A DNA stretch of 64,000 bases from an uncultured bacterium (GTDB lineage: Bacteria; Eisenbacteria; RBG-16-71-46; CAIMUX01): positions 145,793 through 209,792 of the forward strand of contig CAYYQN010000002.1 in the NCBI GenBank assembly GCA_964473865.1, read 5' to 3'. Numbering within the stretch: position 1 is the first letter of the stretch; the number at the start of each line of letters is the position of its first letter. The notes under the pieces were generated by a model. The model was not told where the DNA came from. It saw only the letters and a list, made by a program, of their open reading frames with translations, and did no database searches. Below are positions 1-64,000 of this stretch, piece by piece. A program made the position numbers and the translations under genes.

Positions 1-1609
1 CACCATTGCCATCCTGCGCGGGCTGAAGGAGCGCTATGAGGTGCACCACGGGGTGAAGATCCAGGACCGGGCCCTGGTGGCCGCGGCGCGCCTGTCCGAC
101 CGTTACATCGCCGACCGCTTCCTGCCGGATAAGGCGATCGACCTCGTTGACGAGGCCGCGTCATCGCTGCGCATGGAAATGGACTCCATGCCGGTGGAGG
201 TCGAGACCGTGCAGCGTCGGCTCATTTCCCTGGAGGTGGAGCGCGAGGCGCTGAAGGCGGAAGGCGATCCCGCTTCGAAGGAGCGGCTGCAGGCCGTGGC
301 CCGGGAGATCTCGGAGGCGACGGCGGAGAAGGACCGTCTGGTCGCCCACTGGAAGCGGGAGAAGGAGCTGGTGGGACTGATCCGCTCCGCGCGCGCCCGT
401 CTCGACCATCTCGGCAAGGAGGAAACGCAGGCCGAAAGGGAGGGCAATCTCGAGCGAGTGGCGCGAATCCGCTACGGAGACGCCCCGGCGGCCAACCGGG
501 AGATGGAGGCGGCGGAGGCGGCCCTGCGGGAGCACCAGGCGGCGTTGCGGATGCTCAAGGAGGAGGTCGATTCCGAGGACATCGCGGAGGTGGTCTCCCG
601 TTGGACCGGCATCCCGGTGGCTCGCATGCTCGAGACGGAAATGGAGAAGCTGCTCCACATGGAGGAGCGGTTGTCGCTCCGCGTCGTGGGGCAGGACGAA
701 GCCAAACGCGCGGTATCGGAAGCGGTCCGGCGCGCCCGGGCCGGGCTCTCGCCGGAGAACCGCCCTCTGGGCTCGTTTCTCTTTCTGGGCCCGACCGGGG
801 TCGGGAAGACCGAGCTGGCGCGGGCCCTCGCCGAGTTTCTCTTCGATGACGAGGGGGCGATGGTGCGCCTCGACATGTCGGAGTATGGCGAGCGCCATGC
901 GGTGGCCCGGCTGATCGGCGCGCCGCCGGGCTACGTCGGCTACGAGGAGGGGGGAGCCCTCACCGAAGCGGTGCGGCGCAAGCCCTATTGCGTTGTCCTG
1001 CTCGACGAAATCGAAAAGGCACACGCCGAGATCTGGAACGTCTTCCTGCAGATCCTTGACGACGGACGCCTGACCGACGGCCAGGGCCGGACCGTATCCT
1101 TCGCCAATGCCGTGATCATCATGACGAGCAATCTCGGTACCGAGCTGATCGGGCGCGTCGAAGGCGAACCGAGCTCAGAGTTGCGCGCGGCGGTGCAGCA
1201 GATCCTGCGGGCCCATTTCCGGCCCGAGTTCCTGAATCGCCTCGACGAGATCGTGATCTTCACCTCCCTGTCCCGCGCCCAGCTCCGCCGCATCGTCGAC
1301 CTGCAGCTGGAGGCGCTGGGCCGCACGCTGGCGCCGCGCCGCATCCGCCTGCGTGTCTCTGAAGAGGCAAAGGAGCGGCTTCTCGCCGTAGGCTGGGATC
1401 CGGAGTACGGGGCGCGACCGCTGCGCCGCGCGGTCCAGCGGGAGGTCCAGAACCGCCTGGCCACCCTGATCCTTGCGCGCGAGGTCAAAGAGGGCGATCT
1501 GGTGCGGATCGATGCGGGGCCGGCTGGTGAGTTGACCTTCCGGGCGTTGCCGCCCGAACCGGAAGACCCGGCGAATCCGCCATCCGCCGAGGGGACGCGG
1601 CGACGCTGA
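1..1609 (+). CDS. clpB: ATP-dependent chaperone ClpB, C-terminal part. The 5' end lies upstream of the window.
   Basis: Translation shows the ClpB middle coiled-coil region followed by the second AAA+ module: Walker [16 protein letters not shown], sensor and arginine finger, and the C-terminal ClpB D2-small domain. The reading frame is open from base 1. Confidence 0.9.
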
Positions 1610-1761
1610 CAGGCTTTCCCCGACGGCCGCTCCCGAAGGCCGTTCCCGACGCTCCGGATCGGATCCGGTCCTGCGGCCTGACGGGGGAAGACGAACTGGG
1701 GGCTGGGTCCGACGGGAGCCGCTGAGGTCCGGGCGCGGGCGGCGAGGGCCGGCGAGACGAC

Positions 1762-3165
1762 TCAGTTGTCCCCGGTGAACCGGACCTGGTTCTTCCCGCG
1801 CGACTTGGCCTCCAGCAGCAGCCGGTTCGCGCCGTTCCACAGGTCGCGCACGGTGCGCCCCCCGGACGGGTAGAGCACACCGCCGACCGAGACCGTCACC
1901 CGTTCGGCCACCGTTTTACCATCCAGGCTGCGCATTGTCAGAGGTTCGTTGCCGACCTCGGAGCGCAGGCGCTCAGCGATGAGGCGCGCCTCCTCCAGCG
2001 GGACCGGAGGCGAAAGAATCGCGGCGAATTCCTCTCCGCCATAGCGAGCCAGCGTGTCGGTGTGCCGGAGGGCGGAGCGCAGGACGCAGGCCACGGTGGC
2101 CAGGACGCGGTCGCCTCCTTCGTAGCCGTGACGGGTGTTGAAGGCCTTGAAATCATCGATGTCGATGATGAGGAGGGCCAGCGACTGCCCGCGCCGGTCC
2201 GCCACCGCGATCTCCCGGGCCAGCTGCTCCTCGAAGTACGAGCGGTTGTAGACCCCCGTCAGGAAGTCATAGAAGATCAATCCCTGGAGCCGGAGGCTCA
2301 TGGAGATGAGCGTCTGGAAATGCTGAGCCACGAGGTGCGCCACCGCCATTCGCTCGCGGGTGAAGTGTTCACGGTCGGGATGGCGCAGCACGAGCAGGCC
2401 ACGCCAGCCTGTCGCCTCATCGCCCAGCCCCTCGATCAGGAAAGAGCCATCCTTGCCGAGGTCGGGGAAGAGAACGAGGCGATCGCGTTGGCGCGCCAGC
2501 GGCTCGTGCTCCGGGAACGACATCGGGAATCCGTTTCGGGTGGGAGGCGTGGGCCAGTCCTCTCCGGGAGGCTTCTCCAGCGGCTGAAACCACACGCTCG
2601 TTGCGGGAACGAGATCCTGGAGCGTCTTCTCCATTCGCGGCACGAGGTCGCGGGGAGTGAGCACGCGGTCGTGCGTCACCAGGCTTGCCTGGATGGCGAG
2701 CAGCCCCTGCACTTCGTGGTAGCGGAATCCCGTCTTGGACGACGGATCCAGCGGGAGGGGCACGGCGCGTGTCTCGGGGGCACGCGGCTGAAGCGAGAGG
2801 CGAATGCGCGCGCGCAGCTTCCGCTCCGGATCGCGCAACCGCAACCACTCGTGGCTGCCGTTGCGGGTTCGCTCCATCACGATGAGTTTTCCGCGTTCGA
2901 CAAGCGACTCCACCAGCCGGCGAGTGACCTGCTCGGTTTCTCCGGGAACCCGTTCGCGGAGGATGCGGTCCAGCATGGCCTGCTCCTCCCAGGTGAGCGG
3001 AGCAGTGGCCACGACCTCGCGCAGGAAGTCGAGGTAGCTGATCGGGATGCGTCTCAAGATGGGGCTGCCTCGTACGCCCGGCTCGTTGTCCGGCCGGAAG
3101 GTTCCGCGAACGATCCGGTTTCCCGGAGATTTCTTGTCCCATAGGAGCATACCATTGAACATCAT
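1762..3165 (-). CDS. Diguanylate cyclase (GGDEF domain) with an N-terminal GAF-like sensor region
   Basis: C-terminal half carries the canonical GGDEF domain (YNRSYF...IDIDDFKAFNTRHGYEGGD...RYGGEEFA). The N-terminal roughly 280 aa has a sensory-domain-like character. Confidence 0.8.
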   Translation of the reverse strand: MMFNGMLLWDKKSPGNRIVRGTFRPDNEPGVRGSPILRRIPISYLDFLREVVATAPLTWEEQAMLDRILRERVPGETEQVTRRLVESLVERGKLIVMERTRNGSHEWLRLRDPERKLRARIRLSLQPRAPETRAVPLPLDPSSKTGFRYHEVQGLLAIQASLVTHDRVLTPRDLVPRMEKTLQDLVPATSVWFQPLEKPPGEDWPTPPTRNGFPMSFPEHEPLARQRDRLVLFPDLGKDGSFLIEGLGDEATGWRGLLVLRHPDREHFTRERMAVAHLVAQHFQTLISMSLRLQGLIFYDFLTGVYNRSYFEEQLAREIAVADRRGQSLALLIIDIDDFKAFNTRHGYEGGDRVLATVACVLRSALRHTDTLARYGGEEFAAILSPPVPLEEARLIAERLRSEVGNEPLTMRSLDGKTVAERVTVSVGGVLYPSGGRTVRDLWNGANRLLLEAKSRGKNQVRFTGDN

Positions 3166-3430
3166 CCGGCCTCAAGGTCCCGCACCACGCGGGCAAAGGT
3201 AGTGTATCCGGAGTAGTCGCTTTGATGCACGCATGATATCCGATCAGCCCGAGATTCGTCCCGGCAGCCTTTGAGACGGCTCCGCGCGGCCCGGGGGCGG
3301 GTCCGTTGATCGGCGGCGGGGAGGGCCCAGGCGGGCGTTGACATCTTTCCCCGCTGGGGGATACCCTTGTCGTTGGGTAGGACTTGCTCAGGCCGACCGG
3401 GATCCGCCCGGCCGGCTGGAGGTTGATGTC

Positions 3431-3784
3431 ATGGTTCGCCAGACCAAGTGTCGTTTCGTCCTGGTGTTGTTCCTGGCAGCCGCGTTGGGTGGGCTCCTCG
3501 TGCCCGCCTCGGTGCTGGCGGGGCCCCCGGGGGGCGGTGGGAGTGCCATCGGAAACCATCCCGGGGATCCTCAGCTGGATGGAGGTTCCGGCGGAGGGGG
3601 TCTGCTCGGATCAGGCGATCCCGACGAGCTGGGGATCTATCGCATGCAGTCGGCGTTGCCCGGCGAAAATCCCGGACCGGCGCAGGTTGTTCCTCCGCGG
3701 GCAGAACCGGAGCCCGGCGAGGCGTTGTCGACACTGCGCATGCTCTGGAGATTCCTGCTGGGATACCGGGTCGCGGGGCTCTAG
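3431..3784 (+). CDS. Small secreted Gly/Pro-rich hypothetical protein
   Basis: ATG at 3431 is followed by a signal-peptide-like hydrophobic stretch (FVLVLFLAAALGGLLVPASVLA), then GGGGS/GSGGGG low-complexity sequence. No recognisable homology, and the ORF lies in a 670-nt intergenic gap. Confidence 0.3.
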   Translation: MVRQTKCRFVLVLFLAAALGGLLVPASVLAGPPGGGGSAIGNHPGDPQLDGGSGGGGLLGSGDPDELGIYRMQSALPGENPGPAQVVPPRAEPEPGEALSTLRMLWRFLLGYRVAGL

Positions 3785-3839
3785 CAGACGTTGGATCCAC
3801 GGACGGTTGTGACCCGGCTGTCCGGGTCAGCGTCAAACC

Positions 3840-6800
3840 ATGGAAGAACGACATCAGCAGCCATCCGGGCAGACCGCCCGGGAGCGAGACACCGAAGCGA
3901 TCCCGCCGGGACAGCCTGAGGTGGTGACCCGGCGGGCCGCAAGACCTGCGCCTGACCTGGGCGCGGCGGACCTCTACATCCGCGCCGGCGACATCAGCAC
4001 CGCCCTTTCTTCGCTGCAGGAGTTGGCGTGCCTGCCTGAGTACGCCGCAGATCTCGGCCTCGCGCGGCGGACGGCATTCTGTCTGGAGAAACTCAGCCGT
4101 TACGGCGAGGTCATCGCTCTCCTCGAACACGCCCTGGCCGCCTCGCCGCTGCCCCACGAGTTGGAAGCTGCGGAGCGTGCGGAGCTCGCGCGGTGCCGGC
4201 TCATCCTGGGTAAAGCGCTCCTGGAGGCGGGCCGTCTTGCGGAGGCCGAGGTTCAGGGGCAGTTGGCGCTCGCCGCCGTGGAGGGTTCGGCCGGGGGGCC
4301 CGAAACCGGCTTTGTGCGGAATCTCCTGGGGGGGATCCGGTTCCGCCGCGGCGACACGGAAGAGGCGCGCGTCCATTTCCGCGCCGCGTTGGAGCACTTC
4401 CGCCACGGCGGCGATGTGGCGAACCTGGCTCTGGCCTACATCAACCTCGGCCATCTCCATCGGCAGCAGTGCGAGTGGGATCGGGCGCTGGAGCACTACC
4501 AGGCGGCCTACTACCTGCGAGCCACGGAGGGGGAGTTCCAGGACCAGGGGGCGATTCTGCAGAACCTCGCCCTGGTTCTGATGAGGATCGGTCGGTTCGA
4601 GGAGGCGGCGGAGAAGCTCGCGTCCAGCCTGCGCCGGGCGATCGAGATGGGCGAACCGGCGCGGGCCTTGCGGGCTCGGCTCGCCCTGGCGCGGCTCCAC
4701 CGCGAGACGTGGCACAGTGACGAGGCGCGGGCGGTGCTGGCCGAGGCGAACACGCAGACCGCGCCGCCGCCGCCCGGTCGTGAAGGATGTCTCCTGATTC
4801 TGGAAGAGGCTCTCCTGGCGCGCTTCGACGGACGCGCCGAGGAGGCCGCGAAGCTGGCCGATCGGCTGCGCGCCCGTGTCGAGACCCTCGCCTCGCGGGG
4901 CGACCTCATGATCGAGTCGCTCCTGCTGGACGGCTATCTGGCCCTCGATCGAGGCGACACCGCCGAGGCGGCGGACGACATCCGCCGGGCGGTCGATCTG
5001 GCGCGCACGGACCGTGACCGCTTTGCGGAGAATCGCGCGCTTCTTTCGCTTCTAGAGCTTCACTTGGGGTGCGGAGAGGCCGAGCCCGCGTCTGACATCG
5101 TGCGCACCTTGCGCGACCGGCATCTGCACAGCGGGGAGCAGCCCGCGCTCGCGCGGGTGATGCTGTATGCCGGGCGAATCGAACAGGAGGTTCGCGGCGA
5201 CGCGGGGAAGGCGCTCGAGTGGTACACGCGTTCGCGCGACCTCTGGCGTCGCATGAGTTGCCATCGGCTGGAGGCAGTTGCCGAACTGCGTCTGGCCGGA
5301 GCTCTCGCCGATCTCGGGCGTACGCCCGAGGCGGAGGCTACGCTGCATCGGGTGCACGAGCAGCTGTCGTCCGAGGATCTGGCCGCGCCGGCGCTGGCGG
5401 GGTTGCTGGCCGATCTCGAGGCCAGGATTGCGGACGGCGTGCCGGCGACGTCCGCGCCGAGCATCGACGGCGGCCGCGCCTGGGCTCGCCTCGAGGAGCT
5501 GTTCCTCTCTTCCGCGAGCAGCGGAGAAAAGCTCCGCGGCCTGGTCCTGGTCCTGGTGGAGGCGCTGGAGGCTGATGGCGGCCTGCTGGCGCGCGTAGGC
5601 CGGGAGGGGTTGGAGGTGGTCTCCTCCGTCTCCATGGGGCGAATCCAGGGGAAGCGGCAGCTCCCGCCGGCGACGCTCGGAGCTGACTTGAACCGGGCGG
5701 TGATCCGGCGAAACCTGCGAGTAGCGGACGGCCGGGAGGAAGTGAGTCTTGCCCTCTCTTGGCCGGTCGAGCTGTTTGGCCGGCCGCACGTCGCCTGGGT
5801 GGAGCGCCGGGAACCGGGACGCGCGCCGTGGACCCGCGGCGATCTCGACTACGGGCACGCCCTGTTGGCGGGCGCGACGCGGGACCTCCGACCGCTGGTG
5901 CCGGAGCGAAGCTCCCAGGCGGCGAGCATGTCGCGCCCCGGTGCCGGCGCGCCGGCGAGTGAGATCCTGGATGGAGCGCTCCACCTCGCCGATGTGGTCA
6001 CGCAGAACCATCGGATGCTCGGCATCCTCGAGCTGGTGCGCAAGGTGGCGAGCAGCGATCTCACCGTTCTCCTGCAGGGAGAGACCGGCACGGGGAAGAA
6101 GCTCCTGGCGGAGGTGGTGCATCGGGCGGGAGAACGGCGGGGCCGGCCTTTTGTGACCGTCGACTGCGCGGCCCTCCCGGACAGCCTGCTCGAAAGCGAG
6201 CTCTTCGGCCACCGCAAGGGCGCATTCACCGGCGCGGCCGCCGACCGGGTCGGATTGCTGGAAGAGGCGAACGGCGGAACGATCTTCCTCGACGAGATCG
6301 ACAAGGCGGGATTGTCGGTGCAGCGGCGCTTCCTGCACATGCTCGACTCGGGGGAGGTGCGCCCGGTGGGCGCCACCACCTACAAGCGGCTGGACGTACG
6401 TGTCGTCTGCGCCACGAGCTGTCCCGACCTCCGGCAAGAGGTGGCCGCCGGACGGTTCCTGAAGGACCTGTTCTATCGCCTCAACGATATCTCGGTAACG
6501 GTCCCGGCTCTGCGGGAAAGGCCGGACGACATTGTGCTGCTTGCCGAGTGGTTCGCGGAGCAGTTTGCGCGCAAGCTGGGCCGGACCGTGGCTGGACTCT
6601 CTCCATCGTTCCGGGCCGCGCTGAACGCGCATTCCTGGCCGGGCAACGTTCGAGAGCTGGAGAAGGCGGTTCGTCGGGCCGTGACCCTCGCGGAAGACGG
6701 CGCGATCCTGGGCCCGGAATTGCTGCCCGCGGCCGTTCTGGAATCGCTGGACTCTGCGCGGGAAGCCGACGGGGGCACGCTCAAGGCGAAGGTGGAGCAA

Positions 6801-6944
6801 TACGAGTCCGGGCTGATCCTGCATACCCTCGATCGGCTGGGGTGGAACAAGAGCCGGGCGGCGGTCGACCTTGGGCTCTCGCGGAGGGGCTTGAAGGGGA
6901 AGATCGAAAGGTACAGACTGGACAGACGCCGATCCCGCCGCTGA
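3840..6944 (+). CDS. Sigma-54-dependent transcriptional activator with a long N-terminal TPR-like, predicted helical-repeat sensor region
   Basis: C-terminal third has the sigma-54 interaction AAA+ domain ([48 protein letters not shown]) followed by a Fis-type HTH. The N-terminal roughly 650 aa is Leu/Ala-rich and reads as TPR-like helical repeats, though no individual TPR motifs were delineated. Confidence 0.85.
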
Positions 6945-6986
6945 GAGGGGGAGGGTGGCCGGGGAAGACCCCGGTTGCGGACCAGA

Positions 6987-7013
6987 CCCAGCGATTCGCT
7001 GGCGGTTTTTTTT
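6987..7013 (+). terminator. Rho-independent terminator after the sigma-54 activator gene
   Basis: Palindrome CCAGCGATTCGCTGG followed directly by a T8 run (ggcggttttttttgac). Confidence 0.5.
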
Positions 7014-7046
7014 GACTGATGGGCGGGAACTCCGCCGGCTTGGAGC

Positions 7047-7511
7047 ATGAGCTTAGGAGCACTCATCCAGGAGGACTGCGTCCTTCTCGACATCCCCTGT
7101 ACGGACAAGGGCGATCTGATCCGCCACATGGTGGATGCGCTGGTGCGCGCCGGCCGGGTGCCCGACGCCGGCCCGGTGGTGCACGCTCTCCTGGAACGCG
7201 AGCGGGTCATGAGCACCGGGATCGGCGGAGGGGTGGCGATTCCCCACGCCCAGTGCCCGAGCGTCCCGGCCCTGGCGGTGGTGCTCGCCCGCCCTTCCTC
7301 CGGCGTGGACTTCGACTCGCTCGACGAGAAGCCGGTGCGGCTGGTCTTCATGATCGTGGGTCCGGAGGAGCGTGGCGGGTTCATCCGGGTGCTGGCCCGC
7401 ATCTCGCGCCTGCTCTACTCGGGTGATCTGCAGGTGAGGCTCCTCGAGGCCAAGGCCCCGGGCGACGTCCAGCGCATCATCTCCGAGGAGGAAGAGAGAC
7501 TCCGTGGCTGA
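7047..7511 (+). CDS. ptsN: PTS EIIA-Ntr nitrogen regulatory protein (PtsN)
   Basis: 154-aa protein of the PTS EIIA type-2 family, including the conserved His-containing segment GIGGGVAIPHA. It sits adjacent to a sigma-54 activator. Confidence 0.8.
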   Translation: MSLGALIQEDCVLLDIPCTDKGDLIRHMVDALVRAGRVPDAGPVVHALLERERVMSTGIGGGVAIPHAQCPSVPALAVVLARPSSGVDFDSLDEKPVRLVFMIVGPEERGGFIRVLARISRLLYSGDLQVRLLEAKAPGDVQRIISEEEERLRG

Positions 7512-7947
7512 GGGCGCGCGGCCCGTCGGCGTTGCGGCCGGCGGGCGTCGATGGGTCTCCGCCTGGCTGCCGGTCCTCGTGCTTGAAGCGCTGGTGCTGT
7601 TCCTCTCCAGCCGCTCGCATGTGCCGTTGCCGCGGACGATTCCGTATCTGGACAAGGCCGCGCACTTTGTCGAGTATGCTCTGCTCGGTTGGCTGTTGCG
7701 CCGGGCGTTTGTGATGACGCTCCGCCACGATCGGGGCGCAACCGCCGCGGCCATCGTGCTGGCCGCAGTGCTCGGGGCCGGAGATGAGCTGTTCCAGAGC
7801 ACCGTTGCGGGAAGGGATTCGAGCCCGTGGGACTGGCTGGCGGACTCCTGGGGCGCGATCGTCGGCGTCGCCCTGGCATGGTGGACGGCTCGAAGCCGGG
7901 CTCGGGTGGCCGTCACGCTGGACGAAGCGGAAGGGACGAAGGGATGA
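7504..7947 (+). CDS. VanZ-like family membrane protein
   Basis: Small hydrophobic protein with VanZ-like features (DKAAHFVEYALLG ... GAGDELFQS). It overlaps the ptsN stop and the aspS start. Confidence 0.55.
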   Translation: MAEGARPVGVAAGGRRWVSAWLPVLVLEALVLFLSSRSHVPLPRTIPYLDKAAHFVEYALLGWLLRRAFVMTLRHDRGATAAAIVLAAVLGAGDELFQSTVAGRDSSPWDWLADSWGAIVGVALAWWTARSRARVAVTLDEAEGTKG

Positions 7948-9743
7948 AACTCGACCACCTGGCAGGTTTTCGCCGAACCCACCGGTGCGGCGAGCTTGAC
8001 CGCTCCCAGACCGGGCAGCGGGTACGGCTCTGCGGATGGGTGCACCGGTTGCGCGATCACGGGGGAGTCCTCTTTCTCGACCTGAGGGACCGAACCGGAC
8101 TGGTGCAGGTCGTGTTTCGGCCCGGTGACGGGCCCGATCATCCCTCCGCGCGGGCGCGGCGTCTGGGGAGCGAGTTCGTGGTCGCGGTGGAGGGAGAGTG
8201 CGTTCCCCGGCCCGAGAACATGGTCAATCCGCAGATGCCCACGGGTGCCGTGGAAGTCGAGGCCACGAGCCTCTTCGTGCTCAACGATTCGGAAACGCCG
8301 CCGTTCGTGCTCGAGGAGGCGCCCAGCGCCGGCGAGGACTTGCGCCTCGAATACCGCTACCTGGACCTGCGGCGACCGGAGCTGGCCTCCGTGCTCGGCC
8401 TGCGGCACCGTGTCGCCCAGGCGGTCCGTGGTTATCTCGACAAGCAGGACTTCTGGGAAATCGAGACCCCGGTGCTGGTCCGGCCCACCCCCGAGGGCGC
8501 GCGGGACTACCTGGTTCCCAGTCGGACCCACCCGGGCAGCTTCTACGCCTTGCCGCAGTCGCCTCAGCTGTACAAGCAGCTCCTGATGGTCTCGGGCATG
8601 GATCGCTACTACCAGCTCGCGCGCTGTCTTCGGGACGAGGACCTGCGCGCGGATCGCCAGCCCGAGCATACCCAGATCGACCTCGAGATGTCGTTCGTCG
8701 GTGAGGAGGAAGTCTACGCCCTGATCGAGGGGCTGATGCGGGACGTCTTCGGCCGCGTGCTCGAGACCGAGATCCCCACCCCGTTTCCGCGCCTGGTCTA
8801 CCGCGAGGCCATGGATCGCTACGGCAGCGACAAGCCGGACCTCCGGTTCGGATTCAACCTGGTCGATGCCGCCGAGGCGGTGCAGGGCTCGGGTTTCAAG
8901 GTATTTGACGAGACCCTGGCCGCGGGCGGGAGCGTCATGCTGCTCCGCTGGCCCGGAGGGGCGGCCTTCTCGCGCAAGGAGCAGGACGAGCTGGAGGAGG
9001 TGGCGAAGCGATACGGGGCGAAGGGGCTGGCGCGGGCCAAGGTGACGGCCGCGGGACTCGAAGGCGGACCGGCGAAGTTCCTCTCTGCCGAGGTCCAGCG
9101 GGCGCTCATCGAGGCAGCCGCGGCGGTTGAGGGCGATCTGCTCTGCCTGGTGGCCGACCGCCGGGAGGTCGCGTGCCGCAGCCTGGGGGCGCTGCGCTCC
9201 CGCCTGGGGGCGGCGTGGTTGGCGGAGAACCCGGACGCGGCCAGGCCGTGGCGCTTCCTGTGGGTCACCGAGTTCCCGCTCTTCGAACCCGATCCCCAGA
9301 CCGGCGTTCTGGCTCCGGCGCACCATCTGTTCACCATGCCGCTGGAGAAGGATCTGCCGCTCGTCGAGAGCGATCCGGCGCGGGTGCGGGGCCGCCTGTA
9401 CGATCTCGTTCTCAACGGCTTTGAACTCGGCTCGGGGAGCATTCGGATCCACCGCCGCGACATCCAGGAGGCGGTGATGAACGTCGTGGGCATCACCGGC
9501 GAAGATGCGGAGCGGCGGTTCGGATTCCTCCTCAAGGCATTTCAATACGGCGCGCCTCCGCACGGGGGGATCGCCCTCGGCCTCGATCGGATCATCATGC
9601 TCATGGCCGGTCGCCCCTCCTTGCGGGACACCATTGCGTTTCCGAAGACGACGAGCGCTTCTTCGTTGGTGGACGGGTGCCCGGCGCCGGTGGCGCCGGA
9701 GGACCTGCGCGAGCTGAGGCTGCGCGTCGACCCGGGGATGTGA
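7944..9743 (+). CDS. aspS: Aspartyl-tRNA synthetase
   Basis: ATG at 7944 (MKLDHLAGFRRTHRCGEL...). The N-terminal anticodon-binding OB fold and class II catalytic motifs (FRDEDLRADRQPEHTQIDLEMSF; GGIALGLDRIIML) are present. Confidence 0.9.
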   Translation: MKLDHLAGFRRTHRCGELDRSQTGQRVRLCGWVHRLRDHGGVLFLDLRDRTGLVQVVFRPGDGPDHPSARARRLGSEFVVAVEGECVPRPENMVNPQMPTGAVEVEATSLFVLNDSETPPFVLEEAPSAGEDLRLEYRYLDLRRPELASVLGLRHRVAQAVRGYLDKQDFWEIETPVLVRPTPEGARDYLVPSRTHPGSFYALPQSPQLYKQLLMVSGMDRYYQLARCLRDEDLRADRQPEHTQIDLEMSFVGEEEVYALIEGLMRDVFGRVLETEIPTPFPRLVYREAMDRYGSDKPDLRFGFNLVDAAEAVQGSGFKVFDETLAAGGSVMLLRWPGGAAFSRKEQDELEEVAKRYGAKGLARAKVTAAGLEGGPAKFLSAEVQRALIEAAAAVEGDLLCLVADRREVACRSLGALRSRLGAAWLAENPDAARPWRFLWVTEFPLFEPDPQTGVLAPAHHLFTMPLEKDLPLVESDPARVRGRLYDLVLNGFELGSGSIRIHRRDIQEAVMNVVGITGEDAERRFGFLLKAFQYGAPPHGGIALGLDRIIMLMAGRPSLRDTIAFPKTTSASSLVDGCPAPVAPEDLRELRLRVDPGM

Positions 9744-9787
9744 GGCCGCCGGTCCGGGCGCCGCGTCCAGGAAGGGAGAGAGTAGAA

Positions 9788-10570
9788 ATGAGCAACGGAC
9801 CCGAGGAGGCGCGCCTCGCGCTCTTCATCGACTTCGAGAACATTGCGCTGGGGCTGAAGGGCCGCAAGAGCAAGAGTTTCGACATTCACCGCATCCTGGA
9901 GCGGCTTCTCGAGAAAGGTCGGATCATCGCCAAACGGGCCTATGCCGACTGGACGCGGTATGCCGACTTTCGCGCCGCCCTGCATGAGGCGGCGATCGAG
10001 CTGATCGAGGTGCCGAAGCGGTCCCAGACCGGCAAGAACTCCGCCGACATCCGGCTGGTCGTGGACGCTCTCGACCTCTGCTACACCAAGGAGCACCTCG
10101 ACACCTTCGTGATCGTGTCGGGCGACAGCGACTTCTCCCCCCTGGTCTCCAAGCTGAAGGAGAACAACAAGCGGGTGATCGGGTTGGGGCTGCGTGACGC
10201 CACTTCGGCGCTCCTGGCGGACAACTGCGATGAGTTTCTGTTCTACGAGGACCTGGAGTCGCCATCGGTGGGGCGCAAGGCCGAGCGGGCCGCTGCCGGC
10301 GGCGTCGCCGTCTCGGGGAAGAAGCAGGAGGCGTTCGACCTCCTCCTCGACGCGATCGAGGCCCTTCTTCGGGAGAACAAGGACATCTTGTGGAGTTCCA
10401 TGATCAAGGACACGATCAAGCGGAAGAAGCCGGCCTTCAGCGAGAACAGCTATGGGTATCGGGCCTTCAGCGAGTTGCTGGAGGATGCCGCCCGGCACGA
10501 GCTGATCCAGATCACTCGGGACACCAAATCGGGTGGAACATATGTGGTGACGGAGGTTCGGTTTCCGTAG
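9788..10570 (+). CDS. NYN-domain (LabA/DUF88-like) protein with C-terminal OST-HTH/LOTUS domain
   Basis: N-terminal NYN fold (LALFIDFENIA...VIVSGDSDFSPLV) and a C-terminal OST-HTH-like segment. ATG at 9788. Confidence 0.75.
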   Translation: MSNGPEEARLALFIDFENIALGLKGRKSKSFDIHRILERLLEKGRIIAKRAYADWTRYADFRAALHEAAIELIEVPKRSQTGKNSADIRLVVDALDLCYTKEHLDTFVIVSGDSDFSPLVSKLKENNKRVIGLGLRDATSALLADNCDEFLFYEDLESPSVGRKAERAAAGGVAVSGKKQEAFDLLLDAIEALLRENKDILWSSMIKDTIKRKKPAFSENSYGYRAFSELLEDAARHELIQITRDTKSGGTYVVTEVRFP

Positions 10571-10762
10571 CCGGCCTCTGCGGAGACGTTGAGGCGCGGG
10601 ATCGCGGCGGCCGGGCCGCTGGCGGACGGTTGGCGGGCGCGGGCCTCCGGCGGCGGGCGACCCCCGGGGCGGGATGGCCGGTCTGGGCTTCAGCACCCCG
10701 CTGGTGCTACCATGTTCAGGATTGATGGCCGATAACGCAGGGCAGGACCAGGAGGTAGGTGG

Positions 10763-11053
10763 ATGAGACTTCGAATGGGGGCCGCCCTCGGCGCGGCCCT
10801 GGTGCTGGTGGTCGGAGGGTGCGCCAAGCCGCGGCCCTGCACCATCATCCCGATGCAGCTCGAGCTGGTGCGCTTTGACACGGAGCAGCTGGAGGAGCAG
10901 GTCGCAACCAAGGTCGCGGAAGTGAACTCGTTGCGCTCGAACCTGGAAATCGCGACCACCCGGATGGCTCAGATGGAGCAGGAGGCAACGGACCTGGAGA
11001 AGGCAATCGGCGAGATCGAGGGCGATGCCGGTGCCGCCGGGAGGAAGAAGTGA
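10763..11053 (+). CDS. Small coiled-coil lipoprotein (hypothetical)
   Basis: Lipoprotein signal (LVLVVGGC), then a heptad-like coiled-coil region. It overlaps the next gene by 4 nt. Confidence 0.4.
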   Translation: MRLRMGAALGAALVLVVGGCAKPRPCTIIPMQLELVRFDTEQLEEQVATKVAEVNSLRSNLEIATTRMAQMEQEATDLEKAIGEIEGDAGAAGRKK

Positions 11054-11589
11054 TGCGCGCGCCCAGTCCGTCTGCGGCGAGGGCAGCGGCCCTCATCTTC
11101 CCGGTCTGGTTGGTGGTGGGGGGCATTGGTGGGTGCGCGACGGGCCCGGTTCCGCCGGTGAAGGATCCCGCGCGCGGCGAGTTCTATACGGGTCCCGAGA
11201 TGATGCGACTGCCGGCGGCGGAGCGCGCCCGGTACTGCGCGTGGATGGAGAACCGCCTGCAGGAACTGAAGACCGAGCGCGAGGTCCTGCAGGTGCGAAG
11301 GGACAGCCTGGCCGTCGCGGCCGACACCCTGCGCAATCAGGAGATCAAGGTGGCGAGCCGCACGCGTGAGCTGTCGGTGCGGGTGCGTGAACTGAGGCTG
11401 CGCGAGAAGGCGACCAACACCTACGTCGTGGCCCCCGGAGACAATCTGCGAAAGATCTCCCGTACCGTCTACGGGGACGGAGCGTACTACCGGGAGATCT
11501 ACGAGGCGAACAAGGCCATCATCGGGCCGGAGAACGCCGAGTTGAAGACCGGGTTGCGGCTGACGATCCCGCGGCTGAAAGACCAGTAG
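11050..11589 (+). CDS. LysM-domain lipoprotein with coiled-coil
   Basis: Signal plus lipobox (GGIGGC), a coiled-coil middle region, and a C-terminal LysM motif (YVVAPGDNLRKISRTVYGDGAYYREIYEANKAII). Confidence 0.55.
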   Translation: MMRAPSPSAARAAALIFPVWLVVGGIGGCATGPVPPVKDPARGEFYTGPEMMRLPAAERARYCAWMENRLQELKTEREVLQVRRDSLAVAADTLRNQEIKVASRTRELSVRVRELRLREKATNTYVVAPGDNLRKISRTVYGDGAYYREIYEANKAIIGPENAELKTGLRLTIPRLKDQ

Positions 11590-11604
11590 GCAGGGCCGTC
11601 TCCC

Positions 11605-12585
11605 TTGTCCGATCCCGCGGTCACCGCCACTCTGAGCCTCTCCGGCGTCGATGGGCTGGCGCTGTCCGGTCCCGCCGACGCGAATCTGCGGGCGGTCGAG
11701 CGGCACTTCGGCGTGACCCTCGGGGCGCGCGGCGAGACTCTCAGTGTGACCGGCCGGCCCGAGGCGGTGGAGGCCGCTTCGGCGGTTCTGCGCCTGCTCT
11801 GCGATCGGGCGCGCGGGGGACGGCTGATCACCGACGAGGATCTCGAGTTCCTGTTCTCGGCGGGAGACTCCGTGAAAGACGGGGTGCAGCCACCCGAGGA
11901 TGGAGTCGTCTTCTTCGGCGACAAGCGAGTGGTCAAGGCGCGCACCGTCGGACAGGCCGCCTACGTGGAGGCCATGCGGCGGGACGACCTCGTCTTTGGC
12001 ATCGGACCGGCCGGCACGGGGAAGACCTATCTCGCCGTCGCCATGGCGATGCGTATGTTGAAGGAGAAGCAGGTCGAGCGCGTGGTTCTGGCCCGTCCGG
12101 CGGTGGAGGCCGGAGAAAGCCTCGGGTTTCTCCCTGGAGATCTTCAGGAGAAGGTGGATCCCTACCTGCGGCCGCTGTACGACGCGATGCAGGAGATGAT
12201 CCACTTCGAGAAGCTGCAGCGGCTCCTGCAGATGGGCGTGGTGGAGGTCGCCCCGCTGGCCTACATGCGGGGACGTACGCTCTCCCGCTCGTTTGTCATC
12301 CTGGACGAGGCGCAGAACACGAAACTCACGCAGATGAAGATGTTCCTGACCCGGCTCGGGCCCGGGTCCAAGGCGGCGATCACGGGGGACATCACGCAGG
12401 TCGACCTGGATGATCCGGGCGCTTCGGGGCTCTTTCGCATACAGGGGATCCTCCGGGGGCTCTCCGGAGTCTCCTTCTGCTACTTCACCGATCGGGATGT
12501 GGTCCGGCACCATCTGGTGCGGGAGATCATCCTCGCGTTCGATCGGAGCCAGGAACCGCCATCCGAGGACGCGGAGCGGTCGTGA
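11605..12585 (+). CDS. phoH: PhoH-like ATPase
   Basis: Walker A GPAGTGKTY and the conserved PhoH/YbeZ body. TTG start at 11605. Confidence 0.9.
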   Translation: MSDPAVTATLSLSGVDGLALSGPADANLRAVERHFGVTLGARGETLSVTGRPEAVEAASAVLRLLCDRARGGRLITDEDLEFLFSAGDSVKDGVQPPEDGVVFFGDKRVVKARTVGQAAYVEAMRRDDLVFGIGPAGTGKTYLAVAMAMRMLKEKQVERVVLARPAVEAGESLGFLPGDLQEKVDPYLRPLYDAMQEMIHFEKLQRLLQMGVVEVAPLAYMRGRTLSRSFVILDEAQNTKLTQMKMFLTRLGPGSKAAITGDITQVDLDDPGASGLFRIQGILRGLSGVSFCYFTDRDVVRHHLVREIILAFDRSQEPPSEDAERS

Positions 12586-14798
12586 ACGCCGCGGCCGGCA
12601 GTCCGGAGACCCCCTCGCGCGTCTCGCTGCGCGAGAGACTGGGCTCGATCCCGCCCCGGACACACCGGATCCTCGCCTTGGCGATGATGCTGCTCGCCGG
12701 CATGACCCTGATCCCGTGGCCGTGGGCATTCCGGGGACAGCGCTACGAGCTGGGCCGCGTCCAGCCCACCACCGTCATCGCGGATTTCGACTTTCCGGTG
12801 CTGAAGGACTCGGGCGAGCTGGAGCGCGAGCGGGCCGCCCGAGCCGGCGACATTCCGGCGGTGGTCGCGCGCAGCGACTCCGCTTCCGCCGTGGCCAACG
12901 CGCGCTGGCGAGAGCTTGCGGAGAAGGTGCGCATCCTGCGCACCGCGCACGGTCGGGGCGACGTGTTGGTTCCCCTGTCCCAGGAGACCCTGGTGCCCCT
13001 GCTGGTCGGGGATACCTCGGCGCCGCTGCTGCACGAGGCGGAGTCCCTGCTGCATGATGTGATGCTCCGGGGGTTTGTGTCGTTCGAGCTCTCAGGCCAG
13101 CTCGCCGGGTATCGGAGTGTCCGCATCCGCGACCCGTTGGCGGACGTGATTGTCCCGCGCGAGCAGCTTCTGACCCCGGATCGCGTGCGGGACTTGGCCG
13201 GCTCCCGGGCCGCCGCCCGCGGCGTACCGGCGGAGGCGCTCGCCGAGATCGTCATGTTTTGCGCCGTGCCGAACCTTGTCTTCGACTCCGGCGGAACCAC
13301 GGAACTGGTCGATGAGGCGGTGGCCGGGGTGGATCCCTCCGCCGGGCGCGTCCTCAAGGGCGAGAAGATCATCGATGCGCATGAACGCATCACCGGAGAG
13401 AAACTGCGGGTGCTCCGCTCCTACGAGTATTGGCGCCACGAGCGCGGCGGGTCGGGCCGCCTCCTGGCCGTGGTGTCGCCGTTGCTGGGCCGGCTCCTGG
13501 TGCTGCTCCTCGCGCTCGGGCTCTTCGTGGCGTACATCCGCCTCAACCGTCCCGAGCTCTTGGAGCATCCGCAGGACCTCTGGCTCCTGACGCTCCTGGA
13601 GTCTCTCGTGCTGGTCCTGGCCGCCGTGCTGGTGCGGGCGCTGCAACTCCCTCCCGCGCTCACGCCGGTGGCGACCATTTCCATCCTGGTGACGCTCCTG
13701 TTCGACGAAAAGCTGGCGCTGGCCGCATCGATGCTGCCGCTGCTCCTGGTGGCGGTGCTGGCCGGGGCCGGGTCGCAGTTCATCGTGGTCATCGGGGTCG
13801 GCGCCATCGCCACCGTGTTGCTCACCCATGCGGTGCGCCAACGGACCCAGTTCTTCCGGCACCTGGCCCTGCTGCCGGCCGTCCACCTCGGGATGCTGGT
13901 CGCCATGGCCCTGGTCGACTCCGACCCGGTCGCCGGCCTTCTGCGCGACGGGGCGGTGGTGGCGGCCAATCCGCTCCTGTCGGCGGCGCTGGCGCTATTC
14001 CTGATGCCGCACGCCGAAGCGGCGTTCGGCCGCTGTAGCGACATCTCCTTGCGCGAGTTCCAGGACCTGAACCGTCCCACGCTCCGGCGCCTCATGATGA
14101 ACGCGCCGGGCACCTACCACCACGCGATCCTGGTCGGCGCGCTGGCGGAGTCCGCGGCGGTGGTGTCGGGGGCGAACCCGGTGCTGGCCCGGGTCATCGG
14201 GTACTACCACGACATCGGGAAGATCGCCAAGCCGGAGTACTTCCCCGAGAACATCGGGATCGGGGTCCGCAACCCCCACGACAAGCTCGCGCCGTCCATG
14301 ACCCGGCTCATCCTGGAGTCGCACATACGAGACGGGGTGGCCCTCGCCCGGGAGGAGCGCTTGCCGCGGCCGGTGGTCGAGGGCATCCGCGAGCACCACG
14401 GCATCTCGCTCATGGACGGGGCCTGGCGCAAGGCGCGAAAACAGGATCCGGCGGCACGCCAGGAGGAATACCGTTACCCCGGTCCGCGGCCCACGAGTCG
14501 CGAGTCGGCCCTGGTGCTGCTCGCCAACGAGGTGGAACAGGCGGCGCGCGGCCTCGAGAATCCGACGCCAAGCCGGATCAAGGGCCTGGTGCACCGAGTG
14601 GTGCAGGTCAATCTCGACAACTGGAACCTGGACGACAGCGGACTCACCCTGAGCGACATCGCGCGCGTGCGGGACAGCTTTGTTCCGATCCTCGCGGCGG
14701 CCTTCCGCGGGCGCGTCCAGGGTGACCGCGGGATGGATGATGCCAACGTCCGCGAAAACCCTTCCCGTCGCGGTACGGACCCGCGGAGTCGTCGCTGA
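12582..14798 (+). CDS. pgpH: 7TM receptor with intracellular HD hydrolase (PgpH/YqfF-like HDIG-domain phosphodiesterase)
   Basis: N-terminal extracellular domain, a multi-pass membrane region, and a C-terminal HD domain (HAILVGALAE..., YYHDIGKIAKPEYF). GTG start overlaps the phoH stop. Position matches the conserved phoH-pgpH-ybeY-corC order. Confidence 0.8.
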   Translation: MNAAAGSPETPSRVSLRERLGSIPPRTHRILALAMMLLAGMTLIPWPWAFRGQRYELGRVQPTTVIADFDFPVLKDSGELERERAARAGDIPAVVARSDSASAVANARWRELAEKVRILRTAHGRGDVLVPLSQETLVPLLVGDTSAPLLHEAESLLHDVMLRGFVSFELSGQLAGYRSVRIRDPLADVIVPREQLLTPDRVRDLAGSRAAARGVPAEALAEIVMFCAVPNLVFDSGGTTELVDEAVAGVDPSAGRVLKGEKIIDAHERITGEKLRVLRSYEYWRHERGGSGRLLAVVSPLLGRLLVLLLALGLFVAYIRLNRPELLEHPQDLWLLTLLESLVLVLAAVLVRALQLPPALTPVATISILVTLLFDEKLALAASMLPLLLVAVLAGAGSQFIVVIGVGAIATVLLTHAVRQRTQFFRHLALLPAVHLGMLVAMALVDSDPVAGLLRDGAVVAANPLLSAALALFLMPHAEAAFGRCSDISLREFQDLNRPTLRRLMMNAPGTYHHAILVGALAESAAVVSGANPVLARVIGYYHDIGKIAKPEYFPENIGIGVRNPHDKLAPSMTRLILESHIRDGVALAREERLPRPVVEGIREHHGISLMDGAWRKARKQDPAARQEEYRYPGPRPTSRESALVLLANEVEQAARGLENPTPSRIKGLVHRVVQVNLDNWNLDDSGLTLSDIARVRDSFVPILAAAFRGRVQGDRGMDDANVRENPSRRGTDPRSRR

Positions 14799-15339
14799 CC
14801 GCGGCGCCCTGCGCGCGCTGCTGCGGCGATGCCTTGATTCCGGCGGTGCCGCCCCCGGGGCGGGGCTGAGCCTCGTGCTTGCCGGGGATCGTCTGGTGCG
14901 CCGGCTCAATCGGGAGTGGCGCGGGCGCGATCGCTCCACCGACGTTCTATCCTTTCCCGCCGGCGATCCGCTGCCATTGCCGCCCGCGGTCGACGACCCG
15001 GTCGGTCTCTGCCTTGGGGAGATCGTCGTCTCCCTGCCCCGGTGCCGTGAACAGGCTGCGGAGCAGGGCGTCGACCCTGGCGTCGAGCTGACGCGCCTCG
15101 TCATCCATGGCGCGCTGCACCTCCTGGGGCACGACCACGAGTGCGCCGGGCCGCGCGCCCGGATGCGGGCGTGCGAACGGCGCTTGCGAGCGTGGGCGGG
15201 GCGGCAAGGCATCGGCCCGGGTCTGCTGCGCGCTCCCGGACCGGTCACTCCCACGCGCCGACCTCGTGGCGCGCGCGAGGGCCGACTCGGACGGCATCGC
15301 GCGCGCGCGCAACCGGCCGCGCGCCGGGGGGCGGTATGA
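14737..15339 (+). CDS. ybeY: rRNA maturation endoribonuclease YbeY
   Basis: YbeY signature HGALHLLGHDHE. Start set at the ATG-ATG pair at 14737/14740, which overlaps the pgpH 3' end. The C-terminal extent is uncertain because the frame runs on to 15339. Confidence 0.75.
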   Translation: MMPTSAKTLPVAVRTRGVVADRGALRALLRRCLDSGGAAPGAGLSLVLAGDRLVRRLNREWRGRDRSTDVLSFPAGDPLPLPPAVDDPVGLCLGEIVVSLPRCREQAAEQGVDPGVELTRLVIHGALHLLGHDHECAGPRARMRACERRLRAWAGRQGIGPGLLRAPGPVTPTRRPRGAREGRLGRHRARAQPAARRGAV

Positions 15340-16214
15340 TCTCCTGGGCGGCCCCCCTGGCGGGATTGATCCTCCTTCCGGTGGCAGGGGCGGCGCTTGA
15401 CGCGACCGCAGAGACCCGCCGGGCGGGTTTTCGCCGCTTCGGGTCGGCGGTGGCCCACCTCGCAGCCGCGTCGTGCGCCGCCCTGCTGGCGATGGTCGCC
15501 GGTCACCGGCCCGGCCCGGCCGGCTGGGACGCCAGCACGACGGTTCTCGTGATGCTTGCAGGCGCGGCCTGGGTGGAAGCGGTGTTTCTCTCCGGGATCC
15601 GGGTGCATCATCGGAAACCGGCGCTCCGCTCGGCCGGAGGCGGAGATCCCGGCTCGGGCGCTTCCGCGGACGACGGCGGGAGCGGCGCGGCAGGCCCACT
15701 CGGAAGCCTGAGCGCCGATGGTGAGGCGCTGCTTCTGCGGGTGCTCGCGCTCGAGTCGCTACCGGTCGAGCCGATCATGACCCCGCGCGAGCGGATGGCG
15801 ACAGTCGGCGCGACGGCGACGGTGTCGGACGCGGTGGAGCGAATGCGCGCCAGCGGGCATGCCCGCCTGCCGGTGGTGGCGGACGGTTCACTCGATCGAA
15901 TCCTGGGCGTGGTTCACGCCAAGGACCTGGTGCCGCTGGTCATCGCCGGATCGGGTGCTCCGCTCCGTCGTCAGATCCGCCGCTGTCTGCGCGTGCCGCA
16001 CGGTCAACCGGTGGCCCGGCTCCTCGCCGACTTCCGCCGGAACCGCGTCCATCTCGGCATCGTCACCGATCCTTTGGGCCGTACTCTGGGGCTCGTCACG
16101 ATGGGGGACGTCTTTGCCCACCTGGCCGGCACGCGTGGGAGCGCGGAGTCGGCCCGGGGAGACGGCGGCGCCATCCCGGAAGCGCCTTCCGTCGGGGGAG
16201 GGACATCGCCGTGA
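15336..16214 (+). CDS. CNNM/DUF21 transmembrane domain + CBS-pair protein (CorC/HlyC family, N-terminal paralogue)
   Basis: Hydrophobic N-terminus (MISWAAPLAGLILLPVAGAAL...) followed by a CBS pair (ILGVVHAKDLVPL...GLVTMGDVFAHLAG). ATG at 15336. Confidence 0.6.
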   Translation: MISWAAPLAGLILLPVAGAALDATAETRRAGFRRFGSAVAHLAAASCAALLAMVAGHRPGPAGWDASTTVLVMLAGAAWVEAVFLSGIRVHHRKPALRSAGGGDPGSGASADDGGSGAAGPLGSLSADGEALLLRVLALESLPVEPIMTPRERMATVGATATVSDAVERMRASGHARLPVVADGSLDRILGVVHAKDLVPLVIAGSGAPLRRQIRRCLRVPHGQPVARLLADFRRNRVHLGIVTDPLGRTLGLVTMGDVFAHLAGTRGSAESARGDGGAIPEAPSVGGGTSP

Positions 16215-17389
16215 CGTTGCCGGCCCCGGTTCTGCTGCCGCTTGCCGTGTCCGTCGTGACCTGCCTGCTGCTGTTCCTGGCGTCCTGGGATGGCGCGGCC
16301 CGCCGCCGCGAACGGTGGAACGACATGGACCGCGGTCCGTCGGTCCAACACGACGCTCTGGAGGTGCGTCTGGCGGCCTGGTTGTTGCTCGGCGCCGCGC
16401 TCTGGGGTCTCTCCCGGACGCGGGGCCACGAGCCGGTCCACGAGCTTTTCGGCCTGGCGGTCGGACTGAGTTTCTTCGCCGCGGCGGGCCTTGCGGCGTT
16501 CGGGCTCGGGATCGTGATCGGACGAAGCCGATTCTTCCCGAGAGGATTGCGCTGGGTCCTCACGCCGTACCACGGACTGGCTGGTTGGATCTTGTGGCTG
16601 CGTGCGCTGGCTCGGCGCCGCGACCTGGTCGCCGGGATCCCCGGAGGGATGACACCCTTTCCGGCGGCGGTGGAGCCGGAGGATGCGCCCCGGCGCGGGG
16701 TGCGCGACCTGGCCGAGTTCCGGCTGGAAGAGGTCATGATTCCTCGCTCCCAGGTGGATGCCCTCCAGGGATCGGTCTCCGTGGGCGATGCGGCGGCCGA
16801 AGTCCGCCGGAGGCCACACGCGCTCTATCCCGTGAATGGCGACTCGGTGGATCAACCTCTGGGCGTGGTGCGGATCCTCGACCTGGCGGATCCCAGCGCC
16901 CGCAATCGGCCGGTGCGGGAGCTCGTGCGGCCGACGCCGATCCTACCCGAGACGGTGCGGGGGTTGCGGTTGTTCCGCGATCTGGCATCGGCCCCGCTTC
17001 CCGCAGCCCTTGTCGTGGATGAGTATGGCGGCATGGCCGGGCTCGTGACCGTGGAGGACCTGGTCGAGGTCTTGGTGGGCGACCTGGAAGGCGAGCACGA
17101 GGTCGTCCGGGCCCGCATCGTCCGGCGCGACTCGGGCGCGCGGCGCGTTGATGGAGCCTGCACCATCGAGGAATTCAACCGGCGCCTCGGGGCATCGCTG
17201 CCTGAGGGGGAGTACGAGACCGTGGCCGGACTCGTCCTGGATCGGCTGGGCGCGATCCCCCCACCCGGGGAAGAGCTGGAGGTGCCCGGGTTCCGGCTGA
17301 CCGTGGAAGAAGCCACCGACCGGCGCATCCTCTGGGTGCGCGCCGAGCGGTCCCTCGACCGGTCGAGTGGGACGGAGACCGGGACGTGA
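16211..17389 (+). CDS. corC: Hemolysin C/CorC-type Mg/Co efflux-associated protein (DUF21 + CBS pair + CorC_HlyC transporter-associated domain)
   Basis: TM N-terminus, a CBS pair (GVVRILDLAD...GLVTVEDLVEVLVGDLEGEHE) and a C-terminal CorC_HlyC domain. Confidence 0.75.
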   Translation: MTLPAPVLLPLAVSVVTCLLLFLASWDGAARRRERWNDMDRGPSVQHDALEVRLAAWLLLGAALWGLSRTRGHEPVHELFGLAVGLSFFAAAGLAAFGLGIVIGRSRFFPRGLRWVLTPYHGLAGWILWLRALARRRDLVAGIPGGMTPFPAAVEPEDAPRRGVRDLAEFRLEEVMIPRSQVDALQGSVSVGDAAAEVRRRPHALYPVNGDSVDQPLGVVRILDLADPSARNRPVRELVRPTPILPETVRGLRLFRDLASAPLPAALVVDEYGGMAGLVTVEDLVEVLVGDLEGEHEVVRARIVRRDSGARRVDGACTIEEFNRRLGASLPEGEYETVAGLVLDRLGAIPPPGEELEVPGFRLTVEEATDRRILWVRAERSLDRSSGTETGT

Positions 17390-18381
17390 GCACGGCGCTC
17401 GTCTCCTGCGAGGGCCTCGTGTTGCGCAACCTGCGCCACGGGGAGACGAGCCGCATCGCCACCCTCTTCACGCCCGAGCTGGGCAAGATCGGCGTCATCG
17501 CCAAGGGCGCGCGCGATCCGAAGTCGCCCTTCGGCGCCTCCCTCGAGTTCCTCTCCCACGGCACGTACGCGGTGTACTACCGGCCGGGCCGCGATCTGCA
17601 CTTTCTCCGCGCGGGTTCGCTGGAACACGAGTTCCGCGGCCTGCTCCGGGACACCACTCGTTTCATCCTGGCCTCGGCTTTCGCCGAATTCCTCGAGCGG
17701 GTGCTGCACGGCGAGGATCCGGCGCGCGAGCTCTTCGCCTTCGCCCGGCGCGGGCTGGCCGTGCTGGAAACGGCGCCGCAACCGGCGCTGCCGGAGCTCT
17801 TCCGGGGGCTGCAGCTGCGGGTGGCTTCCCTGCTCGGGTACTCGCCGCGGCTGGAGCAGTGCCTGCGCTGTGATCGCGTGGTGGCGCCGGCCGAGACGGA
17901 GGCTGCGCCGGCGAAGGCGGCCTGGACCTTCCTCCCGGCGGAGGGCGGGGTGCTTTGTCCGGCCTGCGCCGGCCGGGAGCAGGCGGAGGCCGGGGTTCGA
18001 CTCTCGCCGCGAGCGCTTCGGCGGCTGCGGGCCCTGGCGCTCGGACGCCGCGGCGCGCCCGGGTCCGACAGCGGCGGATTGGCCGCCGCGACGGACCGGA
18101 TGGCGTCCGAGGCGGCAAGAGGCTCCCGGGTGGCAGAGGTGGCCGTGAACGGAGAGACGCAGATCGCGGACAGGTTGCGCATTCCGGATCCGGCCTGGGT
18201 GGCATGCCTCGACGGGCTGGTGGAGAGTTTCCTCCGCTATCATCTCGACTCATACCGAGGGCTTCGGGCCCTGGAAGGTCCGGCCGGCAAAGGGCTCGGG
18301 ACCTCCGGCGTGGCGACCGGCGGGCTGCGGGAGGGCGGACTTGACCAGGCCCGGCGCTCTCCCTATCCTTCGCCGTCATGA
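17386..18381 (+). CDS. recO: DNA repair protein RecO
   Basis: RecO N-terminal OB fold (EGLVLRNLRHGETSRIATLFTPELGKIGVIAKGAR) and a C-terminal Zn-binding CxxC...CxxC motif (CLRCDRVV...LCPACAG). Confidence 0.8.
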   Translation: MSTALVSCEGLVLRNLRHGETSRIATLFTPELGKIGVIAKGARDPKSPFGASLEFLSHGTYAVYYRPGRDLHFLRAGSLEHEFRGLLRDTTRFILASAFAEFLERVLHGEDPARELFAFARRGLAVLETAPQPALPELFRGLQLRVASLLGYSPRLEQCLRCDRVVAPAETEAAPAKAAWTFLPAEGGVLCPACAGREQAEAGVRLSPRALRRLRALALGRRGAPGSDSGGLAAATDRMASEAARGSRVAEVAVNGETQIADRLRIPDPAWVACLDGLVESFLRYHLDSYRGLRALEGPAGKGLGTSGVATGGLREGGLDQARRSPYPSPS

Positions 18382-19013
18382 ACCGACGTCGTTTCAGGCT
18401 CGCGGCGAGCCTCATGGTCTGCGGTCTCGTGGCGCAGAGCTTTACTGGGGGCTGTTCCCGCCCGCGAGATCCGTTCGACGTCCGGAGTCTTCCCGACGCT
18501 CCCTTCTCGGTGAACACGGCGCTCCTCGGTCCGGTCCAGGTCGATTCCCTGCTGGGGCTTCAGTTCCGACTTCCCGCGGAGTTCCAGCCGGGAAACCCTG
18601 AGCGGGTGGAGCAGATTCGGGAGATGGTGCGCGCGGGGGCGAAGCTGGGAGATCCTTTGGCTCACGATCCCGTCTGGATCTTCGGCGTGCCCGGCAGCGT
18701 GGGCATGTTCAAGGTCGCGCACTTCCGGGAGCCGCCCGCGGGCGGAATGAACGAGGCCTGGATCGACAGGGTGCGGTCGGAGATGGAGGCTCAGGTCAAG
18801 CCGGCCACGGTGGTGGAGGACCGCTTTCGCGTGGGCGGCCGTATTCCGGTCGTGCGCTTTGTCGTGGGCAATGAGTCGATGGTCCTGGTGCGGGCGATTT
18901 GCCAGGTTCCTGGCCATCCGCCCGGAATGATCGATTGCCTTCTGCCGCGTCCGGATCACGAGCGCCTGGGTCCGGCCGTCGAATCCGCGATCGGCGCGCT
19001 GGCACCGCGATGA
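18378..19013 (+). CDS. Hypothetical lipoprotein
   Basis: Signal peptide plus lipobox (LVAQSFTGGC). No recognisable domain. Confidence 0.4.
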   Translation: MNRRRFRLAASLMVCGLVAQSFTGGCSRPRDPFDVRSLPDAPFSVNTALLGPVQVDSLLGLQFRLPAEFQPGNPERVEQIREMVRAGAKLGDPLAHDPVWIFGVPGSVGMFKVAHFREPPAGGMNEAWIDRVRSEMEAQVKPATVVEDRFRVGGRIPVVRFVVGNESMVLVRAICQVPGHPPGMIDCLLPRPDHERLGPAVESAIGALAPR

Positions 19014-19159
19014 GCGCGGCCGCGGGTCGCGGCCTTGGCTCCGGGTAGACCGCTGCCCGCGCCGGTCCGTCCCCGACCGTGAGGGAATTCGCGCGTTCGT
19101 GTCCTCTTGACAAGGAAGATCGCGGGGCGTACAACACCATTGCGTCTCGGTGCACACAG

Positions 19160-20817
<1,658 letters not shown>

Positions 20818-20821
<4 letters not shown>

Positions 20822-22218
20822 AGGGCGGTCCGGCGGGAGGCAAGGCGGCGATGAGCGCAAACGGTACGAAGGATCCGATCGCAGTATGGGGCGGCCTCGA
20901 GTCGGTCCTGCTCCAGAACCTCCGGGTTCTGGACCCCGGGGGAACGATGCGGGGTAGTTGTGATCTGTGGATCCGCCACGGTGTCCTGGAGGCCATGGCT
21001 CCGGAGCTTCCCGCGCGGGAAGGTCCCTCGATCGACTTCGGCGGGGCGCTGGTCCTGCCCGGGCTCTTCGACATGCACGTCCACTTCCGCGAGCCGGGGG
21101 GAGAGGACTCCGAGACAATCGCCTCCGGCGCCCGGGCGGCGGCGCGCGGCGGTTTCACCGGCGTGGCCTGTATGCCCAACACCCCGGTGCGAATCGACGG
21201 CCGGCCGACGATCGATCTGGTCCACGCGCGGGCGCGCGAGGCTTGCGGCACCCGGGTCTATCCGGTGGGGGCGATGACGCGGAATCTGGAGGGAAAGCTG
21301 CTCACCGAGATGGCTGAGTTGAAGGATGCCGGTGCCGTAGCCGTCTCCGACGACGGCCACCCGGTGGAAAACAGCGAAGTCATGCGGCGCGGGATGGAGT
21401 ACGCCCGGATGTGCGGCCTCACAGTCCTCTCGCACTCGGAGGATCGATCGCTTCGCGGCAACGGCGTCATGCACGAGGGATACTGGTCGACGGTGCTGGG
21501 CCTGCGCGGGATTCCGGCCGCGAGCGAGGAAGTCGGAGTCGCGCGCGACCTGGCGCTTTGCGAGCTGACCGGCGCCCGGCTCCATCTCTGTCATCTGAGC
21601 ACGCGGACCGGCGTGGAGCTGCTCAGGCGGGCGAAGGAGAAAGGCCTGCCGGTCACCGCCGAGGCGGCGCCGCATCACCTCGCCCTGGACCACTCCAGCC
21701 TCCGCTCCTACGACAGCAGCTTCAAGATGAACCCTCCGTTGCGGACTGCGGAGGATGTCGCCGCCCTGCGGGAAGCCGTCAAGTCGGGGCTCATCGACGC
21801 GATCGCCACGGACCACGCGCCGCATGCTCCGGTGCTCAAGGACGGGGAGTTGGACCAGGCCCCGTTTGGAGCGATCGGCCTGGAGACTTCGTTCGGAGTC
21901 TGCCACCGCGTCCTGGTGGAAGAGTCGGGAATGGAGCTGGCGGATCTGGTGGAGCGGATGGCGGTGGCGCCGCGCCGGATCCTGGGCCTTCCCGGAGGAC
22001 GACTCGAGGTGGGGAAGCCGGCGGACCTCACGATCCTCGATCTGGACTGGCAATGGACCGTCGATCCCGGCGCGTTTGCCTCGTTGAGCCGCAACTGTCC
22101 GTTTGCCGGCTGGACGCTGAAGGGGAAGGTCCTTCTCACCGTGGCCGCGGGACGATTCACCCACGCGGCGGTGTCACCTCCGGCGGCGGGCGAGCGGGTT
22201 CCCGGCGCCCGCGGCTAG
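20818..22218 (+). CDS. pyrC: Dihydroorotase (multifunctional-complex type)
   Basis: Amidohydrolase metal motif [10 protein letters not shown] and dihydroorotase-like body. The true start may be the internal ATG near 20848. Confidence 0.8.
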
Positions 22219-22222
22219 CAGG

Positions 22223-24145
22223 ATGCTGAGAGATCCAGACAGCCGCGTTCGTGGCGCCGATCGGTCGGGCGCGGGGCGCCGGGATCGGATTCCCGACGCG
22301 CGGGTCCTGGCGGCACTGGTCCTGGCCGCACTCGTCCTGGCGGCATTCGTCCTGGGAAGCAGCGGGTGTGCCTACTTCAACACCTTCTACTTCGCCAAGA
22401 AGTACTTCGCTCAGGCCGAGAAGCTCGCCCGCGCGGCCGGTTCGGACAAGGTTCCGCCCGACGCGATCCGCCGCTACGATGAGGCGATCAAACAAGCGAC
22501 CAAGGTGATCAAGTATCACGGCGGCAGCCGCTGGGTTGATGATGCGCTCTACCTCATGGGCGCTTCGTTCTATGGCAAGGGTGAGCACGAAGAGGCGCTG
22601 CGCAAGTTCGACGAGCTGGTGGCGAACTACCCCGAGTCCCGGTGGGTTCCCTGGGCGCTGTACAAGAGCGGCCTTTCCCACTACCAGCGCAAGAACGATG
22701 AGCTGATGGAGGCGTGTTTTCGTCGGGTGCTGAACGAGTATCCGGATTTTGAGCGAAGCGACGACATCTACTACACCGGAGCCCGGGCGGCCGAAAGGAA
22801 ACGTGACCGGGTGGAGGCGGTGCGGCGCTATCGCGAACTGGTGGAGCGATTCCCCCGTAGCGATCGCGGGCAGGAAGGGCTGCTGAGGATCGGCGATTTG
22901 TACTTCGACGCCGGTTACGCCGACAGCGCCTACACCAGCTACGCTGAGGCCTCTCGTCTCGCGCGCGATGAGCAGGGGATCCGCAACGCCGAGGTCAAGG
23001 CGGCGGATGCCCTGGTCCGACTGCAGCGGGCGCCCGAGGCGGTGCGGCAGCTCGAGCGGCTGCTACCGAGCGACGAGACGCAGATTCGGCCCGGCGAGAC
23101 GTGGCCGGCGCTGGTCCGGGTGCACCTGGCGCAGGCCTACAATGCCACCGCTCGACCCGCGGACGCTCTGGAGGCGTTGCGACTGGTGGTCACGAAGTAC
23201 CCGCAGTCGAGCTATGCCCCCGAGGCGCAGTTCCAGATCGGATACACGTACGAAGTCTATCTCGACTCGCTTGATGCCGCCCGCACCGCCTATGACCAGG
23301 TCGGGCGCTCCGGGTCGACCAGCGTGTTTCGAGACCAGGCCCAGACCCGCTCGCGGAATCTGGCCCAGCTGCAGACCCTGGCGTCGCAGGCGGCGTCCGA
23401 CTCCACGGCGGACTCGGACAAGCAGGCGGAGGCCCAGCTGCGGATCGCGGAGCTCTACCTTCTCTCCCAGAACAAGGTGTCGGAGGCGATCGCGAAGTAC
23501 CGGGAGGTGCGGGCCGAGTATCCAGGAAGCCGTTCCGCGCCGCGGGCTGCGTATGCGCTGGCCTGGATTCAGCTCCGGCGGATGGAAGGCCAACGGGACA
23601 GCGCCCTGACCGCGTTCGTGCAGTTGATCCGGGACTTCCCGACGTCGCCGGCGGCGCGTGGCGCACTCGAGCTCCTGGCGGCCGAGGGTGCGGACACGGC
23701 GGGGCTGAGCGCGCTCCTGGTGGAGGCCCCGCCTGATACCGCGGAAACCGATGCAACGACTCCGGCCCCGGCCCCGCCGTCGCCCGCGGATTCGGAAACC
23801 GGTGTCGCTCCTGGTGCGGCGCCGCCGGAAGCCGTCCGACCACCCACGACGGAAGCGCCGCCGGGAGTGCCCCTCGCCGACAGCGTCGGATTGCCGCCGC
23901 GTTTCAGCCCGATGTCGCAGGGAGATGCGCGCGCCGGGGCCCCTGCGGACACCACGCCGGCGGGACCCGGCGCGCTTCATCCGGACAGCCTGCCGGCGGC
24001 GGCCGACACCCTTCCACCGGACAGCCTGCCGGCGGGGGCCGACACCTTTCCGCCGGACACCATGCCGCCGAGACCCGGCGCGCGCCTTCCGGACACTCTT
24101 CGGGCCGCACCCGACACGCTCCCGCCCGGTCCGAGGCGGCCGTGA
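22223..24145 (+). CDS. TPR-repeat lipoprotein with a Pro-rich repetitive C-terminal tail, inserted inside the pyr operon
   Basis: Lipobox (VLGSSGC), then multiple TPR-like repeats (YbgF/outer-membrane-assembly-like). The C-terminal roughly 150 aa is Pro/Ala-rich with the tandem PDSLPAxADTxPPD repeats. Confidence 0.7.
   Translation: MLRDPDSRVRGADRSGAGRRDRIPDARVLAALVLAALVLAAFVLGSSGCAYFNTFYFAKKYFAQAEKLARAAGSDKVPPDAIRRYDEAIKQATKVIKYHGGSRWVDDALYLMGASFYGKGEHEEALRKFDELVANYPESRWVPWALYKSGLSHYQRKNDELMEACFRRVLNEYPDFERSDDIYYTGARAAERKRDRVEAVRRYRELVERFPRSDRGQEGLLRIGDLYFDAGYADSAYTSYAEASRLARDEQGIRNAEVKAADALVRLQRAPEAVRQLERLLPSDETQIRPGETWPALVRVHLAQAYNATARPADALEALRLVVTKYPQSSYAPEAQFQIGYTYEVYLDSLDAARTAYDQVGRSGSTSVFRDQAQTRSRNLAQLQTLASQAASDSTADSDKQAEAQLRIAELYLLSQNKVSEAIAKYREVRAEYPGSRSAPRAAYALAWIQLRRMEGQRDSALTAFVQLIRDFPTSPAARGALELLAAEGADTAGLSALLVEAPPDTAETDATTPAPAPPSPADSETGVAPGAAPPEAVRPPTTEAPPGVPLADSVGLPPRFSPMSQGDARAGAPADTTPAGPGALHPDSLPAAADTLPPDSLPAGADTFPPDTMPPRPGARLPDTLRAAPDTLPPGPRRP
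23960..24075 (+). repeat. Tandem, roughly 33-nt, coding repeat (ccggacagcctgccggcggSggccgacaccYttccRcc) within the TPR lipoprotein tail
   Basis: Two near-identical copies and a third degenerate copy are visible directly. They encode the PDSLPAAADTLP / PDSLPAGADTFP / PDTLRAAPDTLP units. Confidence 0.6.
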
Positions 24146-25062
24146 CAGCGCCCGAGGGGCACGGTTCCGTTCCCGCCCCGGCCCGGGAGGCGGTAGCGCG
24201 CGTGCTGTCGAATCGGCAGCTCATTCCGGGAATCTTCGAGATCGCGCTGGCGCTCCCCGCGAAATGGGGCCCGGCGCAACCGGGTCAGTTTGTACAACTG
24301 GCCTGTCCGCCCCTGCCGGCATTCGGCCTACGCCGGCCATTCAGCCTGGCCGCTTGCGACGTTTCTGCAGAGAGGGTCGAGGCTCGGATCGTGTATGGGG
24401 CGATCGGCCTGCGGACACGCGAGCTCTCGCAGGCGCCTCCCGGCTCCCGGCTCCCGCTACTGGGACCGCTTGGCCGCCCGTTCGCTCCGCCCGCCGGACG
24501 CCGCGCGGTCCTGCTCGGAGGGGGGCGAGGACTGGCCCCGGTACTGATGCTGGCGGAACGGCTCAGGCGGGACGTCGATCCCCGGAAGCCTCGGCGCGAC
24601 GCCGGCAGCGATCGCCTGGCACCCGGGGCGGGCCGCGAGCCCGCACTCCTCCTGCATGGAGCTCGCACCGCAAGCCAGCTCCTGCCCCTGCCCGACCCGC
24701 CGTGTCCGGTCCGGCTGGCCACGGACGACGGGAGCGAGGGACTCCACGGGACCCTGATCGACCTCCTGCAGTCGTTGCTGGATTCCGGCGAGATTCGGGA
24801 GGGACGCGACGCTCTCTACGCCTGCGGGCCCAACCGCATGCTTGCCGCGCTCGCCGCCTGGACCGCCCGGCGTGATCTTCCCTGCCAGGTCTCCTTGGAG
24901 ACGCACTTTGGCTGCGGTCTCGGGATCTGCGCCGGATGTGCGGTACCGGTGAGGGCACAACCCGGCGTCGAGGCGTCGGCGTTCGAGCGGTTCGCGTTTC
25001 TCTGCCGGGAGGGACCGGTGATGGATGCGCAACGGGTCGATTGGACCGGGGTGCCCGAGTGA
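24142..25062 (+). CDS. pyrK: Dihydroorotate dehydrogenase electron-transfer subunit
   Basis: Ferredoxin-reductase-like FAD/NAD fold with a C-terminal 2Fe-2S Cys cluster (CQVSLETHFGCGLGICAGCAV). Confidence 0.85.
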   Translation: MTAPEGHGSVPAPAREAVARVLSNRQLIPGIFEIALALPAKWGPAQPGQFVQLACPPLPAFGLRRPFSLAACDVSAERVEARIVYGAIGLRTRELSQAPPGSRLPLLGPLGRPFAPPAGRRAVLLGGGRGLAPVLMLAERLRRDVDPRKPRRDAGSDRLAPGAGREPALLLHGARTASQLLPLPDPPCPVRLATDDGSEGLHGTLIDLLQSLLDSGEIREGRDALYACGPNRMLAALAAWTARRDLPCQVSLETHFGCGLGICAGCAVPVRAQPGVEASAFERFAFLCREGPVMDAQRVDWTGVPE

Positions 25063-26048
25063 GCTCGCACGAAGACCAGAGCCGCAACGATCGCGGTGTG
25101 CCCGGACCGACCCGTGGTCCCGGCTTCCCGGGTCCGTCGCTGGCGGTGAGCGTGGGGTCGGTGCGCCTGGCGAACCCGGTACTCACCGCCTCCGGCACCT
25201 TCGGCTACGGTGACGAAGACGCAGAGCTCACCGGGGTGCGCGACCTCGGCGGAATCGTCACGAAGACGATCACCCTGGAGCCGCGTGCGGGAAACGCGCC
25301 TCCCCGCATCTGGGAGACTCCCTCCGGGATGCTGAATTCGATCGGTCTCCAGAACGTTGGTGTCGACCGCTTCTGCGCGGAGAAGATGCCGCGGCTCGCC
25401 GGGCTGGGGGTGCCGATCATCGTCTCGGTGGGCGGCCGGCGGGCCGAGGAGTTCGTGGATACGGTGCGGCATCTGGAGGGTGTCGCCGGAATCACGGCCT
25501 ACGAGGTCAACATCTCCTGCCCGAACGTGAAGGAAGGCGGGATCGAGTTCTGTCAGGACCCCGCGGCCGCGGCCGCGGTGGTCGCCAGCGTCCGCAAGGT
25601 GAGCCGTCGCCCGATCTGGGTCAAGCTGAGCCCGAACGTAACCCGGGTGGGCGTGGTGGCGCGCGCGGCCGCCGATGCGGGGGCCGATGGAATCACGGCC
25701 ATCAACACCTTCGTCGGCCTCTGCGTGGATGTCCGCACGCGGAGGAGCCGCCTGTCTGCCGGTACCGGAGGGCTGTCCGGTCCCGCCATTCGTCCCTTGG
25801 CCCTGGCCCGGGTGCGGGAGGCGGTGCGCTCGGTGGCGATTCCGGTTGTCGGGTGCGGCGGCATCGTGACCGCGGAGGATGCGCTGGAGTTCCTGGTCGT
25901 CGGCGCCCGGGCGGTGCAGGTGGGCACTGCCTCTTTCGCCAATCCCCGGGCGGCGCTCGACATGGTCGCGGGGATCAGGGGGTTTCTGGCCGCCGAGAAC
26001 CTGGCCTCAGTGGAATCTCTGATCGGCACCTACCGGGAGGGAACATGA
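25059..26048 (+). CDS. pyrD: Dihydroorotate dehydrogenase catalytic subunit (class 1B)
   Basis: GTG at 25059 overlaps the pyrK stop (GTGA). Conserved motifs LANPVLTASGTFGYG, NSIGLQN and NISCPN. Confidence 0.9.
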   Translation: MSSHEDQSRNDRGVPGPTRGPGFPGPSLAVSVGSVRLANPVLTASGTFGYGDEDAELTGVRDLGGIVTKTITLEPRAGNAPPRIWETPSGMLNSIGLQNVGVDRFCAEKMPRLAGLGVPIIVSVGGRRAEEFVDTVRHLEGVAGITAYEVNISCPNVKEGGIEFCQDPAAAAAVVASVRKVSRRPIWVKLSPNVTRVGVVARAAADAGADGITAINTFVGLCVDVRTRRSRLSAGTGGLSGPAIRPLALARVREAVRSVAIPVVGCGGIVTAEDALEFLVVGARAVQVGTASFANPRAALDMVAGIRGFLAAENLASVESLIGTYREGT

Positions 26049-26770
26049 CCGATACCCGACCCCCGGGCCCGCCCCGGCCGCAATCGGCCGGAGACCGGCT
26101 CATCGTGGCCCTTGACTTTCCGGACGCCGCCGCCGCATTGGCGATGGTCGATCGCCTGGGCGAGGACGTGAGGTGGTTCAAGGTCGGGATGGAGCTCTTC
26201 TACGCGGAGGGGCGCGGGCTCCTCGATGCGCTGCACGGGCGCGGCAAGCGGATCTTCCTCGATCTCAAGCTCCACGACATCCCGAACACCATGGTCATGG
26301 CATGCCGGAGTCTCTCCCGTCTCCCGGTGGATCTCTGCACGCTGCACATCCCCGCGGGACCCGAAGCCTTGCGGGCCTGTGCCGCCGAGGCGCGACGGAT
26401 CGCCGACGCGGAGGGTCCCGTGATCGGTCTGCTCGGCGTCACCCGCCTCACCAGCCTTTCCCCCCCGGATCCCACCGAGCCGTGGCGGGATGTGGTCGAG
26501 CTGGCGGGCCGGGCGGCACAGGCCGGCGTATTCGGTTGGATTGCGCCCGCCGCGGCGGCGCCGCTCCTGCGGGCGGCGCACGGCAGTGGGCCGGCGTTGG
26601 TCTGTCCGGGAATCCGGCTCCCGGAGCAAGGCCGCCAGGACCAGGTGATGGTGGGGACTCCCGAGGAAGCGGTGCGCGGTGGTGCCGACTGGATCGTCGT
26701 CGGAAGGCCGATCACGCGGGCCGAGGAACCGGCCAGGGCGGCCCGGGAGTTCGTACGCCGCCTGGGCTGA
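26045..26770 (+). CDS. pyrF: Orotidine 5'-phosphate decarboxylase
   Basis: ATG at 26045 overlaps the pyrD stop. Motifs LIVALDF, FKVGMELF and FLDLKLHDIPNT. Confidence 0.85.
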   Translation: MTDTRPPGPPRPQSAGDRLIVALDFPDAAAALAMVDRLGEDVRWFKVGMELFYAEGRGLLDALHGRGKRIFLDLKLHDIPNTMVMACRSLSRLPVDLCTLHIPAGPEALRACAAEARRIADAEGPVIGLLGVTRLTSLSPPDPTEPWRDVVELAGRAAQAGVFGWIAPAAAAPLLRAAHGSGPALVCPGIRLPEQGRQDQVMVGTPEEAVRGGADWIVVGRPITRAEEPARAAREFVRRLG

Positions 26771-26959
26771 GGGGTCGTGACCGGCTGCGGAGTGCCCGTG
26801 GGAACCTCGGTGGTCGGGCCAGGTTGGGGCGGCGGCACGATCGGGCGCCACGGAAGCCCCGGCGGCTCCGCCCGTTCCGCCGGTTGACCGTAGCCGGCCG
26901 GCATGCCTATTCTGTTACTCCGGTTGCGGTCGGGCCGCGGTGCCATGGGGAGGACGGGA

Positions 26960-28393
26960 ATGCAGAAGATCACCATGCTGGGCACAGGGTACGTGGGGTT
27001 GGTCACCGGTGCCTGCCTGGCGGATTTCGGGAACCGGGTCATCTGCGTCGACACCGACGCAGGCAAGGTCGAAGCTCTGCGGCAGGGGAAGCTGCCTTTC
27101 TACGAGTTCTCCCTGGGCGAAATCGTCGCGCGCAACGTTGCGGAAGGCCGGCTCAGCTTCACCACCGACCTGCCGGGCGCGATTCGAGCGAGCAAGGTGA
27201 TCTTCATCGCCGTCGGCACCCCCACCGGGCAGGGGGGAGAGGCCGACCTGGCCCAGGTCTTTTCCGCCGCGCGCACCATTGCCGCGAACATGAACGGCTA
27301 CAAGCTGGTGGTGCAGAAGAGCACCGTTCCCGTCGGCACCGGAGAGAGGGTCCTGCGGACCATCGAGGAACTGCTCAAACGGAAGCACGTTCCGTTCGAC
27401 GTGGCCAGCAACCCGGAGTTCCTCCGCGAAGGGTCCGCCGTCGAGGACTTCATGCGACCGGACCGCGTGGTGATCGGCACCTGGTCCAGGAAGGCGGAGG
27501 CGATCCTCTCGGAGATCTACCGTCCCCTCTACCTCAGCGAGACTCCGATGGTGAAGACCTCGGTGCAGACCGCGGAGCTGGTCAAGTACGCCAGCAACGC
27601 GTTCCTGGCGACCAAGATCTCGTTCATCAACGAGATGGCCAACTTGTGCGAGGTCCTCGGCGCGGACGTCAAGACGGTGGCCAAGGGGATGGGCCTGGAC
27701 AAGCGGATCGGCCCGAAGTTCCTCCACGCGGGTCCGGGCTACGGCGGATCCTGCTTCCCCAAGGACACCATGGCTTTGGCGAGCTTCGCCCGCGCCGCGG
27801 GAGTGCCGAGCGGGATCGTCGAGGCGACCATCGACGTCAACCGCCAGCAGCGGATCCGTATGATGAACAAGATCCAGGGACTCGTGCCGCGTCTCCGGGG
27901 ATCCACCATCGCCGTCCTCGGCCTCTCCTTCAAACCGATGACCGATGACATTCGCGACTCCGTCGGTGTCGATCTGGTGCGCATGTTGCGGGCCCGGGGA
28001 GCGAAGGTGCGCACGTTTGACCCGGTCGCCATGGAGCGGGCCGCCCAGGAGCTTCCGAAGTCGATCTACTTTGCCAAGGACTCCTACGACGCGGCCCGCG
28101 GGGCCGATGGCCTGGTCATCGCCACGGAGTGGAACGAGTTCCGCATGCTCGATCTCGGCAAGATCCGACGTCTGCTCCGGCGCCCGGTGGTGATCGACAC
28201 GCGCAATATCTACGACCCGGCGCTGCTCACGGTGGAAGGCTTCCGTCACGTGGGGGTGGGACGAGGGAGCCGAGTGCCGGTGCGGGCCTCGGACCGGAGG
28301 AAGAAGTCCGCGGGTCAGGCAAGGCGGAGGGCCGCCCCGCGCAAGGCTTCGCGAACGAAGGCCCGGCCCCGGCGTGCGAGAACGGGTTCATGA
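26960..28393 (+). CDS. ugd: UDP-glucose/GDP-mannose dehydrogenase family protein (UDP-glucose 6-dehydrogenase-like) with an unusual basic C-terminal tail
   Basis: Rossmann motif MLGTGYVGLVTGACLA and the catalytic Cys region (GGSCFPKD). The last roughly 45 aa are Arg/Lys/Ala-rich low complexity. Confidence 0.85.
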   Translation: MQKITMLGTGYVGLVTGACLADFGNRVICVDTDAGKVEALRQGKLPFYEFSLGEIVARNVAEGRLSFTTDLPGAIRASKVIFIAVGTPTGQGGEADLAQVFSAARTIAANMNGYKLVVQKSTVPVGTGERVLRTIEELLKRKHVPFDVASNPEFLREGSAVEDFMRPDRVVIGTWSRKAEAILSEIYRPLYLSETPMVKTSVQTAELVKYASNAFLATKISFINEMANLCEVLGADVKTVAKGMGLDKRIGPKFLHAGPGYGGSCFPKDTMALASFARAAGVPSGIVEATIDVNRQQRIRMMNKIQGLVPRLRGSTIAVLGLSFKPMTDDIRDSVGVDLVRMLRARGAKVRTFDPVAMERAAQELPKSIYFAKDSYDAARGADGLVIATEWNEFRMLDLGKIRRLLRRPVVIDTRNIYDPALLTVEGFRHVGVGRGSRVPVRASDRRKKSAGQARRRAAPRKASRTKARPRRARTGS

Positions 28394-28845
28394 TCGACGG
28401 CGTGGTCGTCAAGCCGCTCCGGGTCGTCGCCGACGAGCGCGGCTGGTTGATGGAGATCGTCCGCCGCGACGATCCGTTCTTCACCCGCTTTGGACAGAGC
28501 TACCTCACCGTGATCTATCCGGGGGTGGTCAAGGGGTGGCACTGGCACCAGAAGCAGACCGACCATTTCTGCATCGTCAAGGGGATGGCCAAGGTCGTGC
28601 TGTACGATCGGCGCGAGGAGTCGCCCACCAAGGGAGAGGTGAACGAGTTCTTCCTCGGGGAGAAGAACCCGGCGGTAGTGGTGATTCCCAACGGCGTCCT
28701 GCATGGGATGAAGGGGATCGGCACCGAGCCCGCGTTCCTGATGAACCTGACCACCGAGCCGTACAATCATTCCGCTCCGGACGAGCTCCGCGTGCCTCCC
28801 CATGATGGCGGCATCCCTTACGACTGGACGCGCCGAGATGGTTGA
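28390..28845 (+). CDS. dTDP-4-dehydrorhamnose 3,5-epimerase-like cupin (RmlC/WxcM-like sugar epimerase or isomerase)
   Basis: ATG at 28390 overlaps the ugd stop. Small cupin with RmlC-like His/Lys/Tyr residues (HWHQKQTDHFCIVKG). Confidence 0.65.
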   Translation: MIDGVVVKPLRVVADERGWLMEIVRRDDPFFTRFGQSYLTVIYPGVVKGWHWHQKQTDHFCIVKGMAKVVLYDRREESPTKGEVNEFFLGEKNPAVVVIPNGVLHGMKGIGTEPAFLMNLTTEPYNHSAPDELRVPPHDGGIPYDWTRRDG

Positions 28846-29989
28846 GGAGTCCCGCGCGCGGGTTCCGGCAGGCACCGGCCCCGTCCTGGTGACGGGCGGG
28901 GCGGGGTTCATCGGCTCCCACCTGGTCGAGGCGCTGCTCCGGCGCGGGGAGCGGGTCCGCGTGCTCGATGACCTCTCCACCGGCTCGCTCGACAACCTCG
29001 CCGCCTGCAGCCGGGAGGAGCGCCTGGAGGTCGAGATCGGCACCGCGCGGAACGCGGAGACATTTCGCCGAGTCCTCGACGGCTGCACCGCGGTCTTCCA
29101 TCTGGCCGCGTCCGTCGGGGTCGGCATGGTCACCGCGGACCCGGCGGAGTGCCTGCGCAACAACGTCGAAGGGGTGCAGAACCTCGTGGCCGGCATTGCC
29201 GCGCTGAAGTCGCTGCCGCGGGTCATGCTCTTCTCCAGCTCCGAGGTCTACGGCAAGTCGGACCGCGTCCCGCTCCGGGAGAGCGGCGATCTGGTGCTTG
29301 GCCCGAGCGACGTCCCGCGCTGGTCCTACGCCTCGGGCAAGGTGATGGGAGAGTTCCTGGTCCTGGCCGAGCACCTTCGCACCGGCTTGCCGGCCACCGT
29401 CGTGCGTTGCTTCAACACCTGCGGGCCCCGGCAGCTTCCGACCTACGGGATGGTGGTGCCGCGCCTGCTCGGTCAGGCTCTCCGTGCCGAGCCGCTCACT
29501 GTCTTCGGCGACGGGCTCCAGTCGCGGTGCTTCTCCTATGTCGGCGATGTGGTGGGAGCCGTGCTCAATCTGGCGGATCGGTCGGAGACGGTGGGAGAGG
29601 TGTACAACGTGGGTTCCGACCGCGAAACCACCGTGCTGGAGCTGGCGGCCCGAGTTCAGGGGGTGACCGGGTCCTCTTCGCAGGTTCGCCTGGTGCCCTA
29701 CTGCGAGGCATACGGCGATCGCTTCGAGGATGTCCGGCGCCGCGTTCCGGACCTCACCAAGATCCGGCGCGTGCTGGGTCAGTTGCCGCTCACCGACCTC
29801 GACACGCTGCTCCATCTGACCTGGCGGCACATCGTCGCCTCCGGCAACGGAGCCAGGCCGGGCTCGGGCGCGTCCACCCCGGTGCCTGGCGGCCTGCGCG
29901 CCGTCACCGGGCGTGCGGCGGCGGCCCGTGGGGCGCCGGATGTCTCCTCGATCTCGTCTTCCCCCGCCACGGGGCATCCCACCGCCTGA
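28838..29989 (+). CDS. NAD-dependent epimerase/dehydratase (UDP-sugar 4-epimerase/decarboxylase family)
   Basis: VLVTGGAGFIGSHLV Rossmann motif, catalytic YASGK, and an extended SDR fold. The C-terminal roughly 50 aa are low complexity. Confidence 0.8.
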   Translation: MVEESRARVPAGTGPVLVTGGAGFIGSHLVEALLRRGERVRVLDDLSTGSLDNLAACSREERLEVEIGTARNAETFRRVLDGCTAVFHLAASVGVGMVTADPAECLRNNVEGVQNLVAGIAALKSLPRVMLFSSSEVYGKSDRVPLRESGDLVLGPSDVPRWSYASGKVMGEFLVLAEHLRTGLPATVVRCFNTCGPRQLPTYGMVVPRLLGQALRAEPLTVFGDGLQSRCFSYVGDVVGAVLNLADRSETVGEVYNVGSDRETTVLELAARVQGVTGSSSQVRLVPYCEAYGDRFEDVRRRVPDLTKIRRVLGQLPLTDLDTLLHLTWRHIVASGNGARPGSGASTPVPGGLRAVTGRAAAARGAPDVSSISSSPATGHPTA

Positions 29990-30006
29990 GGCGCGGCGGC
30001 CAGGCG

Positions 30007-31149
30007 GTGTCGTTCGACCTCCCACTCGCTCTTGTTCTCCCCGGCCTGACCGCATTCGGTGTCGCCGGTGGTACGGCGCCCGCCTGGAGTCGCCGCCTGC
30101 GGGGCCGAGGCTGGACGGACAATCCTCGTCCGGACCGGCACGCGACCCGTGTGGTGTCGCGCGCGGGAGGCGCAGCCTGGCTGTCCGGCCTGCTTGCCGG
30201 TCTGACGGTCGCGATGGCGAGGGCGATTCTGATCGGACCCGGCGCCGCGGCACCAGGCGCGGGTCCCGGCCCGGGAGATCCACGTGACGCGCTGGCTGCC
30301 TGGGCGCCGGGCCTGTCCGGACGCGTGGCGCTCGGCCCGGCGACGCTCGCCGCCGCAGCCCTGCTGGCCTTTCTGGTCGGCCGGCTCGATGATCGGGGGC
30401 TCCTCGGTCCGGCGCGCAAGTGGACCCTCCAGGCCGGCGTGCTGGCGGGAGGCGCCGCAGGCCTGTTTCTCCTGGCGGAACGATTCTGTTGGATTCCGCC
30501 GGCGAGTACCGGGATCGAACCCCGAGCCTCGGCTTGGGGAGCGCCGCTCTGGCCACTGGCGCTCGCGTTCGGCGCCGGTCTGATGCTCCAGGTGGCCCTG
30601 GAGATCCTCGACCACCTGGACGGCCTCCTGGCTGTGAACGCGGCAGCGGCCGCGGCGGCCCTGGCGCTGGCCGGGCCGGCTGGCTGGCCTCGCGAGGCCG
30701 GGCTCGCCGCCTGCGGAGCCTCCCTGGGCTTTCTCTGCTGGAACCGACCGCCGGCCCGCTTCTATCTGGGCAATGGCGGAAGCCTTGCGGTAGCCACCGT
30801 GCTGCCGCTCCTGCTCTTCGCCGCGGCGCTCTCCGGAATCGGCTTGGAGATCCCGGACGCCGGCGGGTTCACGGCACCCGCGGGGCAACCGCTGAGCCGG
30901 TCTTCCGGTCCGGATGGCCTCTCGCCGTGGCGTTTCGCCGCGGTCCTGCCCGCCTTCGCATGGCCGCTCGCCGACTTCCTGTTCGTGACCGGGGCTCGAC
31001 TGAAACGCGGCGACCCGCCCTGGAGAGGGGGGCGAGATCATCTGGCCCATCGCCTCGCGCGTCGTCTGCGATCGGACGCGGCCTCATTCGCGATCGTTGC
31101 GGTTGTGGCCGTCTGCGGGTTCTTCCTGGCCGCCACGGCGTTGCGTTGA
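30007..31149 (+). CDS. Polyprenyl-phosphate N-acetylhexosamine-1-phosphate transferase (WecA/MraY family)
   Basis: Multi-TM protein with a DDxxGL-type motif (VGRLDDRGLLGP) and a WecA-like C-terminal segment (FLCWNRPPARFYLGNGGSLAV). The ORF-track start at 29149 overlaps the epimerase, so the start is moved to GTG 30007 with uncertainty. Confidence 0.55.
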   Translation: MSFDLPLALVLPGLTAFGVAGGTAPAWSRRLRGRGWTDNPRPDRHATRVVSRAGGAAWLSGLLAGLTVAMARAILIGPGAAAPGAGPGPGDPRDALAAWAPGLSGRVALGPATLAAAALLAFLVGRLDDRGLLGPARKWTLQAGVLAGGAAGLFLLAERFCWIPPASTGIEPRASAWGAPLWPLALAFGAGLMLQVALEILDHLDGLLAVNAAAAAAALALAGPAGWPREAGLAACGASLGFLCWNRPPARFYLGNGGSLAVATVLPLLLFAAALSGIGLEIPDAGGFTAPAGQPLSRSSGPDGLSPWRFAAVLPAFAWPLADFLFVTGARLKRGDPPWRGGRDHLAHRLARRLRSDAASFAIVAVVAVCGFFLAATALR

Positions 31150-31232
31150 CCGACCGGCGTCCCCGTGCTAGCGTCGCTCGTCGCAACGTTGGTGTCGGGG
31201 GCGCCTCCACCGGTCGTCCGGAAAGGTCCGAA

Positions 31233-32513
31233 ATGCTCGATCTGAAGTTCATCCGGTCTGATCCGGATCGGGTTCGCCGTGGGCTTGAGGCCAAGAACGC
31301 CCGACACGAGCTGGACCGGATCCTATCGCTCGATGCGGAGCGCCGCCGTCTTCTCCAGGAAGTCGAGACCAGGAAGGCGGAACGAAACCGGAGCTCTCAG
31401 GATGTGCCGCGTCTGAAGACCCAGGGCCAGGACGTCTCCGGTCTCCTCGCCTCGATGAAGCGGTTGGCGGACGAGATCAAGGAGTTGGACGGACGCGTGA
31501 AGGAGTCCGACAGCGAGCTGGAGACCCTGCTTTCCTGGGTGCCCAACCTGCCGCACGAGTCGGTGCCGGTCGGACCCGACGCCTCGGCGAACGTCGAGAT
31601 CCGCCGCTGCGGTCCGCTTCCGACGCCGGCGTTCCGCCCGCGATCGCACTGGGAAATCGGCGAGGAGCTGGGGCTGCTCGACTTCCGGCGCGCCGCTCGC
31701 CTGTCTGGAAGCGGTTTCACCGTCTTTACCGGCCCGGGGGCTCGTCTGCGCCGAGCGCTGATCCGGTACATGCTCGACCAGCACATCCACGACGGCTTCC
31801 TGGAGGTCTCCGTGCCGTACCTGGTGCGGCGCGAGTGCATGTACGGGACCGGACAGCTTCCCAAGATGGAAGAGGACATGTACCACTGCCCGGTGGACGA
31901 CCTCTTTCTCATTCCCACTGCCGAGGTGCCCATCACCAATCTGTACCGGGATGAGGTGCTGGCCGAGTCCGATCTCCCGGTGCGTCTGGTCGGGGAGTCG
32001 CCCTGTTTCCGGCGAGAGGCGGGGACCTACGGCAAGGAGACCCGGGGACTGGTGCGGGTGCACCAGTTCGACAAGGTGGAGATGGTCAAGATCGTCGATC
32101 CCGCCACTTCGTACGACGAACTGGAATCGCTCACCGCTTCCGCCGAGAAGGTGCTCCAGGGGCTGGAGTTGCCGTATCGCGTCCTGGCCCTGGCCAGCGG
32201 CGACCTGTCGTTTGCCGCCGCCAAGTGCTACGACCTGGAGGCGTGGGCCCCGGCAGAGGATCGTTGGCTCGAGGTCTCCTCGTGCAGTAACTTTGAGTCG
32301 TTTCAGGCGCGGCGAATCGGGCTGCGCTACCGTAACGCCGCGGGGAAGCTGGAGCACCCGCACACGCTCAACGGGTCGGGGCTCGCCCTCCCGCGCGTAT
32401 TCGTCGCCCTGCTGGAGGTTCATCAGACCGAACGGGGTACGGTGCGGGTGCCGGCCGCCCTGCAGCCGTACCTGGATGGCCTGCAGGAACTGGGACCGCC
32501 GCCCGGACGCTGA
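31233..32513 (+). CDS. serS: Seryl-tRNA synthetase
   Basis: ATG at 31233 (MLDLKFIRSDPDRVRRGLEAKN...). N-terminal coiled-coil arm and class II motifs (FRREAGTYGKETRGLVRVHQFDKVE; GSGLALPRVFVALLE). Confidence 0.9.
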   Translation: MLDLKFIRSDPDRVRRGLEAKNARHELDRILSLDAERRRLLQEVETRKAERNRSSQDVPRLKTQGQDVSGLLASMKRLADEIKELDGRVKESDSELETLLSWVPNLPHESVPVGPDASANVEIRRCGPLPTPAFRPRSHWEIGEELGLLDFRRAARLSGSGFTVFTGPGARLRRALIRYMLDQHIHDGFLEVSVPYLVRRECMYGTGQLPKMEEDMYHCPVDDLFLIPTAEVPITNLYRDEVLAESDLPVRLVGESPCFRREAGTYGKETRGLVRVHQFDKVEMVKIVDPATSYDELESLTASAEKVLQGLELPYRVLALASGDLSFAAAKCYDLEAWAPAEDRWLEVSSCSNFESFQARRIGLRYRNAAGKLEHPHTLNGSGLALPRVFVALLEVHQTERGTVRVPAALQPYLDGLQELGPPPGR

Positions 32514-32534
32514 CCGGGCGGGGAAGGGAGCGCG

Positions 32535-33737
32535 ATGCGGTCCTCGGGTGCCTCTCCGCAGCTTCTGCGAGCCTACTTCTTCATCGGAGCGCTTCTTCTC
32601 GTCGGCGCCTCGGGTGTATACACGACCTACCTGGCTGGGAGAGTCAAGAAGCAGACCCAGGACTACGCGGACCTGCTCGCCCGCTTCAGCGCCAGCGCCA
32701 CGTTGACCGCCATCGACAATCCGGAGGTGCGGCGCCTCTTCGAGGTGGTCCGGCGGTCCGATCTGCCCCTCGTGCTCACCGACGACCGCGGCCATCCCCG
32801 CGTGTGGAAGCTACCGCCGGGAGCCGACTCCTCGCAGGTGGACCGGTATCTTCGCGAGTTCGACCGCCGCAACCGTCCGATCGACATCCTGACGGCGGAG
32901 GGTCGGGTCTTCGGCCGCATCCACTACGGGGAGCCGGCCCTCGTCAAGCGCCTGCGCTGGGTTCCCGTGGTTCAGATCGCGGCCATCCTCCTCTTCGTGG
33001 CCGTGGGCTACGTGGGTTACTCCAGCATCAAGCAGAGCGAGCAGCGGGCCATCTGGATCGGGCTCGCCAAGGAGACTGCACATCAGCTCGGGACTCCCAT
33101 CTCCTCGCTCCTGGGCTGGGTGGAGCTCCTGCGGGAGCGCCAGGTGGAGGCGGGGCAGACTGAGGGGATGGTGCGACTGCCCGAGGTCTTCCTGAGCGAG
33201 ATCCTCGACGAGATGGAGAACGACGCGGAACGGCTCCAGAAGGTGGCGATGCGGTTCGGCCAGGTCGGGAGCCTGCCTCGGCTCGAAGTGCAGGATGTCG
33301 CGCCGATCGTGAGCGAAGCGGTGCGGTACTTCCGCCGTCGCATTCCCCACCTGGGCCGGAACGTCGAGATCCGCGAGCGGTACGAGCTGGTGCCCCCGGT
33401 CAGCGTGAACAAGGAGCTGATCGAGTGGGTGGTGGAAAACGTCCTGAAGAATGCGGTCGATGCCACCGACCGACAGCACGGGATCATCGAAGTGGAGGTG
33501 GTGCGTCGCCGCGAAACCGAGACGGTGGAGATCCGGGTCATCGATCAGGGCAAGGGGATGTCCCCCGCGGAGATGAAACTGGTCTTCGCCCCCGGGTTCA
33601 CGACGAAACAGCGCGGATGGGGGCTCGGCCTTACCCTGGCCAAACGGATCGTGGAGGAGTACCACGGCGGGCGGGTCTGGTTTGCGCACAGCTCACCCGG
33701 CGAGGGATCCACTGTCGTCATCTCGTTCCCAGCCTGA
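32535..33737 (+). CDS. Sensor histidine kinase (PorY-like partner of the adjacent PorX-type regulator)
   Basis: Two TM helices flanking a periplasmic segment, HisKA with the phospho-His (ETAHQLGTPISSL), and a HATPase_c with N/G boxes (NAVDAT; GKGMS; GWGLGL). Confidence 0.7.
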   Translation: MRSSGASPQLLRAYFFIGALLLVGASGVYTTYLAGRVKKQTQDYADLLARFSASATLTAIDNPEVRRLFEVVRRSDLPLVLTDDRGHPRVWKLPPGADSSQVDRYLREFDRRNRPIDILTAEGRVFGRIHYGEPALVKRLRWVPVVQIAAILLFVAVGYVGYSSIKQSEQRAIWIGLAKETAHQLGTPISSLLGWVELLRERQVEAGQTEGMVRLPEVFLSEILDEMENDAERLQKVAMRFGQVGSLPRLEVQDVAPIVSEAVRYFRRRIPHLGRNVEIRERYELVPPVSVNKELIEWVVENVLKNAVDATDRQHGIIEVEVVRRRETETVEIRVIDQGKGMSPAEMKLVFAPGFTTKQRGWGLGLTLAKRIVEEYHGGRVWFAHSSPGEGSTVVISFPA

Positions 33738-33809
33738 CGCCCCGGCGGGAACCGGCGTTGCCTGCCGTGCGTTCACCTCTGGGCGGGGACGGTGCGCCGA
33801 AGGGGGTAG

Positions 33810-35387
33810 ATGATGACCAGCACGCGGCGGCGCATACTTTGGGCCGATGACGAAATCGACATGCTTCGTCCCCACATCCTCTACCTGCAGGGGAAGGGGT
33901 TCGAGGTTGTCGCGGTTTCCAATGGCGAGGACGCGCTCCAGCTTGCCGAGAAGGAGCGTTTTGACGCCGTTCTTCTCGACGAAATGATGCCCGGCCTCGG
34001 CGGACTCGCCGTCCTGGAAGCGATCCAGGCTGCGGATGCGAGCCTGCCGGTCATCATGGTGACGAAGAGCGAGGAAGAGAACCTGATGGACCGCGCGCTC
34101 GGCCGGCGCATCAGCGACTACCTGACGAAGCCGGTCAATCCGAGCCAGGTCTTTCTCGCGATCAAGAAGGTGCTCGAAAGCGAGGCGCTCCAGCGGACCC
34201 AGAAGACCCGGGACTACGTGGCGGAGTACAACCGCATGCTCTCGCTGCGACACGGCGACCTCGACTGGCGGGACTGGCTGGAGCTCTACCGCGGTGTGGT
34301 CGACTGGGATCTCGAGCTGCGCGGCATGCAGAACGAGAGCCTCCTCCAGGCGCACCTGGACCAGAAAGTCCAGCTCAACCGGGAGTTTGGGCGCTTCATC
34401 GAGACGAACTACCGAGGCTGGCTGGGAAAGCCCCGCGCGGAGCGCCCGCCGCTCTCGGTCGATATCTTCAGCGAGTGGCTTCTGCCGCATCTGCAGGCGG
34501 ATCGCCGGCTGGCCCTGGTGGTGATCGACTGCATGCGGCTCGATCAGTGGCGGATGCTGGAACCGCTGGTCGCCCCCTACTTCGAGGTTCGCACCGAGCA
34601 CTACTACGCGATCCTCCCGACGGCGACCCCCTATGCGCGCAACGCCATCTTCTCGGGGCTCTTTCCCCTCGAGGTGTATCGGCGCTTCCCCGACTGGTGG
34701 CTGGAGGAGGCGCCCAAGGAGGCGGGACGGAATCGGTACGAAAAGGAGTTGATGGAGGATCAGCTCAAGCGGAATCGCCTCTCTCCGGACACCATGCGGT
34801 ATCAGAAGATCTACACCGAGCAGGAGGGCAACCTGCTCCGCCGCAAGGTCGGCACCTGGGGAGACCGTCGATTCCTTGCCTTCGTCTTCAACTTCCTCGA
34901 CATGCTGGCGCACGGCCAGTCTGACTCCGAGATCCTGCACGAGCTGGCCCCGGACGAGGAGGCGCTGCGGAGGCTCCTGCAGTCGTGGTTTCAGCACTCT
35001 GTGCTCCTGGAGGTGCTGCGCATCCTCTCGCGCCAGAACACAGTGGTGGTCGTCACGAGCGACCATGGCCTGGTCCACTGCCGGCGCCCCTCCGTGGTCC
35101 TGGGCAACCGGGAGACCTCGACCAGCATCCGGTACAAGTACGGCGACAACCTGGTCTGTGACGAGAACGAGGCGATCCACATCCGAAAGCCGGACGAGTA
35201 CATGCTGCCGCCGGGACACCTGAACAAGCAGTACGTCCTGGCGCGGGAGAACTACTTCTTCGTGTATCCCACCAACCAGCACCACTACGAGCGGCAGTTC
35301 CGCGGAACCTTCCAGCATGGCGGCGTTTCTCTCGAGGAGATGGTGCTTCCGGTCACGACCCTCATCCCGCGCTCGTCCGAGGCATGA
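33810..35387 (+). CDS. porX: Response regulator with CheY-like receiver fused to a PglZ (alkaline-phosphatase-superfamily) domain; PorX-type T9SS regulator
   Basis: N-terminal receiver (ILWADDEIDMLRP...DAVLLDEMMPGLGG...KPVNP) and a roughly 390-aa C-terminal PglZ-like domain (LVVIDCMRLDQW...VVTSDHG). This architecture is characteristic of PorX. Confidence 0.8.
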   Translation: MMTSTRRRILWADDEIDMLRPHILYLQGKGFEVVAVSNGEDALQLAEKERFDAVLLDEMMPGLGGLAVLEAIQAADASLPVIMVTKSEEENLMDRALGRRISDYLTKPVNPSQVFLAIKKVLESEALQRTQKTRDYVAEYNRMLSLRHGDLDWRDWLELYRGVVDWDLELRGMQNESLLQAHLDQKVQLNREFGRFIETNYRGWLGKPRAERPPLSVDIFSEWLLPHLQADRRLALVVIDCMRLDQWRMLEPLVAPYFEVRTEHYYAILPTATPYARNAIFSGLFPLEVYRRFPDWWLEEAPKEAGRNRYEKELMEDQLKRNRLSPDTMRYQKIYTEQEGNLLRRKVGTWGDRRFLAFVFNFLDMLAHGQSDSEILHELAPDEEALRRLLQSWFQHSVLLEVLRILSRQNTVVVVTSDHGLVHCRRPSVVLGNRETSTSIRYKYGDNLVCDENEAIHIRKPDEYMLPPGHLNKQYVLARENYFFVYPTNQHHYERQFRGTFQHGGVSLEEMVLPVTTLIPRSSEA

Positions 35388-35887
35388 TCCTGCTGGTCTG
35401 GCGCAGCCCGAGCGAGGAGGCCACCGTCCGGTTCGGAATGGCGCTTGGTCGCGCGCTCACCGGTCCAGCCTGGATCGGCCTGCACGGGCCGCTGGGCGCG
35501 GGAAAGACCTGCTTCGCCGCCGGCCTGGCGCGGGGGCTCGGCTACTCCGGTCGCGTCCGCAGCCCGTCGTTTGTGCTGGAGCGCCGCTATCAGGGCCGGT
35601 GGCCGATTCTTCACCTCGATTACTACCGGCTCGAGGGCGACGACGGGGATCTGCGGGCCGGGTGGGAGGAGGAAACTGACGCCGTGGTGCTGGTGGAGTG
35701 GGCGGAGCGGGTGGCCACGCCTCCGCGCGGATCACTCACGGTTCGGCTGGTGCCCGATGGCGAGTCGCGCCGCTGGATCCACCTCGCCTGGACGGCGGGG
35801 GTGAGCCCGGTAGGCGATCTCCGCCTCGAGGAGATTCGGGAGCCGGGGCCGGGCGGGCCCTCTTCGGGGCCGGGAGCGAGCGCATGA
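35384..35887 (+). CDS. tsaE: tRNA t6A37 biosynthesis ATPase TsaE
   Basis: Walker A GPLGAGKT and SPSF/YHLDLYR-like motifs (SPSFVLERRY..., HLDYYRLEG). Confidence 0.8.
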   Translation: MILLVWRSPSEEATVRFGMALGRALTGPAWIGLHGPLGAGKTCFAAGLARGLGYSGRVRSPSFVLERRYQGRWPILHLDYYRLEGDDGDLRAGWEEETDAVVLVEWAERVATPPRGSLTVRLVPDGESRRWIHLAWTAGVSPVGDLRLEEIREPGPGGPSSGPGASA

Positions 35888-36609
35888 TCCGTCGCTGGGT
35901 CGCCGGCCCGGTTCTCGGCCTGGAGACCACAGGCAGGCTCACGGGGGCCGCGGTCTTCGCCGATGGGCGTCTCCTGGCCGAAAGCGCGCTCGACGCGCGG
36001 TCGCTCACCTCGGAACTGCTCCTGGCCCAGGCGGCGCAACTCCTCGAGTCGTGTCGCCTGACGCCGCGCGAACTGGTCCGGGTCGGAGTGGCGATCGGCC
36101 CGGGCTCGTTCACGGGGGTGCGGGTGGGACTGGCCTCCGCTCGGGCCCTGGCGGTCGGCGGGAACCTCGCGCTGGCGGGCGTTCCCTCTCATGAGGCCAT
36201 GGCCTGGCGATATCGAGACCTGGATCGGCCTCTGGCCATCCTCACCGGATTGCGTCGGGGCGAGGTCTTTCTCGAAGTCGGCCGTTGGGACGGCGACCAG
36301 TGGCGGCCGCTGTTCCCCGGCGCCGGCATCCCGGTCGACCGAGTGCGCGCCTGCCTCACTGCCGTGCCCGGCGCTGGGTCGTGCCTCTTGTTGGGCGAGG
36401 CGGCCGGTCTGCCAGATCTTGCCGGTGAGCTGGAGGGACTCGGCCGCCTGGTGGAAGAACCGCTCAGCGCGGCCCGGCGCCCGGCGCCCGTCGCGTGCCT
36501 GGCGGCGCGCCTGACCGCTCCCACGCTCCGCGGCGCGGATCTGGACTCGCTGGAGCCTTTGTACCTGCGAGCTGCCGACGCCCGGCGCCCCGAGGGACCC
36601 GGTGCCTGA
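35884..36609 (+). CDS. tsaB: tRNA t6A37 biosynthesis protein TsaB (YeaZ)
   Basis: ATG at 35884. YeaZ/Kae1-like N-terminus (VLGLETTGRLTGAAVFADGRLL..., GPGSFTGVRVGLA). Confidence 0.75.
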   Translation: MIRRWVAGPVLGLETTGRLTGAAVFADGRLLAESALDARSLTSELLLAQAAQLLESCRLTPRELVRVGVAIGPGSFTGVRVGLASARALAVGGNLALAGVPSHEAMAWRYRDLDRPLAILTGLRRGEVFLEVGRWDGDQWRPLFPGAGIPVDRVRACLTAVPGAGSCLLLGEAAGLPDLAGELEGLGRLVEEPLSAARRPAPVACLAARLTAPTLRGADLDSLEPLYLRAADARRPEGPGA

Positions 36610-36775
36610 GGAGCCGCCGGTCCGGCCGCCGGGCCTCCCCCATCCGGGAGATCCTCCAGGCTCGTGCGCCGCCGGCGACACGGAGGATCGGGGTCGTCGG
36701 CCCCCGGCGGCCTCCCCGGGATCTCCGGGCTCCCCAGACGCGAGACCGGCCCCACCCGGTTCGTCCATCGTTCCG

Positions 36776-37267
36776 ATGGCGGAAGCGCATCTGGCGCAGA
36801 TCGTCCGCCTGGAGCGACGGATCTTTCCCGACCCGTGGTCAAAGCGCGCGTTTCGCGAGGAGTTGGCCCGCGCCGCGCGGGGCGGGTATTCTCGCGTCCT
36901 TGTGGAATCAGGGGCGGTCCGCGCCTACAGCGTGGCCTGGTTTGTCGCGGACGAGGCGCACCTGGCGAACCTCGCGACCGATCCAGGACATCGCGGGCGC
37001 GGCCTGGCCGGAGCGCTCCTCCGGGATTTCCTGTCCGAAGCCCGGTGCCGAGGAACCGCCAATGTCTGGCTCGAGGTCCGGACCGGCAACGCCGTGGCGA
37101 TCGGGCTCTACCAGGCGCATGGCTTCCGCGCGGCGGGAGTCCGGAAAGGGTACTATCGGAAGGAGCGCGAGGACGCGCTGGTGATGGTGCTCCCGCTGGA
37201 GGCGGAGACGGGCCAAGGGGAGGGGCTTCTGGATGGCGGATCGGGCGGAGTCGAAGGGGAAGGATGA
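36776..37267 (+). CDS. rimI: Ribosomal-protein-alanine N-acetyltransferase RimI (GNAT)
   Basis: GNAT motifs (LANLATDPGHRGRGLAGALL; LEVRTGNAVAIGLYQAHGF). ATG at 36776. The upstream part of the ORF-track frame is Pro-rich and probably non-coding. Confidence 0.7.
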   Translation: MAEAHLAQIVRLERRIFPDPWSKRAFREELARAARGGYSRVLVESGAVRAYSVAWFVADEAHLANLATDPGHRGRGLAGALLRDFLSEARCRGTANVWLEVRTGNAVAIGLYQAHGFRAAGVRKGYYRKEREDALVMVLPLEAETGQGEGLLDGGSGGVEGEG

Positions 37268-38099
37268 CGGGTCGCCCGCGCCGCCCGGCACCTGGGTGAA
37301 GTGCCCGGGCTGTGACGAGATCCTCTCTCGGCAGGGGCTGGAGCAGGCACTCTGGGTCTGCCAGAGCTGCGACCACCACTTCGGGATATCGCGCGACGGG
37401 ATCTCGGCGCTGGAGTACGTGAACCTGTTGGTCGATCCTGGTTCCTTCACCGAGCTCTTCGGCGGGATCACCTCGGTCGATCCGCTGGGATTCCGGGACT
37501 CGATCCGCTACAAGGATCGTCTGGCCAAGGCCACCGCCGGCGGCCGGCGGGAAGCGGTGATCACCGGTCGTGGCTCCCTCGACGGCCTGCCCCTCCATCT
37601 GGCGGTGATGGACTTCGGATTCCTGGGCGGCAGCATGGCCTCGGCGGTGGGGGAGAAGATCACCCGCACCGCACAGGAAGCGCTCCGCGCCGAGACTCCC
37701 CTGGTCATCGTGTCTTCCTCCGGGGGGGCGCGGATGCAGGAAGGGATCTTCTCGCTGATGCAGATGGCCAAGACCTCGGCGCTTCTGGCGCGACTCGCCG
37801 AGGCCCACCTCCCCTTCGTCTCGATCTGCACGCATCCCACCACCGGAGGCGTGACCGCGAGCTTCGCGTCGCTGGGCGATGTCATCCTGGCCGAGCCCGG
37901 CGCGCTGATCGGATTCGCCGGGCAACGGGTGATCGAGCAGACGATCAAGCAGAAGCTGCCCGAGGGCTTTCAGCGCTCCGAGTTCCTCCTCGAGCATGGG
38001 ATGATCGACCGAATCGTGCCCCGCCGGGAGATGCGCGAAACCCTCTCCACGCTCTTGCGGCAGTTCATGGACGCGCGATCGGCGCGCGGTTCCGCGTGA
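37233..38099 (+). CDS. accD: Acetyl-CoA carboxylase carboxyltransferase beta subunit
   Basis: N-terminal Zn ribbon (CPGCDEIL...CQSCDHH) and the carboxyltransferase body. Confidence 0.85.
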   Translation: MADRAESKGKDDGSPAPPGTWVKCPGCDEILSRQGLEQALWVCQSCDHHFGISRDGISALEYVNLLVDPGSFTELFGGITSVDPLGFRDSIRYKDRLAKATAGGRREAVITGRGSLDGLPLHLAVMDFGFLGGSMASAVGEKITRTAQEALRAETPLVIVSSSGGARMQEGIFSLMQMAKTSALLARLAEAHLPFVSICTHPTTGGVTASFASLGDVILAEPGALIGFAGQRVIEQTIKQKLPEGFQRSEFLLEHGMIDRIVPRREMRETLSTLLRQFMDARSARGSA

Positions 38100-39466
38100 G
38101 CTGGGAAGAGGCCATTCGCCGCCTCTATCATCTCGAGCGGCGGGGCATCAAGCTCGATCTGGAGCGCGTGCGGGACTGCCTGCATAGCCTGGGCGATCCC
38201 CAGCGGACGTTTGACTCCATTCTCGTTGCCGGCACCAACGGCAAGGGCTCCACTGCTTCCGCGCTCGCCTCGATTCTCTCGCTCTCCGGCACTCCTACCG
38301 CTCTCTACACCTCACCGCATCTGCTCGACTTTCGTGAGCGGATCCGGATCGACGGGCGGATGGACGACCGTGCGGCGCTGCACGAAATCCTGGAGCGCGA
38401 CTGGGAGGCCTGGGAACGCTTCGAGCTCTCGTTCTTCGAGGCTGCGACCGTCCTCGCGCTGGCGCGTTTTCGGGAGGCGGGCGTGCGCCTGGCGGTGCTG
38501 GAGGTCGGTCTCGGGGGGAGGCTCGACGCCACGAACACGGTGGAGCCGATTCTGTCCGTGGTCACGTCCCTGGGGATGGATCACGCGCACATCCTGGGAA
38601 GCAGCGCGGCGGCCATCGCTCGGGAGAAGGCCGGCATCTTCCGGGCGGGTGTGCCGGCGGTCACGGATGGCGGCGCGGTCGGCGCCCCGGCGGCATTGGC
38701 GGCACGAGCGCGCGAGGTGGGGGCGGAACTCTATCCGCGCAACCGCTGCGTGCGGGTGAGCGCGCTTGCTCCGGCCGGTGCGGGCCTGGGAGTCCGCTTC
38801 CGGCTCGCCCGCCGGCCGGCGGCGCCCGCCGGCTTTGCGCTACCGCCCGACGGCCTGTCCCTGGAGTCGGCTCTTCCGGGCACGCACCAGGCCGGCAATC
38901 TGGCGCTGTCGGCGCTGTCCGCGGCGGTTCTGCGGGGGCGGGGATTCGCCATCACGGATGCCCAGATCGTCGAGGGGATTCGACGCGTGCGCTGGCCCGG
39001 TCGGTTGGAGCGGCCGCGCCCGGGCGCTGCATTCGTCGCCGACGTTGCCCACAACCGGGAGGGTGCGCGAGTGCTGGCTCGGCACCTGACTGCGCAGGCT
39101 CGCGGGCGCGAGGTGCGGCCGGTCGTGGGCATGGTTCAGGGGAAGGATCACGCCGGCTTCTTTCGCGAGCTCGCCCGCGTGGCGTCCGCCGCATGGGTTG
39201 CACCCCTCCTTGATGAGCGGGGCGCGCCCGTGGAACTCCTGGCTGCGGCCGCCGCGTCGGCCGGCCTCGCGGTGCGCGCCGCCGGTTCGGTCGCCGCGGC
39301 GCTCGACATGGCGCTTCCCGGGGCCCGCGAACCCGACGGACCGCTGGTGGTGTTGTGTGGCTCGTTCCACACCCTGGAGGAAGGGTACCGGAAGCTCGGC
39401 GTGCCGGCGCAGGAACGGCTCTGGGATCCGGAGAAGGATGGGGATGCGGCCGGCGCTCGGTTTTGA
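38096..39466 (+). CDS. folC: Folylpolyglutamate synthase / dihydrofolate synthase
   Basis: Mur-ligase P-loop (VAGTNGKGST) and FolC-like body. Typical accD-folC pairing. Confidence 0.8.
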   Translation: MSWEEAIRRLYHLERRGIKLDLERVRDCLHSLGDPQRTFDSILVAGTNGKGSTASALASILSLSGTPTALYTSPHLLDFRERIRIDGRMDDRAALHEILERDWEAWERFELSFFEAATVLALARFREAGVRLAVLEVGLGGRLDATNTVEPILSVVTSLGMDHAHILGSSAAAIAREKAGIFRAGVPAVTDGGAVGAPAALAARAREVGAELYPRNRCVRVSALAPAGAGLGVRFRLARRPAAPAGFALPPDGLSLESALPGTHQAGNLALSALSAAVLRGRGFAITDAQIVEGIRRVRWPGRLERPRPGAAFVADVAHNREGARVLARHLTAQARGREVRPVVGMVQGKDHAGFFRELARVASAAWVAPLLDERGAPVELLAAAAASAGLAVRAAGSVAAALDMALPGAREPDGPLVVLCGSFHTLEEGYRKLGVPAQERLWDPEKDGDAAGARF

Positions 39467-40439
39467 CATTGGCGGGACTGCCGTGAAGGCCGGCCGGCTC
39501 GGGCCGGAGGGTGCGATCGAGGCGCGCCTGGAGCGGCCGAGCCCGGCGCAAGAGAGGCCGGCGGTGATGGCCGCCCTCCTGGCCGACATGGCCCGAGAGC
39601 TGGGCCTGCCCGCTTTCCGGCCTGCGCCGGCGCCGGAAGAGACGGCGGGCCGCCTGGACACCCCATTCCCTCTCGGAATCGGCTGCGCCGGCCTCGTTGA
39701 TCCCTGGCGGGGCCTGGTGCTCACATCTCCAAACCTGCCCGGCTGGCAGCCGGAAGTCCCGCTTGCCGAGCTGGTGGAGCGGGAAGTCGGGGTCCAGCCG
39801 GTGTTGTTGAACGATGCCAACGCCTTCGTCCTGGCTGAGACCCGGCTGGGTGCGGGGCGGGGTGCTCGGACCGTTGTCGGAATCACAATGGGCACGGGCG
39901 TTGGGGGGGGGCTGGTTCTGGACGGCACCCTCTGGATCGGCCGGCATGGCGCGGCGGGCGAGATCGGGCACGTCCCGCTGATGGTGGATGGCCCCCTCTG
40001 CGTATGCGGGGCCCGGGGCTGCCTGGAGTCTCTCGTCGGCTCGCGCGCCATTCTCGCGCGTCACCGGACGCTCGGTGGATCTCCCGCCCTCGCCCGGAAC
40101 GATCACCCGCAGTGCGCGCCGGCGCCGCTCACGGTGTATCTGCTCGCCCAGCGAGCGGCGGATGGAGACGCCGCGGCGATCGCGACCTTCACCGAGACCG
40201 GACGGCTCCTGGGGCTGGCGCTGGCCGGCCTCACGCAGCTGCTGGATCCGGAACTGTTCGTGGTGGGGGGCGGGATCTCGCGCTCGGCCCCGCTGTTCCT
40301 TCCCGCGGCGCGCCGCGCCCTCGAGGGGGCGGCCATGCTGCCCGCGGCGATGCAACCTCGGGTGGTTCCGGCAGTTCTCGGGCCCGACGCGGGATGGATC
40401 GGCGCGGCGCGAGCCGCGGCCGAAGGGAGCGCGGGGTGA
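39438..40439 (+). CDS. ROK-family sugar kinase (glucokinase-like)
   Basis: ROK N-terminal ATPase motif (LGFDIGGTAVKAG) and the ROK Zn motif (GHVPLMVDGPLCVCGARGCLE). Confidence 0.75.
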   Translation: MGMRPALGFDIGGTAVKAGRLGPEGAIEARLERPSPAQERPAVMAALLADMARELGLPAFRPAPAPEETAGRLDTPFPLGIGCAGLVDPWRGLVLTSPNLPGWQPEVPLAELVEREVGVQPVLLNDANAFVLAETRLGAGRGARTVVGITMGTGVGGGLVLDGTLWIGRHGAAGEIGHVPLMVDGPLCVCGARGCLESLVGSRAILARHRTLGGSPALARNDHPQCAPAPLTVYLLAQRAADGDAAAIATFTETGRLLGLALAGLTQLLDPELFVVGGGISRSAPLFLPAARRALEGAAMLPAAMQPRVVPAVLGPDAGWIGAARAAAEGSAG

Positions 40440-43400
40440 GGGCCGCGCGACGAGCCGCCGCCGTAGTTCTCGTCTCGCTGCTGGCGGCGGCGAGGCCGGC
40501 CCCGGCGCAGACGGAGTCCTCGTCCGGTGCGCCGGTACTCGCCTCTTCCCGGTCCGACGCGACCGGCGCGAGCGCCGCCCCGGCGGACTCCGCCGGGCGA
40601 TCCGTCGTCCGCCCGGCTGCCGCCGATCGCCAGTCCGCGCCGGCCGGCGCAAGCGAACCCTGGTTCATCGAGGGGGAATCGCTGCACGGGACCAGCCAGA
40701 GCGGCACCGAACTGCGCGTGCCGCACATCACCCATGGAGTGCTCGACATCAGGGCCCGAGCCGGGCACATGAGCCCGGACCGCGAGATTCTCTCCCTGCG
40801 CGACTCGGTCGTCATCGCGGACACGGCGCGCACGCTCATGTCCAACGAAGGGATCTACCGCCGGACCCCGCGCCTTCTCGACATGGCCGGCGACGTCCGG
40901 GGAGAGGGGCCCGAGGGGGATTTCCGCTGCACGGACCTCACCTGGGATCGGCTGAGTGGGCGCCTGATCCTGCGCGGGGAGCCGGTCCTGACCGAGCTGG
41001 ACCGCGTCCTCGAGTCCGCGCGCATCGAGTACGACACCGAGTCGCGCCGCGGCCTGGCGTTGGGCCGCGTCCGGATTCTGCTGCTCCCAGACTCGGTGCG
41101 GGCCTTCGGCGAACGCTGCGACTACGACGACCGGTCCGGTCGCTCCGTGCTGACCGGCGAGCCGCGTCTCGTGGTTCCGGGAGGCGCGGATGCGCCCGAG
41201 ATGGTCGTGCGCGCCGACACCCTGGTGTTGCATGAGCTGGATCGGTCCGGTGAGGCGATCGGGTCCGTGCACATCGTTCGGGGCGATCTGCGCACCCGGA
41301 GCCGGCGGGCGCAATTCCGTCTCGAGCAGAATCGAATCGATCTCACGGGTGAGCCGGTCGCGTGGGATCTCGACGGGGACATCCGCGCCGACACCATGTC
41401 CGTACGGGTGCGCGAGCGGAAGGCCGATCAGTTGCGCGCGTGGGGCTCCGTCCGGGTTCGCTATGAGCCGCGCGACAAGGCCGGGGAGCGAAACCTGATC
41501 TTCGGCGACACCCTCACGGCCGGACTCTCCGGAGGCGCGCTTACCGGGATGAAAGTCTACGGGCGCGCCCAGAGCCTCTATCTGCCCGCGATCCGGGACG
41601 TTCTCACCGGCAGCGGGCGAAACCTGAGCCAGGCACGGGAGATCCACGTGTTTCTGCGCGAGGGGCAGGCGCAGTGGGTGGATCTGATCGGGAAGGCCTC
41701 CGGCACCTATCTCTATCCAAGTGACGCCACGCGCCGCCGTCTCCGCGAGCCCGCGATCCTCGATTCCATCGTTCCGGCCTGGGTTCGCGAGCCCGCTCCC
41801 GCGCGGGATCCGGGGGCGGAGCCGCCCCCTCTGAGCGAGTTCCTCCAGGCTTTCGTTCGTGAGCGGAGCCTCGCGTTTCCCGACAGCGGCGGCTCATTCG
41901 ATCAGCTCTTCAATGAACGCGTCGAGTATGAGGCGGACACCATACGTTTCTTCGTGCCGGAGGACCGGATCCGCCTGCAGGGAAACGGCGGGCTGCGCTA
42001 TCGCGAGAGCACGCTCAAGTCGGGCCGGATCGACTACGACGCCGAACGCCGGCTGGTGCTGGCGTTCGAGAAGCCGGAGCTCAGTGACGGTCAGAGCACC
42101 GTGACCGGCGTGAAGATGACCTACCGCACCGACGAACAGGAGGGGATCGTCTATCGCGGCCGAACCGAATTCGACGGCGCATGGTACTGGGGGCGCGAGG
42201 TGAAGAAGCTGCCGGGCAACGAGCTTCTGGTGAAGCGGGGCGACTACACCACTTGCGATCTCGACAGCGCGCCCCACTATCACTTCAGCTCCGGCCGCAT
42301 GAAGCTCATCCAGAAAGACAAGGCCGTGGCCCGACCCGTGGTTCTCTACATCAAACGGATTCCGGTGCTTGCCCTGCCGTACTACATCTTCCCGCTCCGA
42401 AAGGGCCGGCACTCGGGAATCACCATGCCCGAGATGGAGGTGGGCTTCAACCGCAACGCGGGTCGGTTCGTCCGCAACCTCGGGTACTACCTCGCGCTCT
42501 CCGACTACATGGATGCCCGGGCCTGGTTCGACTACTACGAGCGCGGGCCGCGCTACTACCTGAACGGAGAGTATCGGTACCGGGTGCGCTATCTCCTGGA
42601 TGGAAACGTGGACGCATCGTGGCTGCGCGAGACGAACGACTACGGCGGGCGGAGCCGAGGGTGGAGTCTGCAGAGCGCGCACTCCCAGACCCTGGGCAAG
42701 AACGCCACCGCGAAAGTCTCCACCAACTTCACGACGAGTCAGACCTTCCGTGGAGATCAGAACTTCGGCGCCGGGATCGACGAGCGCCTGAATCGAAAGC
42801 TGAAATCCTCGTTGGAGCTGCGCAAGGGTTGGTCGCGAACCAGCTTCAGCGCAGGCGCGACGCGCACCGAGTACCTGGACGAGACGACCGGCTCCGGCGT
42901 GAAGATGCAGGTCGATGGTCCTTATGCGGACTTCACTTTGAACACCGGAGCCTTGGGGCGGGCTCCGGATGCGTCCGGCCGGAGCGGACATTGGGCGGCG
43001 CTCTCCTCAGTGTCGTACGGCACGAACTTTCGCTATCGAACCACCTACGAGCGGCGCTTCAACGGAAAGCGTACGACCGGCCGCGCGTTCCAGCAGAACG
43101 TCAGCCTCTCCGACAACCGCCGGCTGGGCCCCTTTCTGCGTCTGAGCCCCTCGCTGAACGCGAGTTGGGCTCTGTTCGGGCGCGACAACCAGGGTCGTGG
43201 CAATCAGGTCGGAGCCTCCTGGTCCTTCGGCACTTCCGCGTCGAACACGCTGTACGGGACCTATCTCTTCCCGGCGGGGCCCTTGGCCGGGCTGCGGCAC
43301 ATCGTCGAGCCCTCCGTGAGCTGGGGCTTTAGCCCGGAGTTGAAGTCGCTCACCTATGCGGACCCCGCCGACTCCACCGGGCAGAGGCGGCTGGCGCGCT

Positions 43401-44158
43401 TTCCGTCGGTCGGGGGAATCTCGCTCAGCGGCACCAAGCGCTCGGCGCTTTCCCTCTCGGTGAGCCAGCGCGTGCACGCGAAGTGGAAGCTTGGTTCCCG
43501 GGTCGTGAAGCAGGAGAACCTGCTCACCTTCACCACCAGCTCTTCCTATGACTTCCTGGCGAAGTCCGTGCCGGGGCAGCGCACCCGCCGGTTCTCCTCC
43601 ATCAGCAACAGCCTCCGGTTCCGGCCCTGGTCAAGCTTCGAAACGTCGGCATCCGTCAGCCACGACCCCTACCGGCGGGTGCCGCTGTCATTCAGCATCC
43701 GGACCGACGCGACGATCACGGCGGCCACCTTCGCCGGGTCGCGCGACTCCGTGGGCACATCTGAACAAACGTATGGTGAATTTGGGAGCGTCGCGAACCA
43801 GGGACCGGCGAGCAGTCAGAGGCGGTTTCCGGCTTCCCCGGCGACTTCGAATCTCACCTGGTCATCCCAGATCATCCACTCCTACTCCACAACCCGAGGC
43901 GTCTCCACTCCAACCAAAAGCCTGACACTGAATCTCACCATTTCGTTTCGCCCGACGGCAAAGTGGAGGTGCGACGGCAGCGTCTATGCGGACGTTCGCG
44001 AACGGGAGGTCATCTCCCACTCGTTCAGCCTGAATCGCGACCTCCACTGCTGGGAGCTGCGCTTCAACCACCGCACGGTCGGGGGGCGTTCCGAGTACTT
44101 CTTCCACGTGGGCATCCGGCAGCTTCCGGAGGTGAAGTACGAGCGAGAAAGCCGGTAG
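40436..44158 (+). CDS. lptD: LPS-assembly outer-membrane protein LptD-like (OstA family), unusually long with repeated N-terminal OstA-like beta-jellyroll segments
   Basis: GTG at 40436 gives a signal peptide (AAVVLVSLLAAARPAPAQ). The N-terminal roughly 450 aa show repeated OstA/LptA-like segments. The central LptD-like core includes YTTCDLDSAPHYHFSSGRMKL, followed by a long beta-barrel-like C-terminus ending in a conserved aromatic residue. Confidence 0.65.
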   Translation: MRAARRAAAVVLVSLLAAARPAPAQTESSSGAPVLASSRSDATGASAAPADSAGRSVVRPAAADRQSAPAGASEPWFIEGESLHGTSQSGTELRVPHITHGVLDIRARAGHMSPDREILSLRDSVVIADTARTLMSNEGIYRRTPRLLDMAGDVRGEGPEGDFRCTDLTWDRLSGRLILRGEPVLTELDRVLESARIEYDTESRRGLALGRVRILLLPDSVRAFGERCDYDDRSGRSVLTGEPRLVVPGGADAPEMVVRADTLVLHELDRSGEAIGSVHIVRGDLRTRSRRAQFRLEQNRIDLTGEPVAWDLDGDIRADTMSVRVRERKADQLRAWGSVRVRYEPRDKAGERNLIFGDTLTAGLSGGALTGMKVYGRAQSLYLPAIRDVLTGSGRNLSQAREIHVFLREGQAQWVDLIGKASGTYLYPSDATRRRLREPAILDSIVPAWVREPAPARDPGAEPPPLSEFLQAFVRERSLAFPDSGGSFDQLFNERVEYEADTIRFFVPEDRIRLQGNGGLRYRESTLKSGRIDYDAERRLVLAFEKPELSDGQSTVTGVKMTYRTDEQEGIVYRGRTEFDGAWYWGREVKKLPGNELLVKRGDYTTCDLDSAPHYHFSSGRMKLIQKDKAVARPVVLYIKRIPVLALPYYIFPLRKGRHSGITMPEMEVGFNRNAGRFVRNLGYYLALSDYMDARAWFDYYERGPRYYLNGEYRYRVRYLLDGNVDASWLRETNDYGGRSRGWSLQSAHSQTLGKNATAKVSTNFTTSQTFRGDQNFGAGIDERLNRKLKSSLELRKGWSRTSFSAGATRTEYLDETTGSGVKMQVDGPYADFTLNTGALGRAPDASGRSGHWAALSSVSYGTNFRYRTTYERRFNGKRTTGRAFQQNVSLSDNRRLGPFLRLSPSLNASWALFGRDNQGRGNQVGASWSFGTSASNTLYGTYLFPAGPLAGLRHIVEPSVSWGFSPELKSLTYADPADSTGQRRLARFPSVGGISLSGTKRSALSLSVSQRVHAKWKLGSRVVKQENLLTFTTSSSYDFLAKSVPGQRTRRFSSISNSLRFRPWSSFETSASVSHDPYRRVPLSFSIRTDATITAATFAGSRDSVGTSEQTYGEFGSVANQGPASSQRRFPASPATSNLTWSSQIIHSYSTTRGVSTPTKSLTLNLTISFRPTAKWRCDGSVYADVREREVISHSFSLNRDLHCWELRFNHRTVGGRSEYFFHVGIRQLPEVKYERESR

Positions 44159-44451
44159 CGGCACCGGCATTCGACGGTGGCCCGGGCGCACCCCCGATCG
44201 ACGCCGCGGGCGGCGCCCGAGGTCTGTTTTGGCTCGAACCTGCGCCGGCGCGGCGGTGTAGTCACTCCTGTTCGTGCGGGCGCGGTGGGCAGGCCCCGGC
44301 CGCGTACTGCCCGGCGCGACAGGAGCCACCTCAAGCCCAGGCTTGGAGGGGTCGATAGCGGAATGGTACACTCCCGGGAGATGCTCGACATGGGCCCTCG
44401 GGACCTGCAGTACTCGGTACGGGGACCCGCCTGGCGGGGACCGTTACCACA

Positions 44452-44518
44452 GGGACCCACAAAGCACGGACCCACAACGCGGGGACCCACAACGCGGGGA
44501 CCCACAACGCGGGGACAG
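44452..44518 (+). repeat. Intergenic tandem repeat, 15-nt unit GGGACCCACAACGCG in about 4 copies
   Basis: Three perfect copies and one degenerate copy (gggacccacaaagcac) are visible directly, ending 9 nt before the ATG at 44527. Confidence 0.7.
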
Positions 44519-44526
44519 GAGTCACG

Positions 44527-45912
44527 ATGCGCGTACTTCGCCACTTCGGTCTGATTGTCCTGATCGGACTTCTCGCGGTGTTGGAAGGCTGCGCCGCCTA
44601 TCGCGTGGGCGGCAAGCGGCTGACCAACGCGGACCTGACCATAGCGTCCTTCGGCTCCTTGCAGGGCGAACTCGCCCCCTGTGGGTGACACTCCAGCCAG
44701 AAGGGCGGGCTGGCCCGGCGGGCCAGCGTCATCGACTCGTTGATCGAAGCCCAGAGGCCCTTCATCCATCTGGAGTTGGGTGATTTCGCCAAGATCGACG
44801 ACGTGACCGGGGACTTCGAGACCCGGTTCATCTGGGACATCCTGGAGAAGACCAAGGTCACGGCCATCTCTCCCGGGCCGCGCGAACTGACGATGTGGAA
44901 CACCTTCGAGCAGCTGAAGGCGAGAGGAACGATTCCGGTCGTTTCTTCGAACCTGACCGTCACACGGGGCGGTGCCGAGACTCCGGTCGGCCTGCCCTAT
45001 CAGATCGCTCAGGTGAACGGCATCAAAGTCGGGCTGTTCGCCCTGATGGGAGGAGCCGAACTGGCGGGCGTGCGCGCACCCGACGGGGTGGAGTTCGGGT
45101 TCAAGGACCCGTTCGAGGTTGCCACAGCGCTGGTGCCCAAGCTTCGCCAGCAGGCGGATCTGGTGGTCCTCATGTCGGAGATGTCGACCGCCGACACCGA
45201 CCGACTGCTGCAGGCGGTCCCGGGAATCGGCGTTGCGCTCTACGGGCAGCGCGCAGGATGGGAGGCGGAGGCCCGCAAGAAGGGAGAGACGATCTGCCAG
45301 GAAACCGGCATGCGAGGGCAGTACGCCGGCGAGCTGGTCGTGATCCTCGACCCGGACGGTCGCCTGGTCGACTTCGGCTCCCGGAACCTGGCGCTGGACA
45401 AGGAAGTCCCGGAACAGGCCGATGTCCTGAGACTGGTCAACGAGGTCAACGAAAAGACCAAGACGATGCGTGCGGACGTGCGCAAGGCGCGCGAGGCGGA
45501 AGCGGCAAAGAAGACGACCACCGGCGAGCGCTACCTGGGAGGCGAGAACTGCCAGCGGTGTCATGGCGAGCAGTACCGCTCCTGGCAGGCGACGCCGCAC
45601 GCGCGGGCCTTTGCCACGCTCGACCGGCCGTTGCCGGGCAAGCCGAAGGCCGAGGGATGCGTCTCCTGCCATGCCACCGGCTATGGCGCAGGCGGGTTCC
45701 AGCCCGCTCCCTCGAGTCCTGACCTCCACCCGGCGCAGGCTGCGAGCATCGACTTCAGGAATGTGCAGTGCGAAGCCTGTCACGGACAGGGCACGTTGCA
45801 CCGGCGGACGGGTCGCGTGGAGGTGGCCGAAGCGGTCTGTCGCGGCTGCCACACGCCTGAGTGGTCGCCCGGATTCGACTACGCAGAGGCGATCCAGGCC
45901 GTCAAGCATTGA
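44527..45912 (+). CDS. Candidate selenoprotein: lipoprotein signal + degenerate 5'-nucleotidase/metallophosphatase-like domain + C-terminal tetraheme cytochrome c, read through one in-frame TGA (44686-44688)
   Basis: ATG 44527 gives a signal peptide (MRVLRHFGLIVLIGLLAVLEGC) in the same frame as ORF 44740..45912, separated only by a TGA in the context APCG-TGA-HSS. Downstream is a 5'-nucleotidase-like central region (IKVGLFALMGG...ADLVVLMSEMS...VPGIGVALYG) and four CxxCH heme motifs. Hairpin GCTGGCC-CGGCG-GGCCAGC at 44709-44727 lies 20 nt after the TGA. Confidence 0.45.
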
Positions 45913-46085
45913 GGCGTCACCATCGCTGAATCCGCTACGGAATTGTCCCTGCGGAGGTTCGCCGACTCGATCGGCCAGGGTATGCGCGGGCGGACTGGAT
46001 CCGACCGCGAATTCGGTTGTCCCCGGCGGGATCCGGCCCTAGACTCCATGTTCGGTGAAGACGCCTTGGTCCGGGAGGGGAAGCG

Positions 46086-46565
46086 GTGGATGCATTCGAG
46101 AGCTGCCTGAGGAATGGCCGGCTCAAGCGAGTCGAGCCGGACCCGGAGAAGATCGATAAGGAGATTCGGACGGCGATTTCCGAGTTGAGCCGTGCGCGGG
46201 GCTGCTACGCGGACGGAAACGACGAAGAGTGCGTGATCCAGTCGTACTTTGCCATGAACCGGGTGCTCCGGGTCCTGCTCCAGCGGCTGGGCTACCGCGA
46301 CACGAACGTCTACAGCCTGCTGGCGGGCCTGGACCACCTGTATGTGCAGCCGGGACGCATGGAGAGCCACCTTCTCGAGATCTTGAAGCTGGCCAAGGAT
46401 CAGAAGGACCTGGTGCAGGACGGGGCTCGTTGCGGGCGCAAGGAGACCCGACTGATCCTGAGCGGCGCCGAGGAGACGATGGAGGTTGCGCGGGAAGAGC
46501 TGGCCCTGGGCGAGATACCAGAACTCGATTCCCAGCCCGACGACCTTGAGGAACAGGTCGACTGA
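46086..46565 (+). CDS. HEPN-like helical domain protein (orphan)
   Basis: A 159-aa all-helical protein with a pattern similar to HEPN domains (N-terminal helix pair, conserved Arg/His-containing region GRMESHLLEIL). No adjacent nucleotidyltransferase partner. Confidence 0.35.
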   Translation: MDAFESCLRNGRLKRVEPDPEKIDKEIRTAISELSRARGCYADGNDEECVIQSYFAMNRVLRVLLQRLGYRDTNVYSLLAGLDHLYVQPGRMESHLLEILKLAKDQKDLVQDGARCGRKETRLILSGAEETMEVAREELALGEIPELDSQPDDLEEQVD

Positions 46566-46611
46566 TCGAGCCGGCCCCGGGCTCGTGCGGCTGGCGGACG
46601 GGAGTTCCACG

Positions 46612-49600
46612 GTGACCGGAGGTTCGGCCCGCGCGGGACTGCGGTGGAACCGGACGGACCGCAGTTCCGGCTTCGTTCGACGCTCTCTTTGTCTTGGCCT
46701 TCTCCTGCCTGTGGCCGCCATCCTCATCCCGATCCTGGGCGCGATGGCGGCGATTCCAACGGTCCGGCAGATCCTCCTTGTTGGCGCCGTCTCCAACGAG
46801 TCATTCGGTGGCAGCCGCCCCGCCGTCATCATCTTCAGCTTCGACCCGCCGGTGGAGCGGATCGCGACCGCGGCCGCCGGGATGGTCGAACCCGTTGCGG
46901 TGGCGGTCACCCCCGATCGGCGGCTGTACATAGCCGATGCGGGGGCGGATCCTCTGGGCCTGAATCGCTCCCGGGGTGCCATCTGGCTGGTGGATCCCGC
47001 TGCTCAGGTTGTGGCCCCGGCCCGCCTCGTGGTTGCCAATCAGCTGTTTCGCAAGCCGGCGGATCTGCTGCTGGAGTCGGACGGGAAGATCCTGCTCTTG
47101 GACGGCGATGCGGATCCCAACGAGTGGGGAGGTGCCAACGGCGCGATCTTCCGGATCGATCCCACGACCGGCAACGTGACCGTGCTTGCCGCTCCGCAGT
47201 CCTTCCTCGAGCCGCGCAGCCTGACGGTCGACCTCGACGGCACGCTCCTGGTTGTCGATGAGTCCGCCAACCCCCAGGGCGTATCCGATCCGGCCGGAGC
47301 GATCTTCCGGGTAAACCCCAGCACCGGCGTGGTCACCCTGGAGCGGGTCTTCCGCAGGGGCGATCGTCGCACGATCGTCGCCCCGGTAGCCATGACGGTG
47401 ATCGACCGGGGCGCCCGCCAGGGGGACTACCTGGTCGTGGACCACAATGCGGATCCCCACAATCGTGGCTCGAGTCCGGGCGACGTCTTCTATGTTCCCC
47501 GCGCCGGCGGTGACCCGCAGGACTTCACGCCGACCGCGGTGGCGGAGTTCTCCGAGCCAACGGACGTCATGATGGGCCTGGAGGACGATGTCTACGTTCT
47601 CGATCGGGTCGCCACCTCGGAGCAGGCGCCGCTTGGCCGGGGCGCGGTGTTCCGTCTTCGTCTGAGTGACGGCATGCTCCTGCAGTCGCCCAAGGTCTCC
47701 AGTGCCTTCCGAAACCTGAACACCTTTGTGCAGCTCTCGGGCGCGCAGCTCGACTCCTCCACCGTCACGCATGTGGATGAAACACCAGGGCTGCTGAGGC
47801 CCGGGGACATCGTCACGGTGCGCGCTCGGGTGCGCAACACGGGAACGGCGGATGCGCCTGCGGCCTCGCTCGAGGACACGCTGAAGGTCCAGCTTCAGTT
47901 CGTGCCGGGATCCGATTCGGTGGGGACCGGCCAGGCGTCGTATGATTCGGGCACGCGAAGGTTCTCCTGGTCGGGGCCCATTCCCCGCGGCGGCGAGACG
48001 ACCGTCCGCTTCCGCTTCAAGATCTCCGACTTCGCGATTCCCGGAGTCCGCCTGGATCACCGGATCGTGCTGCGAACCGACCGGACGCCCACCTCCTACC
48101 TCCGGCCGGTCACGCCCCAGCGCGAGTTCGCCGTCGGGTCCAACCTCTTTCTCGACGTCTCCGCCGGGGTCCAGAATTCCGGGGTCATCTACGTTGCGAG
48201 GGCCGACACCACCCGTCCGGAGCCGCTGAGCGAGGGCGGGCTCCTGGTGCGCCCCTCCGACGCGGTCTTCCTCGAAGATGGCCGGCTGGCCGTCCTCGAT
48301 CCGAGCAGCCCGGGCGGGCAGCTGGGTGCGGTCCTGGTCTACAGCTTCAATGCCACCGACACGCTGAGTGTCTTGCTGGCCCTGCGTCGGGAGCTGGGGT
48401 TTGCCCGGCCCTGGGGGCTGGCCCTCGATCGCGATGGTTCGCTTCTCATCACCGACATGGACGCGAATCCACAGGGCTACGCGTACACACCGCGAGATCC
48501 ATTTCGCATGGGCCCCGGTCCGGGGGCGGTATTCCGCTTCGATCCCGCCACCCGGGCGCTATCCGTCGCGGCGGCCAGCCCGGATTTCGAAGAGCCGGTG
48601 GACCTGGCGGTGGACCGGCGCGGGAAGCTCGTGATTGTGGACTACCTCGGCGGCGAGGAGCTGCAGGGAACCTTGTGGGAGATCGATCGGTCGACCGGTG
48701 CGCAGCAGAAGATCGTGCTCGACGCCCTCCGTTTCAAGAACCCGACCGGAATCACGGTCGACGCCGCCGACGATCTCTACGTTACCAGCTATCGCGCAAC
48801 GGACGGCCCCAACCCCGTAGGTGGCGCCGTGTACAAGGTACGTCGGGGAACACCGGTGACCGTCTCCGTCGCCTCGGCGGATACCCTGCTGCGGCAGCCC
48901 GCCGACGTGACCGTCAACCAGACGGACGGCAGCCTGCTGGTGGCGGACAAGGATGCGAACCCCGAACACCTTCCGGAAGCGGACCGCGGCGCGCTCTTCA
49001 AGCTGAATCGGTCCACCGGGGAGGTGAGCGTGGTTTCGGCATCCGGTTTGATGCGCCAACCCGACGGTGTGGTGTCCTTCGGCTGGCCCGAACTGGGCGG
49101 GAGCCGGCTCAGCCTGCGGACACGACTGTCGGGGGATCCTCGTCCGGGCGACACGTTGTGGGCCGACGTGCAGGTCATCAACAGCGGCCTGCGCTCCTCG
49201 CCGCAGACGTTGGCGTCTCTGACCTTCGGGAGCCCGTCCCTGCAGGTGCTTCCGGCGGTTTCCCCGGTCAACGGCCTGAGCATCGACGTGCTGGGCAATC
49301 GGGCCTCGTGGACGGGACGAGTGGCATGGGGAGACACGATGCGCTTCTCGGTGCCCAGCCTCGCGCGCGCCAGTGACTCCTATGGCGGGCTGGCCACAGT
49401 TTCCCTCGTCGTGCTGGGGGGGCGCACGGTCTACTCCTCCAGCGCCTGGCGTCCGGTGCGTTCGGAGTTCCGGCCCAATGACCTCCTGCTGGTGGACAGC
49501 GGCGCCGATCCCAATCGAGTCGGCGTGCCGATCGGCGCCGTCTTCCGACTGGGGGTGGAGGCGCTCGACCCGACCCGCCTCGTCTACACGCACTCCAGCC

Positions 49601-52365
49601 TCGTGGGGCTCTCCGCGGCGGAGTGGACACCAACGGGCGATCTGCTGGTCGCGGCGAGCCGCGGGGACGCCCCGGGGGCGCTGTACCGGTTCGACACCGC
49701 TTCGGGATCCCTGGTGCAGTCGGGGACGGTCGACCGTAGGATCAAGACCCCCGTGGACCTGCTCTACGGTCCGGAGGGCGACCTCCTGGTCGTGGACGAG
49801 GATGCTCAGGAGCTTGGCTTGTCCCTGCCGGCGCGGGGCGCGATCTTCTCGCGGCGGGGTACCGGCGCCTATGAGCTCTTCTGCGCGGACTCGTCGTTCC
49901 GGGTTCCGGCCCAGGCCGCCTTCGGTCCCGGCGGAATGCTCTATCTGGCGGACAGCGAAGCCAACCCGGACAGCGCTTCAGGGAACACCGGAGCGGTGTT
50001 CACGATCGACCCGAGCAGTCGAAAGGTGGTGGGTTGGCTGCAGGACCCGGCGATTCCGCAGCCTTGCGGCGTCACTGTCTATGACGACTCGACCCTCCTG
50101 ATCAGTGATCCGATCGGGGCCACGCCGACCAGCCCGCGTGGCACCCTCATGCTCTACCGGCCGGGCAGCGCGACCCGGCTGGAACCTCTCATCTCCTGGC
50201 CGGGCCTCCGGTCGCTCTGGCGCGCGCTGCGCCATCCCGCCGGCAAGTTGATCCTGCTCGATCGCGAAGGAAAGCATCTCGGCCAGACCGGCTTGGGGTT
50301 GGTGCGGGAGTACGATCCGGTCTCGCGCCGCTTCTCGGAGTACGCCTGGTCGGACTCCTTTGCGGTGATCTCCGACCTGGTGATGAAGCCGGGGCCGATC
50401 GTGACGTTTCCGCGATACGACTGGTCGGACGTGAACGGCCCGCCGATCCACCCGGCGGATCGCCTGAGCTGGCGCGCAGTCCTGCACAACATCGGCGTGG
50501 CCGAGGCTGCGGGGGTGGCCTACTGCGACAGCGTACCGGCAGAAACGGCGGTCATACCCGAGTCAGCCGACGCGGTGGGCGGAGGGGGCACGCCACAGGG
50601 AGTGATCAGTTTCGACGAGAGCCGGGCCCTGCGCTGGTCAGGGACGATTGCGCCCGGCGATTCCGTGGTCATCTCCTACGATGTGCAACTGAATCCGGCG
50701 GTGGCGGAGGGGCGGTTGCTCACGTTTCATCCGACAGTCTCAAGCTCCGGCGGGACCACCCTGGGCCGGACGGCGAAGCTGCAAACCTTTGTCCCGCTGG
50801 AACAGGGATATGCCTATGTCGTCGACCTCGGTGCGGATCCGTTTGGCGAGTCAGGTACCGGGCAGGCCGGAGCGCTCTTCAAGGTCAGCCTCACGACCGG
50901 AGCCACGGTTCCCATGGTCACCAGCCCCCTGTTCCGCCGGCCGACGAGCGTGGCGATGGTGGGAAGCAGTGCGGCGCCGCGATTCCTGATCGCCGACATC
51001 GCCGGCCGCAATCAGCTCAACCGGATCGGGACCCTGTTCCTGTTCGATCCGGCGACCCGCGAGGTGCGAAACATCGGCGGCCACATCGATTTCCGGGGGC
51101 TGGTCAAGGTGCTGCCGTGGACGGAGACGACGGCGTTGGTGCTCGACTCCAAGGCCGATCCCGAGAGCCTCTACAGCGGCACGGTTGTTGGTCCCGGTGC
51201 AATCTTCAAGGTGGACCTGGAGACCGCCGAGATCACGCCGGTCTTCTCGGACACCACTTTGAAGGCGCCCCTTTCCATGGACTGGCTCCAGCCGGGTGTC
51301 CTGGCCATCGCCGACAGCCAGGCGGATCCCAACGGTTCGGGCACTCCGGGAACCGGGGCAATCTACCGCCTGAATCTTGCCAGTGGGGATCTTCAGCTCT
51401 TCGCGACCTCCACCGATTGGCGGACCCCCGGAGCCGTCTGCTCGGACCTCCACGGCGGCCTGCTGCTCGTCGATCGCGACGCCACGCCGTACGAGGCGGG
51501 CGGCGGGTACGGCTCGGTCTTCGAGATCACGCCGCAGGGCACGGTCTCCAAGATCTCCGTGTCTCGCTTTTTCGTGGCTTTGAGGGACGTCCAGGCGGAG
51601 CTGGATGGCGATCCGCTCGTCACCGACGGAGATGCCGATCCCTACAAAGTCGGCGGGGCTCCGGGCGCCCTCTTCCGGTATGTGACCGGCCGGCATGTTC
51701 CGATCGCCTCCTCCCGCCAGTTCGTGGATCCCGGCGGATTCGTGATCTACGGAGACCCGACGCCGGTGGATCTGCTGGAGGCCGCGGCCGACAGCGTCGC
51801 GGAGGGGATCCGGTTGCGCTGGCGGGCGGGGCCCGACGAGAGTGGGGTGCGGTGGCTGCTCTTCCGTCGCACCGCCGGCGGTCCCGACGATCCGGGAGAC
51901 GCCACGCCCGCAGGGTACGATCCGGTTGGGGGGGACCAGGAGTTTCTTGGGGCCGGACCCCACGAGTACCTGGATCGCGCCGTGACCGGCGGACAGTGGT
52001 ACGCCTATCTGGTGGCGCGCGTGGGGACCGACGGGGGTGTCGACTACTCCGCGCCGTTGCTGGCCCACGCTCCCGGGACGGTCGCGCGGCTCGATCTTCG
52101 CCCCGCGGCGCCCAGCCCGTTCTCCGGGCGGACCGGCTTCATCTTCTACGTTCCGGCACCAGGCGGTCGGGTTCGGCTGGAGGTGTTCGACGTGGTCGGA
52201 CGGCGTGCCCGCGTCCTCCACGACGCTCCGGCAGCCCCCGGGCGGCACGCTCTGGGGTGGGACGGGCGCGATGACTCCGGCCGGCGACTCCCGTCCGGGG
52301 TCTATTTCGCGCGACTGAGCCTGGGGGACGACACCCGGACCCGGCGGATCGTGCTCACCCGTTGA
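46612..52365 (+). CDS. Giant (about 1,900 aa) secreted repeat protein: at least 13 copies of a roughly 110-aa beta-propeller-like repeat plus a C-terminal T9SS sorting domain
   Basis: GTG 46612 gives an Arg-rich n-region, h-region and AMA-like cleavage site (LCLGLLLPVAAILIPILGAMA). Recurring units contain hxDxDA[DN]P followed by GA[IV]F[RK][IV][DN]P. The C-terminal roughly 90 aa match the T9SS type-A C-terminal domain pattern (RVRLEVFDVVGRRARVL...HALGWDGRDDSGRRLPSGVYFARL). Confidence 0.7.
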   Translation: MTGGSARAGLRWNRTDRSSGFVRRSLCLGLLLPVAAILIPILGAMAAIPTVRQILLVGAVSNESFGGSRPAVIIFSFDPPVERIATAAAGMVEPVAVAVTPDRRLYIADAGADPLGLNRSRGAIWLVDPAAQVVAPARLVVANQLFRKPADLLLESDGKILLLDGDADPNEWGGANGAIFRIDPTTGNVTVLAAPQSFLEPRSLTVDLDGTLLVVDESANPQGVSDPAGAIFRVNPSTGVVTLERVFRRGDRRTIVAPVAMTVIDRGARQGDYLVVDHNADPHNRGSSPGDVFYVPRAGGDPQDFTPTAVAEFSEPTDVMMGLEDDVYVLDRVATSEQAPLGRGAVFRLRLSDGMLLQSPKVSSAFRNLNTFVQLSGAQLDSSTVTHVDETPGLLRPGDIVTVRARVRNTGTADAPAASLEDTLKVQLQFVPGSDSVGTGQASYDSGTRRFSWSGPIPRGGETTVRFRFKISDFAIPGVRLDHRIVLRTDRTPTSYLRPVTPQREFAVGSNLFLDVSAGVQNSGVIYVARADTTRPEPLSEGGLLVRPSDAVFLEDGRLAVLDPSSPGGQLGAVLVYSFNATDTLSVLLALRRELGFARPWGLALDRDGSLLITDMDANPQGYAYTPRDPFRMGPGPGAVFRFDPATRALSVAAASPDFEEPVDLAVDRRGKLVIVDYLGGEELQGTLWEIDRSTGAQQKIVLDALRFKNPTGITVDAADDLYVTSYRATDGPNPVGGAVYKVRRGTPVTVSVASADTLLRQPADVTVNQTDGSLLVADKDANPEHLPEADRGALFKLNRSTGEVSVVSASGLMRQPDGVVSFGWPELGGSRLSLRTRLSGDPRPGDTLWADVQVINSGLRSSPQTLASLTFGSPSLQVLPAVSPVNGLSIDVLGNRASWTGRVAWGDTMRFSVPSLARASDSYGGLATVSLVVLGGRTVYSSSAWRPVRSEFRPNDLLLVDSGADPNRVGVPIGAVFRLGVEALDPTRLVYTHSSLVGLSAAEWTPTGDLLVAASRGDAPGALYRFDTASGSLVQSGTVDRRIKTPVDLLYGPEGDLLVVDEDAQELGLSLPARGAIFSRRGTGAYELFCADSSFRVPAQAAFGPGGMLYLADSEANPDSASGNTGAVFTIDPSSRKVVGWLQDPAIPQPCGVTVYDDSTLLISDPIGATPTSPRGTLMLYRPGSATRLEPLISWPGLRSLWRALRHPAGKLILLDREGKHLGQTGLGLVREYDPVSRRFSEYAWSDSFAVISDLVMKPGPIVTFPRYDWSDVNGPPIHPADRLSWRAVLHNIGVAEAAGVAYCDSVPAETAVIPESADAVGGGGTPQGVISFDESRALRWSGTIAPGDSVVISYDVQLNPAVAEGRLLTFHPTVSSSGGTTLGRTAKLQTFVPLEQGYAYVVDLGADPFGESGTGQAGALFKVSLTTGATVPMVTSPLFRRPTSVAMVGSSAAPRFLIADIAGRNQLNRIGTLFLFDPATREVRNIGGHIDFRGLVKVLPWTETTALVLDSKADPESLYSGTVVGPGAIFKVDLETAEITPVFSDTTLKAPLSMDWLQPGVLAIADSQADPNGSGTPGTGAIYRLNLASGDLQLFATSTDWRTPGAVCSDLHGGLLLVDRDATPYEAGGGYGSVFEITPQGTVSKISVSRFFVALRDVQAELDGDPLVTDGDADPYKVGGAPGALFRYVTGRHVPIASSRQFVDPGGFVIYGDPTPVDLLEAAADSVAEGIRLRWRAGPDESGVRWLLFRRTAGGPDDPGDATPAGYDPVGGDQEFLGAGPHEYLDRAVTGGQWYAYLVARVGTDGGVDYSAPLLAHAPGTVARLDLRPAAPSPFSGRTGFIFYVPAPGGRVRLEVFDVVGRRARVLHDAPAAPGRHALGWDGRDDSGRRLPSGVYFARLSLGDDTRTRRIVLTR

Positions 52366-52408
52366 CGCGGAACGCCTCTTGGCGCTCTGAGGCCGGATCG
52401 GACGCCAC

Positions 52409-53104
52409 CTAGCGAGTGAGCCAGCTTCGGTCGGTGAAAACCGGCGGAGCGGGGCGCGGGCGGCGTGGCGTCACCAGACGAACCAGGGCGAGACCGGCCG
52501 CGAACCCACCGAGGTGGGCGAACCACGCCACACCACCCCCGGTCTGCGTATGGGCGAACCCCGCGCTCAGGGCCTGAAAGCCGAACCAGATTCCCAGCCA
52601 GATCGCCGCCGGTACCGGTATGATCCGGAGAAACACGATCAGGATGACCAGGGTATGAACCCGCGCGCGGGGGAACAGGACGGCATACGCTCCGAGGACG
52701 CCGGCGATCGCTCCACTGGCGCCGACCATCGGGACGTCCGACCCGGGGGCCGCCGCCCACTGCGCGAGCCCGGCGAGAACCCCGCAGCCGAGATAGAAGG
52801 GGATGAACCGGGCGCGGCCGAGGTGGTCCTCGATGTTGTTTCCGAAGATCCACAGGTAGAGCATGTTCCCGCCCAGGTGGACCAGCCCGCCGTGCAGAAA
52901 CTGCGATGTGATGAGCGTCAAGAGGGAAGTCGCCACTCCCGCGGACAGCAGGGCGGGGCGGAAGGCCAGCGCAGTCATGAACGCCGTGTCGGTCTCGGGC
53001 GAGATGGCGAGCCGAACCAGGAATAGCGAACAATTCAGCAAGATCAGCCCGAGCGTGAGAGCCGGGAATCGAGCGGTCGGATTGTCGTCTTTGAGTGGGA
53101 ACAT
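52409..53104 (-). CDS. Rhomboid-family intramembrane serine protease
   Basis: Six or seven TM helices with the rhomboid catalytic GASGAI Ser motif and a downstream conserved His (AWFAHLGG). Confidence 0.8.
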   Translation of the reverse strand: MFPLKDDNPTARFPALTLGLILLNCSLFLVRLAISPETDTAFMTALAFRPALLSAGVATSLLTLITSQFLHGGLVHLGGNMLYLWIFGNNIEDHLGRARFIPFYLGCGVLAGLAQWAAAPGSDVPMVGASGAIAGVLGAYAVLFPRARVHTLVILIVFLRIIPVPAAIWLGIWFGFQALSAGFAHTQTGGGVAWFAHLGGFAAGLALVRLVTPRRPRPAPPVFTDRSWLTR

Positions 53105-53359
53105 GGGGTGATGTCGGCTCCGCCGGCAGCATCTTCGGGAGCGGCCGGCAAGTCAAGCGCGGGATCGGGTCGCAGGCCTCCGGAGCGGGAGTTTGCGCCG
53201 GCCGGATGGCAGTTCCCGGGTGCGGGGTGCAAGCTACCCTCCCCCGGGATCACGGGGTAATCCGGTCTTCGGATTCGCCTGTCGGAGTCACGCAAATCGG
53301 GCCGGACACGACTATGATCCGAGGCGCGCGGCCGGTGTGCCCGCGCGCGGAGTGAGCCG

Positions 53360-54055
53360 ATGGGGTGGGAGCGGTTGCAGGATCGCGCCGGCGGCGCCGA
53401 CCGTCGCCGGCCCGCCGAGGAAGCGGCCCCGGACCGCTTTCGCTGGATCATCGACGGCCACAACGCGATCTTCGCGATTCCCGAGTGGGAGGAGCTACAG
53501 GTGGCGGGGCAGCGTCGCGAGGCGCGCCTGGCTCTCGAGAAGAGCCTGGAGGACTTCGGCCGCGCCATCGGCGTGCGGGTCACCGTGGTCTACGACGGCA
53601 ACCATCTTGAACGGAACCCCGACGCGCTTTCCTGGCCCCACCTGCGTACCGAGTACTCGAATCCCCCCGAGGAGGCGGATGACCGGATTCGCTTCCTGGC
53701 CGAGCGCGCCTTGCGGGATGGCGAGCTGCCGGTAGTGGTGACCTCCGACCGGCGCACGCTCGCGGCGACCCTCGTCCCCGGCGTGCGGGTGATGGCGGTC
53801 CGCGACTTCTTTCGGCGGGTCCACGCACGCGCCCTGTATGTTCCCGAGAAGCGCCCGGTCGACGGGCTGGAGGAGATCGAGCGGCACTTCCTCTCCCAGT
53901 CGCCGTTTTCGGAAGACCGTCGGGAGGCCGAGCGGCGCAATGCCCGGGCGCGCCCTGGATCGGACGAGGGCCTGGGCGGTCCAGAGAGCCTGGGCGACCC
54001 GGACCGGCCGGGTGGCCCGGACCCCGGGGCTCCGGGCGGCACCGCGCCCGGCTGA
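53360..54055 (+). CDS. YacP-like NYN-domain protein (predicted RNase)
   Basis: NYN/YacP pattern (WIIDGHNAIF..., VTVVYDG, VVVTSDRR), with a C-terminal charged low-complexity tail. Confidence 0.5.
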   Translation: MGWERLQDRAGGADRRRPAEEAAPDRFRWIIDGHNAIFAIPEWEELQVAGQRREARLALEKSLEDFGRAIGVRVTVVYDGNHLERNPDALSWPHLRTEYSNPPEEADDRIRFLAERALRDGELPVVVTSDRRTLAATLVPGVRVMAVRDFFRRVHARALYVPEKRPVDGLEEIERHFLSQSPFSEDRREAERRNARARPGSDEGLGGPESLGDPDRPGGPDPGAPGGTAPG

Positions 54056-54154
54056 CCTGGGTATGGCCGGTGGGATCGCTAGTCTCTCTTCCCGTCACCG
54101 CCCTTGAGCCACCGAGGGCGGCTGCGGTAACGTCGAAGCTCGATAGGAGGTCCC

Positions 54155-54796
54155 ATGAAGCCGGGTCTACGGCCTACCGTTCTCGCCGCCGTCATCTGCC
54201 TGCTCTTCATGCCGGGCGCGGCGCCGGCGGCGGACCCCGCATCTTCCGATACGGCGTCCCCGACTCCGGAGGTCCGCGAGCGCGAGCTCAAGTCGAAGCT
54301 GAAGACACAGCCGCGTGACATCGCACTGATCATGGAGCTGGCGCAGTTCTACTACGACCAAGGGGACCGCAAGGGCGCGGAGAAGGAGTACCGTCGCGCT
54401 CTGGAGGTGGATCCGCGCAACGTCACGGCGATGGTGCGGCTGGGAACGGTCCTCAACGAGTCCGGCGACTCGCGCGAGGCGCTTGTGCAGTTCGATGCCG
54501 CGCTCCGGATCGAGCCCCGGAGGGTCGACACTCTCTGCCGCAAGGGGCAGGCTCTATACGCCCTGAAGCGCTACCAGGAAGCGGTAGAGCTCTATCTGGA
54601 GGCCAAGAGGATCGACCCGCGGGACCAGGCTCCCTACTACCAGCTCGGTCTCGCGTTCGCCGATGCCGGGATCTACCGCGAGGCGATCTCTGAATGGTCC
54701 ATCGTCGTCGAGTTCGACAAGGACTCGGAGCTGGGCCGCGCGGCCGCGGAGGGGATCGAGGTTCTGCGCCCGATGGTGGGCGACGGCGGGCCGTGA
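54155..54796 (+). CDS. TPR-repeat lipoprotein
   Basis: Signal peptide (VLAAVICLLFMPGAAPAA) followed by three or four TPR repeats. Confidence 0.6.
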   Translation: MKPGLRPTVLAAVICLLFMPGAAPAADPASSDTASPTPEVRERELKSKLKTQPRDIALIMELAQFYYDQGDRKGAEKEYRRALEVDPRNVTAMVRLGTVLNESGDSREALVQFDAALRIEPRRVDTLCRKGQALYALKRYQEAVELYLEAKRIDPRDQAPYYQLGLAFADAGIYREAISEWSIVVEFDKDSELGRAAAEGIEVLRPMVGDGGP

Positions 54797-54830
54797 TCTC
54801 TGGCGGCGGCCGGCCGGCCCCGGGAACGCG

Positions 54831-55964
54831 ATGAACGTCGGCGACGCGAGCGACCGCGGCCATCGGGTGCTGGTGGCCATGAGCGGCGGCGTGGACAGCG
54901 CGGTGGCTGCCTCCCTCCTGCGGGACGAAGGGTTCGAAGTGGCCGGCGTGACCTTCCGGCTCTACTGCCATGGCGAACAGGAGCCGGGGCGAAGGGCCTG
55001 CTGCGGGCTGGAGGGAATTCGCGACGCGCAGTCGACCGCCCGGCGTCTCGGTGTGGCGCATGTGGTGCTGGATCTCGAGCCGCTCTTTCGGGAACGTGTG
55101 ATCGACGACTTCACGTCTGAGTATGCCGCCGGACGCACGCCGAATCCTTGCGTGGAGTGCAATACCCACGTGAAGTTCAGACCATTGCTGGATTGGGCGC
55201 GCCGGAACGGCTTCGACCGGATCGCGACCGGGCACTATGCGGAGGTGGCCCGGGTCCGCCTGCGCGATGGAAGCGACCGTCACCTGCTGGCCCGAGGCCG
55301 GGATCCGGCGAAGGACCAGAGCTATGTCCTCTGGGGCGTTCCGGCCGAGGTCCTGCCGTTCACGCTCCTGCCCCTGGGCCGATTGGCGAAGGAGGACGTG
55401 CGCGCCCGCGCCCGGAACCTGAACCTGCCGGTCTGGGACAAGGAGGAGAGCCAGGACATCTGCTTCGTGCCCGCTGGTGGGTACGCCGAGGTGCTGCGGA
55501 CTCGGCTTGGATCGGATCACCCCGCCTTCCAGCCCGGGCCGATCGTCAACGAGGCGGGACGGGTGCTCGGACGTCACCGTGGACTGGCCTGCTACACCGT
55601 CGGACAACGGCATGCCCTGGGCCTCAGCGGGCCGGACTCATACCGGGTTCTCCGCCTGGACACGGAGGCAAACGCCCTGGTGGTCGGGCCCCCCGACCGC
55701 CTGGATCGGCGCGGCTTGTACGCCACCCATCTACACCTCTTCGTACCGCCCGGGGAGTTGGAGGCCGCGCCGGTCGCGGTGAAGGTACGTTACCGACACG
55801 AGGCGGCGGTGGCCGAGGCCCGGGTAGAGGGAGATCGCCTGCACGTCCGCTTCCGCGAGCCGCAGCGAGGGATCACCCCCGGACAATCGTGCGTCGTCTA
55901 TCGTGAAGGTCTTGTCCTTGGGGGTGGGCGGATCGAGGGGGCCTGCGCCTGCTGCCAGCCGTGA
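54831..55964 (+). CDS. mnmA: tRNA-specific 2-thiouridylase MnmA
   Basis: PP-loop VAMSGGVDS, catalytic Cys region (PNPCVECN), and MnmA C-terminal barrel. ATG at 54831. Confidence 0.85.
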   Translation: MNVGDASDRGHRVLVAMSGGVDSAVAASLLRDEGFEVAGVTFRLYCHGEQEPGRRACCGLEGIRDAQSTARRLGVAHVVLDLEPLFRERVIDDFTSEYAAGRTPNPCVECNTHVKFRPLLDWARRNGFDRIATGHYAEVARVRLRDGSDRHLLARGRDPAKDQSYVLWGVPAEVLPFTLLPLGRLAKEDVRARARNLNLPVWDKEESQDICFVPAGGYAEVLRTRLGSDHPAFQPGPIVNEAGRVLGRHRGLACYTVGQRHALGLSGPDSYRVLRLDTEANALVVGPPDRLDRRGLYATHLHLFVPPGELEAAPVAVKVRYRHEAAVAEARVEGDRLHVRFREPQRGITPGQSCVVYREGLVLGGGRIEGACACCQP

Positions 55965-56160
55965 ACACCGGATCGGCGCCGGCCCCGGACCCGCAGCGGT
56001 CGCCGCCACGGCCTCTGGGGTCGGCCGGTCGCGATTGAGGCTGCAATCCGGGACGGTCACCGGTGTCGACCGATCGTGGGCGCGGCCGCAATCGCGGCCC
56101 CCGGTGCGGTCTGGAGTGTTGACAGATGCGGATCGCGGCTGCTAGCGTAGCGATCCCCGA

Positions 56161-56243
56161 GGAGGGATGGCCGAGCGGTTGAAGGCAACGGTCTTGAAAA
56201 CCGTCGGTCGCAAGACCCGTGGGTTCGAATCCCACTCCCTCCG
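56161..56243 (+). tRNA. tRNA-Ser (anticodon TGA)
   Basis: Cloverleaf folds by hand: acceptor GGAGGGA/TCCCTCC, anticodon loop cuUGAaa, long variable arm, T-loop GGTTCGAATCC. Confidence 0.85.
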
Positions 56244-56260
56244 CAGTCGGTGGATCGATC

Positions 56261-56352
<92 letters not shown>

Positions 56353-56453
56353 CTCTTGGCGACGGGAGACGAGTGCGGACGGCTCCTCAACGCTCGTGGC
56401 TGAGCGGTGCCGGGTCGGTCCGCGGCGGGGTTCTCGGATCGGGATACCTGTTC

Positions 56454-56527
56454 GCGCCCATGGCTCAACTGGATAGAGCATCTGACTACGGATCAGAAGG
56501 TTGGGGGTTCGAATCCTCCTGGGCGCA
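56454..56527 (+). tRNA. tRNA-Arg (anticodon ACG)
   Basis: Acceptor GCGCCCA/TGGGCGC, D-arm GCTC-AACTGGATA-GAGC, anticodon stem TCTGA/TCAGA with loop CUACGGA, T-loop GGTTCGAATCC. Confidence 0.85.
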
Positions 56528-56584
56528 CATTCCGTACGCAATCGCGAACGAGTCGGGGTCGGGGCTGTGGAAGGGGGTGGCAGC

Positions 56585-57337
56585 ATGCTGAGCCTGCCGC
56601 GAATCACCAACCCGTTGCGCGCGCCGGGCTCGGTGGCGATCGCGCCGATGATTCTGGCGGCGATCCTCGCGGGGCTTTCCTGCCGCGCAACCACGCAGGG
56701 CGTTCGACCGGCCAACGCGGTCGTCTCGCCCGAATGGGATTCGCTGAACATCCAGAGCTTGAGCCTCGTCACGGTCGGGTCCTCAGTTGGTGACGAGGTT
56801 GCGCGCCAGACGGTCGAGTACATCGTCGAGGAGCAGTTCGCATCCAGCCAGGACCGGTTTGTCATTCTCGGCGTGCAGACCTCCCGCGATCGCGCGTCGG
56901 CGGCCGGCGCGGCGGAAGTCTTCGATCGCGTGGCAAAGACCTGGCGGGATGCGCGCATGGCCGACAAGTTCCTTGTCGAGGGCCTCTGTCAGAAGCTCGG
57001 TGTCGACGGCCTGGTGTTCGGCGAATTGATCGATTGGAAGCGGGAGAAGATCGACTTCACGCAGGAGGGGACGTCCTATACCCAGGTTGCCCTCCGCCTC
57101 GCCATCTTCAGCGGCAAGACCGGCATGTCGGTCTGGGAAGCGCAGAAGATGATCCGGCGCGACACGCAGGAGTACACACCGGGTGGTGACGGCACCGGCG
57201 TTACGACGGATGACACCGGCATCTCCCGAGCCCAGCGCACGAGCGGACTCACGCCGGAGCCGGAGCGCCGGGAGGAGGTCGTGGTCGACGTGCTCGCTTC
57301 CCTGATGGCGGCCTTCCCTCCGCGTCCGGCGAAGTGA
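56585..57337 (+). CDS. Hypothetical lipoprotein
   Basis: ATG 56585 immediately after the tRNA-Arg. Signal plus lipobox (ILAAILAGLSC). No recognisable catalytic motifs. Confidence 0.45.
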   Translation: MLSLPRITNPLRAPGSVAIAPMILAAILAGLSCRATTQGVRPANAVVSPEWDSLNIQSLSLVTVGSSVGDEVARQTVEYIVEEQFASSQDRFVILGVQTSRDRASAAGAAEVFDRVAKTWRDARMADKFLVEGLCQKLGVDGLVFGELIDWKREKIDFTQEGTSYTQVALRLAIFSGKTGMSVWEAQKMIRRDTQEYTPGGDGTGVTTDDTGISRAQRTSGLTPEPERREEVVVDVLASLMAAFPPRPAK

Positions 57338-57912
57338 TCTCGGACGAAGGTCCCGGCCTCGCGCCGCGGGACCTCCCATTTGTCGATCCGGCAGACGACG
57401 AACGCTGGATGCGGCGCGCTCTCCGCGAGGCGGAGATCGCGCTCGCATCCGGCGAGGTCCCGATCGGCTGCGTTGTGGAGCTGGATGGACGCGTCATCGG
57501 CCGGGGCTGGAATCGTGTGGAGACGACCGGCGATCCCACGGCTCACGCGGAGATGCTGGCGATCACGGCGGCGACCGCGACGCTGGGCCACTCCCGCCTG
57601 AACGGCGCACGTGTCTTCGTTACGGTGGAGCCCTGTCTGATGTGCGCCGGAGCGCTTCTCCTCGCGCGGGTGGACGAGATCGTTTTTGGCGCCCCCGAGC
57701 CGAAGTTCGGGGCGATGGAGTCGAGACTCCGAGTCCAGGATGTGGAGGGATTCAATCACCGGTACCGCGTACGGGGCGGGATTCTGGCCGCGGAGTCCGC
57801 GTCACTGCTGCGGGAGTTCTTCCGGTCGCTGCGGAGCGACGGCCGCGCGGCCGCTGCCGGCGAGCTCGGAGACAGCCGGCCAGATTGGCGACCGGGATCG
57901 CGAACGGAGTGA
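57334..57912 (+). CDS. tadA: tRNA-specific adenosine deaminase TadA
   Basis: CDA zinc motifs HAEMLAI and PCLMCAGAL. Confidence 0.8.
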   Translation: MISDEGPGLAPRDLPFVDPADDERWMRRALREAEIALASGEVPIGCVVELDGRVIGRGWNRVETTGDPTAHAEMLAITAATATLGHSRLNGARVFVTVEPCLMCAGALLLARVDEIVFGAPEPKFGAMESRLRVQDVEGFNHRYRVRGGILAAESASLLREFFRSLRSDGRAAAAGELGDSRPDWRPGSRTE

Positions 57913-58061
57913 CAGGTCCGATCGCAGCGGATCGGCCGTTGCCTGTCCGCCGCAGTCCGCACGCCCGAGGGGACGCCCCGGGCAGCGCAGGTTCCCTCTT
58001 CTGACCCCGCAGCGGCCCGGGGACGCTCTGTGGCGCTCCGTGAATCGGCTGTTCGCGCGAC

Positions 58062-61000
58062 CTACGGGACCAGGAGCGCCTTTCGCGTCACCACCCGGCC
58101 GTTCGTGCTCAGCCGCTGGAAATACAGGCCGGCGGGCAGGAGGCGGTCGTTCCGGTCGCGTCCGGTCCAGGTGACGGTGTGGGTTCCCGCGGGCAGCACG
58201 CCGTCCAGGATCCGCTGCCGGCAGCGGCCCTGGATGTCGAAGATCTCCAGCCGCGCGGAGGCGGTCCGGTCCAGAGAGAAGCGGATCGGCGCACCCGGGC
58301 GGACCGGATTCGCCATCTCCTCGCCAAAGCCGAAATGCGCGCCGACCTCGTCGGACACGCCGCTGGGGGGAAGTCCGATGTAGACGATCTGGACATCATC
58401 CACCGCCGCCTCCACGGTTGACGGCGTCCCTTCGTCGGAGGCCTGGAATCGGAACCGCATCTGCGTCGTCAGCGTCAGGCGGGAGGCGAGGTCGAACTCC
58501 TGATACAGCCAGGCACGGTTGGACCGGGTCGTTCGCTCGAGGTCGGTCCAGGTCGCTCCATCGTCGTTGCTTGCCTGTACGACCCATACGTCATCCGCCG
58601 CGCCGCCCGTGTTGTTGGTATACCACCTCCAGTAGCGCAACAGCACCGTGCCGTCGAACGCGCAATCGACCCGGGGCGACGTCAAGGTGGTCAGCCCTCC
58701 ATCCACGTCATTCGTGTCCGGGCCGGATCCCGGAGGAGCGTTCCCGGTGACCCAGCAGATGACACCGGGTTCAGGGGTGTGGTCGTCTTCGGGCTGCACC
58801 GGGAACTCCTCGTTCCACGTGCCATTCGGGTCGGCACGCTCCCACAGGCCGCCGGTGGCGTCGTCCGCAGGCGAACCCACGGTCCAACCAGTGTCCGTCT
58901 CGAGATCGTCCTGCCAGGCGGACAGGAGCGGGCCCACCCAGAAGCGGTATGGGATCCCTGGTGCCTGCGCCGGAAGCCTCGTTTCGTTCCCGCCGCCGTC
59001 TTTCACGACCATGTAGTAGTCGATGCGCGTCGTCCAGCTCTGGGCCGGGATCTCGCCGCGGTAGGAATTCGGGCCGTCCGCGACCATGGGAACGATCTCG
59101 AAGGGGCCATCCGAGACCCGGAAGCGAAGCGAGATCTCGGAGAACACCGACATATCCGTCGCCGAGATCCGGACCTGGTGAGCGCTGAGGGTGTCCGGAG
59201 TGGAGACCGGACTCTGCAGGATGCTCACCACCGGGGCCACGATGTCGTTCAAGAGGAGCTGCGGCGCGGCGACGCCCCCCGCGGGAACGTTGACGCTGGC
59301 CGTGTCGGGCGCGAATCCGGCGCGGCTTGCCACCAGGGTATAGCGCCCGGCCAGCTCGGTTCCTTCAAAGGTGCCATCCGGACCGCTGTAATACTGGTGT
59401 CCATTCTCCAGTACCGACACGGTGGCTCCCGGCAGGGCCGCACCTCCCGAAGACGCGTTGCCCACGGTGCCGGAGATCGCGCCGATGAGAATCTCCCGGG
59501 TCGGCACGAACTTGATGGCCCGATTGGCGACGAGCGTGGCCGCTCCCGCGGGGTACTGGTTGAAGTACGTGTAGAGCAGCCCACCGAGGTTGTCCGGCGT
59601 CTCGATTCCGACGGTCGCATAGCCGTCTTGCGAGTCCACGTTGCTCACGGCTTTGTACTGGAACACGATGATGCCATCACCGGTCTCGGTTGTGTGGTAG
59701 GCGGGATCATAGAAGATCGCCTGGACGGTCTCCGTGCTGCTGCCCACGATGTTCCGCATGCGGCTCCATTCAACGACCCAGAGGTGGTTGGCGGCGTCGT
59801 ACCACTGGTAGACATGGCCGGCGGGGCTCGTCACTTCGATCAAGTCGTCCCAGAACACGGCGATGACCCCGTTGGGGCCTCCCGGACTGGGAAGGGTCCA
59901 GTTGCGGTAGTCGGTGAGATAAGTCGACCCCATCGCGATCCACCCGTTGCTGCATACGGTGGCGGTCGTGTAGCTCTGCCCGTAGTAGGTGAACGCGAAG
60001 GGGAGCGTCACGGTTCTCGACTTGTCCTGGTAATCGCCATAGTCGCCGAGTGTGATCTGGCTCCCCGGCCCGCCCAGGCCGGGATCGACCTCGATCCAGC
60101 TGTAGACCGGGGCGTCGGGATACGCGACGTCTGAGTTGTCGTAGGCATAGTACCCGTACTCATCCGGACCGATCGGGTCGGTGCTGCTCCGGGAGCCGAC
60201 GGGAAGCGAGAAATCGACGGTGTCGCTCATGGCCTCGTTGTAGTCGAGGATCATGCGGAGGGCCGCCTCGTAGCCTCTCGGGCAGTCAGAGCGCGCATGA
60301 ACGCTGAAGGGGTGGCCGGTGTTGGCCTGCGAGAGGCCGGGCGACATCTCCGGGTATCCGGAACTGCCCACGGGCACATCCACGTACTCGCTACCGGAGA
60401 GAAGAGTCGCCGTGACTCCGGCGGCGACGATCTCACCGTCGTTGCGGAGGGTGACGGTGAGGGTCACGGTCTCGCCCGGGTCGAAGACTCCCCCGGGGCC
60501 CGCGTCCCCGACCGCGTGGGACGCATGCTGGAGATCGGCGGCGACCACCGGGATCTCGACGACTGAGTGACTCGGGGCCGACCCGTCGGTGGCGTCCAGG
60601 CCGAAGCGAAGAAGATGGCCATGCGGGCAGTCCCCGCGGACCGCGAACCCGAAGTCATCCAGGCTCCAGGCGGCCGCGCCGCCGGCTATCTCTCCGTAGA
60701 TCTCCGCCCCGTCGGTGATCTCCACGTATGGATCGTCCGTGGTGATCTCGGCGGCTACCCCACTTGCGGTCGCGGTGCCGTAGTTGTGCAGCTGGACCTT
60801 CAGCTCGACCGTTTCCCCCGGGTTGACAGAGCCGTCACCGTCTCCTTGGCTTTCGCCGAGACCGTCGTCATCGACCTGCAGAGCCTCGAATCCCAGGAAC
60901 CCGTCGGAATCCGTCACCGGAACATCGGTCAGGTAGGGCCGCCGGTCGTGCTTGGTGACCGTGAGCTTGAAGACGCCCGCCGCCGCCGGGGGCAGGGCCA

Positions 61001-62948
61001 GCTCGCACTGCCCCAGCTCGTCGGTGGTCCCGGTGATGCGAACCTCTCCGCCGGCATCATTCCGATACAGGCAGACGAGCGCTCCGGATTCGGGCGAGCC
61101 GTTCTCGCTCGCAGTGACGGTGAATGAGTTCGCCCCCACCGGCAGGCTGGGGGAGTGGGTGACGCTCACCGGCATCGGGACCGCCGACCAGACGGCGCAA
61201 GCCGGGTCGCCCATGAGGTTGTTCCAGTGGGAGTAGATTGCCACGGAGTTCGGGGCGTTCGACTGGTAGTTCAGGTAGAGGTTCAGCTTGCCCCAGGTGT
61301 GGGCCGCCCCCGTTTCCCAGGCCCCATGGTGCAGCAGGCCCCAGAAGACCCCCAGGGTGAAGCAGTTGTTGAACCGGGTGTGGGTTCCGCTGGTGGCGGT
61401 GCCGATCGCCCCGATGGCCCCCTTGGGTGTGGTTGCCGTGCCGGCCCGGAGGAACTGCTCGGTCCGAGAGGTGCCGCTCGCAAAGGAGCCGGTGTCGCAT
61501 GTGCTCATGCAGCCGAATGGCATCTTCCAGCCATTGGTCAACGTATTGGTGTTGCTGTTGCCCCAGCCGCTCATCCCCTGGATGCCGCGATAGCAGAAGA
61601 TGGTGTCGCCTCGGTTCAATGCCGTGGCCATCTGGCTGACGAAGCTACCGGTGAAGACGGTATCGATCTGCGCGTATCCCAACTGCAGCAGACGGGTCTT
61701 GATCCACTGCTGCACCTGGACACAACTGTAGCCGGAGGCTTGGGGGTCCCCCACGAGGCAGGCCCGCGTATACCAGGCGGTGTCGCTCAGGTACGGCGTG
61801 CTCTCGTACCCGACCGTCTTGGCCACGATCGTCTGGAGCTCAGTCAGGGTTCCGAACGAGAGGCGGCCGATCAGGATGTCGGAGAGAACATCGCCGCCGG
61901 CGAGTTGTGTGTAGGGGTGATCGCCTTCGCCCCCATAGCCGGAGAGGCTCTCATACCAGGTCGCCACGCTGTACGTGCCTCCTCCGTCGCCGGCCAGGAC
62001 CACATACTCGGGCGGAATCGGCCAGTAGTTGTAGGCATTCTGTATATAGGCCTTGATTGCCGTGGCCGACGTGCCGGTTTCGGCCGTAGTCGCGAGCTTG
62101 ACCGGCAGGCCCTGACGCTGCCGCCAGGCCAGCAACGGCTGCAGGTGGGAAACCACGGTCGCGTTGTTGGGACAAATGACCAGATACGTGCCGTGCTGAA
62201 TGGCCTGGCCGCGGGGCGGGCCGCTGTAACCGAGCACCAGCTGCCGATAGATGTTGTCGAAGGATGGAGGGACGGGACGGGAGCGGGATGGCGGCGTGTT
62301 CCGCAGATCCTCTCCGGCGTAGGCAACATCCACCGTCAGCCGCCGCGCGATCAGGAGCGATCCACGCGAGGGGTCGTAGCGCACCGGGGAGAAACGGATC
62401 GGTACGACCCGCAGATCGCCCAGGAGGGCCGGCTCACCCGCCGTGGCCCAGGGCTCGTTCCCGTATCCGGTGCGCGCGTAGGCCGCCGGATCGTAGGCGA
62501 AGGCGGCTGTCTGCTCGTCCTGCATCGGCACCAGCCGGAAGCCGCTGACTTCTTCCTCTTCCTGCACCGTGGCAATCACCGTCACGCCGGCCCGATCCGG
62601 CACCATCACGAACCGACCGAAGGTGGGCAGGACGGGTGCGCCCAGAGCCCCGTCGTCCCCGCCGCCCGGAATTGCCAGAGATTGGAAGGTGATTCCGTCG
62701 ATGTCCAGGTCTTCCACGACCAGGGCGGGAAGAGCGAATTCCGCGCGCAGGCCGGTGGTCGATTGCGAGACGACTCGCAGTTCGGGCAGCGAGCTCTCCG
62801 AACCGGTACCGAGGACGCGCGGTGCGGCGATCGCCCCGTTCGACAACCATCCGGTCAGAGCCAGGCTCACGGCGAGGATGGCGAAAGGCTGGCGACCGTT
62901 GGCGGCTCTGGATGCAGCGCTGGTTGGCGCCGATGGGTCTTGCGGCAT
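58062..62948 (-). CDS. Gingipain-like cysteine peptidase (family C25) multi-domain protein with T9SS C-terminal sorting domain
   Basis: Signal peptide. C25 peptidase core (YLVICPNN...VVLAGDGGG...HPYTQLAGGDVLSDILIGR; Cys region MPFGCMSTCD). Several Ig/CARDB-like and MAM/choice-of-anchor-like beta domains. The last roughly 80 aa match the T9SS C-terminal domain pattern (ARLEIFDIQGRCRQRIL...HTVTWTGRDRNDRLLPAGLYFQRL). Confidence 0.7.
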   Translation of the reverse strand: MPQDPSAPTSAASRAANGRQPFAILAVSLALTGWLSNGAIAAPRVLGTGSESSLPELRVVSQSTTGLRAEFALPALVVEDLDIDGITFQSLAIPGGGDDGALGAPVLPTFGRFVMVPDRAGVTVIATVQEEEEVSGFRLVPMQDEQTAAFAYDPAAYARTGYGNEPWATAGEPALLGDLRVVPIRFSPVRYDPSRGSLLIARRLTVDVAYAGEDLRNTPPSRSRPVPPSFDNIYRQLVLGYSGPPRGQAIQHGTYLVICPNNATVVSHLQPLLAWRQRQGLPVKLATTAETGTSATAIKAYIQNAYNYWPIPPEYVVLAGDGGGTYSVATWYESLSGYGGEGDHPYTQLAGGDVLSDILIGRLSFGTLTELQTIVAKTVGYESTPYLSDTAWYTRACLVGDPQASGYSCVQVQQWIKTRLLQLGYAQIDTVFTGSFVSQMATALNRGDTIFCYRGIQGMSGWGNSNTNTLTNGWKMPFGCMSTCDTGSFASGTSRTEQFLRAGTATTPKGAIGAIGTATSGTHTRFNNCFTLGVFWGLLHHGAWETGAAHTWGKLNLYLNYQSNAPNSVAIYSHWNNLMGDPACAVWSAVPMPVSVTHSPSLPVGANSFTVTASENGSPESGALVCLYRNDAGGEVRITGTTDELGQCELALPPAAAGVFKLTVTKHDRRPYLTDVPVTDSDGFLGFEALQVDDDGLGESQGDGDGSVNPGETVELKVQLHNYGTATASGVAAEITTDDPYVEITDGAEIYGEIAGGAAAWSLDDFGFAVRGDCPHGHLLRFGLDATDGSAPSHSVVEIPVVAADLQHASHAVGDAGPGGVFDPGETVTLTVTLRNDGEIVAAGVTATLLSGSEYVDVPVGSSGYPEMSPGLSQANTGHPFSVHARSDCPRGYEAALRMILDYNEAMSDTVDFSLPVGSRSSTDPIGPDEYGYYAYDNSDVAYPDAPVYSWIEVDPGLGGPGSQITLGDYGDYQDKSRTVTLPFAFTYYGQSYTTATVCSNGWIAMGSTYLTDYRNWTLPSPGGPNGVIAVFWDDLIEVTSPAGHVYQWYDAANHLWVVEWSRMRNIVGSSTETVQAIFYDPAYHTTETGDGIIVFQYKAVSNVDSQDGYATVGIETPDNLGGLLYTYFNQYPAGAATLVANRAIKFVPTREILIGAISGTVGNASSGGAALPGATVSVLENGHQYYSGPDGTFEGTELAGRYTLVASRAGFAPDTASVNVPAGGVAAPQLLLNDIVAPVVSILQSPVSTPDTLSAHQVRISATDMSVFSEISLRFRVSDGPFEIVPMVADGPNSYRGEIPAQSWTTRIDYYMVVKDGGGNETRLPAQAPGIPYRFWVGPLLSAWQDDLETDTGWTVGSPADDATGGLWERADPNGTWNEEFPVQPEDDHTPEPGVICWVTGNAPPGSGPDTNDVDGGLTTLTSPRVDCAFDGTVLLRYWRWYTNNTGGAADDVWVVQASNDDGATWTDLERTTRSNRAWLYQEFDLASRLTLTTQMRFRFQASDEGTPSTVEAAVDDVQIVYIGLPPSGVSDEVGAHFGFGEEMANPVRPGAPIRFSLDRTASARLEIFDIQGRCRQRILDGVLPAGTHTVTWTGRDRNDRLLPAGLYFQRLSTNGRVVTRKALLVP

Positions 62949-63162
62949 GGATCTCCTCCAGGCGTCAGATTCTGTCCGGGGCGTAGGTGCTGCGAAGTGG
63001 CATATTGCCTTTCAATTATACCAGATTTTTCGTCCGGGTGGGAGTGGCCAGGGTGATGCGCAGTGAGGGCGGCGCGAGCGAGAGCGTCGTCGACGGCGAG
63101 GCCGCCTCCCTGACCCGGAAAGGCGGCCTCTGCTGAGCACGAGGTGGGACCGTGCGGATGAC

Positions 63163-64000
63163 TCACTTCAAGCGGAGCAGTTTCTCCACTCGGTGACGGT
63201 CTCCGCTGTCGAGCCGGTAGAAGTAGATTCCGGACGGCACCCGGGCGCCGGAGTCGTCCCGCCCATCCCAAACCAGGGAGTGGGCCCCGGCTGCGACGGG
63301 GCCGTCCACCAACCGGCGGACCATCCGGCCGGCGGCATCGAATACGGCCAGCCGGACCGGACCGTCCCGCTCGACGGAGAACGACAGGGTCGTGCCCCCG
63401 GCGAACGGATTGGGATGCCCCGGCTCGAGCGCGAGGACCGACGGTCCGGCGGCCGGTGCCGGCACATCCGAGAGCTCGCCCGCGTACACTTCCAGCGTGA
63501 AGTCGTCGACGGCGGCTTCCACCAGCCCCGGCTGGCCGTTGTCGCAGGCGACGAACCGGAAGACCACCTGGTCCGTGAGGGTGATCGCCTTCGTGAGGTC
63601 GAAGGCGCCCTCGCCCCACTCAGTCATGGCCTCGGGCACCCGCTCCAGCGGCACCCAGGTGGTGCCCCCGTTCGACGAGACATCCACCGCGAACTGGTCA
63701 TCGAGGACAGCGCCGCCTTCGCCCCACCAGCGCCAATAGCGGACCAGGGCCCACGTGACGTCGGACAGGTCGAAGACCGGGCTGCGCAGTGTGGTGCAGC
63801 CACCGTCCACATCGGCATCTCCGGGAGGACCGTAGGGCACGCCGTTGCCGGTGACGAAGCACTTCACACCGGAATCCGGAGAGTGATCGTCCTCCGGCTG
63901 GATCGGTTGGGTGCCGTACCAGGTTCCGACCGGGTCGTCCCGGGTCCAGACGCCGGAGGTGGCCCAGTCGCCGGTCATCCCGATCTGCCAACCTTCGGCG
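63163..64000 (-). CDS. T9SS-sorted secreted protein, 3' part only (the 5' end lies beyond the window). Paralogous to the distal domain of the C25 protein.
   Basis: C-terminal T9SS domain (VRLAVFDAAGRMVRRLVDGPVAAGAHSLVWDGRDDSGARVPSGIYFYRL). The preceding roughly 170 aa align with residues of the 58062..62948 protein (EDDHSPDSGVKCFVTGN...VDGGCTTLRSP...RYWRWW...AAVDD). The frame remains open at base 64000. Confidence 0.6.
   Translation of the reverse strand, partial: AEGWQIGMTGDWATSGVWTRDDPVGTWYGTQPIQPEDDHSPDSGVKCFVTGNGVPYGPPGDADVDGGCTTLRSPVFDLSDVTWALVRYWRWWGEGGAVLDDQFAVDVSSNGGTTWVPLERVPEAMTEWGEGAFDLTKAITLTDQVVFRFVACDNGQPGLVEAAVDDFTLEVYAGELSDVPAPAAGPSVLALEPGHPNPFAGGTTLSFSVERDGPVRLAVFDAAGRMVRRLVDGPVAAGAHSLVWDGRDDSGARVPSGIYFYRLDSGDRHRVEKLLRLK

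Follow-up and report, generated by a model that had tools for sequence, protein, structure and literature searches.

A regulator that joins a CheY-like receiver to a PglZ domain is encoded beside a histidine kinase gene (HK) within a housekeeping gene cluster of a high-GC genome. The question raised by this locus is whether the two genes form a true PorX-type two-component system, as known from type IX secretion (T9SS), and how their surroundings are to be understood. The window analyzed was a stretch of 64,000 nt of contig CAYYQN010000002.1 (assembly GCA_964473865.1; positions 145,793 to 209,792, forward strand) with a GC content of 0.64-0.72. The locus probably comprises an operon-encoded two-component system with a true PorX orthologue, present in an Eisenbacteria-like genome as part of an FCB-conserved serS-HK-porX-tsaE-tsaB-rimI-accD cluster.

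The regulator gene (33810..35387, forward strand) encoded a protein of 525 aa consisting of a CheY-like receiver (Pfam Response_reg, 2.8e-23, residues 9-118), a helical linker, and a phosphodiesterase domain of the PglZ/alkaline-phosphatase superfamily (Pfam PglZ, 2.9e-17, residues 233-427). Its identification as PorX-type in the first-pass annotation was upheld by the NF052313 equivalog model (T9SS_RR_PorX; 640.8 bits, cutoff 300), of whose 513 positions 2-513 were covered by residues 8-521. Full-length matches were obtained by phmmer against the PDB with 7pv7 (450.6 bits, 7.6e-134) and 8ted (447.2 bits, 8.6e-133), the PorX structures of P. gingivalis (PGN_1019) and F. johnsoniae, respectively, which have the same length and three-part architecture as the regulator. 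As annotation this is routine, and standard pipelines would already call the gene PorX.

The PglZ catalytic residues were compared with P. gingivalis PorX, whose two-zinc site is formed by D239, T272, D361, H365, D415, H416, and H500 (PMC9757075). All seven metal ligands were intact in the regulator (D240, T273, D364, H368, D418, H419, and H503), T273 occupying the position of the PglZ nucleophile, and the phosphate contacts R277 and N361 (equivalents of R276 and N358) were also present. The phospho-acceptor D57, corresponding to D58 of P. gingivalis, was invariant in 81 of 81 sequences aligned; the equivalents of D58, R276, N358, and the seven metal ligands were kept in essentially all of the 80 relatives listed. 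The phospho-acceptor Asp, the catalytic Thr, and all zinc ligands of the regulator were identical to those of both P. gingivalis and F. johnsoniae PorX.

The BREX PglZ phosphatase/nuclease has the same fold and the same set of metal ligands (PMC9757075), and weak matches to BREX models were obtained (NF033449, BREX_PglZ_3, 96.9 bits; PADLOC PglZ, up to 68.9 bits). That the protein is part of a BREX-type phage-defence system is nevertheless extremely improbable. The scores were far below the cutoff of 250 and below the PorX score of 641, and the N-terminal receiver domain of the regulator is not found in BREX PglZ proteins. The neighborhood (serS, HK, tsaE, tsaB, rimI, accD, and also folC) was wholly housekeeping, with none of the BREX partner genes brxC, pglX, or brxL adjacent, and BREX membership was rejected.

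The genomes nearest to the regulator, among the matches listed, were Candidatus Eisenbacteria MAGs (90% amino acid identity). The first-pass annotation had described the host as non-Bacteroidota-like, which was correct insofar as it is not a classical member of the Bacteroidota, but PorX orthologues span the FCB radiation. Among the matches listed, they occurred in Latescibacterota, Zixibacteria, Gemmatimonadota, Ignavibacteria, Chlorobiota, and Fibrobacteraceae, and all phylum labels with an orthologue belonged to the FCB group or clustered with it. T9SS and proteins with its C-terminal domain (CTD) have already been assigned to the FCB superphylum (PMC12398890); a literature search for T9SS in Eisenbacteria or sister phyla returned nothing relevant. 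For the analysis of synteny, the sample comprised the 80 species-representative genomes listed, with about 10 FCB-type phylum labels; about 500 further matches lay outside this sample.

In the window, a tightly packed cluster on the forward strand began with serS, encoding seryl-tRNA synthetase (31233..32513; TIGR00414, 488.9 bits, cutoff 301.65), which ended 21 nt upstream of the start of the kinase gene (32535..33737, forward strand). As claimed earlier, the porX stop overlapped the tsaE start by 4 nt (ATGA at 35384-35387), and the tsaE/tsaB junction was likewise an ATGA with a 4-nt overlap. The genes downstream of porX, all on the forward strand, were tsaE, encoding a TsaE/YjeE/UbK-family ATPase-kinase (35384..35887; Pfam TsaE, 2.6e-27; TIGR00150, 69.6 bits, cutoff 60.1), tsaB for the t6A complex dimerization subunit (35884..36609; TIGR03725, 116.7 bits, cutoff 69.3), and rimI for the S18-alanine N-acetyltransferase (36776..37267; TIGR01575, 109.8 bits, cutoff 86.4), which completes the canonical tsaE-tsaB-rimI unit. 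The gene accD (37233..38099; TIGR00515, 357 bits) was included as context only. The kinase and regulator ORFs were coding-biased (GC3 of 0.86-0.87 vs GC2 of 0.37-0.43) and could not be extended in the 5' direction, because each opened at the first start codon past an in-frame stop. No RNA element was detected in or beside the cluster by Rfam and tRNA scans, and a promoter and terminator scan of 29900-37400 gave counts near shuffle expectation, uninformative on the operon limits.

The kinase reported immediately upstream of the regulator was confirmed as a transmembrane sensor histidine kinase of 400 aa (Pfam HATPase_c, 2.1e-22, and a weak HisKA), with TM1 at approximately residues 10-33, TM2 at approximately 140-165, the H-box His183, and HATPase_c at 295-399. 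Its AlphaFold model (pLDDT 85) contained a small alpha/beta periplasmic module at 63-140 but no HAMP domain, since TM2 ran continuously into the DHp helix. A fold search with this model retrieved an HK853-like core and generic kinase cores only, with nothing specific for the sensor module, and the sensor region matched no curated family. No PorY-specific NCBIfam match was obtained for the kinase, and no PDB entry for PorY was found. The label PorY was based on architecture and adjacency only, and the protein is therefore called PorY-like here.

Among the genomes listed, 36 of 71 loci, with about 8 phylum labels, had a gene for a full-length homologue of this kinase immediately 5' of porX. These upstream kinases were 34-48% identical over their full length across phyla, sensor region included. 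The gap between the kinase gene and porX in the window was 72 nt; this short gap and the conserved adjacency argue for pairing, and the kinase is presumed to be cognate to PorX. PorY of P. gingivalis (PGN_2001) is also a membrane kinase with a short periplasmic region (PMC4800418), but porY lies at a locus distant from porX, whereas the window kinase gene adjoins it. The window kinase could be the cognate partner of PorX without being an orthologue of PorY; in that case, Bacteroidia would have lost the operonic kinase and recruited PorY later in its place. We regard this as a tentative possibility. Bacteroidota-labelled loci among the genomes listed mostly had no kinase within 10 kb, and in P. 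gingivalis no kinase gene is close to porX; moreover, the porY deletion does not fully phenocopy the porX deletion and other PorX kinases have been proposed (bioRxiv 10.1101/2024.05.15.594396), and the sensor domain without a curated family would also fit. However, N-terminal TMs followed by phospho-acceptor and ATPase domains are the architecture described for PorY itself (PMC4800418), and relocation of one gene would be the simplest history.

The first-pass annotation considered the linkage of the pair to serS and tsaE unusual, a view that the synteny sample contradicted. Among the genomes listed, tsaE was the gene immediately after porX in 71 of 75 evaluable loci (approximately 95%), covering about 10 phylum labels, and in 55 of 76 loci its start, projected by homology, was at most 30 nt from the end of porX. 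The same holds for P. gingivalis, in which tsaE directly follows porX on the same strand after a gap of 11 nt. Further, serS adjoined the kinase gene in at least 46 related loci, and in 47 of 60 loci of the genomes listed accD followed porX at a distance of no more than 2.7 kb. Given the frequencies of porX-tsaE adjacency and of an upstream kinase, the order serS-HK-porX-tsaE-tsaB-rimI-accD is therefore a common arrangement. The PorX-type pair is real but largely ordinary, and porX normally resides in this housekeeping neighborhood, whose conservation is ancient.

The porX-tsaE adjacency persisted while all other neighbors changed, and in P. gingivalis only tsaE still adjoins porX. The porX gene of that species is described as an "orphan", in contrast to the present locus with a histidine kinase gene immediately upstream in a high-GC, Eisenbacteria-like host; the "orphan" condition is probably a derived state. 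In some Eisenbacteria loci, genes were located between the kinase gene and porX; these differed from locus to locus (MCP-like, lipoproteins, and others) and shared no theme.

The product of tsaE carried a Walker A motif (GAGKT), SPSF, HLDYYR, and EW (VEWAE), and matched TsaE structures in the PDB (5np9 and 6n9a). Corresponding motifs (Walker A, SPT/S, HxDxYR, and EW) and membership in TIGR00150 are common to it and to UbK1/TsaE (YjeE, YdiB). UbK1, the TsaE-family kinase of P. gingivalis, is reported to phosphorylate PorX in vitro, and in 81 strains of that species its gene immediately follows porX (PMC13241743), as tsaE does in the window. Unlike the UbK1 gene, however, tsaE in the window is followed by tsaB and rimI, and because these two genes stand 3' of it, its housekeeping role in t6A formation is likely retained. 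The known target of UbK1 is also absent from the window PorX, in which Tyr79 is replaced by Ser78 at a position that is variable across the family.

These differences bear on whether the porX-tsaE junction is inherited gene order only, with no functional coupling and with tsaE a plain housekeeping t6A gene. The canonical t6A unit formed with tsaB and rimI agrees with such a reading, as does the phosphosite, which is not conserved and whose mutation in P. gingivalis (Y79) leaves secretion unaffected (PMC13241743). Yet the adjacency was kept in nearly all of the listed loci across some 10 phylum labels amid changing neighbors, the junction was usually no longer than 30 nt, and phosphorylation of PorX by UbK1 has been observed in vitro. 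We thus find the absence of coupling conceivable but rather doubtful.

Three CTD-bearing cargos of T9SS had been proposed in the window, and all three passed the threshold, albeit marginally. For T9SS type-A CTDs, the last 110 aa of each protein were scanned alone with TIGR04183 (cutoff 23 bits), and Pfam FlgD_ig (cutoff 27) was applied. The candidates were an NHL/DUF11 repeat protein of 1884 aa (46711..52365, forward strand; TIGR04183, 25.4 bits; FlgD_ig, 27.9), a gingipain-family protease of 1594 aa (58062..62846, reverse strand; 24.3 bits; FlgD_ig, 26.6), and a further CTD-bearing protein (63163..63978, reverse strand; 31.0 bits at the C-terminus; FlgD_ig, 45.4 bits). The ORF of the last reached the window edge (stop-to-stop to 63999), and its N-terminus may lie outside. 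These CTD scores were merely 1-8 bits over the cutoff, FlgD_ig fitted the same regions about equally, and only one of the three, the protein at 63163..63978 (28.0 bits), exceeded the cutoff in a whole-protein TIGR04183 scan. The protease contained Peptidase_C25 (1.7e-44) and Propeptide_C25 (1.1e-12) and matched the mature and pro-domains of RgpB in the PDB. It was rejected as a PorU sortase (25 bits, cutoff 420), its best PDB matches being the gingipain RgpB. A TPR protein (22223-24145) was likewise rejected as PorW/SprE (66 bits, cutoff 250), since YbgF and BamD matched better.

The functional T9SS predicted in the first-pass annotation has indirect support from the three TIGR04183-positive C-termini. 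None of the proteins predicted in the 64-kb window was a core T9SS component. This absence agrees with a role of PorX here as a general signaling hub for oligonucleotide second-messenger turnover, coupled to translation and tRNA-modification genes, rather than as a dedicated T9SS regulator, the T9SS link then being a specialization of Bacteroidia. The most conserved neighbors of porX were serS, tsaE, tsaB, rimI, and accD, not T9SS genes; PorX roles beyond T9SS have been reported, and loss of PorX in F. johnsoniae has only modest effects on secretion (PMC13241743). Against this, porX and porY were first recognized through their co-occurrence with T9SS genes (PMC10951265), the CTD proteins, one of them gingipain-like, were encoded 11-28 kb from the porX pair, and every PorX-bearing phylum label among the matches listed lay in or clustered with the FCB group. 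A hub function of this kind is accordingly considered unlikely.

By homology with PorX of P. gingivalis and F. johnsoniae, the PorX-type system in the window would operate as follows. The kinase would sense a periplasmic cue, a part played for PorY of P. gingivalis by the CTD of PorA, a T9SS cargo (PMC12152298). It would then autophosphorylate on His183 and pass the phosphate to Asp57 of PorX, whose dimerization, brought about by phosphorylation and zinc, would switch on the phosphodiesterase. The active enzyme would be expected to cleave oligoadenylates and pGpG, and dimerization may also enable contacts with PorL and SigP, leading to higher T9SS output. The co-translated TsaE/UbK-type ATPase-kinase would probably provide a second input on PorX.

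More broadly, and as a tentative proposal for which our confidence is limited, the kinase, PorX, and TsaE/UbK may constitute an ancient three-gene signaling module, FCB-wide and fused to serS and the t6A operon. [quoted passage not shown] In the T9SS field, PorX and PorY are called atypical "orphan" genes, and it is still asked which kinase or kinases feed PorX. The window and 36 related genomes with about 8 phylum labels had a dedicated kinase gene directly 5' of porX outside the class Bacteroidia, which makes this kinase a concrete candidate for the ancestral cognate sensor of PorX. The porX-tsaE link, examined earlier within P. gingivalis strains only, was the most durable neighborhood feature across the superphylum. 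Its durability strengthens the case for a functional connection between TsaE/UbK and PorX and supplies many natural variants for testing it.

Two same-strand open reading frames filled exactly the span that the first-pass annotation had assigned to a PorY/PorX-type two-component system: a sensor histidine kinase gene (32535-33737, +; 400 aa), with Pfam HATPase_c and a weak HisKA match, and a porX-like gene (33810-35387, +; 525 aa), with Pfam Response_reg and PglZ. Each began at the first start codon following an in-frame stop, and the regulator TGA shared nucleotides with the ATG of tsaE (ATGA, 35384-35387). In both, third-position GC was high (0.86-0.87) and second-position GC low, as in genuine genes of the window (GC 64-72%).

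The regulator matched the NCBIfam PorX equivalog NF052313 end to end (640.8 bits; cutoff 300) and aligned over its whole length to the PorX structures of P. gingivalis (7pv7, E 7.6e-134) and F. johnsoniae (8ted, E 8.6e-133). The metal-ligand/catalytic set of P. gingivalis PorX (D239, T272, D361, H365, D415, H416, and H500; Schmitz et al., PMC9757075) was fully kept as D240, T273, D364, H368, D418, H419, and H503. Also present were R277 and N361, which contact phosphate, and D57, the phospho-acceptor of the receiver, and all of these positions were nearly invariant across 80 related sequences. Grouping with PglZ proteins of BREX systems was excluded by the scores of the top BREX model (96.9 bits; cutoff 250) and of the PADLOC BREX models (at most 68.9 bits). 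Given these scores, structure matches, and kept residues, the regulator is PorX. The locus is thus a real PorX-type system of an already known family, correctly recognized in the first-pass annotation.

Relatives of the regulator were found at 588 loci in species-representative genomes. The top match was a Candidatus Eisenbacteria MAG (90% amino acid identity, same gene order), and most of the 40 nearest loci carried the Eisenbacteria label. Orthologues at 45-55% identity occurred in Latescibacterota, Zixibacteria, Krumholzibacteriota, Gemmatimonadota, and Ignavibacteria, and in Chlorobiota, Calditrichaeota, Fibrobacteraceae, and Bacteroidota. The host, previously described as non-Bacteroidota-like, is indeed not a classical member of that phylum, but it still lies inside the radiation where T9SS and its C-terminal domains (CTDs) are expected: NCBI taxonomy places Eiseniibacteriota among candidate phyla with sister labels in the FCB group, GTDB-based work makes it close kin of Gemmatimonadota and Latescibacterota (PMC10581226), and in reviews the FCB superphylum is already credited with T9SS and CTD proteins (PMC12398890).

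The gene order was serS-kinase-porX-tsaE-tsaB-rimI-accD-folC, with junctions of +21, +72, -4, -4, +166, -35, and -4 nt, respectively; rimI (36776-37267, +; TIGR01575, 109.8 bits) shared about 35 nt with the start of accD. Synteny was counted by tblastn of the window proteins against 80 of the 588 loci. tsaE lay directly 3' of porX on the same strand in 71 of 75 evaluable loci, covering about ten phylum labels, and its homology-projected start was no more than 30 nt from the stop codon of porX in 55/76 (median 9 nt). The kinase was directly 5' of porX in 36/71 loci and within 10 kb upstream on the same strand in 18 more, and serS flanked the kinase in 46. The linkage to serS and tsaE, initially regarded as unusual, is therefore typical. 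In most related loci, tsaE was followed by tsaB and accD; tsaB was found in 44/69, which may be an undercount since it is poorly conserved and was sought only by tblastn with the window protein. In one Eisenbacteria group (loci L005, L006, L009, L013, L014, L025, L027, L028, L037, and L038), 1-6.5 kb of unrelated genes were inserted between kinase and porX, including an MCP-like gene and lipoproteins with C-terminal GGGPxLRxRxxDGSI, and the serS-kinase and porX-tsaE pairs were undisturbed.

The P. gingivalis porX locus, like the window, has tsaE next downstream, but with an 11-nt gap instead of a 4-nt overlap and with kinase, serS, tsaB, rimI, and accD all absent nearby. Since tsaE alone is kept there, porX-tsaE is the most durable, near-universal link of the neighborhood. 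A 2026 paper observed this adjacency in 81 P. gingivalis strains and in vitro phosphorylation of PorX Tyr79 by UbK1, the TsaE-family kinase encoded there (PMC13241743). The window TsaE matched solved TsaE proteins in the PDB and contained all four UbK motifs (Walker A, SPSF, HLDYYR, and EW). The Tyr79 counterpart in the window PorX is Ser78 and the position is variable over the family, so such coupling, if general, would not act via Tyr79.

The predicted partner kinase was present immediately upstream of porX (72-nt gap, HATPase_c, H-box His183), with hydrophobic segments at residues about 10-33 and 140-165. An AlphaFold model (pLDDT 85) predicted a small alpha/beta periplasmic module, a second transmembrane helix continuous with the DHp helix, no HAMP domain lying between them, and an HK853-like catalytic core. 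In architecture the kinase equals published PorY (PMC4800418), of which it may be an orthologue. porX-adjacent kinases of other phyla shared 34-48% identity with the kinase over the full length including the sensor, where residues such as P78, G86, P88, W91, and G132 were invariant in 58 homologues, suggesting that the ligand or partner is conserved. The periplasmic module (residues about 34-140; 32634-32954) carried the motifs FPxxxTDxxGxPxxW and HYGxPxxxxLRWxP, covered by no Pfam or NCBIfam family; they were kept from Eisenbacteria to Ignavibacteria, Zixibacteria, Gemmatimonadota, and Fibrobacteraceae, and kinases bearing them lay upstream of porX in loci L015, L041, L044, L059, L060, and L077. 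Previous studies stressed porX and porY as "orphans" at separate loci and found that porY deletion mimics porX deletion incompletely (PMC4800418, PMC10951265, bioRxiv 10.1101/2024.05.15.594396), whereas the window kinase is encoded directly upstream of porX. This operonic arrangement is likely the ancestral state.

The three CTD proteins noticed in the first reading were present, and their C-terminal 110 residues, scanned alone, passed TIGR04183 narrowly (cutoff 23 bits) and matched FlgD_ig as well: an NHL/DUF11/ScyE-like repeat protein (46711-52365, +; 1,884 aa; 25.4 bits), a gingipain-family protease with a type-A CTD (58062-62846, -; 1,594 aa; 24.3 bits), and a further CTD-bearing protein (63163-63978, -; 31.0 bits). 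The start of the repeat protein is putative, the stop-to-stop frame reaching 46462. The protease comprised a C25 propeptide and peptidase, with RgpB mature and pro-domains as top PDB matches, and parallels, in an Eisenbacteria-like genome, the cargo classically under PorX control in P. gingivalis; CARDB and CarboxypepD_reg domains were also found in it. As a PorU candidate it was rejected (25 bits; cutoff 420), as was a TPR protein (22223-24145) as PorW/SprE (66 bits; cutoff 250), and no other predicted window protein reached a T9SS component cutoff. From the 64-kb window, a functional T9SS in the host is a plausible prediction.

The TPR gene encodes a lipoprotein-like protein of 640 aa resembling YbgF/CpoB and BamD, and breaks a pyrimidine cluster (pyrR-pyrB-pyrC ... 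pyrD-pyrF; 19338-26770). The 1.24 kb (29990-31232) separating serS from a sugar epimerase/dehydratase gene contained no convincing ORF and no Rfam match; its plus-strand frames were without coding-type GC3, a minus-strand ORF (29779-31050) was R/G/E/Q-rich low complexity, and 648 nt showed 70% identity to the syntenic region of related locus L001. An unusually long LptD-like outer-membrane protein (40394-44158, +; 1,254 aa) adjoined a 390-aa protein (44740-45912, +) whose C-terminal half resembled a multihaem cytochrome/UshA-like (seleno)protein family (179 bits; cutoff 275). Three consecutive tRNA genes, Ser(tga), Ser(gct), and Arg(acg), lay at 56161-56528 (+).

The data establish that the regulator belongs to PorX with its catalytic and phospho-acceptor residues intact, define the architecture of the kinase, and show closely packed genes in a conserved order. 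A mechanism may be added by analogy with P. gingivalis and F. johnsoniae (PMC9757075, PMC12152298, PMC5005315, PMC13241743). A signal in the periplasm, perhaps a protein with a CTD, would activate the kinase, which would transfer phosphate from His183 to Asp57 of PorX; phosphorylation and zinc would lead to dimerization and would turn on both the oligonucleotide phosphodiesterase and the binding of partners, so that T9SS output rises. TsaE/UbK may provide a second input to PorX. The value added to a known family is modest and lies in the superphylum-wide view, in which porX has an operonic kinase outside Bacteroidia and a nearly universal junction with tsaE.

Follow-up and report, generated by a model that had tools for sequence, protein, structure and literature searches.

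A divergent Eisenbacteria-type member of the UshA-like PCGU selenoprotein family, predicted to carry a bacterial SECIS element and a C-terminal tetrahaem cytochrome domain

Introduction

The selenoproteins listed by Zhang and Gladyshev in 2008 (PMC2398784), and again in later reviews, include a family described as 'UshA-like, COG0737, CxU'. An architecture of this kind is curated as the NCBIfam family NF041198 ('UshA_like_PCGU, UshA-like (seleno)protein'), in which a UshA/5'-nucleotidase-like N-terminal domain and a C-terminal multihaem region are spanned by one model. A second UshA-like selenoprotein family, with a CxxU motif, is curated as NF049981. In the literature that we searched, we found no characterised function for the UshA-like PCGU family or for Eisenbacteria selenoproteins, and no experiments on selenium incorporation, haem loading or activity for any family member.

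Here we describe a locus from an uncultured bacterium of the Eisenbacteria lineage, lying within a 64,000-nucleotide stretch of DNA (hereinafter the window; all features are on its + strand), in which a single in-frame TGA separates a signal peptide from the body of a cytochrome-containing protein. With high confidence, we interpret positions 44527-45912 as one selenocysteine (Sec)-containing, exported and probably lipid-anchored UshA-like PCGU protein belonging to a divergent, Eisenbacteria-type branch.

Results

A single reading frame interrupted by one TGA

The complete coding sequence (44527..45912) comprises 461 codons and a stop, with Sec as codon 54 of the translation; five nucleotides separate its ATG at 44527 from a Shine-Dalgarno-like AGGAG (44517..44521) that can be read off the sequence. 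The protein begins MRVLRHFGLIVLIGLLAVLEGC and its predicted signal peptide (44527..44592) ends in a lipobox-like L-E-G-C context at Cys22, a site at which the homologues display LLAGC, LLSGC, LALGC or LPGC; the product is probably an exported lipoprotein held by a lipid anchor. The frame is then broken once, by the TGA at 44686-44688 (...GELAPCG*HSSQKGGLARRA...; context APCG-TGA-HSSQKGGLARR), and thereafter runs free of stops up to the TGA at 45910-45912. This codon closes the triplet Cys52-Gly53-Sec54, encoded as TGT GGG TGA at 44680..44688, and the A-P-C-G-TGA motif (residues 50-54) thus lies near the mature N-terminus, as expected of a PCGU protein. The GC content at third positions is 0.82 upstream and 0.90 downstream of it and, ordinary gene junctions aside, it is the sole in-frame TGA of the window with strong coding composition on both sides; no convincing further selenoprotein gene emerged among the in-frame TGAs of the 64 kb.

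Public gene calls render this gene as an unnamed 390-residue ORF starting at TTG 44740, preceded by a short upstream ORF, and its closest homologues in public data are likewise fragments of 350-400 residues cut at the TGA. Such calls would fit two separate products, namely a 53-residue lipopeptide terminated at the UGA and a cytochrome body initiated internally, for example at TTG 44740. However, this TTG is the earliest possible start codon 3' of the TGA and, hence, the conserved HSSQKGGLARRASVIDS segment can be translated only by reading through it; indeed, the invariant HSSQKGGLARRA between the TGA and that first start is conserved at the protein level. Moreover, c-type haem is attached to CxxCH motifs in the periplasm, by cytochrome c maturation; the body has no signal peptide of its own, yet its four CxxCH motifs require precisely this periplasmic attachment. 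Finally, the Cys-containing homologues are continuous proteins with a signal peptide. On these grounds we hold separate products to be very improbable, and favor a single polypeptide read across the UGA.

The UGA as a selenocysteine codon

The evidence for such decoding is comparative. Among the species-level genomes with a homologue, which span several phyla, 79 of 80 have a TGA at the same column (81 homologous copies in all), whereas paralogues and full-length database homologues have Cys there (PCGC). The orthologue alignment that the original prediction had offered as a check thus yields the Sec/Cys pairing typical of bacterial selenoproteins: a UGA that is retained in orthologues and matched by Cys in other homologues. 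The Pro, Cys, Gly and Sec/Cys columns are invariant across 85 aligned family sequences, which were preselected by a motif requiring C-G-[C/U]; a Sec copy from outside this set (L007) has S-G-U in place of C-G-U. At closer range, the window gene aligns with an 81%-identical orthologue (L001) over 1386 nucleotides with no indels, and L001 also has the TGA. The substitutions between them fall mostly on third positions on either side of it, with counts for the first, second and third codon positions of 6, 3 and 19 upstream and 54, 41 and 175 downstream.

These observations bear directly on two alternatives that accompanied the original prediction. The first is a pseudogene, in which a once Cys-containing cytochrome gene was inactivated by a nonsense mutation to TGA. 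The existence of PCGC homologues places TGC or TGT a single step away from TGA, and gene callers do split the gene at this codon. Nevertheless, a pseudogene would hardly be expected to share the exact column of its lesion with 81 copies, drawn from several phyla and from 79 of 80 species-level genomes, to keep both flanks under indel-free, third-position-biased constraint, or to be followed by a covarying hairpin present only in the TGA forms (see below); we regard it as extremely improbable. The second alternative is that the true codon encodes an amino acid, for example TGC or TGT, and was misread in sequencing or assembly. The window probably comes from a genome assembled out of metagenomic reads, and single-base errors do occur in such assemblies; against this, run SRR12133404, assembled independently in Logan (L081), gave the identical sequence with its TGA, a codon that L001 and all the other orthologues have as well, leaving an error with a vanishingly small probability. 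With the conserved TGA, the covarying hairpin, the independent assembly and the coding constraint taken together, both alternatives are effectively excluded. The comparative evidence thus identifies the TGA at 44686-44688 as a genuine Sec codon, neither a mutation nor an error.

A predicted SECIS element downstream of the UGA

The original prediction had also pointed to a perfect hairpin with a 7-bp stem and 5-nt loop at 44709-44727 as a potential SECIS. The hairpin is indeed there (44709..44727; GCUGGCCC-GGC-GGGCCAGC), overlying the codons for L-A-R-R-A-S and beginning 20 nt past the TGA; it folds as 8 bp closed by a 3-nt GGC loop, which is one and the same structure as the 7 bp with a 5-nt loop, CGGCG. 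Published criteria for bacterial SECIS elements specify a stem of 4-16 bp, an apical loop of 3-9 nt with a G in its first two positions, a distance of 16-37 nt from the UGA and a minimum free energy of -7.5 kcal/mol or lower. The hairpin agrees with all four, having an 8-bp stem, a GGC (or C-GGC-G) loop, a UGA-to-loop distance of 28 nt, and an energy of -15.5 kcal/mol, which was equalled by just 2 of 200 shuffled sequences.

No Rfam SECIS family matched the region, either in a scan at the gathering thresholds or in a permissive scan of 44500-44900, which returned only a chance lncRNA match (E = 8). Hence, we built a family-specific covariance model of the hairpin and scanned it over the window, where the hairpin was the sole strong match; the covariance and structure search envisaged in the original prediction accordingly singles out this one element. 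The fold of the broader region 44680-44760 showed no significant extra stability over shuffles (z = -1.2), because the genome has a GC content of 68%; since the hairpin alone stands out energetically, it is the comparative evidence that carries the argument. This evidence is of three kinds. Across 63 distinct sequences, pairing is preserved in 88.9% of the cells, as against 30-53% when the partner strand is slid. There are 31 cells with double changes, with the lower stem covarying, and the observed covariation score was reached in none of 500 shuffles. Lastly, the core GCCCGG[A/C]GGGC occurs in 66 of 79 Sec forms but in none of the six Cys forms, even though these encode the same G-G-L-A-R-R-A. 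Judged by its agreement with the published criteria, its covariation and its absence from the Cys forms, the hairpin at 44709-44727 acts as a bacterial SECIS, as had been surmised.

It could still be asked if the UGA is read as a residue other than Sec, i.e., as Cys or Trp through near-cognate decoding, or through a lineage-specific reassignment. In favor of this, genes for the Sec machinery (selA, selB, selD and tRNA-Sec) were found neither within the 64-kb window nor in the flanks of the 60 related loci that were scanned. However, TGA serves as an ordinary stop in 26 of the 31 confident genes of the window, including the Sec gene itself, so the genetic code has not been reassigned; the conserved hairpin, whose apical loop contains GG and lies 28 nt past the UGA, is a signature of SelB-dependent recoding; and the family itself is curated as a selenoprotein family. 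Therefore, we view such readings as very improbable, and Sec insertion as the better account. In sum, the central claim of the original prediction, that both ORF pieces belong to a single gene and that its UGA is decoded as Sec, is upheld by the shared TGA column, the third-position bias of the differences and the predicted SECIS.

A degenerate metallophosphatase fold fused to a tetrahaem domain

Profile and fold matches place a 5'-nucleotidase-type metallophosphatase-fold domain with degenerate metal ligands at 44635..45486 (approximately residues 37-320). The family profile retrieved from the PDB the 5'-nucleotidase-type structure 3ivd (E = 9e-34) and the SoxB structure 2wdc (E = 1.8e-20). 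Likewise, the AlphaFold model of a Cys homologue (P0061; 33-35% identical to the window protein; pLDDT 88.9) has 5'-nucleotidases and SoxB as its top Foldseek matches; a single-sequence model of P0066 reached a pLDDT of only 34. Both the PDB and the fold alignments end at about residue 310, and in place of the C-terminal nucleotide-binding domain stands a cytochrome c554-like domain.

The metallophosphatase signature (DxH, GD, GNH[ED], H and GH) is not found in the window protein, which instead has S44-L-Q46, E83...D86, G117-P-R-E, E218 and Q241 at the corresponding columns. The family consensus itself is partially eroded, in that it keeps D44, D83/D86, H218 and H241, with E-R replacing N-H; the clade of the window protein has gone further (D to S44, D to E83, E to P118, H to E218 and H to Q241). 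As most of the residual ligand columns of the family are thus altered, this clade and the core family may not share the same chemistry. The predicted nucleotidase-type fold with most of its canonical metal ligands replaced is therefore borne out by the PDB profile, Foldseek and the ligand columns alike. The further proposal that Sec sits at the first metal-ligand motif holds for the loop and not for the motif itself: Motif I (DxH) aligns with residues 44-46, while Cys is residue 52 and Sec residue 54, the latter about 8 to 10 residues downstream. We considered and rejected a functional 5'-nucleotidase or SoxB-type hydrolase, for want of the metal ligands. From the sequence, phosphoesterase or SoxB-type activity is unlikely, given that the ligands and the His of GNHE have been replaced, a tetrahaem domain swapped in and a Cys-Gly-Sec loop added.

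The C-terminal tetrahaem cytochrome c554-like domain (45529..45909) contains four CxxCH motifs, at 45550-45564, 45658-45672, 45769-45783 and 45838-45852 (residues 342, 378, 415 and 438), all of them invariant or nearly so in the family. It matches Pfam PF13435 well above the cutoff (E = 3.7e-12; 47.5 versus 20.8 bits), and the family profile matches cytochrome c554 (PDB 1bvb) with E = 3e-21. The anticipated tetrahaem cytochrome c C-terminus is thereby recovered.

Family membership and genomic context

With Sec written as Cys, the top NCBIfam match of the window protein is NF041198 (E = 2.2e-64), with 217.9 bits, by far the best score for any family though short of the 275 bits set as its curated cutoff. 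The alignment comes in two stretches, one nucleotidase-like and one multihaem, positions 350-519 of the model corresponding to residues 283-453, and the protein thus shares the composite architecture captured by the model. The shortfall is a property of the branch as a whole: Eisenbacteria-type relatives score 210-268 bits, all under the cutoff, as against 284-361 bits for the relatives labelled Fibrobacteraceae, Gemmatimonadota or Thermodesulfobacteriota, which pass it. Hence, the novelty originally claimed for the architecture and motif does not survive, both being already covered by NF041198 and by the CxU family of PMC2398784; on this evidence the gene is a divergent Eisenbacteria-type member of the known UshA-like PCGU family rather than a new kind of selenoprotein.

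Its upstream neighbour (40004..44158) encodes a giant LptD-family outer-membrane protein (Pfam LptD_2, E = 8.8e-55). This arrangement recurs in 52 of 80 related loci (53 of 81 with the window included) and, as judged from these loci, constitutes a conserved genomic context.

Discussion

Briefly, we propose the following mechanism. The UGA at 44686-44688 would be decoded as Sec through the usual bacterial pathway, in which SelB, loaded with Sec-tRNA(Sec), is recruited by the hairpin at 44709-44727 acting as SECIS; while this role of the hairpin is drawn from the comparative evidence, we infer the participation of SelA, SelB, SelC and SelD. The predicted product would combine a degenerate 5'-nucleotidase/SoxB-type fold, bearing the invariant Pro-Cys-Gly-Sec loop, with a four-haem c554-like domain fused where the substrate-binding domain of nucleotidases would sit. 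Such a protein would probably be a redox enzyme of the periplasm, with electrons moving in either direction between its four c-type haems and a centre formed by Cys52 and Sec54; this centre might be a selenenylsulfide couple, or else a metal ligated by Cys and Sec. The kinship to SoxB makes a sulfur or selenium compound the most plausible class of substrate.

The Eisenbacteria-type branch has shed nearly all the remaining metallophosphatase ligands while keeping the Cys-Gly-Sec motif, the GGLARR helix start and the four haems. From this pattern one could suppose, for the entire UshA-like family, a catalytic centre in which Cys and Sec form a redox site wired to the haems, on a phosphatase scaffold that has itself gone dead; we put this generalization forward as speculative and, on balance, doubtful. 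If true, it would define an uncharacterised class of periplasmic selenoenzyme. On the same speculative reading, the position next to the LptD gene in 52 of the 80 related loci might point to the outer membrane, and not to bulk respiration, as the place where the protein acts. The family is widespread over several phyla, and the residues kept and lost by its divergent branch help narrow the chemistry to Cys52/Sec54 and the haems. There are also consequences for annotation: the NCBIfam model at its cutoff misses the Eisenbacteria branch and gene callers split the gene at the TGA, whereas reading that TGA as Sec restores to a whole clade of proteins its signal peptide and invariant active-site loop.

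Comparison with known systems

Of the described systems, the NF041198 family is the closest. The window protein shares with it the Pro-Cys-Gly-Sec loop followed by GGLARR, the nucleotidase-like N-terminal domain, the C-terminal multihaem region, the Sec/Cys pairs at one column, the predicted SECIS over the A-R-R-A codons (in the 66 of 79 Sec forms noted above) and the upstream LptD neighbour, which is common to relatives that pass the cutoff (e.g., L023 and L029). It departs from the family in its length (461 residues against a model of 519 positions), its sub-cutoff score, and the absence of D44, D83, E118, H218 and H241, which most members keep. NF049981 (UshA-like selenoprotein family 2) likewise has a nucleotidase-like scaffold with Sec near the N-terminus, and yields a weak local match to residues 37-77 (E = 1.4e-6). 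However, the model of that family has only 262 positions and lacks a cytochrome domain, and the family is listed with CxxU rather than CxU; the window protein scores 27.9 against its cutoff of 140.

With UshA, CD73 and SoxB, the window protein has in common the N-terminal fold and the landmarks GG[LV]AR, xDxGD and saN, but it has other residues in place of the dimetal ligands and of the catalytic His in GNHE, a tetrahaem domain for the C-terminal substrate-binding domain, and an additional Cys-Gly-Sec loop. The cytochrome c554 of Nitrosomonas europaea (PF13435) likewise has four haem-binding CxxCH motifs, similarly spaced; whereas that protein is a free-standing electron carrier of ammonia oxidation, its counterpart here is fused into a larger lipoprotein as the C-terminal module. 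Finally, ExtKL (NF040886) and MccSep (PDB 9wt8), too, are Sec-containing c-type cytochromes with multiple haems that sit in the periplasm or on the outer surface, though of another architecture that has no nucleotidase-like domain; their local similarity to the window protein is marginal (E = 0.0015 and 0.029) and confined to the CxxCH regions, for which reason we rejected its membership in either group of selenocytochromes.

Recoding of an in-frame TGA in a single gene

Comparison across homologues establishes, at the level of sequence, that the two open reading frame (ORF) pieces spanning 44527-45912 (+) constitute one gene, that its internal UGA is a conserved recoding site, and that the predicted product combines a signal for export with a degenerate nucleotidase fold, which carries a Cys-Gly-Sec loop, and with four heme-binding sites. 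The original prediction had read this organization accurately: we find the start ATG at 44527 (+), with an AGGAG at 44517-44521 (+); the internal TGA at codon 54 (44686-44688, +; context ...GELAPCG-TGA-HSSQKGGLARRASVIDS...); a frame unbroken from there to the terminal TGA at 45910-45912 (+); four C-terminal CxxCH motifs (residues 342, 378, 415 and 438); and the downstream hairpin. In the N-terminus, MRVLRHFGLIVLIGLLAVLEGC..., the n-region is positively charged, and a hydrophobic core and a lipobox-like L-E-G-C site are present. Past the internal TGA the earliest possible start codon is the TTG at 44740, and the 17 codons between them, which include the protein's best-conserved segment, precede any start and hence are translatable only via read-through of the TGA. 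Among the in-frame TGAs of the 68%-GC window, ordinary gene junctions aside, that at 44686-44688 alone has strong coding composition on both sides. Further, TGA is the normal stop in 26 of the 31 confident window genes, this one included, indicating that the genetic code has not been reassigned.

An independent Logan assembly (run SRR12133404) yielded a sequence identical to that of the window gene, TGA included. A homologue scan retaining one genome per species recovered 80 loci, 79 of which carry TGA at the aligned column in at least one copy (81 copies in total), in the context [E/A/N]-P-C-G-TGA-x(3-5)-G-G-[LV]-A-R. Six copies instead have TGC or TGT at this column: five are second copies that accompany a TGA copy a few kb away, and the sixth has no other copy in its locus; likewise, the motif is PCGCHTPKGGLARRA in the full-length database homologues P0061-P0083. 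This alternation is that of a classical Sec/Cys pair and bears out the selenocysteine reading. The nearest database homologues (44-81% identity) are all fragments of 350-400 aa covering ~82-85% of the query, evidently cut by gene callers at the same TGA. The 81%-identical orthologue L001 aligns over 1386 nt without an indel, with differences at codon positions 1/2/3 of 6/3/19 upstream and 54/41/175 downstream of the TGA; the lack of indels and the third-position bias on both sides point to purifying selection on both parts in one frame.

Two loci have tandem Sec-form paralogues (L005, at 5000 and 6175; L006, at 4982 and 6145), and other genomes pair a Sec form with a Cys form ~4 kb away; the loci listed as having either kind of pair are L005 and L006, together with L051, L062, L074, L075 and L079. 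These Sec/Sec and Sec/Cys copies offer natural pairs for comparison.

A SECIS hairpin conserved only in Sec forms

The hairpin GCUGGCCC-GGC-GGGCCAGC at 44709-44727 (+) has a predicted stability of -15.5 kcal/mol, equaled by only 2 of 200 dinucleotide shuffles. Published bSECIS criteria specify an upper stem of 4-16 bp, an apical loop of 3-9 nt with a G among its first two positions (typically N1-G-[G/U]-N-N2), a UGA-to-loop distance of 16-37 nt and an MFE no higher than -7.5 kcal/mol (PMC13188914). With its 8-bp stem, GGC loop (equivalently C-GGC-G) and UGA-to-loop distance of 28 nt, the window hairpin fits this description. Among 69 aligned Sec-form sequences (63 of them distinct), 88.9% of cells are paired across the eight positions of the stem, a value that drops to 30-53% on shifting the 3' partner by 1-3 columns; 31 compensatory double changes (e.g., G-C, A-U, C-G) fall in the lower three pairs, and none of 500 column shuffles reached the observed pairing and covariation values. 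A covariance model built from this alignment found only 44709-44727 when scanned against the window (next best 14 bits, E about 1), and no Rfam family matches the hairpin.

The hairpin overlies the codons for L-A-R-R-A, residues that the Cys forms also encode, using other synonymous codons: 66 of 79 Sec forms contain the core GCCCGG[A/C]GGGC, as against 0 of 6 Cys forms, implying that the RNA structure is selected only where the UGA needs recoding. We consider this internal control the most telling of the sequence comparisons, and by comparative evidence the hairpin is a SECIS.

The SECIS is also remodeled within the family. Three Sec forms from MAGs labeled Thermodesulfobacteriota, Syntrophaceae or Deltaproteobacteria (L054, L056 and L063) lack the GCCCGGMGGGC hairpin and instead form an earlier stem, GCUUGGC...GCCAAGC, capped by a GGUCUG loop like that of the E. 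coli fdhF SECIS.

Fold and the former metal site

Against the PDB, the family profile retrieved the 5'-nucleotidases 3ivd (E 9e-34), 2z1a, CD73 and UshA, as well as SoxB (E 1.8e-20) and cytochrome c554 (E 3e-21). P0061, a Cys homologue, was modeled confidently by AlphaFold (60-sequence alignment; pLDDT 88.9, pTM 0.83), and the first ~310 residues of the model superpose on the metallophosphatase domain at the N-terminus of 5'-nucleotidases and SoxB (Foldseek E about 1e-22). In the window protein, residues 342-420 match the Pfam Cytochrome_C554 domain. Three full-length proteins of 27-30% identity (P0100, P0111 and P0113) retain the nucleotidase-like plus tetraheme architecture with neither Cys nor Sec at the motif (...VASP[AP]xxAGGLARRAT...); they probably represent a separate paralogous subfamily.

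With the metal-ligand register taken from the PDB and NCBIfam alignments and the consensus from 85 sequences, motif I (DxH) appears in the family as D-[VI]-K (D kept in 61/85; S44-L-Q46 in the window protein), motif II (GD) as D83 (81/85) and D86 (58/85; E83 and D86 in the window), motif III (GNHE) as G-E-R-[DE] (G-P-R-E in the window), motif IV (His) as H in 57/85 (E218 in the window) and motif V (GH) as H in 58/85 (Q241 in the window). Across the whole family, motif III has lost its Asn and His, and the window's branch has lost nearly all other metal ligands too. Little or no variation is seen at P51, C52, G53, the Sec/Cys column, G60-G61 and R64-R65, partly by construction for C52, G53, Sec/Cys and G60-G61, as the 85 sequences were picked by the C-G-[C/U]...GG motif. 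The original prediction had placed Sec at the first metal-ligand motif, which holds for the loop but not for the exact position: Sec lies 8-10 residues past motif I, within the loop from which the GGLAR helix starts. An Eisenbacteria-type copy outside the 85-sequence set (L007, about 3140-3250) reads A-S-G-TGA, keeping the Sec codon while lacking the Cys two residues earlier; hence, a Cys-Sec selenenylsulfide cannot be universal in the family.

Genomic neighborhood

The window genes are of a housekeeping type (ClpB, AspRS, SerRS, pyrimidine biosynthesis, LptD, MnmA and others); selA, selB, selD and tRNA-Sec are absent from the 64-kb window, and tRNA-Sec from the flanks of 60 related loci. Directly upstream lies a gene for a giant LptD_2/LptD_N outer-membrane protein (40004-44158, +; about 1300-1440 aa in the loci), an arrangement found on the same strand in 52 of 80 related loci (53 of 81 with the window), including MAGs labeled Eisenbacteria, Krumholzibacteriia, Fibrobacteraceae and Gemmatimonadota. 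Loci without it are mostly contigs cut short upstream or copies labeled Thermodesulfobacteriota or Methylomirabilota. A block of Mur-ligase, ROK-family gene, LptD and Sec gene recurs in several lineages, the Mur-ligase and ROK pair often lying further upstream. The LptD adjacency could reflect a functional link or merely inherited gene order.

Abutting the ribosome-binding site upstream is a 15-bp tandem repeat, GGGACCCACAACGCG (4.3 copies, 92% match, 44452-44516), which is absent from L001. Directly downstream, a 159-aa ORF (46086-46565, +) has no Pfam match; gene calls for the Logan copy include it too, and it is not conserved beside family genes of other lineages. Three large secreted-type products of the window, namely an NHL-repeat/DUF11 protein (1959 aa; 46486-52365, +), a C25 (gingipain-like) peptidase (1650 aa; 58062-63011, -) and a partial ORF (63163-63999, -), have a C-terminal FlgD_ig-like domain, which might serve all three in sorting or anchoring.

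Proposed mechanism and relationship to known families

Our literature search found no experimental work on any member of the UshA-like PCGU family; we advance the following mechanism. From what is established for bacterial Sec insertion, export and cytochrome c maturation, SelB with Sec-tRNA(Sec) would bind the hairpin and insert Sec; after export by the Sec translocon, the product would be lipidated at Cys22 and would acquire its hemes in the periplasm. More speculatively, the hemes might hand electrons to or from a Cys52/Sec54 center that would either form a selenenylsulfide couple or provide the ligands for a new metal site. Given the kinship to SoxB, a sulfur or selenium compound would be a reasonable first guess for the substrate.

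The top NCBIfam match of the window protein is NF041198 (UshA_like_PCGU, UshA-like (seleno)protein; E 2.2e-64, 217.9 bits, two stretches), whose name states the motif of this gene. The C-terminal stretch aligns residues 283-453 with model positions 350-519; thus, the curated model already holds both the nucleotidase-like and multiheme parts. The score lies below the curated cutoff of 275 bits, and related copies score 210-268 (Eisenbacteria-type L001, L003 and L009), 254 (Methylomirabilota-type L075), 284-291 (Fibrobacteraceae L029 and the unclassified MAG L023), 315 (Gemmatimonadota L013) and 350-361 bits (Thermodesulfobacteriota/Syntrophaceae L054 and L063). Judging from homology to its nearest relatives, the window DNA probably comes from a Candidatus Eisenbacteria (Eiseniibacteriota) bacterium. 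In Global Ocean Sampling data, 'COG0737, UshA-like, CxU' was among the twenty major selenoprotein families, represented by 76 sequences with Sec and 92 homologues with Cys (PMC2398784); the family also appears in a 2022 review (PMC9312934) and, as 'UshA-like protein, NF041198, CxU', in one from 2026 (PMC13188914). The best match to NF041198 and these listings refute the proposal of a novel selenoprotein. Displaying all the structural and sequence hallmarks of NF041198, the window gene is a divergent, currently unannotated member of the known UshA-like family.

Follow-up and report, generated by a model that had tools for sequence, protein, structure and literature searches.

A single open reading frame spans 46486 to 52365 on the plus strand of the window, by which we mean the whole 64-kb stretch of DNA that was analysed. 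Taking the GTG at 46612 as the start gives a gene of 1,917 codons plus a stop (46612..52365, +; ORF list and translation), and the 1,917-aa product agrees with the first-pass annotation of this DNA, which had called a gene for about 1,900 aa over the same interval. A Shine-Dalgarno-like GGGAG (46600..46604, +), found by direct reading of the sequence, lies 7 nt 5' of the GTG, and the lengths of the orthologs (1,900–1,922 aa) are consistent with this start. The GC3 of the gene, 0.83, is the same as that of neighbouring genes.

Both the gene and its surroundings are conserved within Candidatus Eisenbacteria, where we found some 35–40 clusters of full-length orthologs in conserved synteny; 18 full-length orthologs were compared. 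The same neighbours, namely LptD, an MtrC-like multihaem cytochrome, NYN_YacP, a TPR protein and MnmA, were present at the three loci examined. Identity to the ortholog at locus L001 is 65%, the lowest among seven syntenic genes (vs 74 to 96%), a divergence that would fit a surface-exposed protein. A 159-aa ORF upstream, considered as a functional partner, had no family, PDB or defence-system match. Scanning the genome collection with the window protein as query returned no relatives, and with the ortholog P0011 as query it returned only that protein's own Eisenbacteria MAG. Two apparently independent short relatives, P0065 and P0040, were rejected, as both are pieces of one frameshifted ortholog.

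From its N terminus, the protein is predicted to run through a signal peptide, three successive pairs of a six-bladed NHL-type propeller and an Ig-like spacer, a fourth propeller, an Fn3-like domain and a C-terminal domain resembling the T9SS type A sorting domain. The predicted signal peptide (aa 1–46; 46612..46749, +), recognised by inspection of the translation, has an Arg-rich n-region, the hydrophobic stretch LCLGLLLPVAAILIPILG and an A-M-A cleavage-type site, and the same inspection found no lipobox in it. Propeller 1 (aa 50–362; 46759..47697, +) has six four-stranded blades according to the AF2 model, a blade HMM and PDB profile matches, with copies of the repeat motif at aa 109, 164, 216 and 277 and degenerate blades at aa ~54–90 and 312–352. 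The blade with the top HMM score (63.7 bits; aa 145–193; 47044..47190, +), LFRKPADLLLESDGKILLLDGDADPNEWGGANGAIFRIDPTTGNVTVLA, illustrates a complete unit: strand A, strand B with an invariant Asp at its end, A-D-P followed by an 8-residue loop, G-A-I-F-R as strand C, then DPTTG and strand D, with DSSP assigning strands to model residues 105–110, 116–120, 134–139 and 144–149. The first Ig-like spacer (aa 363–505; 47698..48126, +) is of the DUF11/CLIPPER-CARDB type by Pfam (DUF11, 35.2 bits vs GA 24.6) and NCBIfam (TIGR01451, 33.4 vs 24), and forms a beta-sandwich in the AF2 model.

The remaining modules follow the same plan. Propeller 2 (aa 506–812; 48127..49047, +) contains five HMM blades and a degenerate first blade, with motif copies at aa 615 (where the loop is 23 residues long) and aa 779; module 2 is 27.7% identical to module 1 over 405 aa, and by this homology the propeller would also be six-bladed. 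Spacer 2 (aa 813–940; 49048..49431, +) is recognised by homology to spacer 1 in module-to-module alignments, in which it shows a PGD...N.G motif. Six HMM blades were found in propeller 3 (aa 941–1245; 49432..50346, +; blade HMM and module alignment), where the motif occurs at aa 962 and 1114. The third spacer (aa 1246–1380; 50347..50751, +) is DUF7927-like in Pfam, scoring 24 bits, under the GA of 31, yet DUF7927 is recorded in 16 of the 18 orthologs. Propeller 4 (aa 1381–1705; 50752..51726, +), delimited by motif scan and blade HMM, also has six blades in the HMM scan and carries the motif at aa 1405, 1512, 1568, 1621 and 1672. It is followed by an Fn3-like beta-sandwich (aa 1706–1825; 51727..52086, +), seen in the AF2 model of aa 1700–1917 (pLDDT 84), whose Foldseek matches are tandem Fn3 pairs, and by the C-terminal FlgD_ig/T9SS type-A-like domain (aa 1826–1917; 52087..52362, +), recognised by Pfam, PDB profiles and AF2, and in the orthologs by TIGR04183. 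The higher-order repeat is a module of ~435 aa, propeller plus Ig domain, and the modules are pairwise 25–29% identical over ~400 aligned aa. The Ig-like spacers and the four-propeller organisation had been overlooked in the first-pass annotation.

The AF2 model of aa 45–505 (pLDDT 90.2, pTM 0.82) consists of six four-stranded blades and the Ig sandwich, with 23–24 strands in the DSSP list; six blades are therefore modelled for module 1 and would extend to modules 2–4 by homology. The loops between strands B and C are 10–13 residues long in the model, with block pLDDT of 85–95. From propeller topology alone, all six of these ordered and extended loops would be expected on the side where strands B-C and D-A are connected, the one with which propellers usually bind ligands. 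The best single-domain match in Foldseek was the six-bladed lactonase propeller RPA3624 (target-normalised TM 0.63, 299 columns). Integrin alpha chains, with a propeller and a thigh domain, dominated the two-domain matches at TM 0.3–0.4, a likeness that we regard as architectural coincidence, not homology.

A loop insertion in the NHL blade

The motif D..A[DNT]P occurs 13 times in the protein, whereas 5,000 shuffles gave 0.19 on average and never more than 3, and its positions are kept across the 18 orthologs. All 13 copies listed in the first-pass annotation are present in the translation, and the repeat is real; the period of about 110 aa proposed there, on the other hand, does not hold. Adjacent motifs are 51–61 aa apart, and an iterated HMM found 22 blades, spaced 52.5 aa apart at the median (range 47–61), giving a period of ~52 aa. 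The larger gaps between motifs arise because degenerate blades and Ig-like domains are interposed. Adding two degenerate N-terminal blades to the 22 found by HMM gives about 24, arranged as four six-bladed propellers, and the 13 strong motif copies are the best preserved of these. A 23rd HMM match (aa 1817–1854) was rejected as a blade, falling as it does within the C-terminal domains.

Profile searches, PDB profiles and the AF2 model all bear out an earlier suspicion that the repeats form NHL/SGL-like beta-propeller blades. Pfam NHL (PF01436) matches at 64.4 bits vs a GA of 20 (E = 5.9e-18), with single matches covering model positions 1–19/20 of 28. A profile of the propeller gave significant PDB matches to NHL propellers only (TRIM71, TRIM2/3, PknD, Brat), and a blade profile matched Pizza, PknD and TRIM71 with E-values of 2e-27 to 1e-13, over profile positions 2–22 only; phmmer with the full protein against the PDB returned zero matches. 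The first two strands, A and B, follow the canonical NHL pattern P-x-x-h-x-h-D-x-D-G-x-h-h-h-h-D. The turn between strands B and C reads D-x-x-A-[DN]-P, followed by a loop of 7–8 residues (range 5–18) and then G-A-h-F. When 85 such blades were aligned with 120 canonical NHL blades by hhalign, 40 columns aligned with a single 9-residue gap, which falls precisely where D..A[DN] gives way to G-A-h-F. The turn typical of NHL, D-x-x-N-x-R-[IV]-x-x-F, has no occurrence in the window protein, nor in the other proteins built from ADP-loop blades.

The blade has in common with NHL propellers (PF01436; the PknD sensor domain, Pizza, TRIM71, Brat) the arrangement of six four-stranded blades, the strand A-B pattern P-x-G-h-a-h-D-x-x-G-x-h-h-V-a-D, the Asp ending strand B and the Asn/Asp that follows, and differs from them in a turn ~9 residues longer, where D-x-x-A-[DN]-P-x(7-8)-G-A-h-F replaces D-x-x-N-x-R-[IV]. 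Among the 145 newly returned proteins within the best 150 matches of an exhaustive search, a given protein carried either ADP-loop or D..N.R[ILV] blades, and none carried several of both; P0034, with 31 canonical turns, and P0066, with 9, each showed one isolated ADP-loop match. The ADP-loop blade is thus a discrete subtype and a modest variant of the NHL blade, and its fold is not new. Its signature, which the first-pass annotation could not assign to a nameable family, is distinctive, and neither Pfam nor NCBIfam has a dedicated model for it.

Likeness to other propeller and repeat families is partial. The top NCBIfam model was that for ScyD/ScyE (NF033206), at 92.4 bits vs a cut-off of 80, which is passed only because partial stretches of four propellers sum; single-propeller proteins with the ADP-loop blade score 22–75 bits, under 80. 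ScyD and ScyE are periplasmic beta-propellers from the cyanobacterial scytonemin cluster, with a biochemical role that is not known (PMC4870267). They resemble the window protein in being secreted six-bladed propellers, but belong to another phylum, and scytonemin genes are not among the neighbours of the window gene. The GloVer 'choice-of-anchor' repeat (TIGR03803; 31.1 bits, E = 1.4e-7, below the cut-off of 44) and DUF6923 (E = 0.0046, below the cut-off of 27) resemble only the second half of the blade, G-G-x-x-G-A-I-F-R-I-D-P-x-T-G-x-V-T, over ~22 residues.

The C-terminal domain and export

The protein would be exported by Sec, and a type IX system, acting on its C-terminal domain, would then carry it over the outer membrane. 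This domain occupies the last ~90 residues, and its reading as a T9SS-type domain, made already in the first-pass annotation, finds support in the orthologs: TIGR04183 matched 13 of the 13 ortholog C-termini scanned (best E = 2.3e-8), while the window copy scores 22.9 bits when the C-terminus is scanned alone and 18.6 at full length, vs a cut-off of 23. The C-terminal region of PorU was likewise matched by 13/13 ortholog C-termini and PorZ by 10/13, and UniProt names one ortholog 'T9SS type A sorting domain-containing protein'. The same domain is found at the extreme C-terminus of two other large, unrelated secreted proteins in the window, one of them a C25 (gingipain/PorU-family) peptidase and the other passing the TIGR04183 cut-off at 28 bits.

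Alternatively, the domain could be a generic Ig domain of the FlgD/Vpr type, in which case the protein would not be a T9SS substrate and would stay in the periplasm or take another route. Pfam FlgD_ig matches at 27.8 bits vs a GA of 27, the PDB profile match to FlgD (3e-8) is stronger than that to the PorU C-terminal domain (0.0068), and both TIGR04183 scores of the window protein lie under the cut-off. The AF2 model, a beta-sandwich with seven strands in aa 1833–1915 and pLDDT of ~90, has a fold that is not specific to T9SS, and Foldseek with the C-terminal model did not separate a T9SS domain from generic Fn3/Ig pairs. No T9SS core component (SprA/Sov, PorV, PorU, PorK-N) was seen in the 64-kb window, and our literature search found no paper linking Eisenbacteria to T9SS. 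Against this stand the uniform matches of the ortholog C-termini to TIGR04183 and PorU, the recurrence of the domain at the very end of three unrelated large secreted proteins of the window, and the UniProt name, and we consider the generic domain rather unlikely. A weak PorW-like TPR match in the window is better explained as YbgF/BamD.

What the propellers may do

We give a probability of roughly 0.6 to the reading as a whole, in which the gene encodes a conserved, lineage-typical exported protein of four propellers that would stay attached to the cell surface and there bind a polymer, a protein or a surface, non-catalytically, with its four propeller faces. The domain layout, the descent of the blade from NHL, its insertion, and the conservation and synteny of the gene are shown by the analysis; we infer the surface location, the T9SS dependence and the binding role, and a surface-displayed binding scaffold, rather than an enzyme, is the most likely function. 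On this reading, the uncultured phylum Candidatus Eisenbacteria conserves a putatively surface-located protein with four Ig-spaced propellers.

The Ig-like and Fn3-like domains would, by analogy with fibrillar adhesins, act as rigid spacers. DUF11 (CLIPPER) and DUF7927 domains occur in the stalks of fibrillar adhesins on cell surfaces (PMC12617251), and with these adhesins the window protein has in common a signal peptide, binding-type domains, CnaA-like Ig domains, a C-terminal sorting domain and great length. It differs from them in that the Ig domains alternate one-to-one with propellers instead of forming a tandem stalk. In addition, the strand A Lys of the Lys-Asp-Asn isopeptide triad, sought upstream of PGD, is absent from all three spacers in the 18 orthologs, as judged by eye from the alignment, with Trp, Thr and Arg filling this stretch. 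Searching the PDB by phmmer with spacer 1 did not yield an alignment to the CLIPPER structure 9IFR that could be used.

If the propellers were instead enzymes of the six-bladed class, whether SGL/lactonase, strictosidine-synthase-like or PAL-like, the ADP loops might shape the entrance to an active site. Several matches point this way: Pfam Lactonase (PF10282) scores 25 bits vs a GA of 21.7, over only 61 of 344 positions; orthologs P0011, P0012 and P0014 show faint SGL matches; relatives go under 'sugar lactone lactonase YvrE' at JGI; and, among single-domain structures, the lactonase RPA3624 comes closest. SGL propellers also have blades of ~50 aa, and their consensus presumably includes a strand C and turn of the form '...h-x-R-h-D-P-x-T-G', like that of the window blade. 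However, the JGI names are automatic COG transfers, and Pfam SGL (PF08450) has no match to the window protein at E <= 1. Across 15 sequences, moreover, the invariant residues of propeller 1 are all blade framework (P, D, G, A), with no invariant His, Cys, Glu or Tyr, and the His, Glu, Asn, Cys and Tyr of the kind that binds metal in the tunnel have no invariant counterpart. The window protein, unlike SGL propellers, has no conserved tunnel metal ligands of the Glu/Asn/Asn/Asp type and consists of four tandem copies with Ig spacers, and these copies, at 25–29% identity, have no extra conserved residues in common. We therefore think an enzymatic role improbable.

About as improbable is the idea that the D-x-D-A-D-P loops are sites for calcium or another cation, which would make the protein a metal-dependent array of 24 sites. 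The first Asp of the loop is invariant, position 5 is Asp or Asn (79 and 61 of 147 blades), the loops are ordered in the AF2 model, and in a related single-propeller family the propeller is joined to RTX repeats, which bind calcium. In a DxDxDG calcium loop, oxygen ligands occupy positions 1, 3 and 5 and position 6 is Gly. Here, Asp occupies position 3 in 47 of 147 blades (32%) and Ala position 4 in 143 (97%), while every blade has Pro at position 6 (147/147, 100%), a pattern that does not support the Ca2+ site raised in the first-pass annotation. In alignments, furthermore, the Asp and the Asn/Asp fall on the D and N of the usual NHL turn, which are structural, framework residues there, and the RTX fusion points to type I secretion and is silent on calcium binding by the propeller.

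A bolder proposal, for which we see only a slim chance, is that the A-[DN]-P-x7-8-G insertion marks out a propeller class with a function of its own, whose six ordered acidic loops around the top face would constitute a new cation-, mineral- or glycan-binding site. Were this true, each molecule would present 24 such sites on the Eisenbacteria surface, beside the conserved MtrC-like multihaem cytochrome and LptD, and in other bacteria the module would be exported either by itself or via RTX/type I secretion.

That the unit is a genuinely new repeat of ~110 aa, unrelated to known propeller repeats, is almost certainly wrong: the second half of the blade (loop and GAIFRxDPxTG) is unmatched in PDB NHL structures and the Pfam NHL matches stop short of the model's end, but the period is about half that length, strands A and B are canonical NHL (E = 2e-27), hhalign covers the whole blade against canonical NHL with one insertion aside, and AF2 gives a standard six-bladed propeller. 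The new family proposed in the first-pass annotation thus gives way to an NHL blade with a loop insertion: profile searches place the unit within NHL, while the 9-residue insertion is distinctive, and a tempting misreading is corrected.

The ADP-loop blade is found as well in small single-propeller proteins, some of them RTX-repeat fusions. All told, the blade profile gave 46,710 hits. At present, the environmental proteins that carry the subtype, probably a few hundred or more, go by the names 'YvrE lactonase', 'YncE', 'streptogramin lyase' or 'hypothetical'. Pfam and NCBIfam do not model this real and discrete subtype, and a dedicated profile would therefore give those proteins better annotation.

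NHL-type blades with a B-C loop insertion

The stretch 46486-52365 (+) is a single ORF in the ORF listing of the window, with GGGAG 7 nt upstream of a GTG at 46612; the 1,917-aa product of this start agrees with the length of its orthologs (1,900-1,922 aa), and the GC3 of the gene (0.83) equals that of adjoining genes. All 13 copies of the motif listed in the first-pass annotation are present in this giant protein, and the motif, D..A[DNT]P, which occurs 13 times, is real and far beyond chance, since 5,000 shuffles gave 0.19 expected copies and never more than three. The proposed period of about 110 aa is refuted: neighbouring motifs are 51-61 aa apart, and a blade HMM, seeded with those 13 copies and then iterated, found 22 blades at a median spacing of 52.5 aa. 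A 23rd, weak match, which is not a blade, falls within the C-terminal domains. As judged from the module alignments, the true large repeat is a propeller-plus-Ig unit of ~435 aa, because modules 1-4 share 25-29% pairwise identity over ~400 aa, spacer included.

Profile evidence places the blade in the NHL family. Pfam NHL scored 64.4 bits on the giant protein against a threshold of 20, and a profile of propeller 1 matched only NHL propellers significantly in the PDB (TRIM71, TRIM2/3, PknD and Brat). An 85-blade profile returned Pizza designs and the PknD, TRIM71 and teneurin NHL domains (E = 2e-27 to 1e-13), with all of these matches confined to positions 2-22, which correspond to strands A and B as far as the invariant Asp; Pfam NHL matches likewise end at model position 19-20 of 28. 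Profile-profile alignment to 120 canonical NHL blades from other proteins spanned 40 columns with one 9-residue gap, lying exactly between D..A[DN] and G-A-h-F, and the B-C connections in the AF2 model of module 1 span 10-13 residues at a block pLDDT of 85-95. In Pizza designs, by comparison, blades recur every 42 residues and the B-C turn is about four residues by eye, with only the A-B half aligned. Taken together, the profile matches, the single gap and the modelled connections establish the unit as an NHL blade in which a conserved, ordered loop is inserted between strands B and C. The consensus of 147 blades is G-x-h-h-h-h-D-x-x-A-[DN]-P-x(7-8, range 5-18)-G-A-h-F-[RK]-h-[DN]-P-x-T-G, and what had been proposed as a new repeat family becomes a discrete, unmodelled NHL blade variant (the ADP-loop blade). 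The giant-protein family itself is uncharacterised and largely restricted to one lineage, yet consists wholly of known folds.

Architecture and predicted function of the giant protein

The blade HMM placed the blades in four groups (aa 91-352, 545-808, 944-1241 and 1383-1699), separated by Ig-like domains matching DUF11/TIGR01451, CARDB and DUF7927 in Pfam and NCBIfam, with a FlgD_ig domain (above the Pfam threshold) at the end of the protein. The AF2 model of module 1 (aa 45-505; pLDDT 90.2, pTM 0.82), built from 15 orthologous sequences, has a propeller of six four-stranded blades and, after it, a beta-sandwich. The first blade of propeller 1 is degenerate (ILLVGAVSNESFGGSRPAVIIFSFDP), and we infer that it is closed by a C-terminal strand. 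The model of aa 1700-1917 (pLDDT 84) contains two beta-sandwiches, for which Foldseek returned tandem Fn3 pairs and the Vpr peptidase.

In standard propeller topology the B-C and D-A loops lie on the same face, so each propeller should present a crown of six B-C loops on one face. The overall reading that we favour, at a probability of roughly 0.6, is that the protein would be exported via Sec and then the type IX secretion system (T9SS) and held on the surface as a non-catalytic, multivalent binding scaffold, with the loop crowns as predicted binding faces; within it, we hold the anatomy with high confidence and the function at about even odds.

A calcium-binding role for the loops, raised in the first-pass annotation, does not fit the 147 blades, which depart from the DxDxDG pattern; the loop Asp and Asn/Asp, moreover, line up with the D and N that are structural in the canonical NHL turn. 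The conservation pattern also argues against an active site of the lactonase or lyase type: in 15 sequences the invariant positions of propeller 1 are all blade-framework P, D, G or A, none being His, Cys, Glu or Tyr, and the module alignments reveal nothing common to the four propellers beyond that framework. As for the spacers of the favoured scaffold, DUF11 (now CLIPPER) and DUF7927 belong to the CnaA-like domains and typically build the stalks of fibrillar adhesins on the cell surface (PMC12617251), but the strand A Lys that an isopeptide bond requires is absent, by eye in the alignment, from spacers 1-3 in 18/18 orthologs.

Probable export and gene neighbourhood

By inspection, the N-terminus lacks a lipobox and combines an n-region rich in Arg with a long hydrophobic core and an A-M-A site. 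At the C-terminus the T9SS type A sorting domain model TIGR04183 scored 22.9 against a cut-off of 23; the same model matched 13/13 scanned ortholog C-termini (best E 2.3e-8), which also matched the C-terminal regions of PorU (13/13) and PorZ (10/13), and UniProt annotates one ortholog as containing a T9SS type A sorting domain. Two further proteins in the window, of 271 and 1,628 aa, end in the same domain. On these matches the giant protein is likely exported by T9SS, although no T9SS machinery was found within the 64-kb window and literature searches found no paper linking the Eisenbacteria phylum to T9SS.

The 1,628-aa protein (58062-62948, -) is a C25 (gingipain/PorU-family) cysteine peptidase with Propeptide_C25, Peptidase_C25 (153 bits), CARDB/DUF11, CarboxypepD_reg and C-terminal FlgD_ig domains; against the PorU equivalog model it reaches only 25 bits (cut-off 420). 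The 271-aa protein (63163-63978, -), the third in the window to bear a sorting-type tail, exceeds the TIGR04183 cut-off (28 bits vs 23) and has a 45-bit FlgD_ig match. A 640-aa TPR protein (22223-24145, +) has a PorW/SprE match too weak (66 bits vs 250) to name it a T9SS component; its YbgF/CpoB and BamD matches are above cut-offs.

Three loci share the order LptD, small ORF, multihaem cytochrome, 159-169-aa ORF, giant gene, NYN_YacP, TPR protein, MnmA. These neighbours are housekeeping genes and offer no operon-level functional clue. Between the window and the orthologous locus L001, the giant gene (65% identity) is the most diverged of seven shared genes (74-96% for the others), which fits surface exposure. 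The 159-aa ORF immediately 5' of it (46086-46565, +; present in 3/3 loci) shares 96% identity with the L001 copy, other neighbours being at 74-80%; it looks helical by eye and lacks an obvious signal peptide, and Pfam, NCBIfam, PADLOC and the PDB all returned no match for it. The multihaem cytochrome (44740-45912, +; L001 8143-9279), which in 3/3 loci lies between LptD and the giant gene, matches Cytochrome_C554 (47.7 bits) and, slightly below the GA of 30, MtrC/MtrF domain II/IV (29.7). A gene for a rhomboid intramembrane protease (52409-53104, -; Pfam 116.8 bits) with weak rhombosortase similarity (35.5 vs 84) converges on the giant gene at the latter's 3' end, and is absent at the corresponding position in both orthologous loci compared.

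Spread of the ADP-loop blade

Searched exhaustively with HMMER against 1.84 billion representative proteins (E <= 1e-3), the blade profile gave 46,710 matches, most of them to the canonical half alone. Among the 145 proteins newly returned in the best 150 of these, ADP-loop blades and canonical D..N.R[ILV] blades were mutually exclusive, in that no protein had several of each kind; P0034 and P0066, both canonical giants, had one stray ADP-loop match each.

Matches to the full-length blade fell into two groups. The first comprises proteins of ~1.8-1.9 kaa that form ~35-40 clusters at 50% identity and, where named, come from Candidatus Eisenbacteria. Four consecutive annotated fragments in one Eisenbacteria MAG (P0065, P0168, P0040 and P0170; NCBI MEZ4653243-46) point to a frameshifted or mis-assembled ortholog copy, and inflate the apparent count of 'short' relatives.

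The second group consists of independent small proteins, including P0157 from Planctomycetota and fusions of an ADP-loop propeller to a GDSL lipase domain (P0151) or Big_7 (P0166). In public databases ADP-loop proteins bear generic or automatically given names ('hypothetical', 'YvrE lactonase', 'YncE', 'streptogramin lyase'). On the ScyD/ScyE model (cut-off 80) the small proteins reach 22-75 bits, so the giant protein's 92.4-bit ScyE_fam score is an additive artefact summed over four propellers and membership was rejected; the Pfam NHL matches of the small proteins are partial or absent. A separate metagenomic family of 350-500 aa (P0110, P0172-P0181 and P0182) has one six-bladed ADP-loop propeller per protein. 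Most members carry C-terminal RTX nonapeptide repeats (P0110 and P0172-P0181), a fusion suggesting that they may be type I secretion substrates, and P0182 has only the propeller and a signal peptide. Remoter members (e.g. P0192) have a shorter loop, D-P-x-A-x-G-G-x-G-G-L-I.
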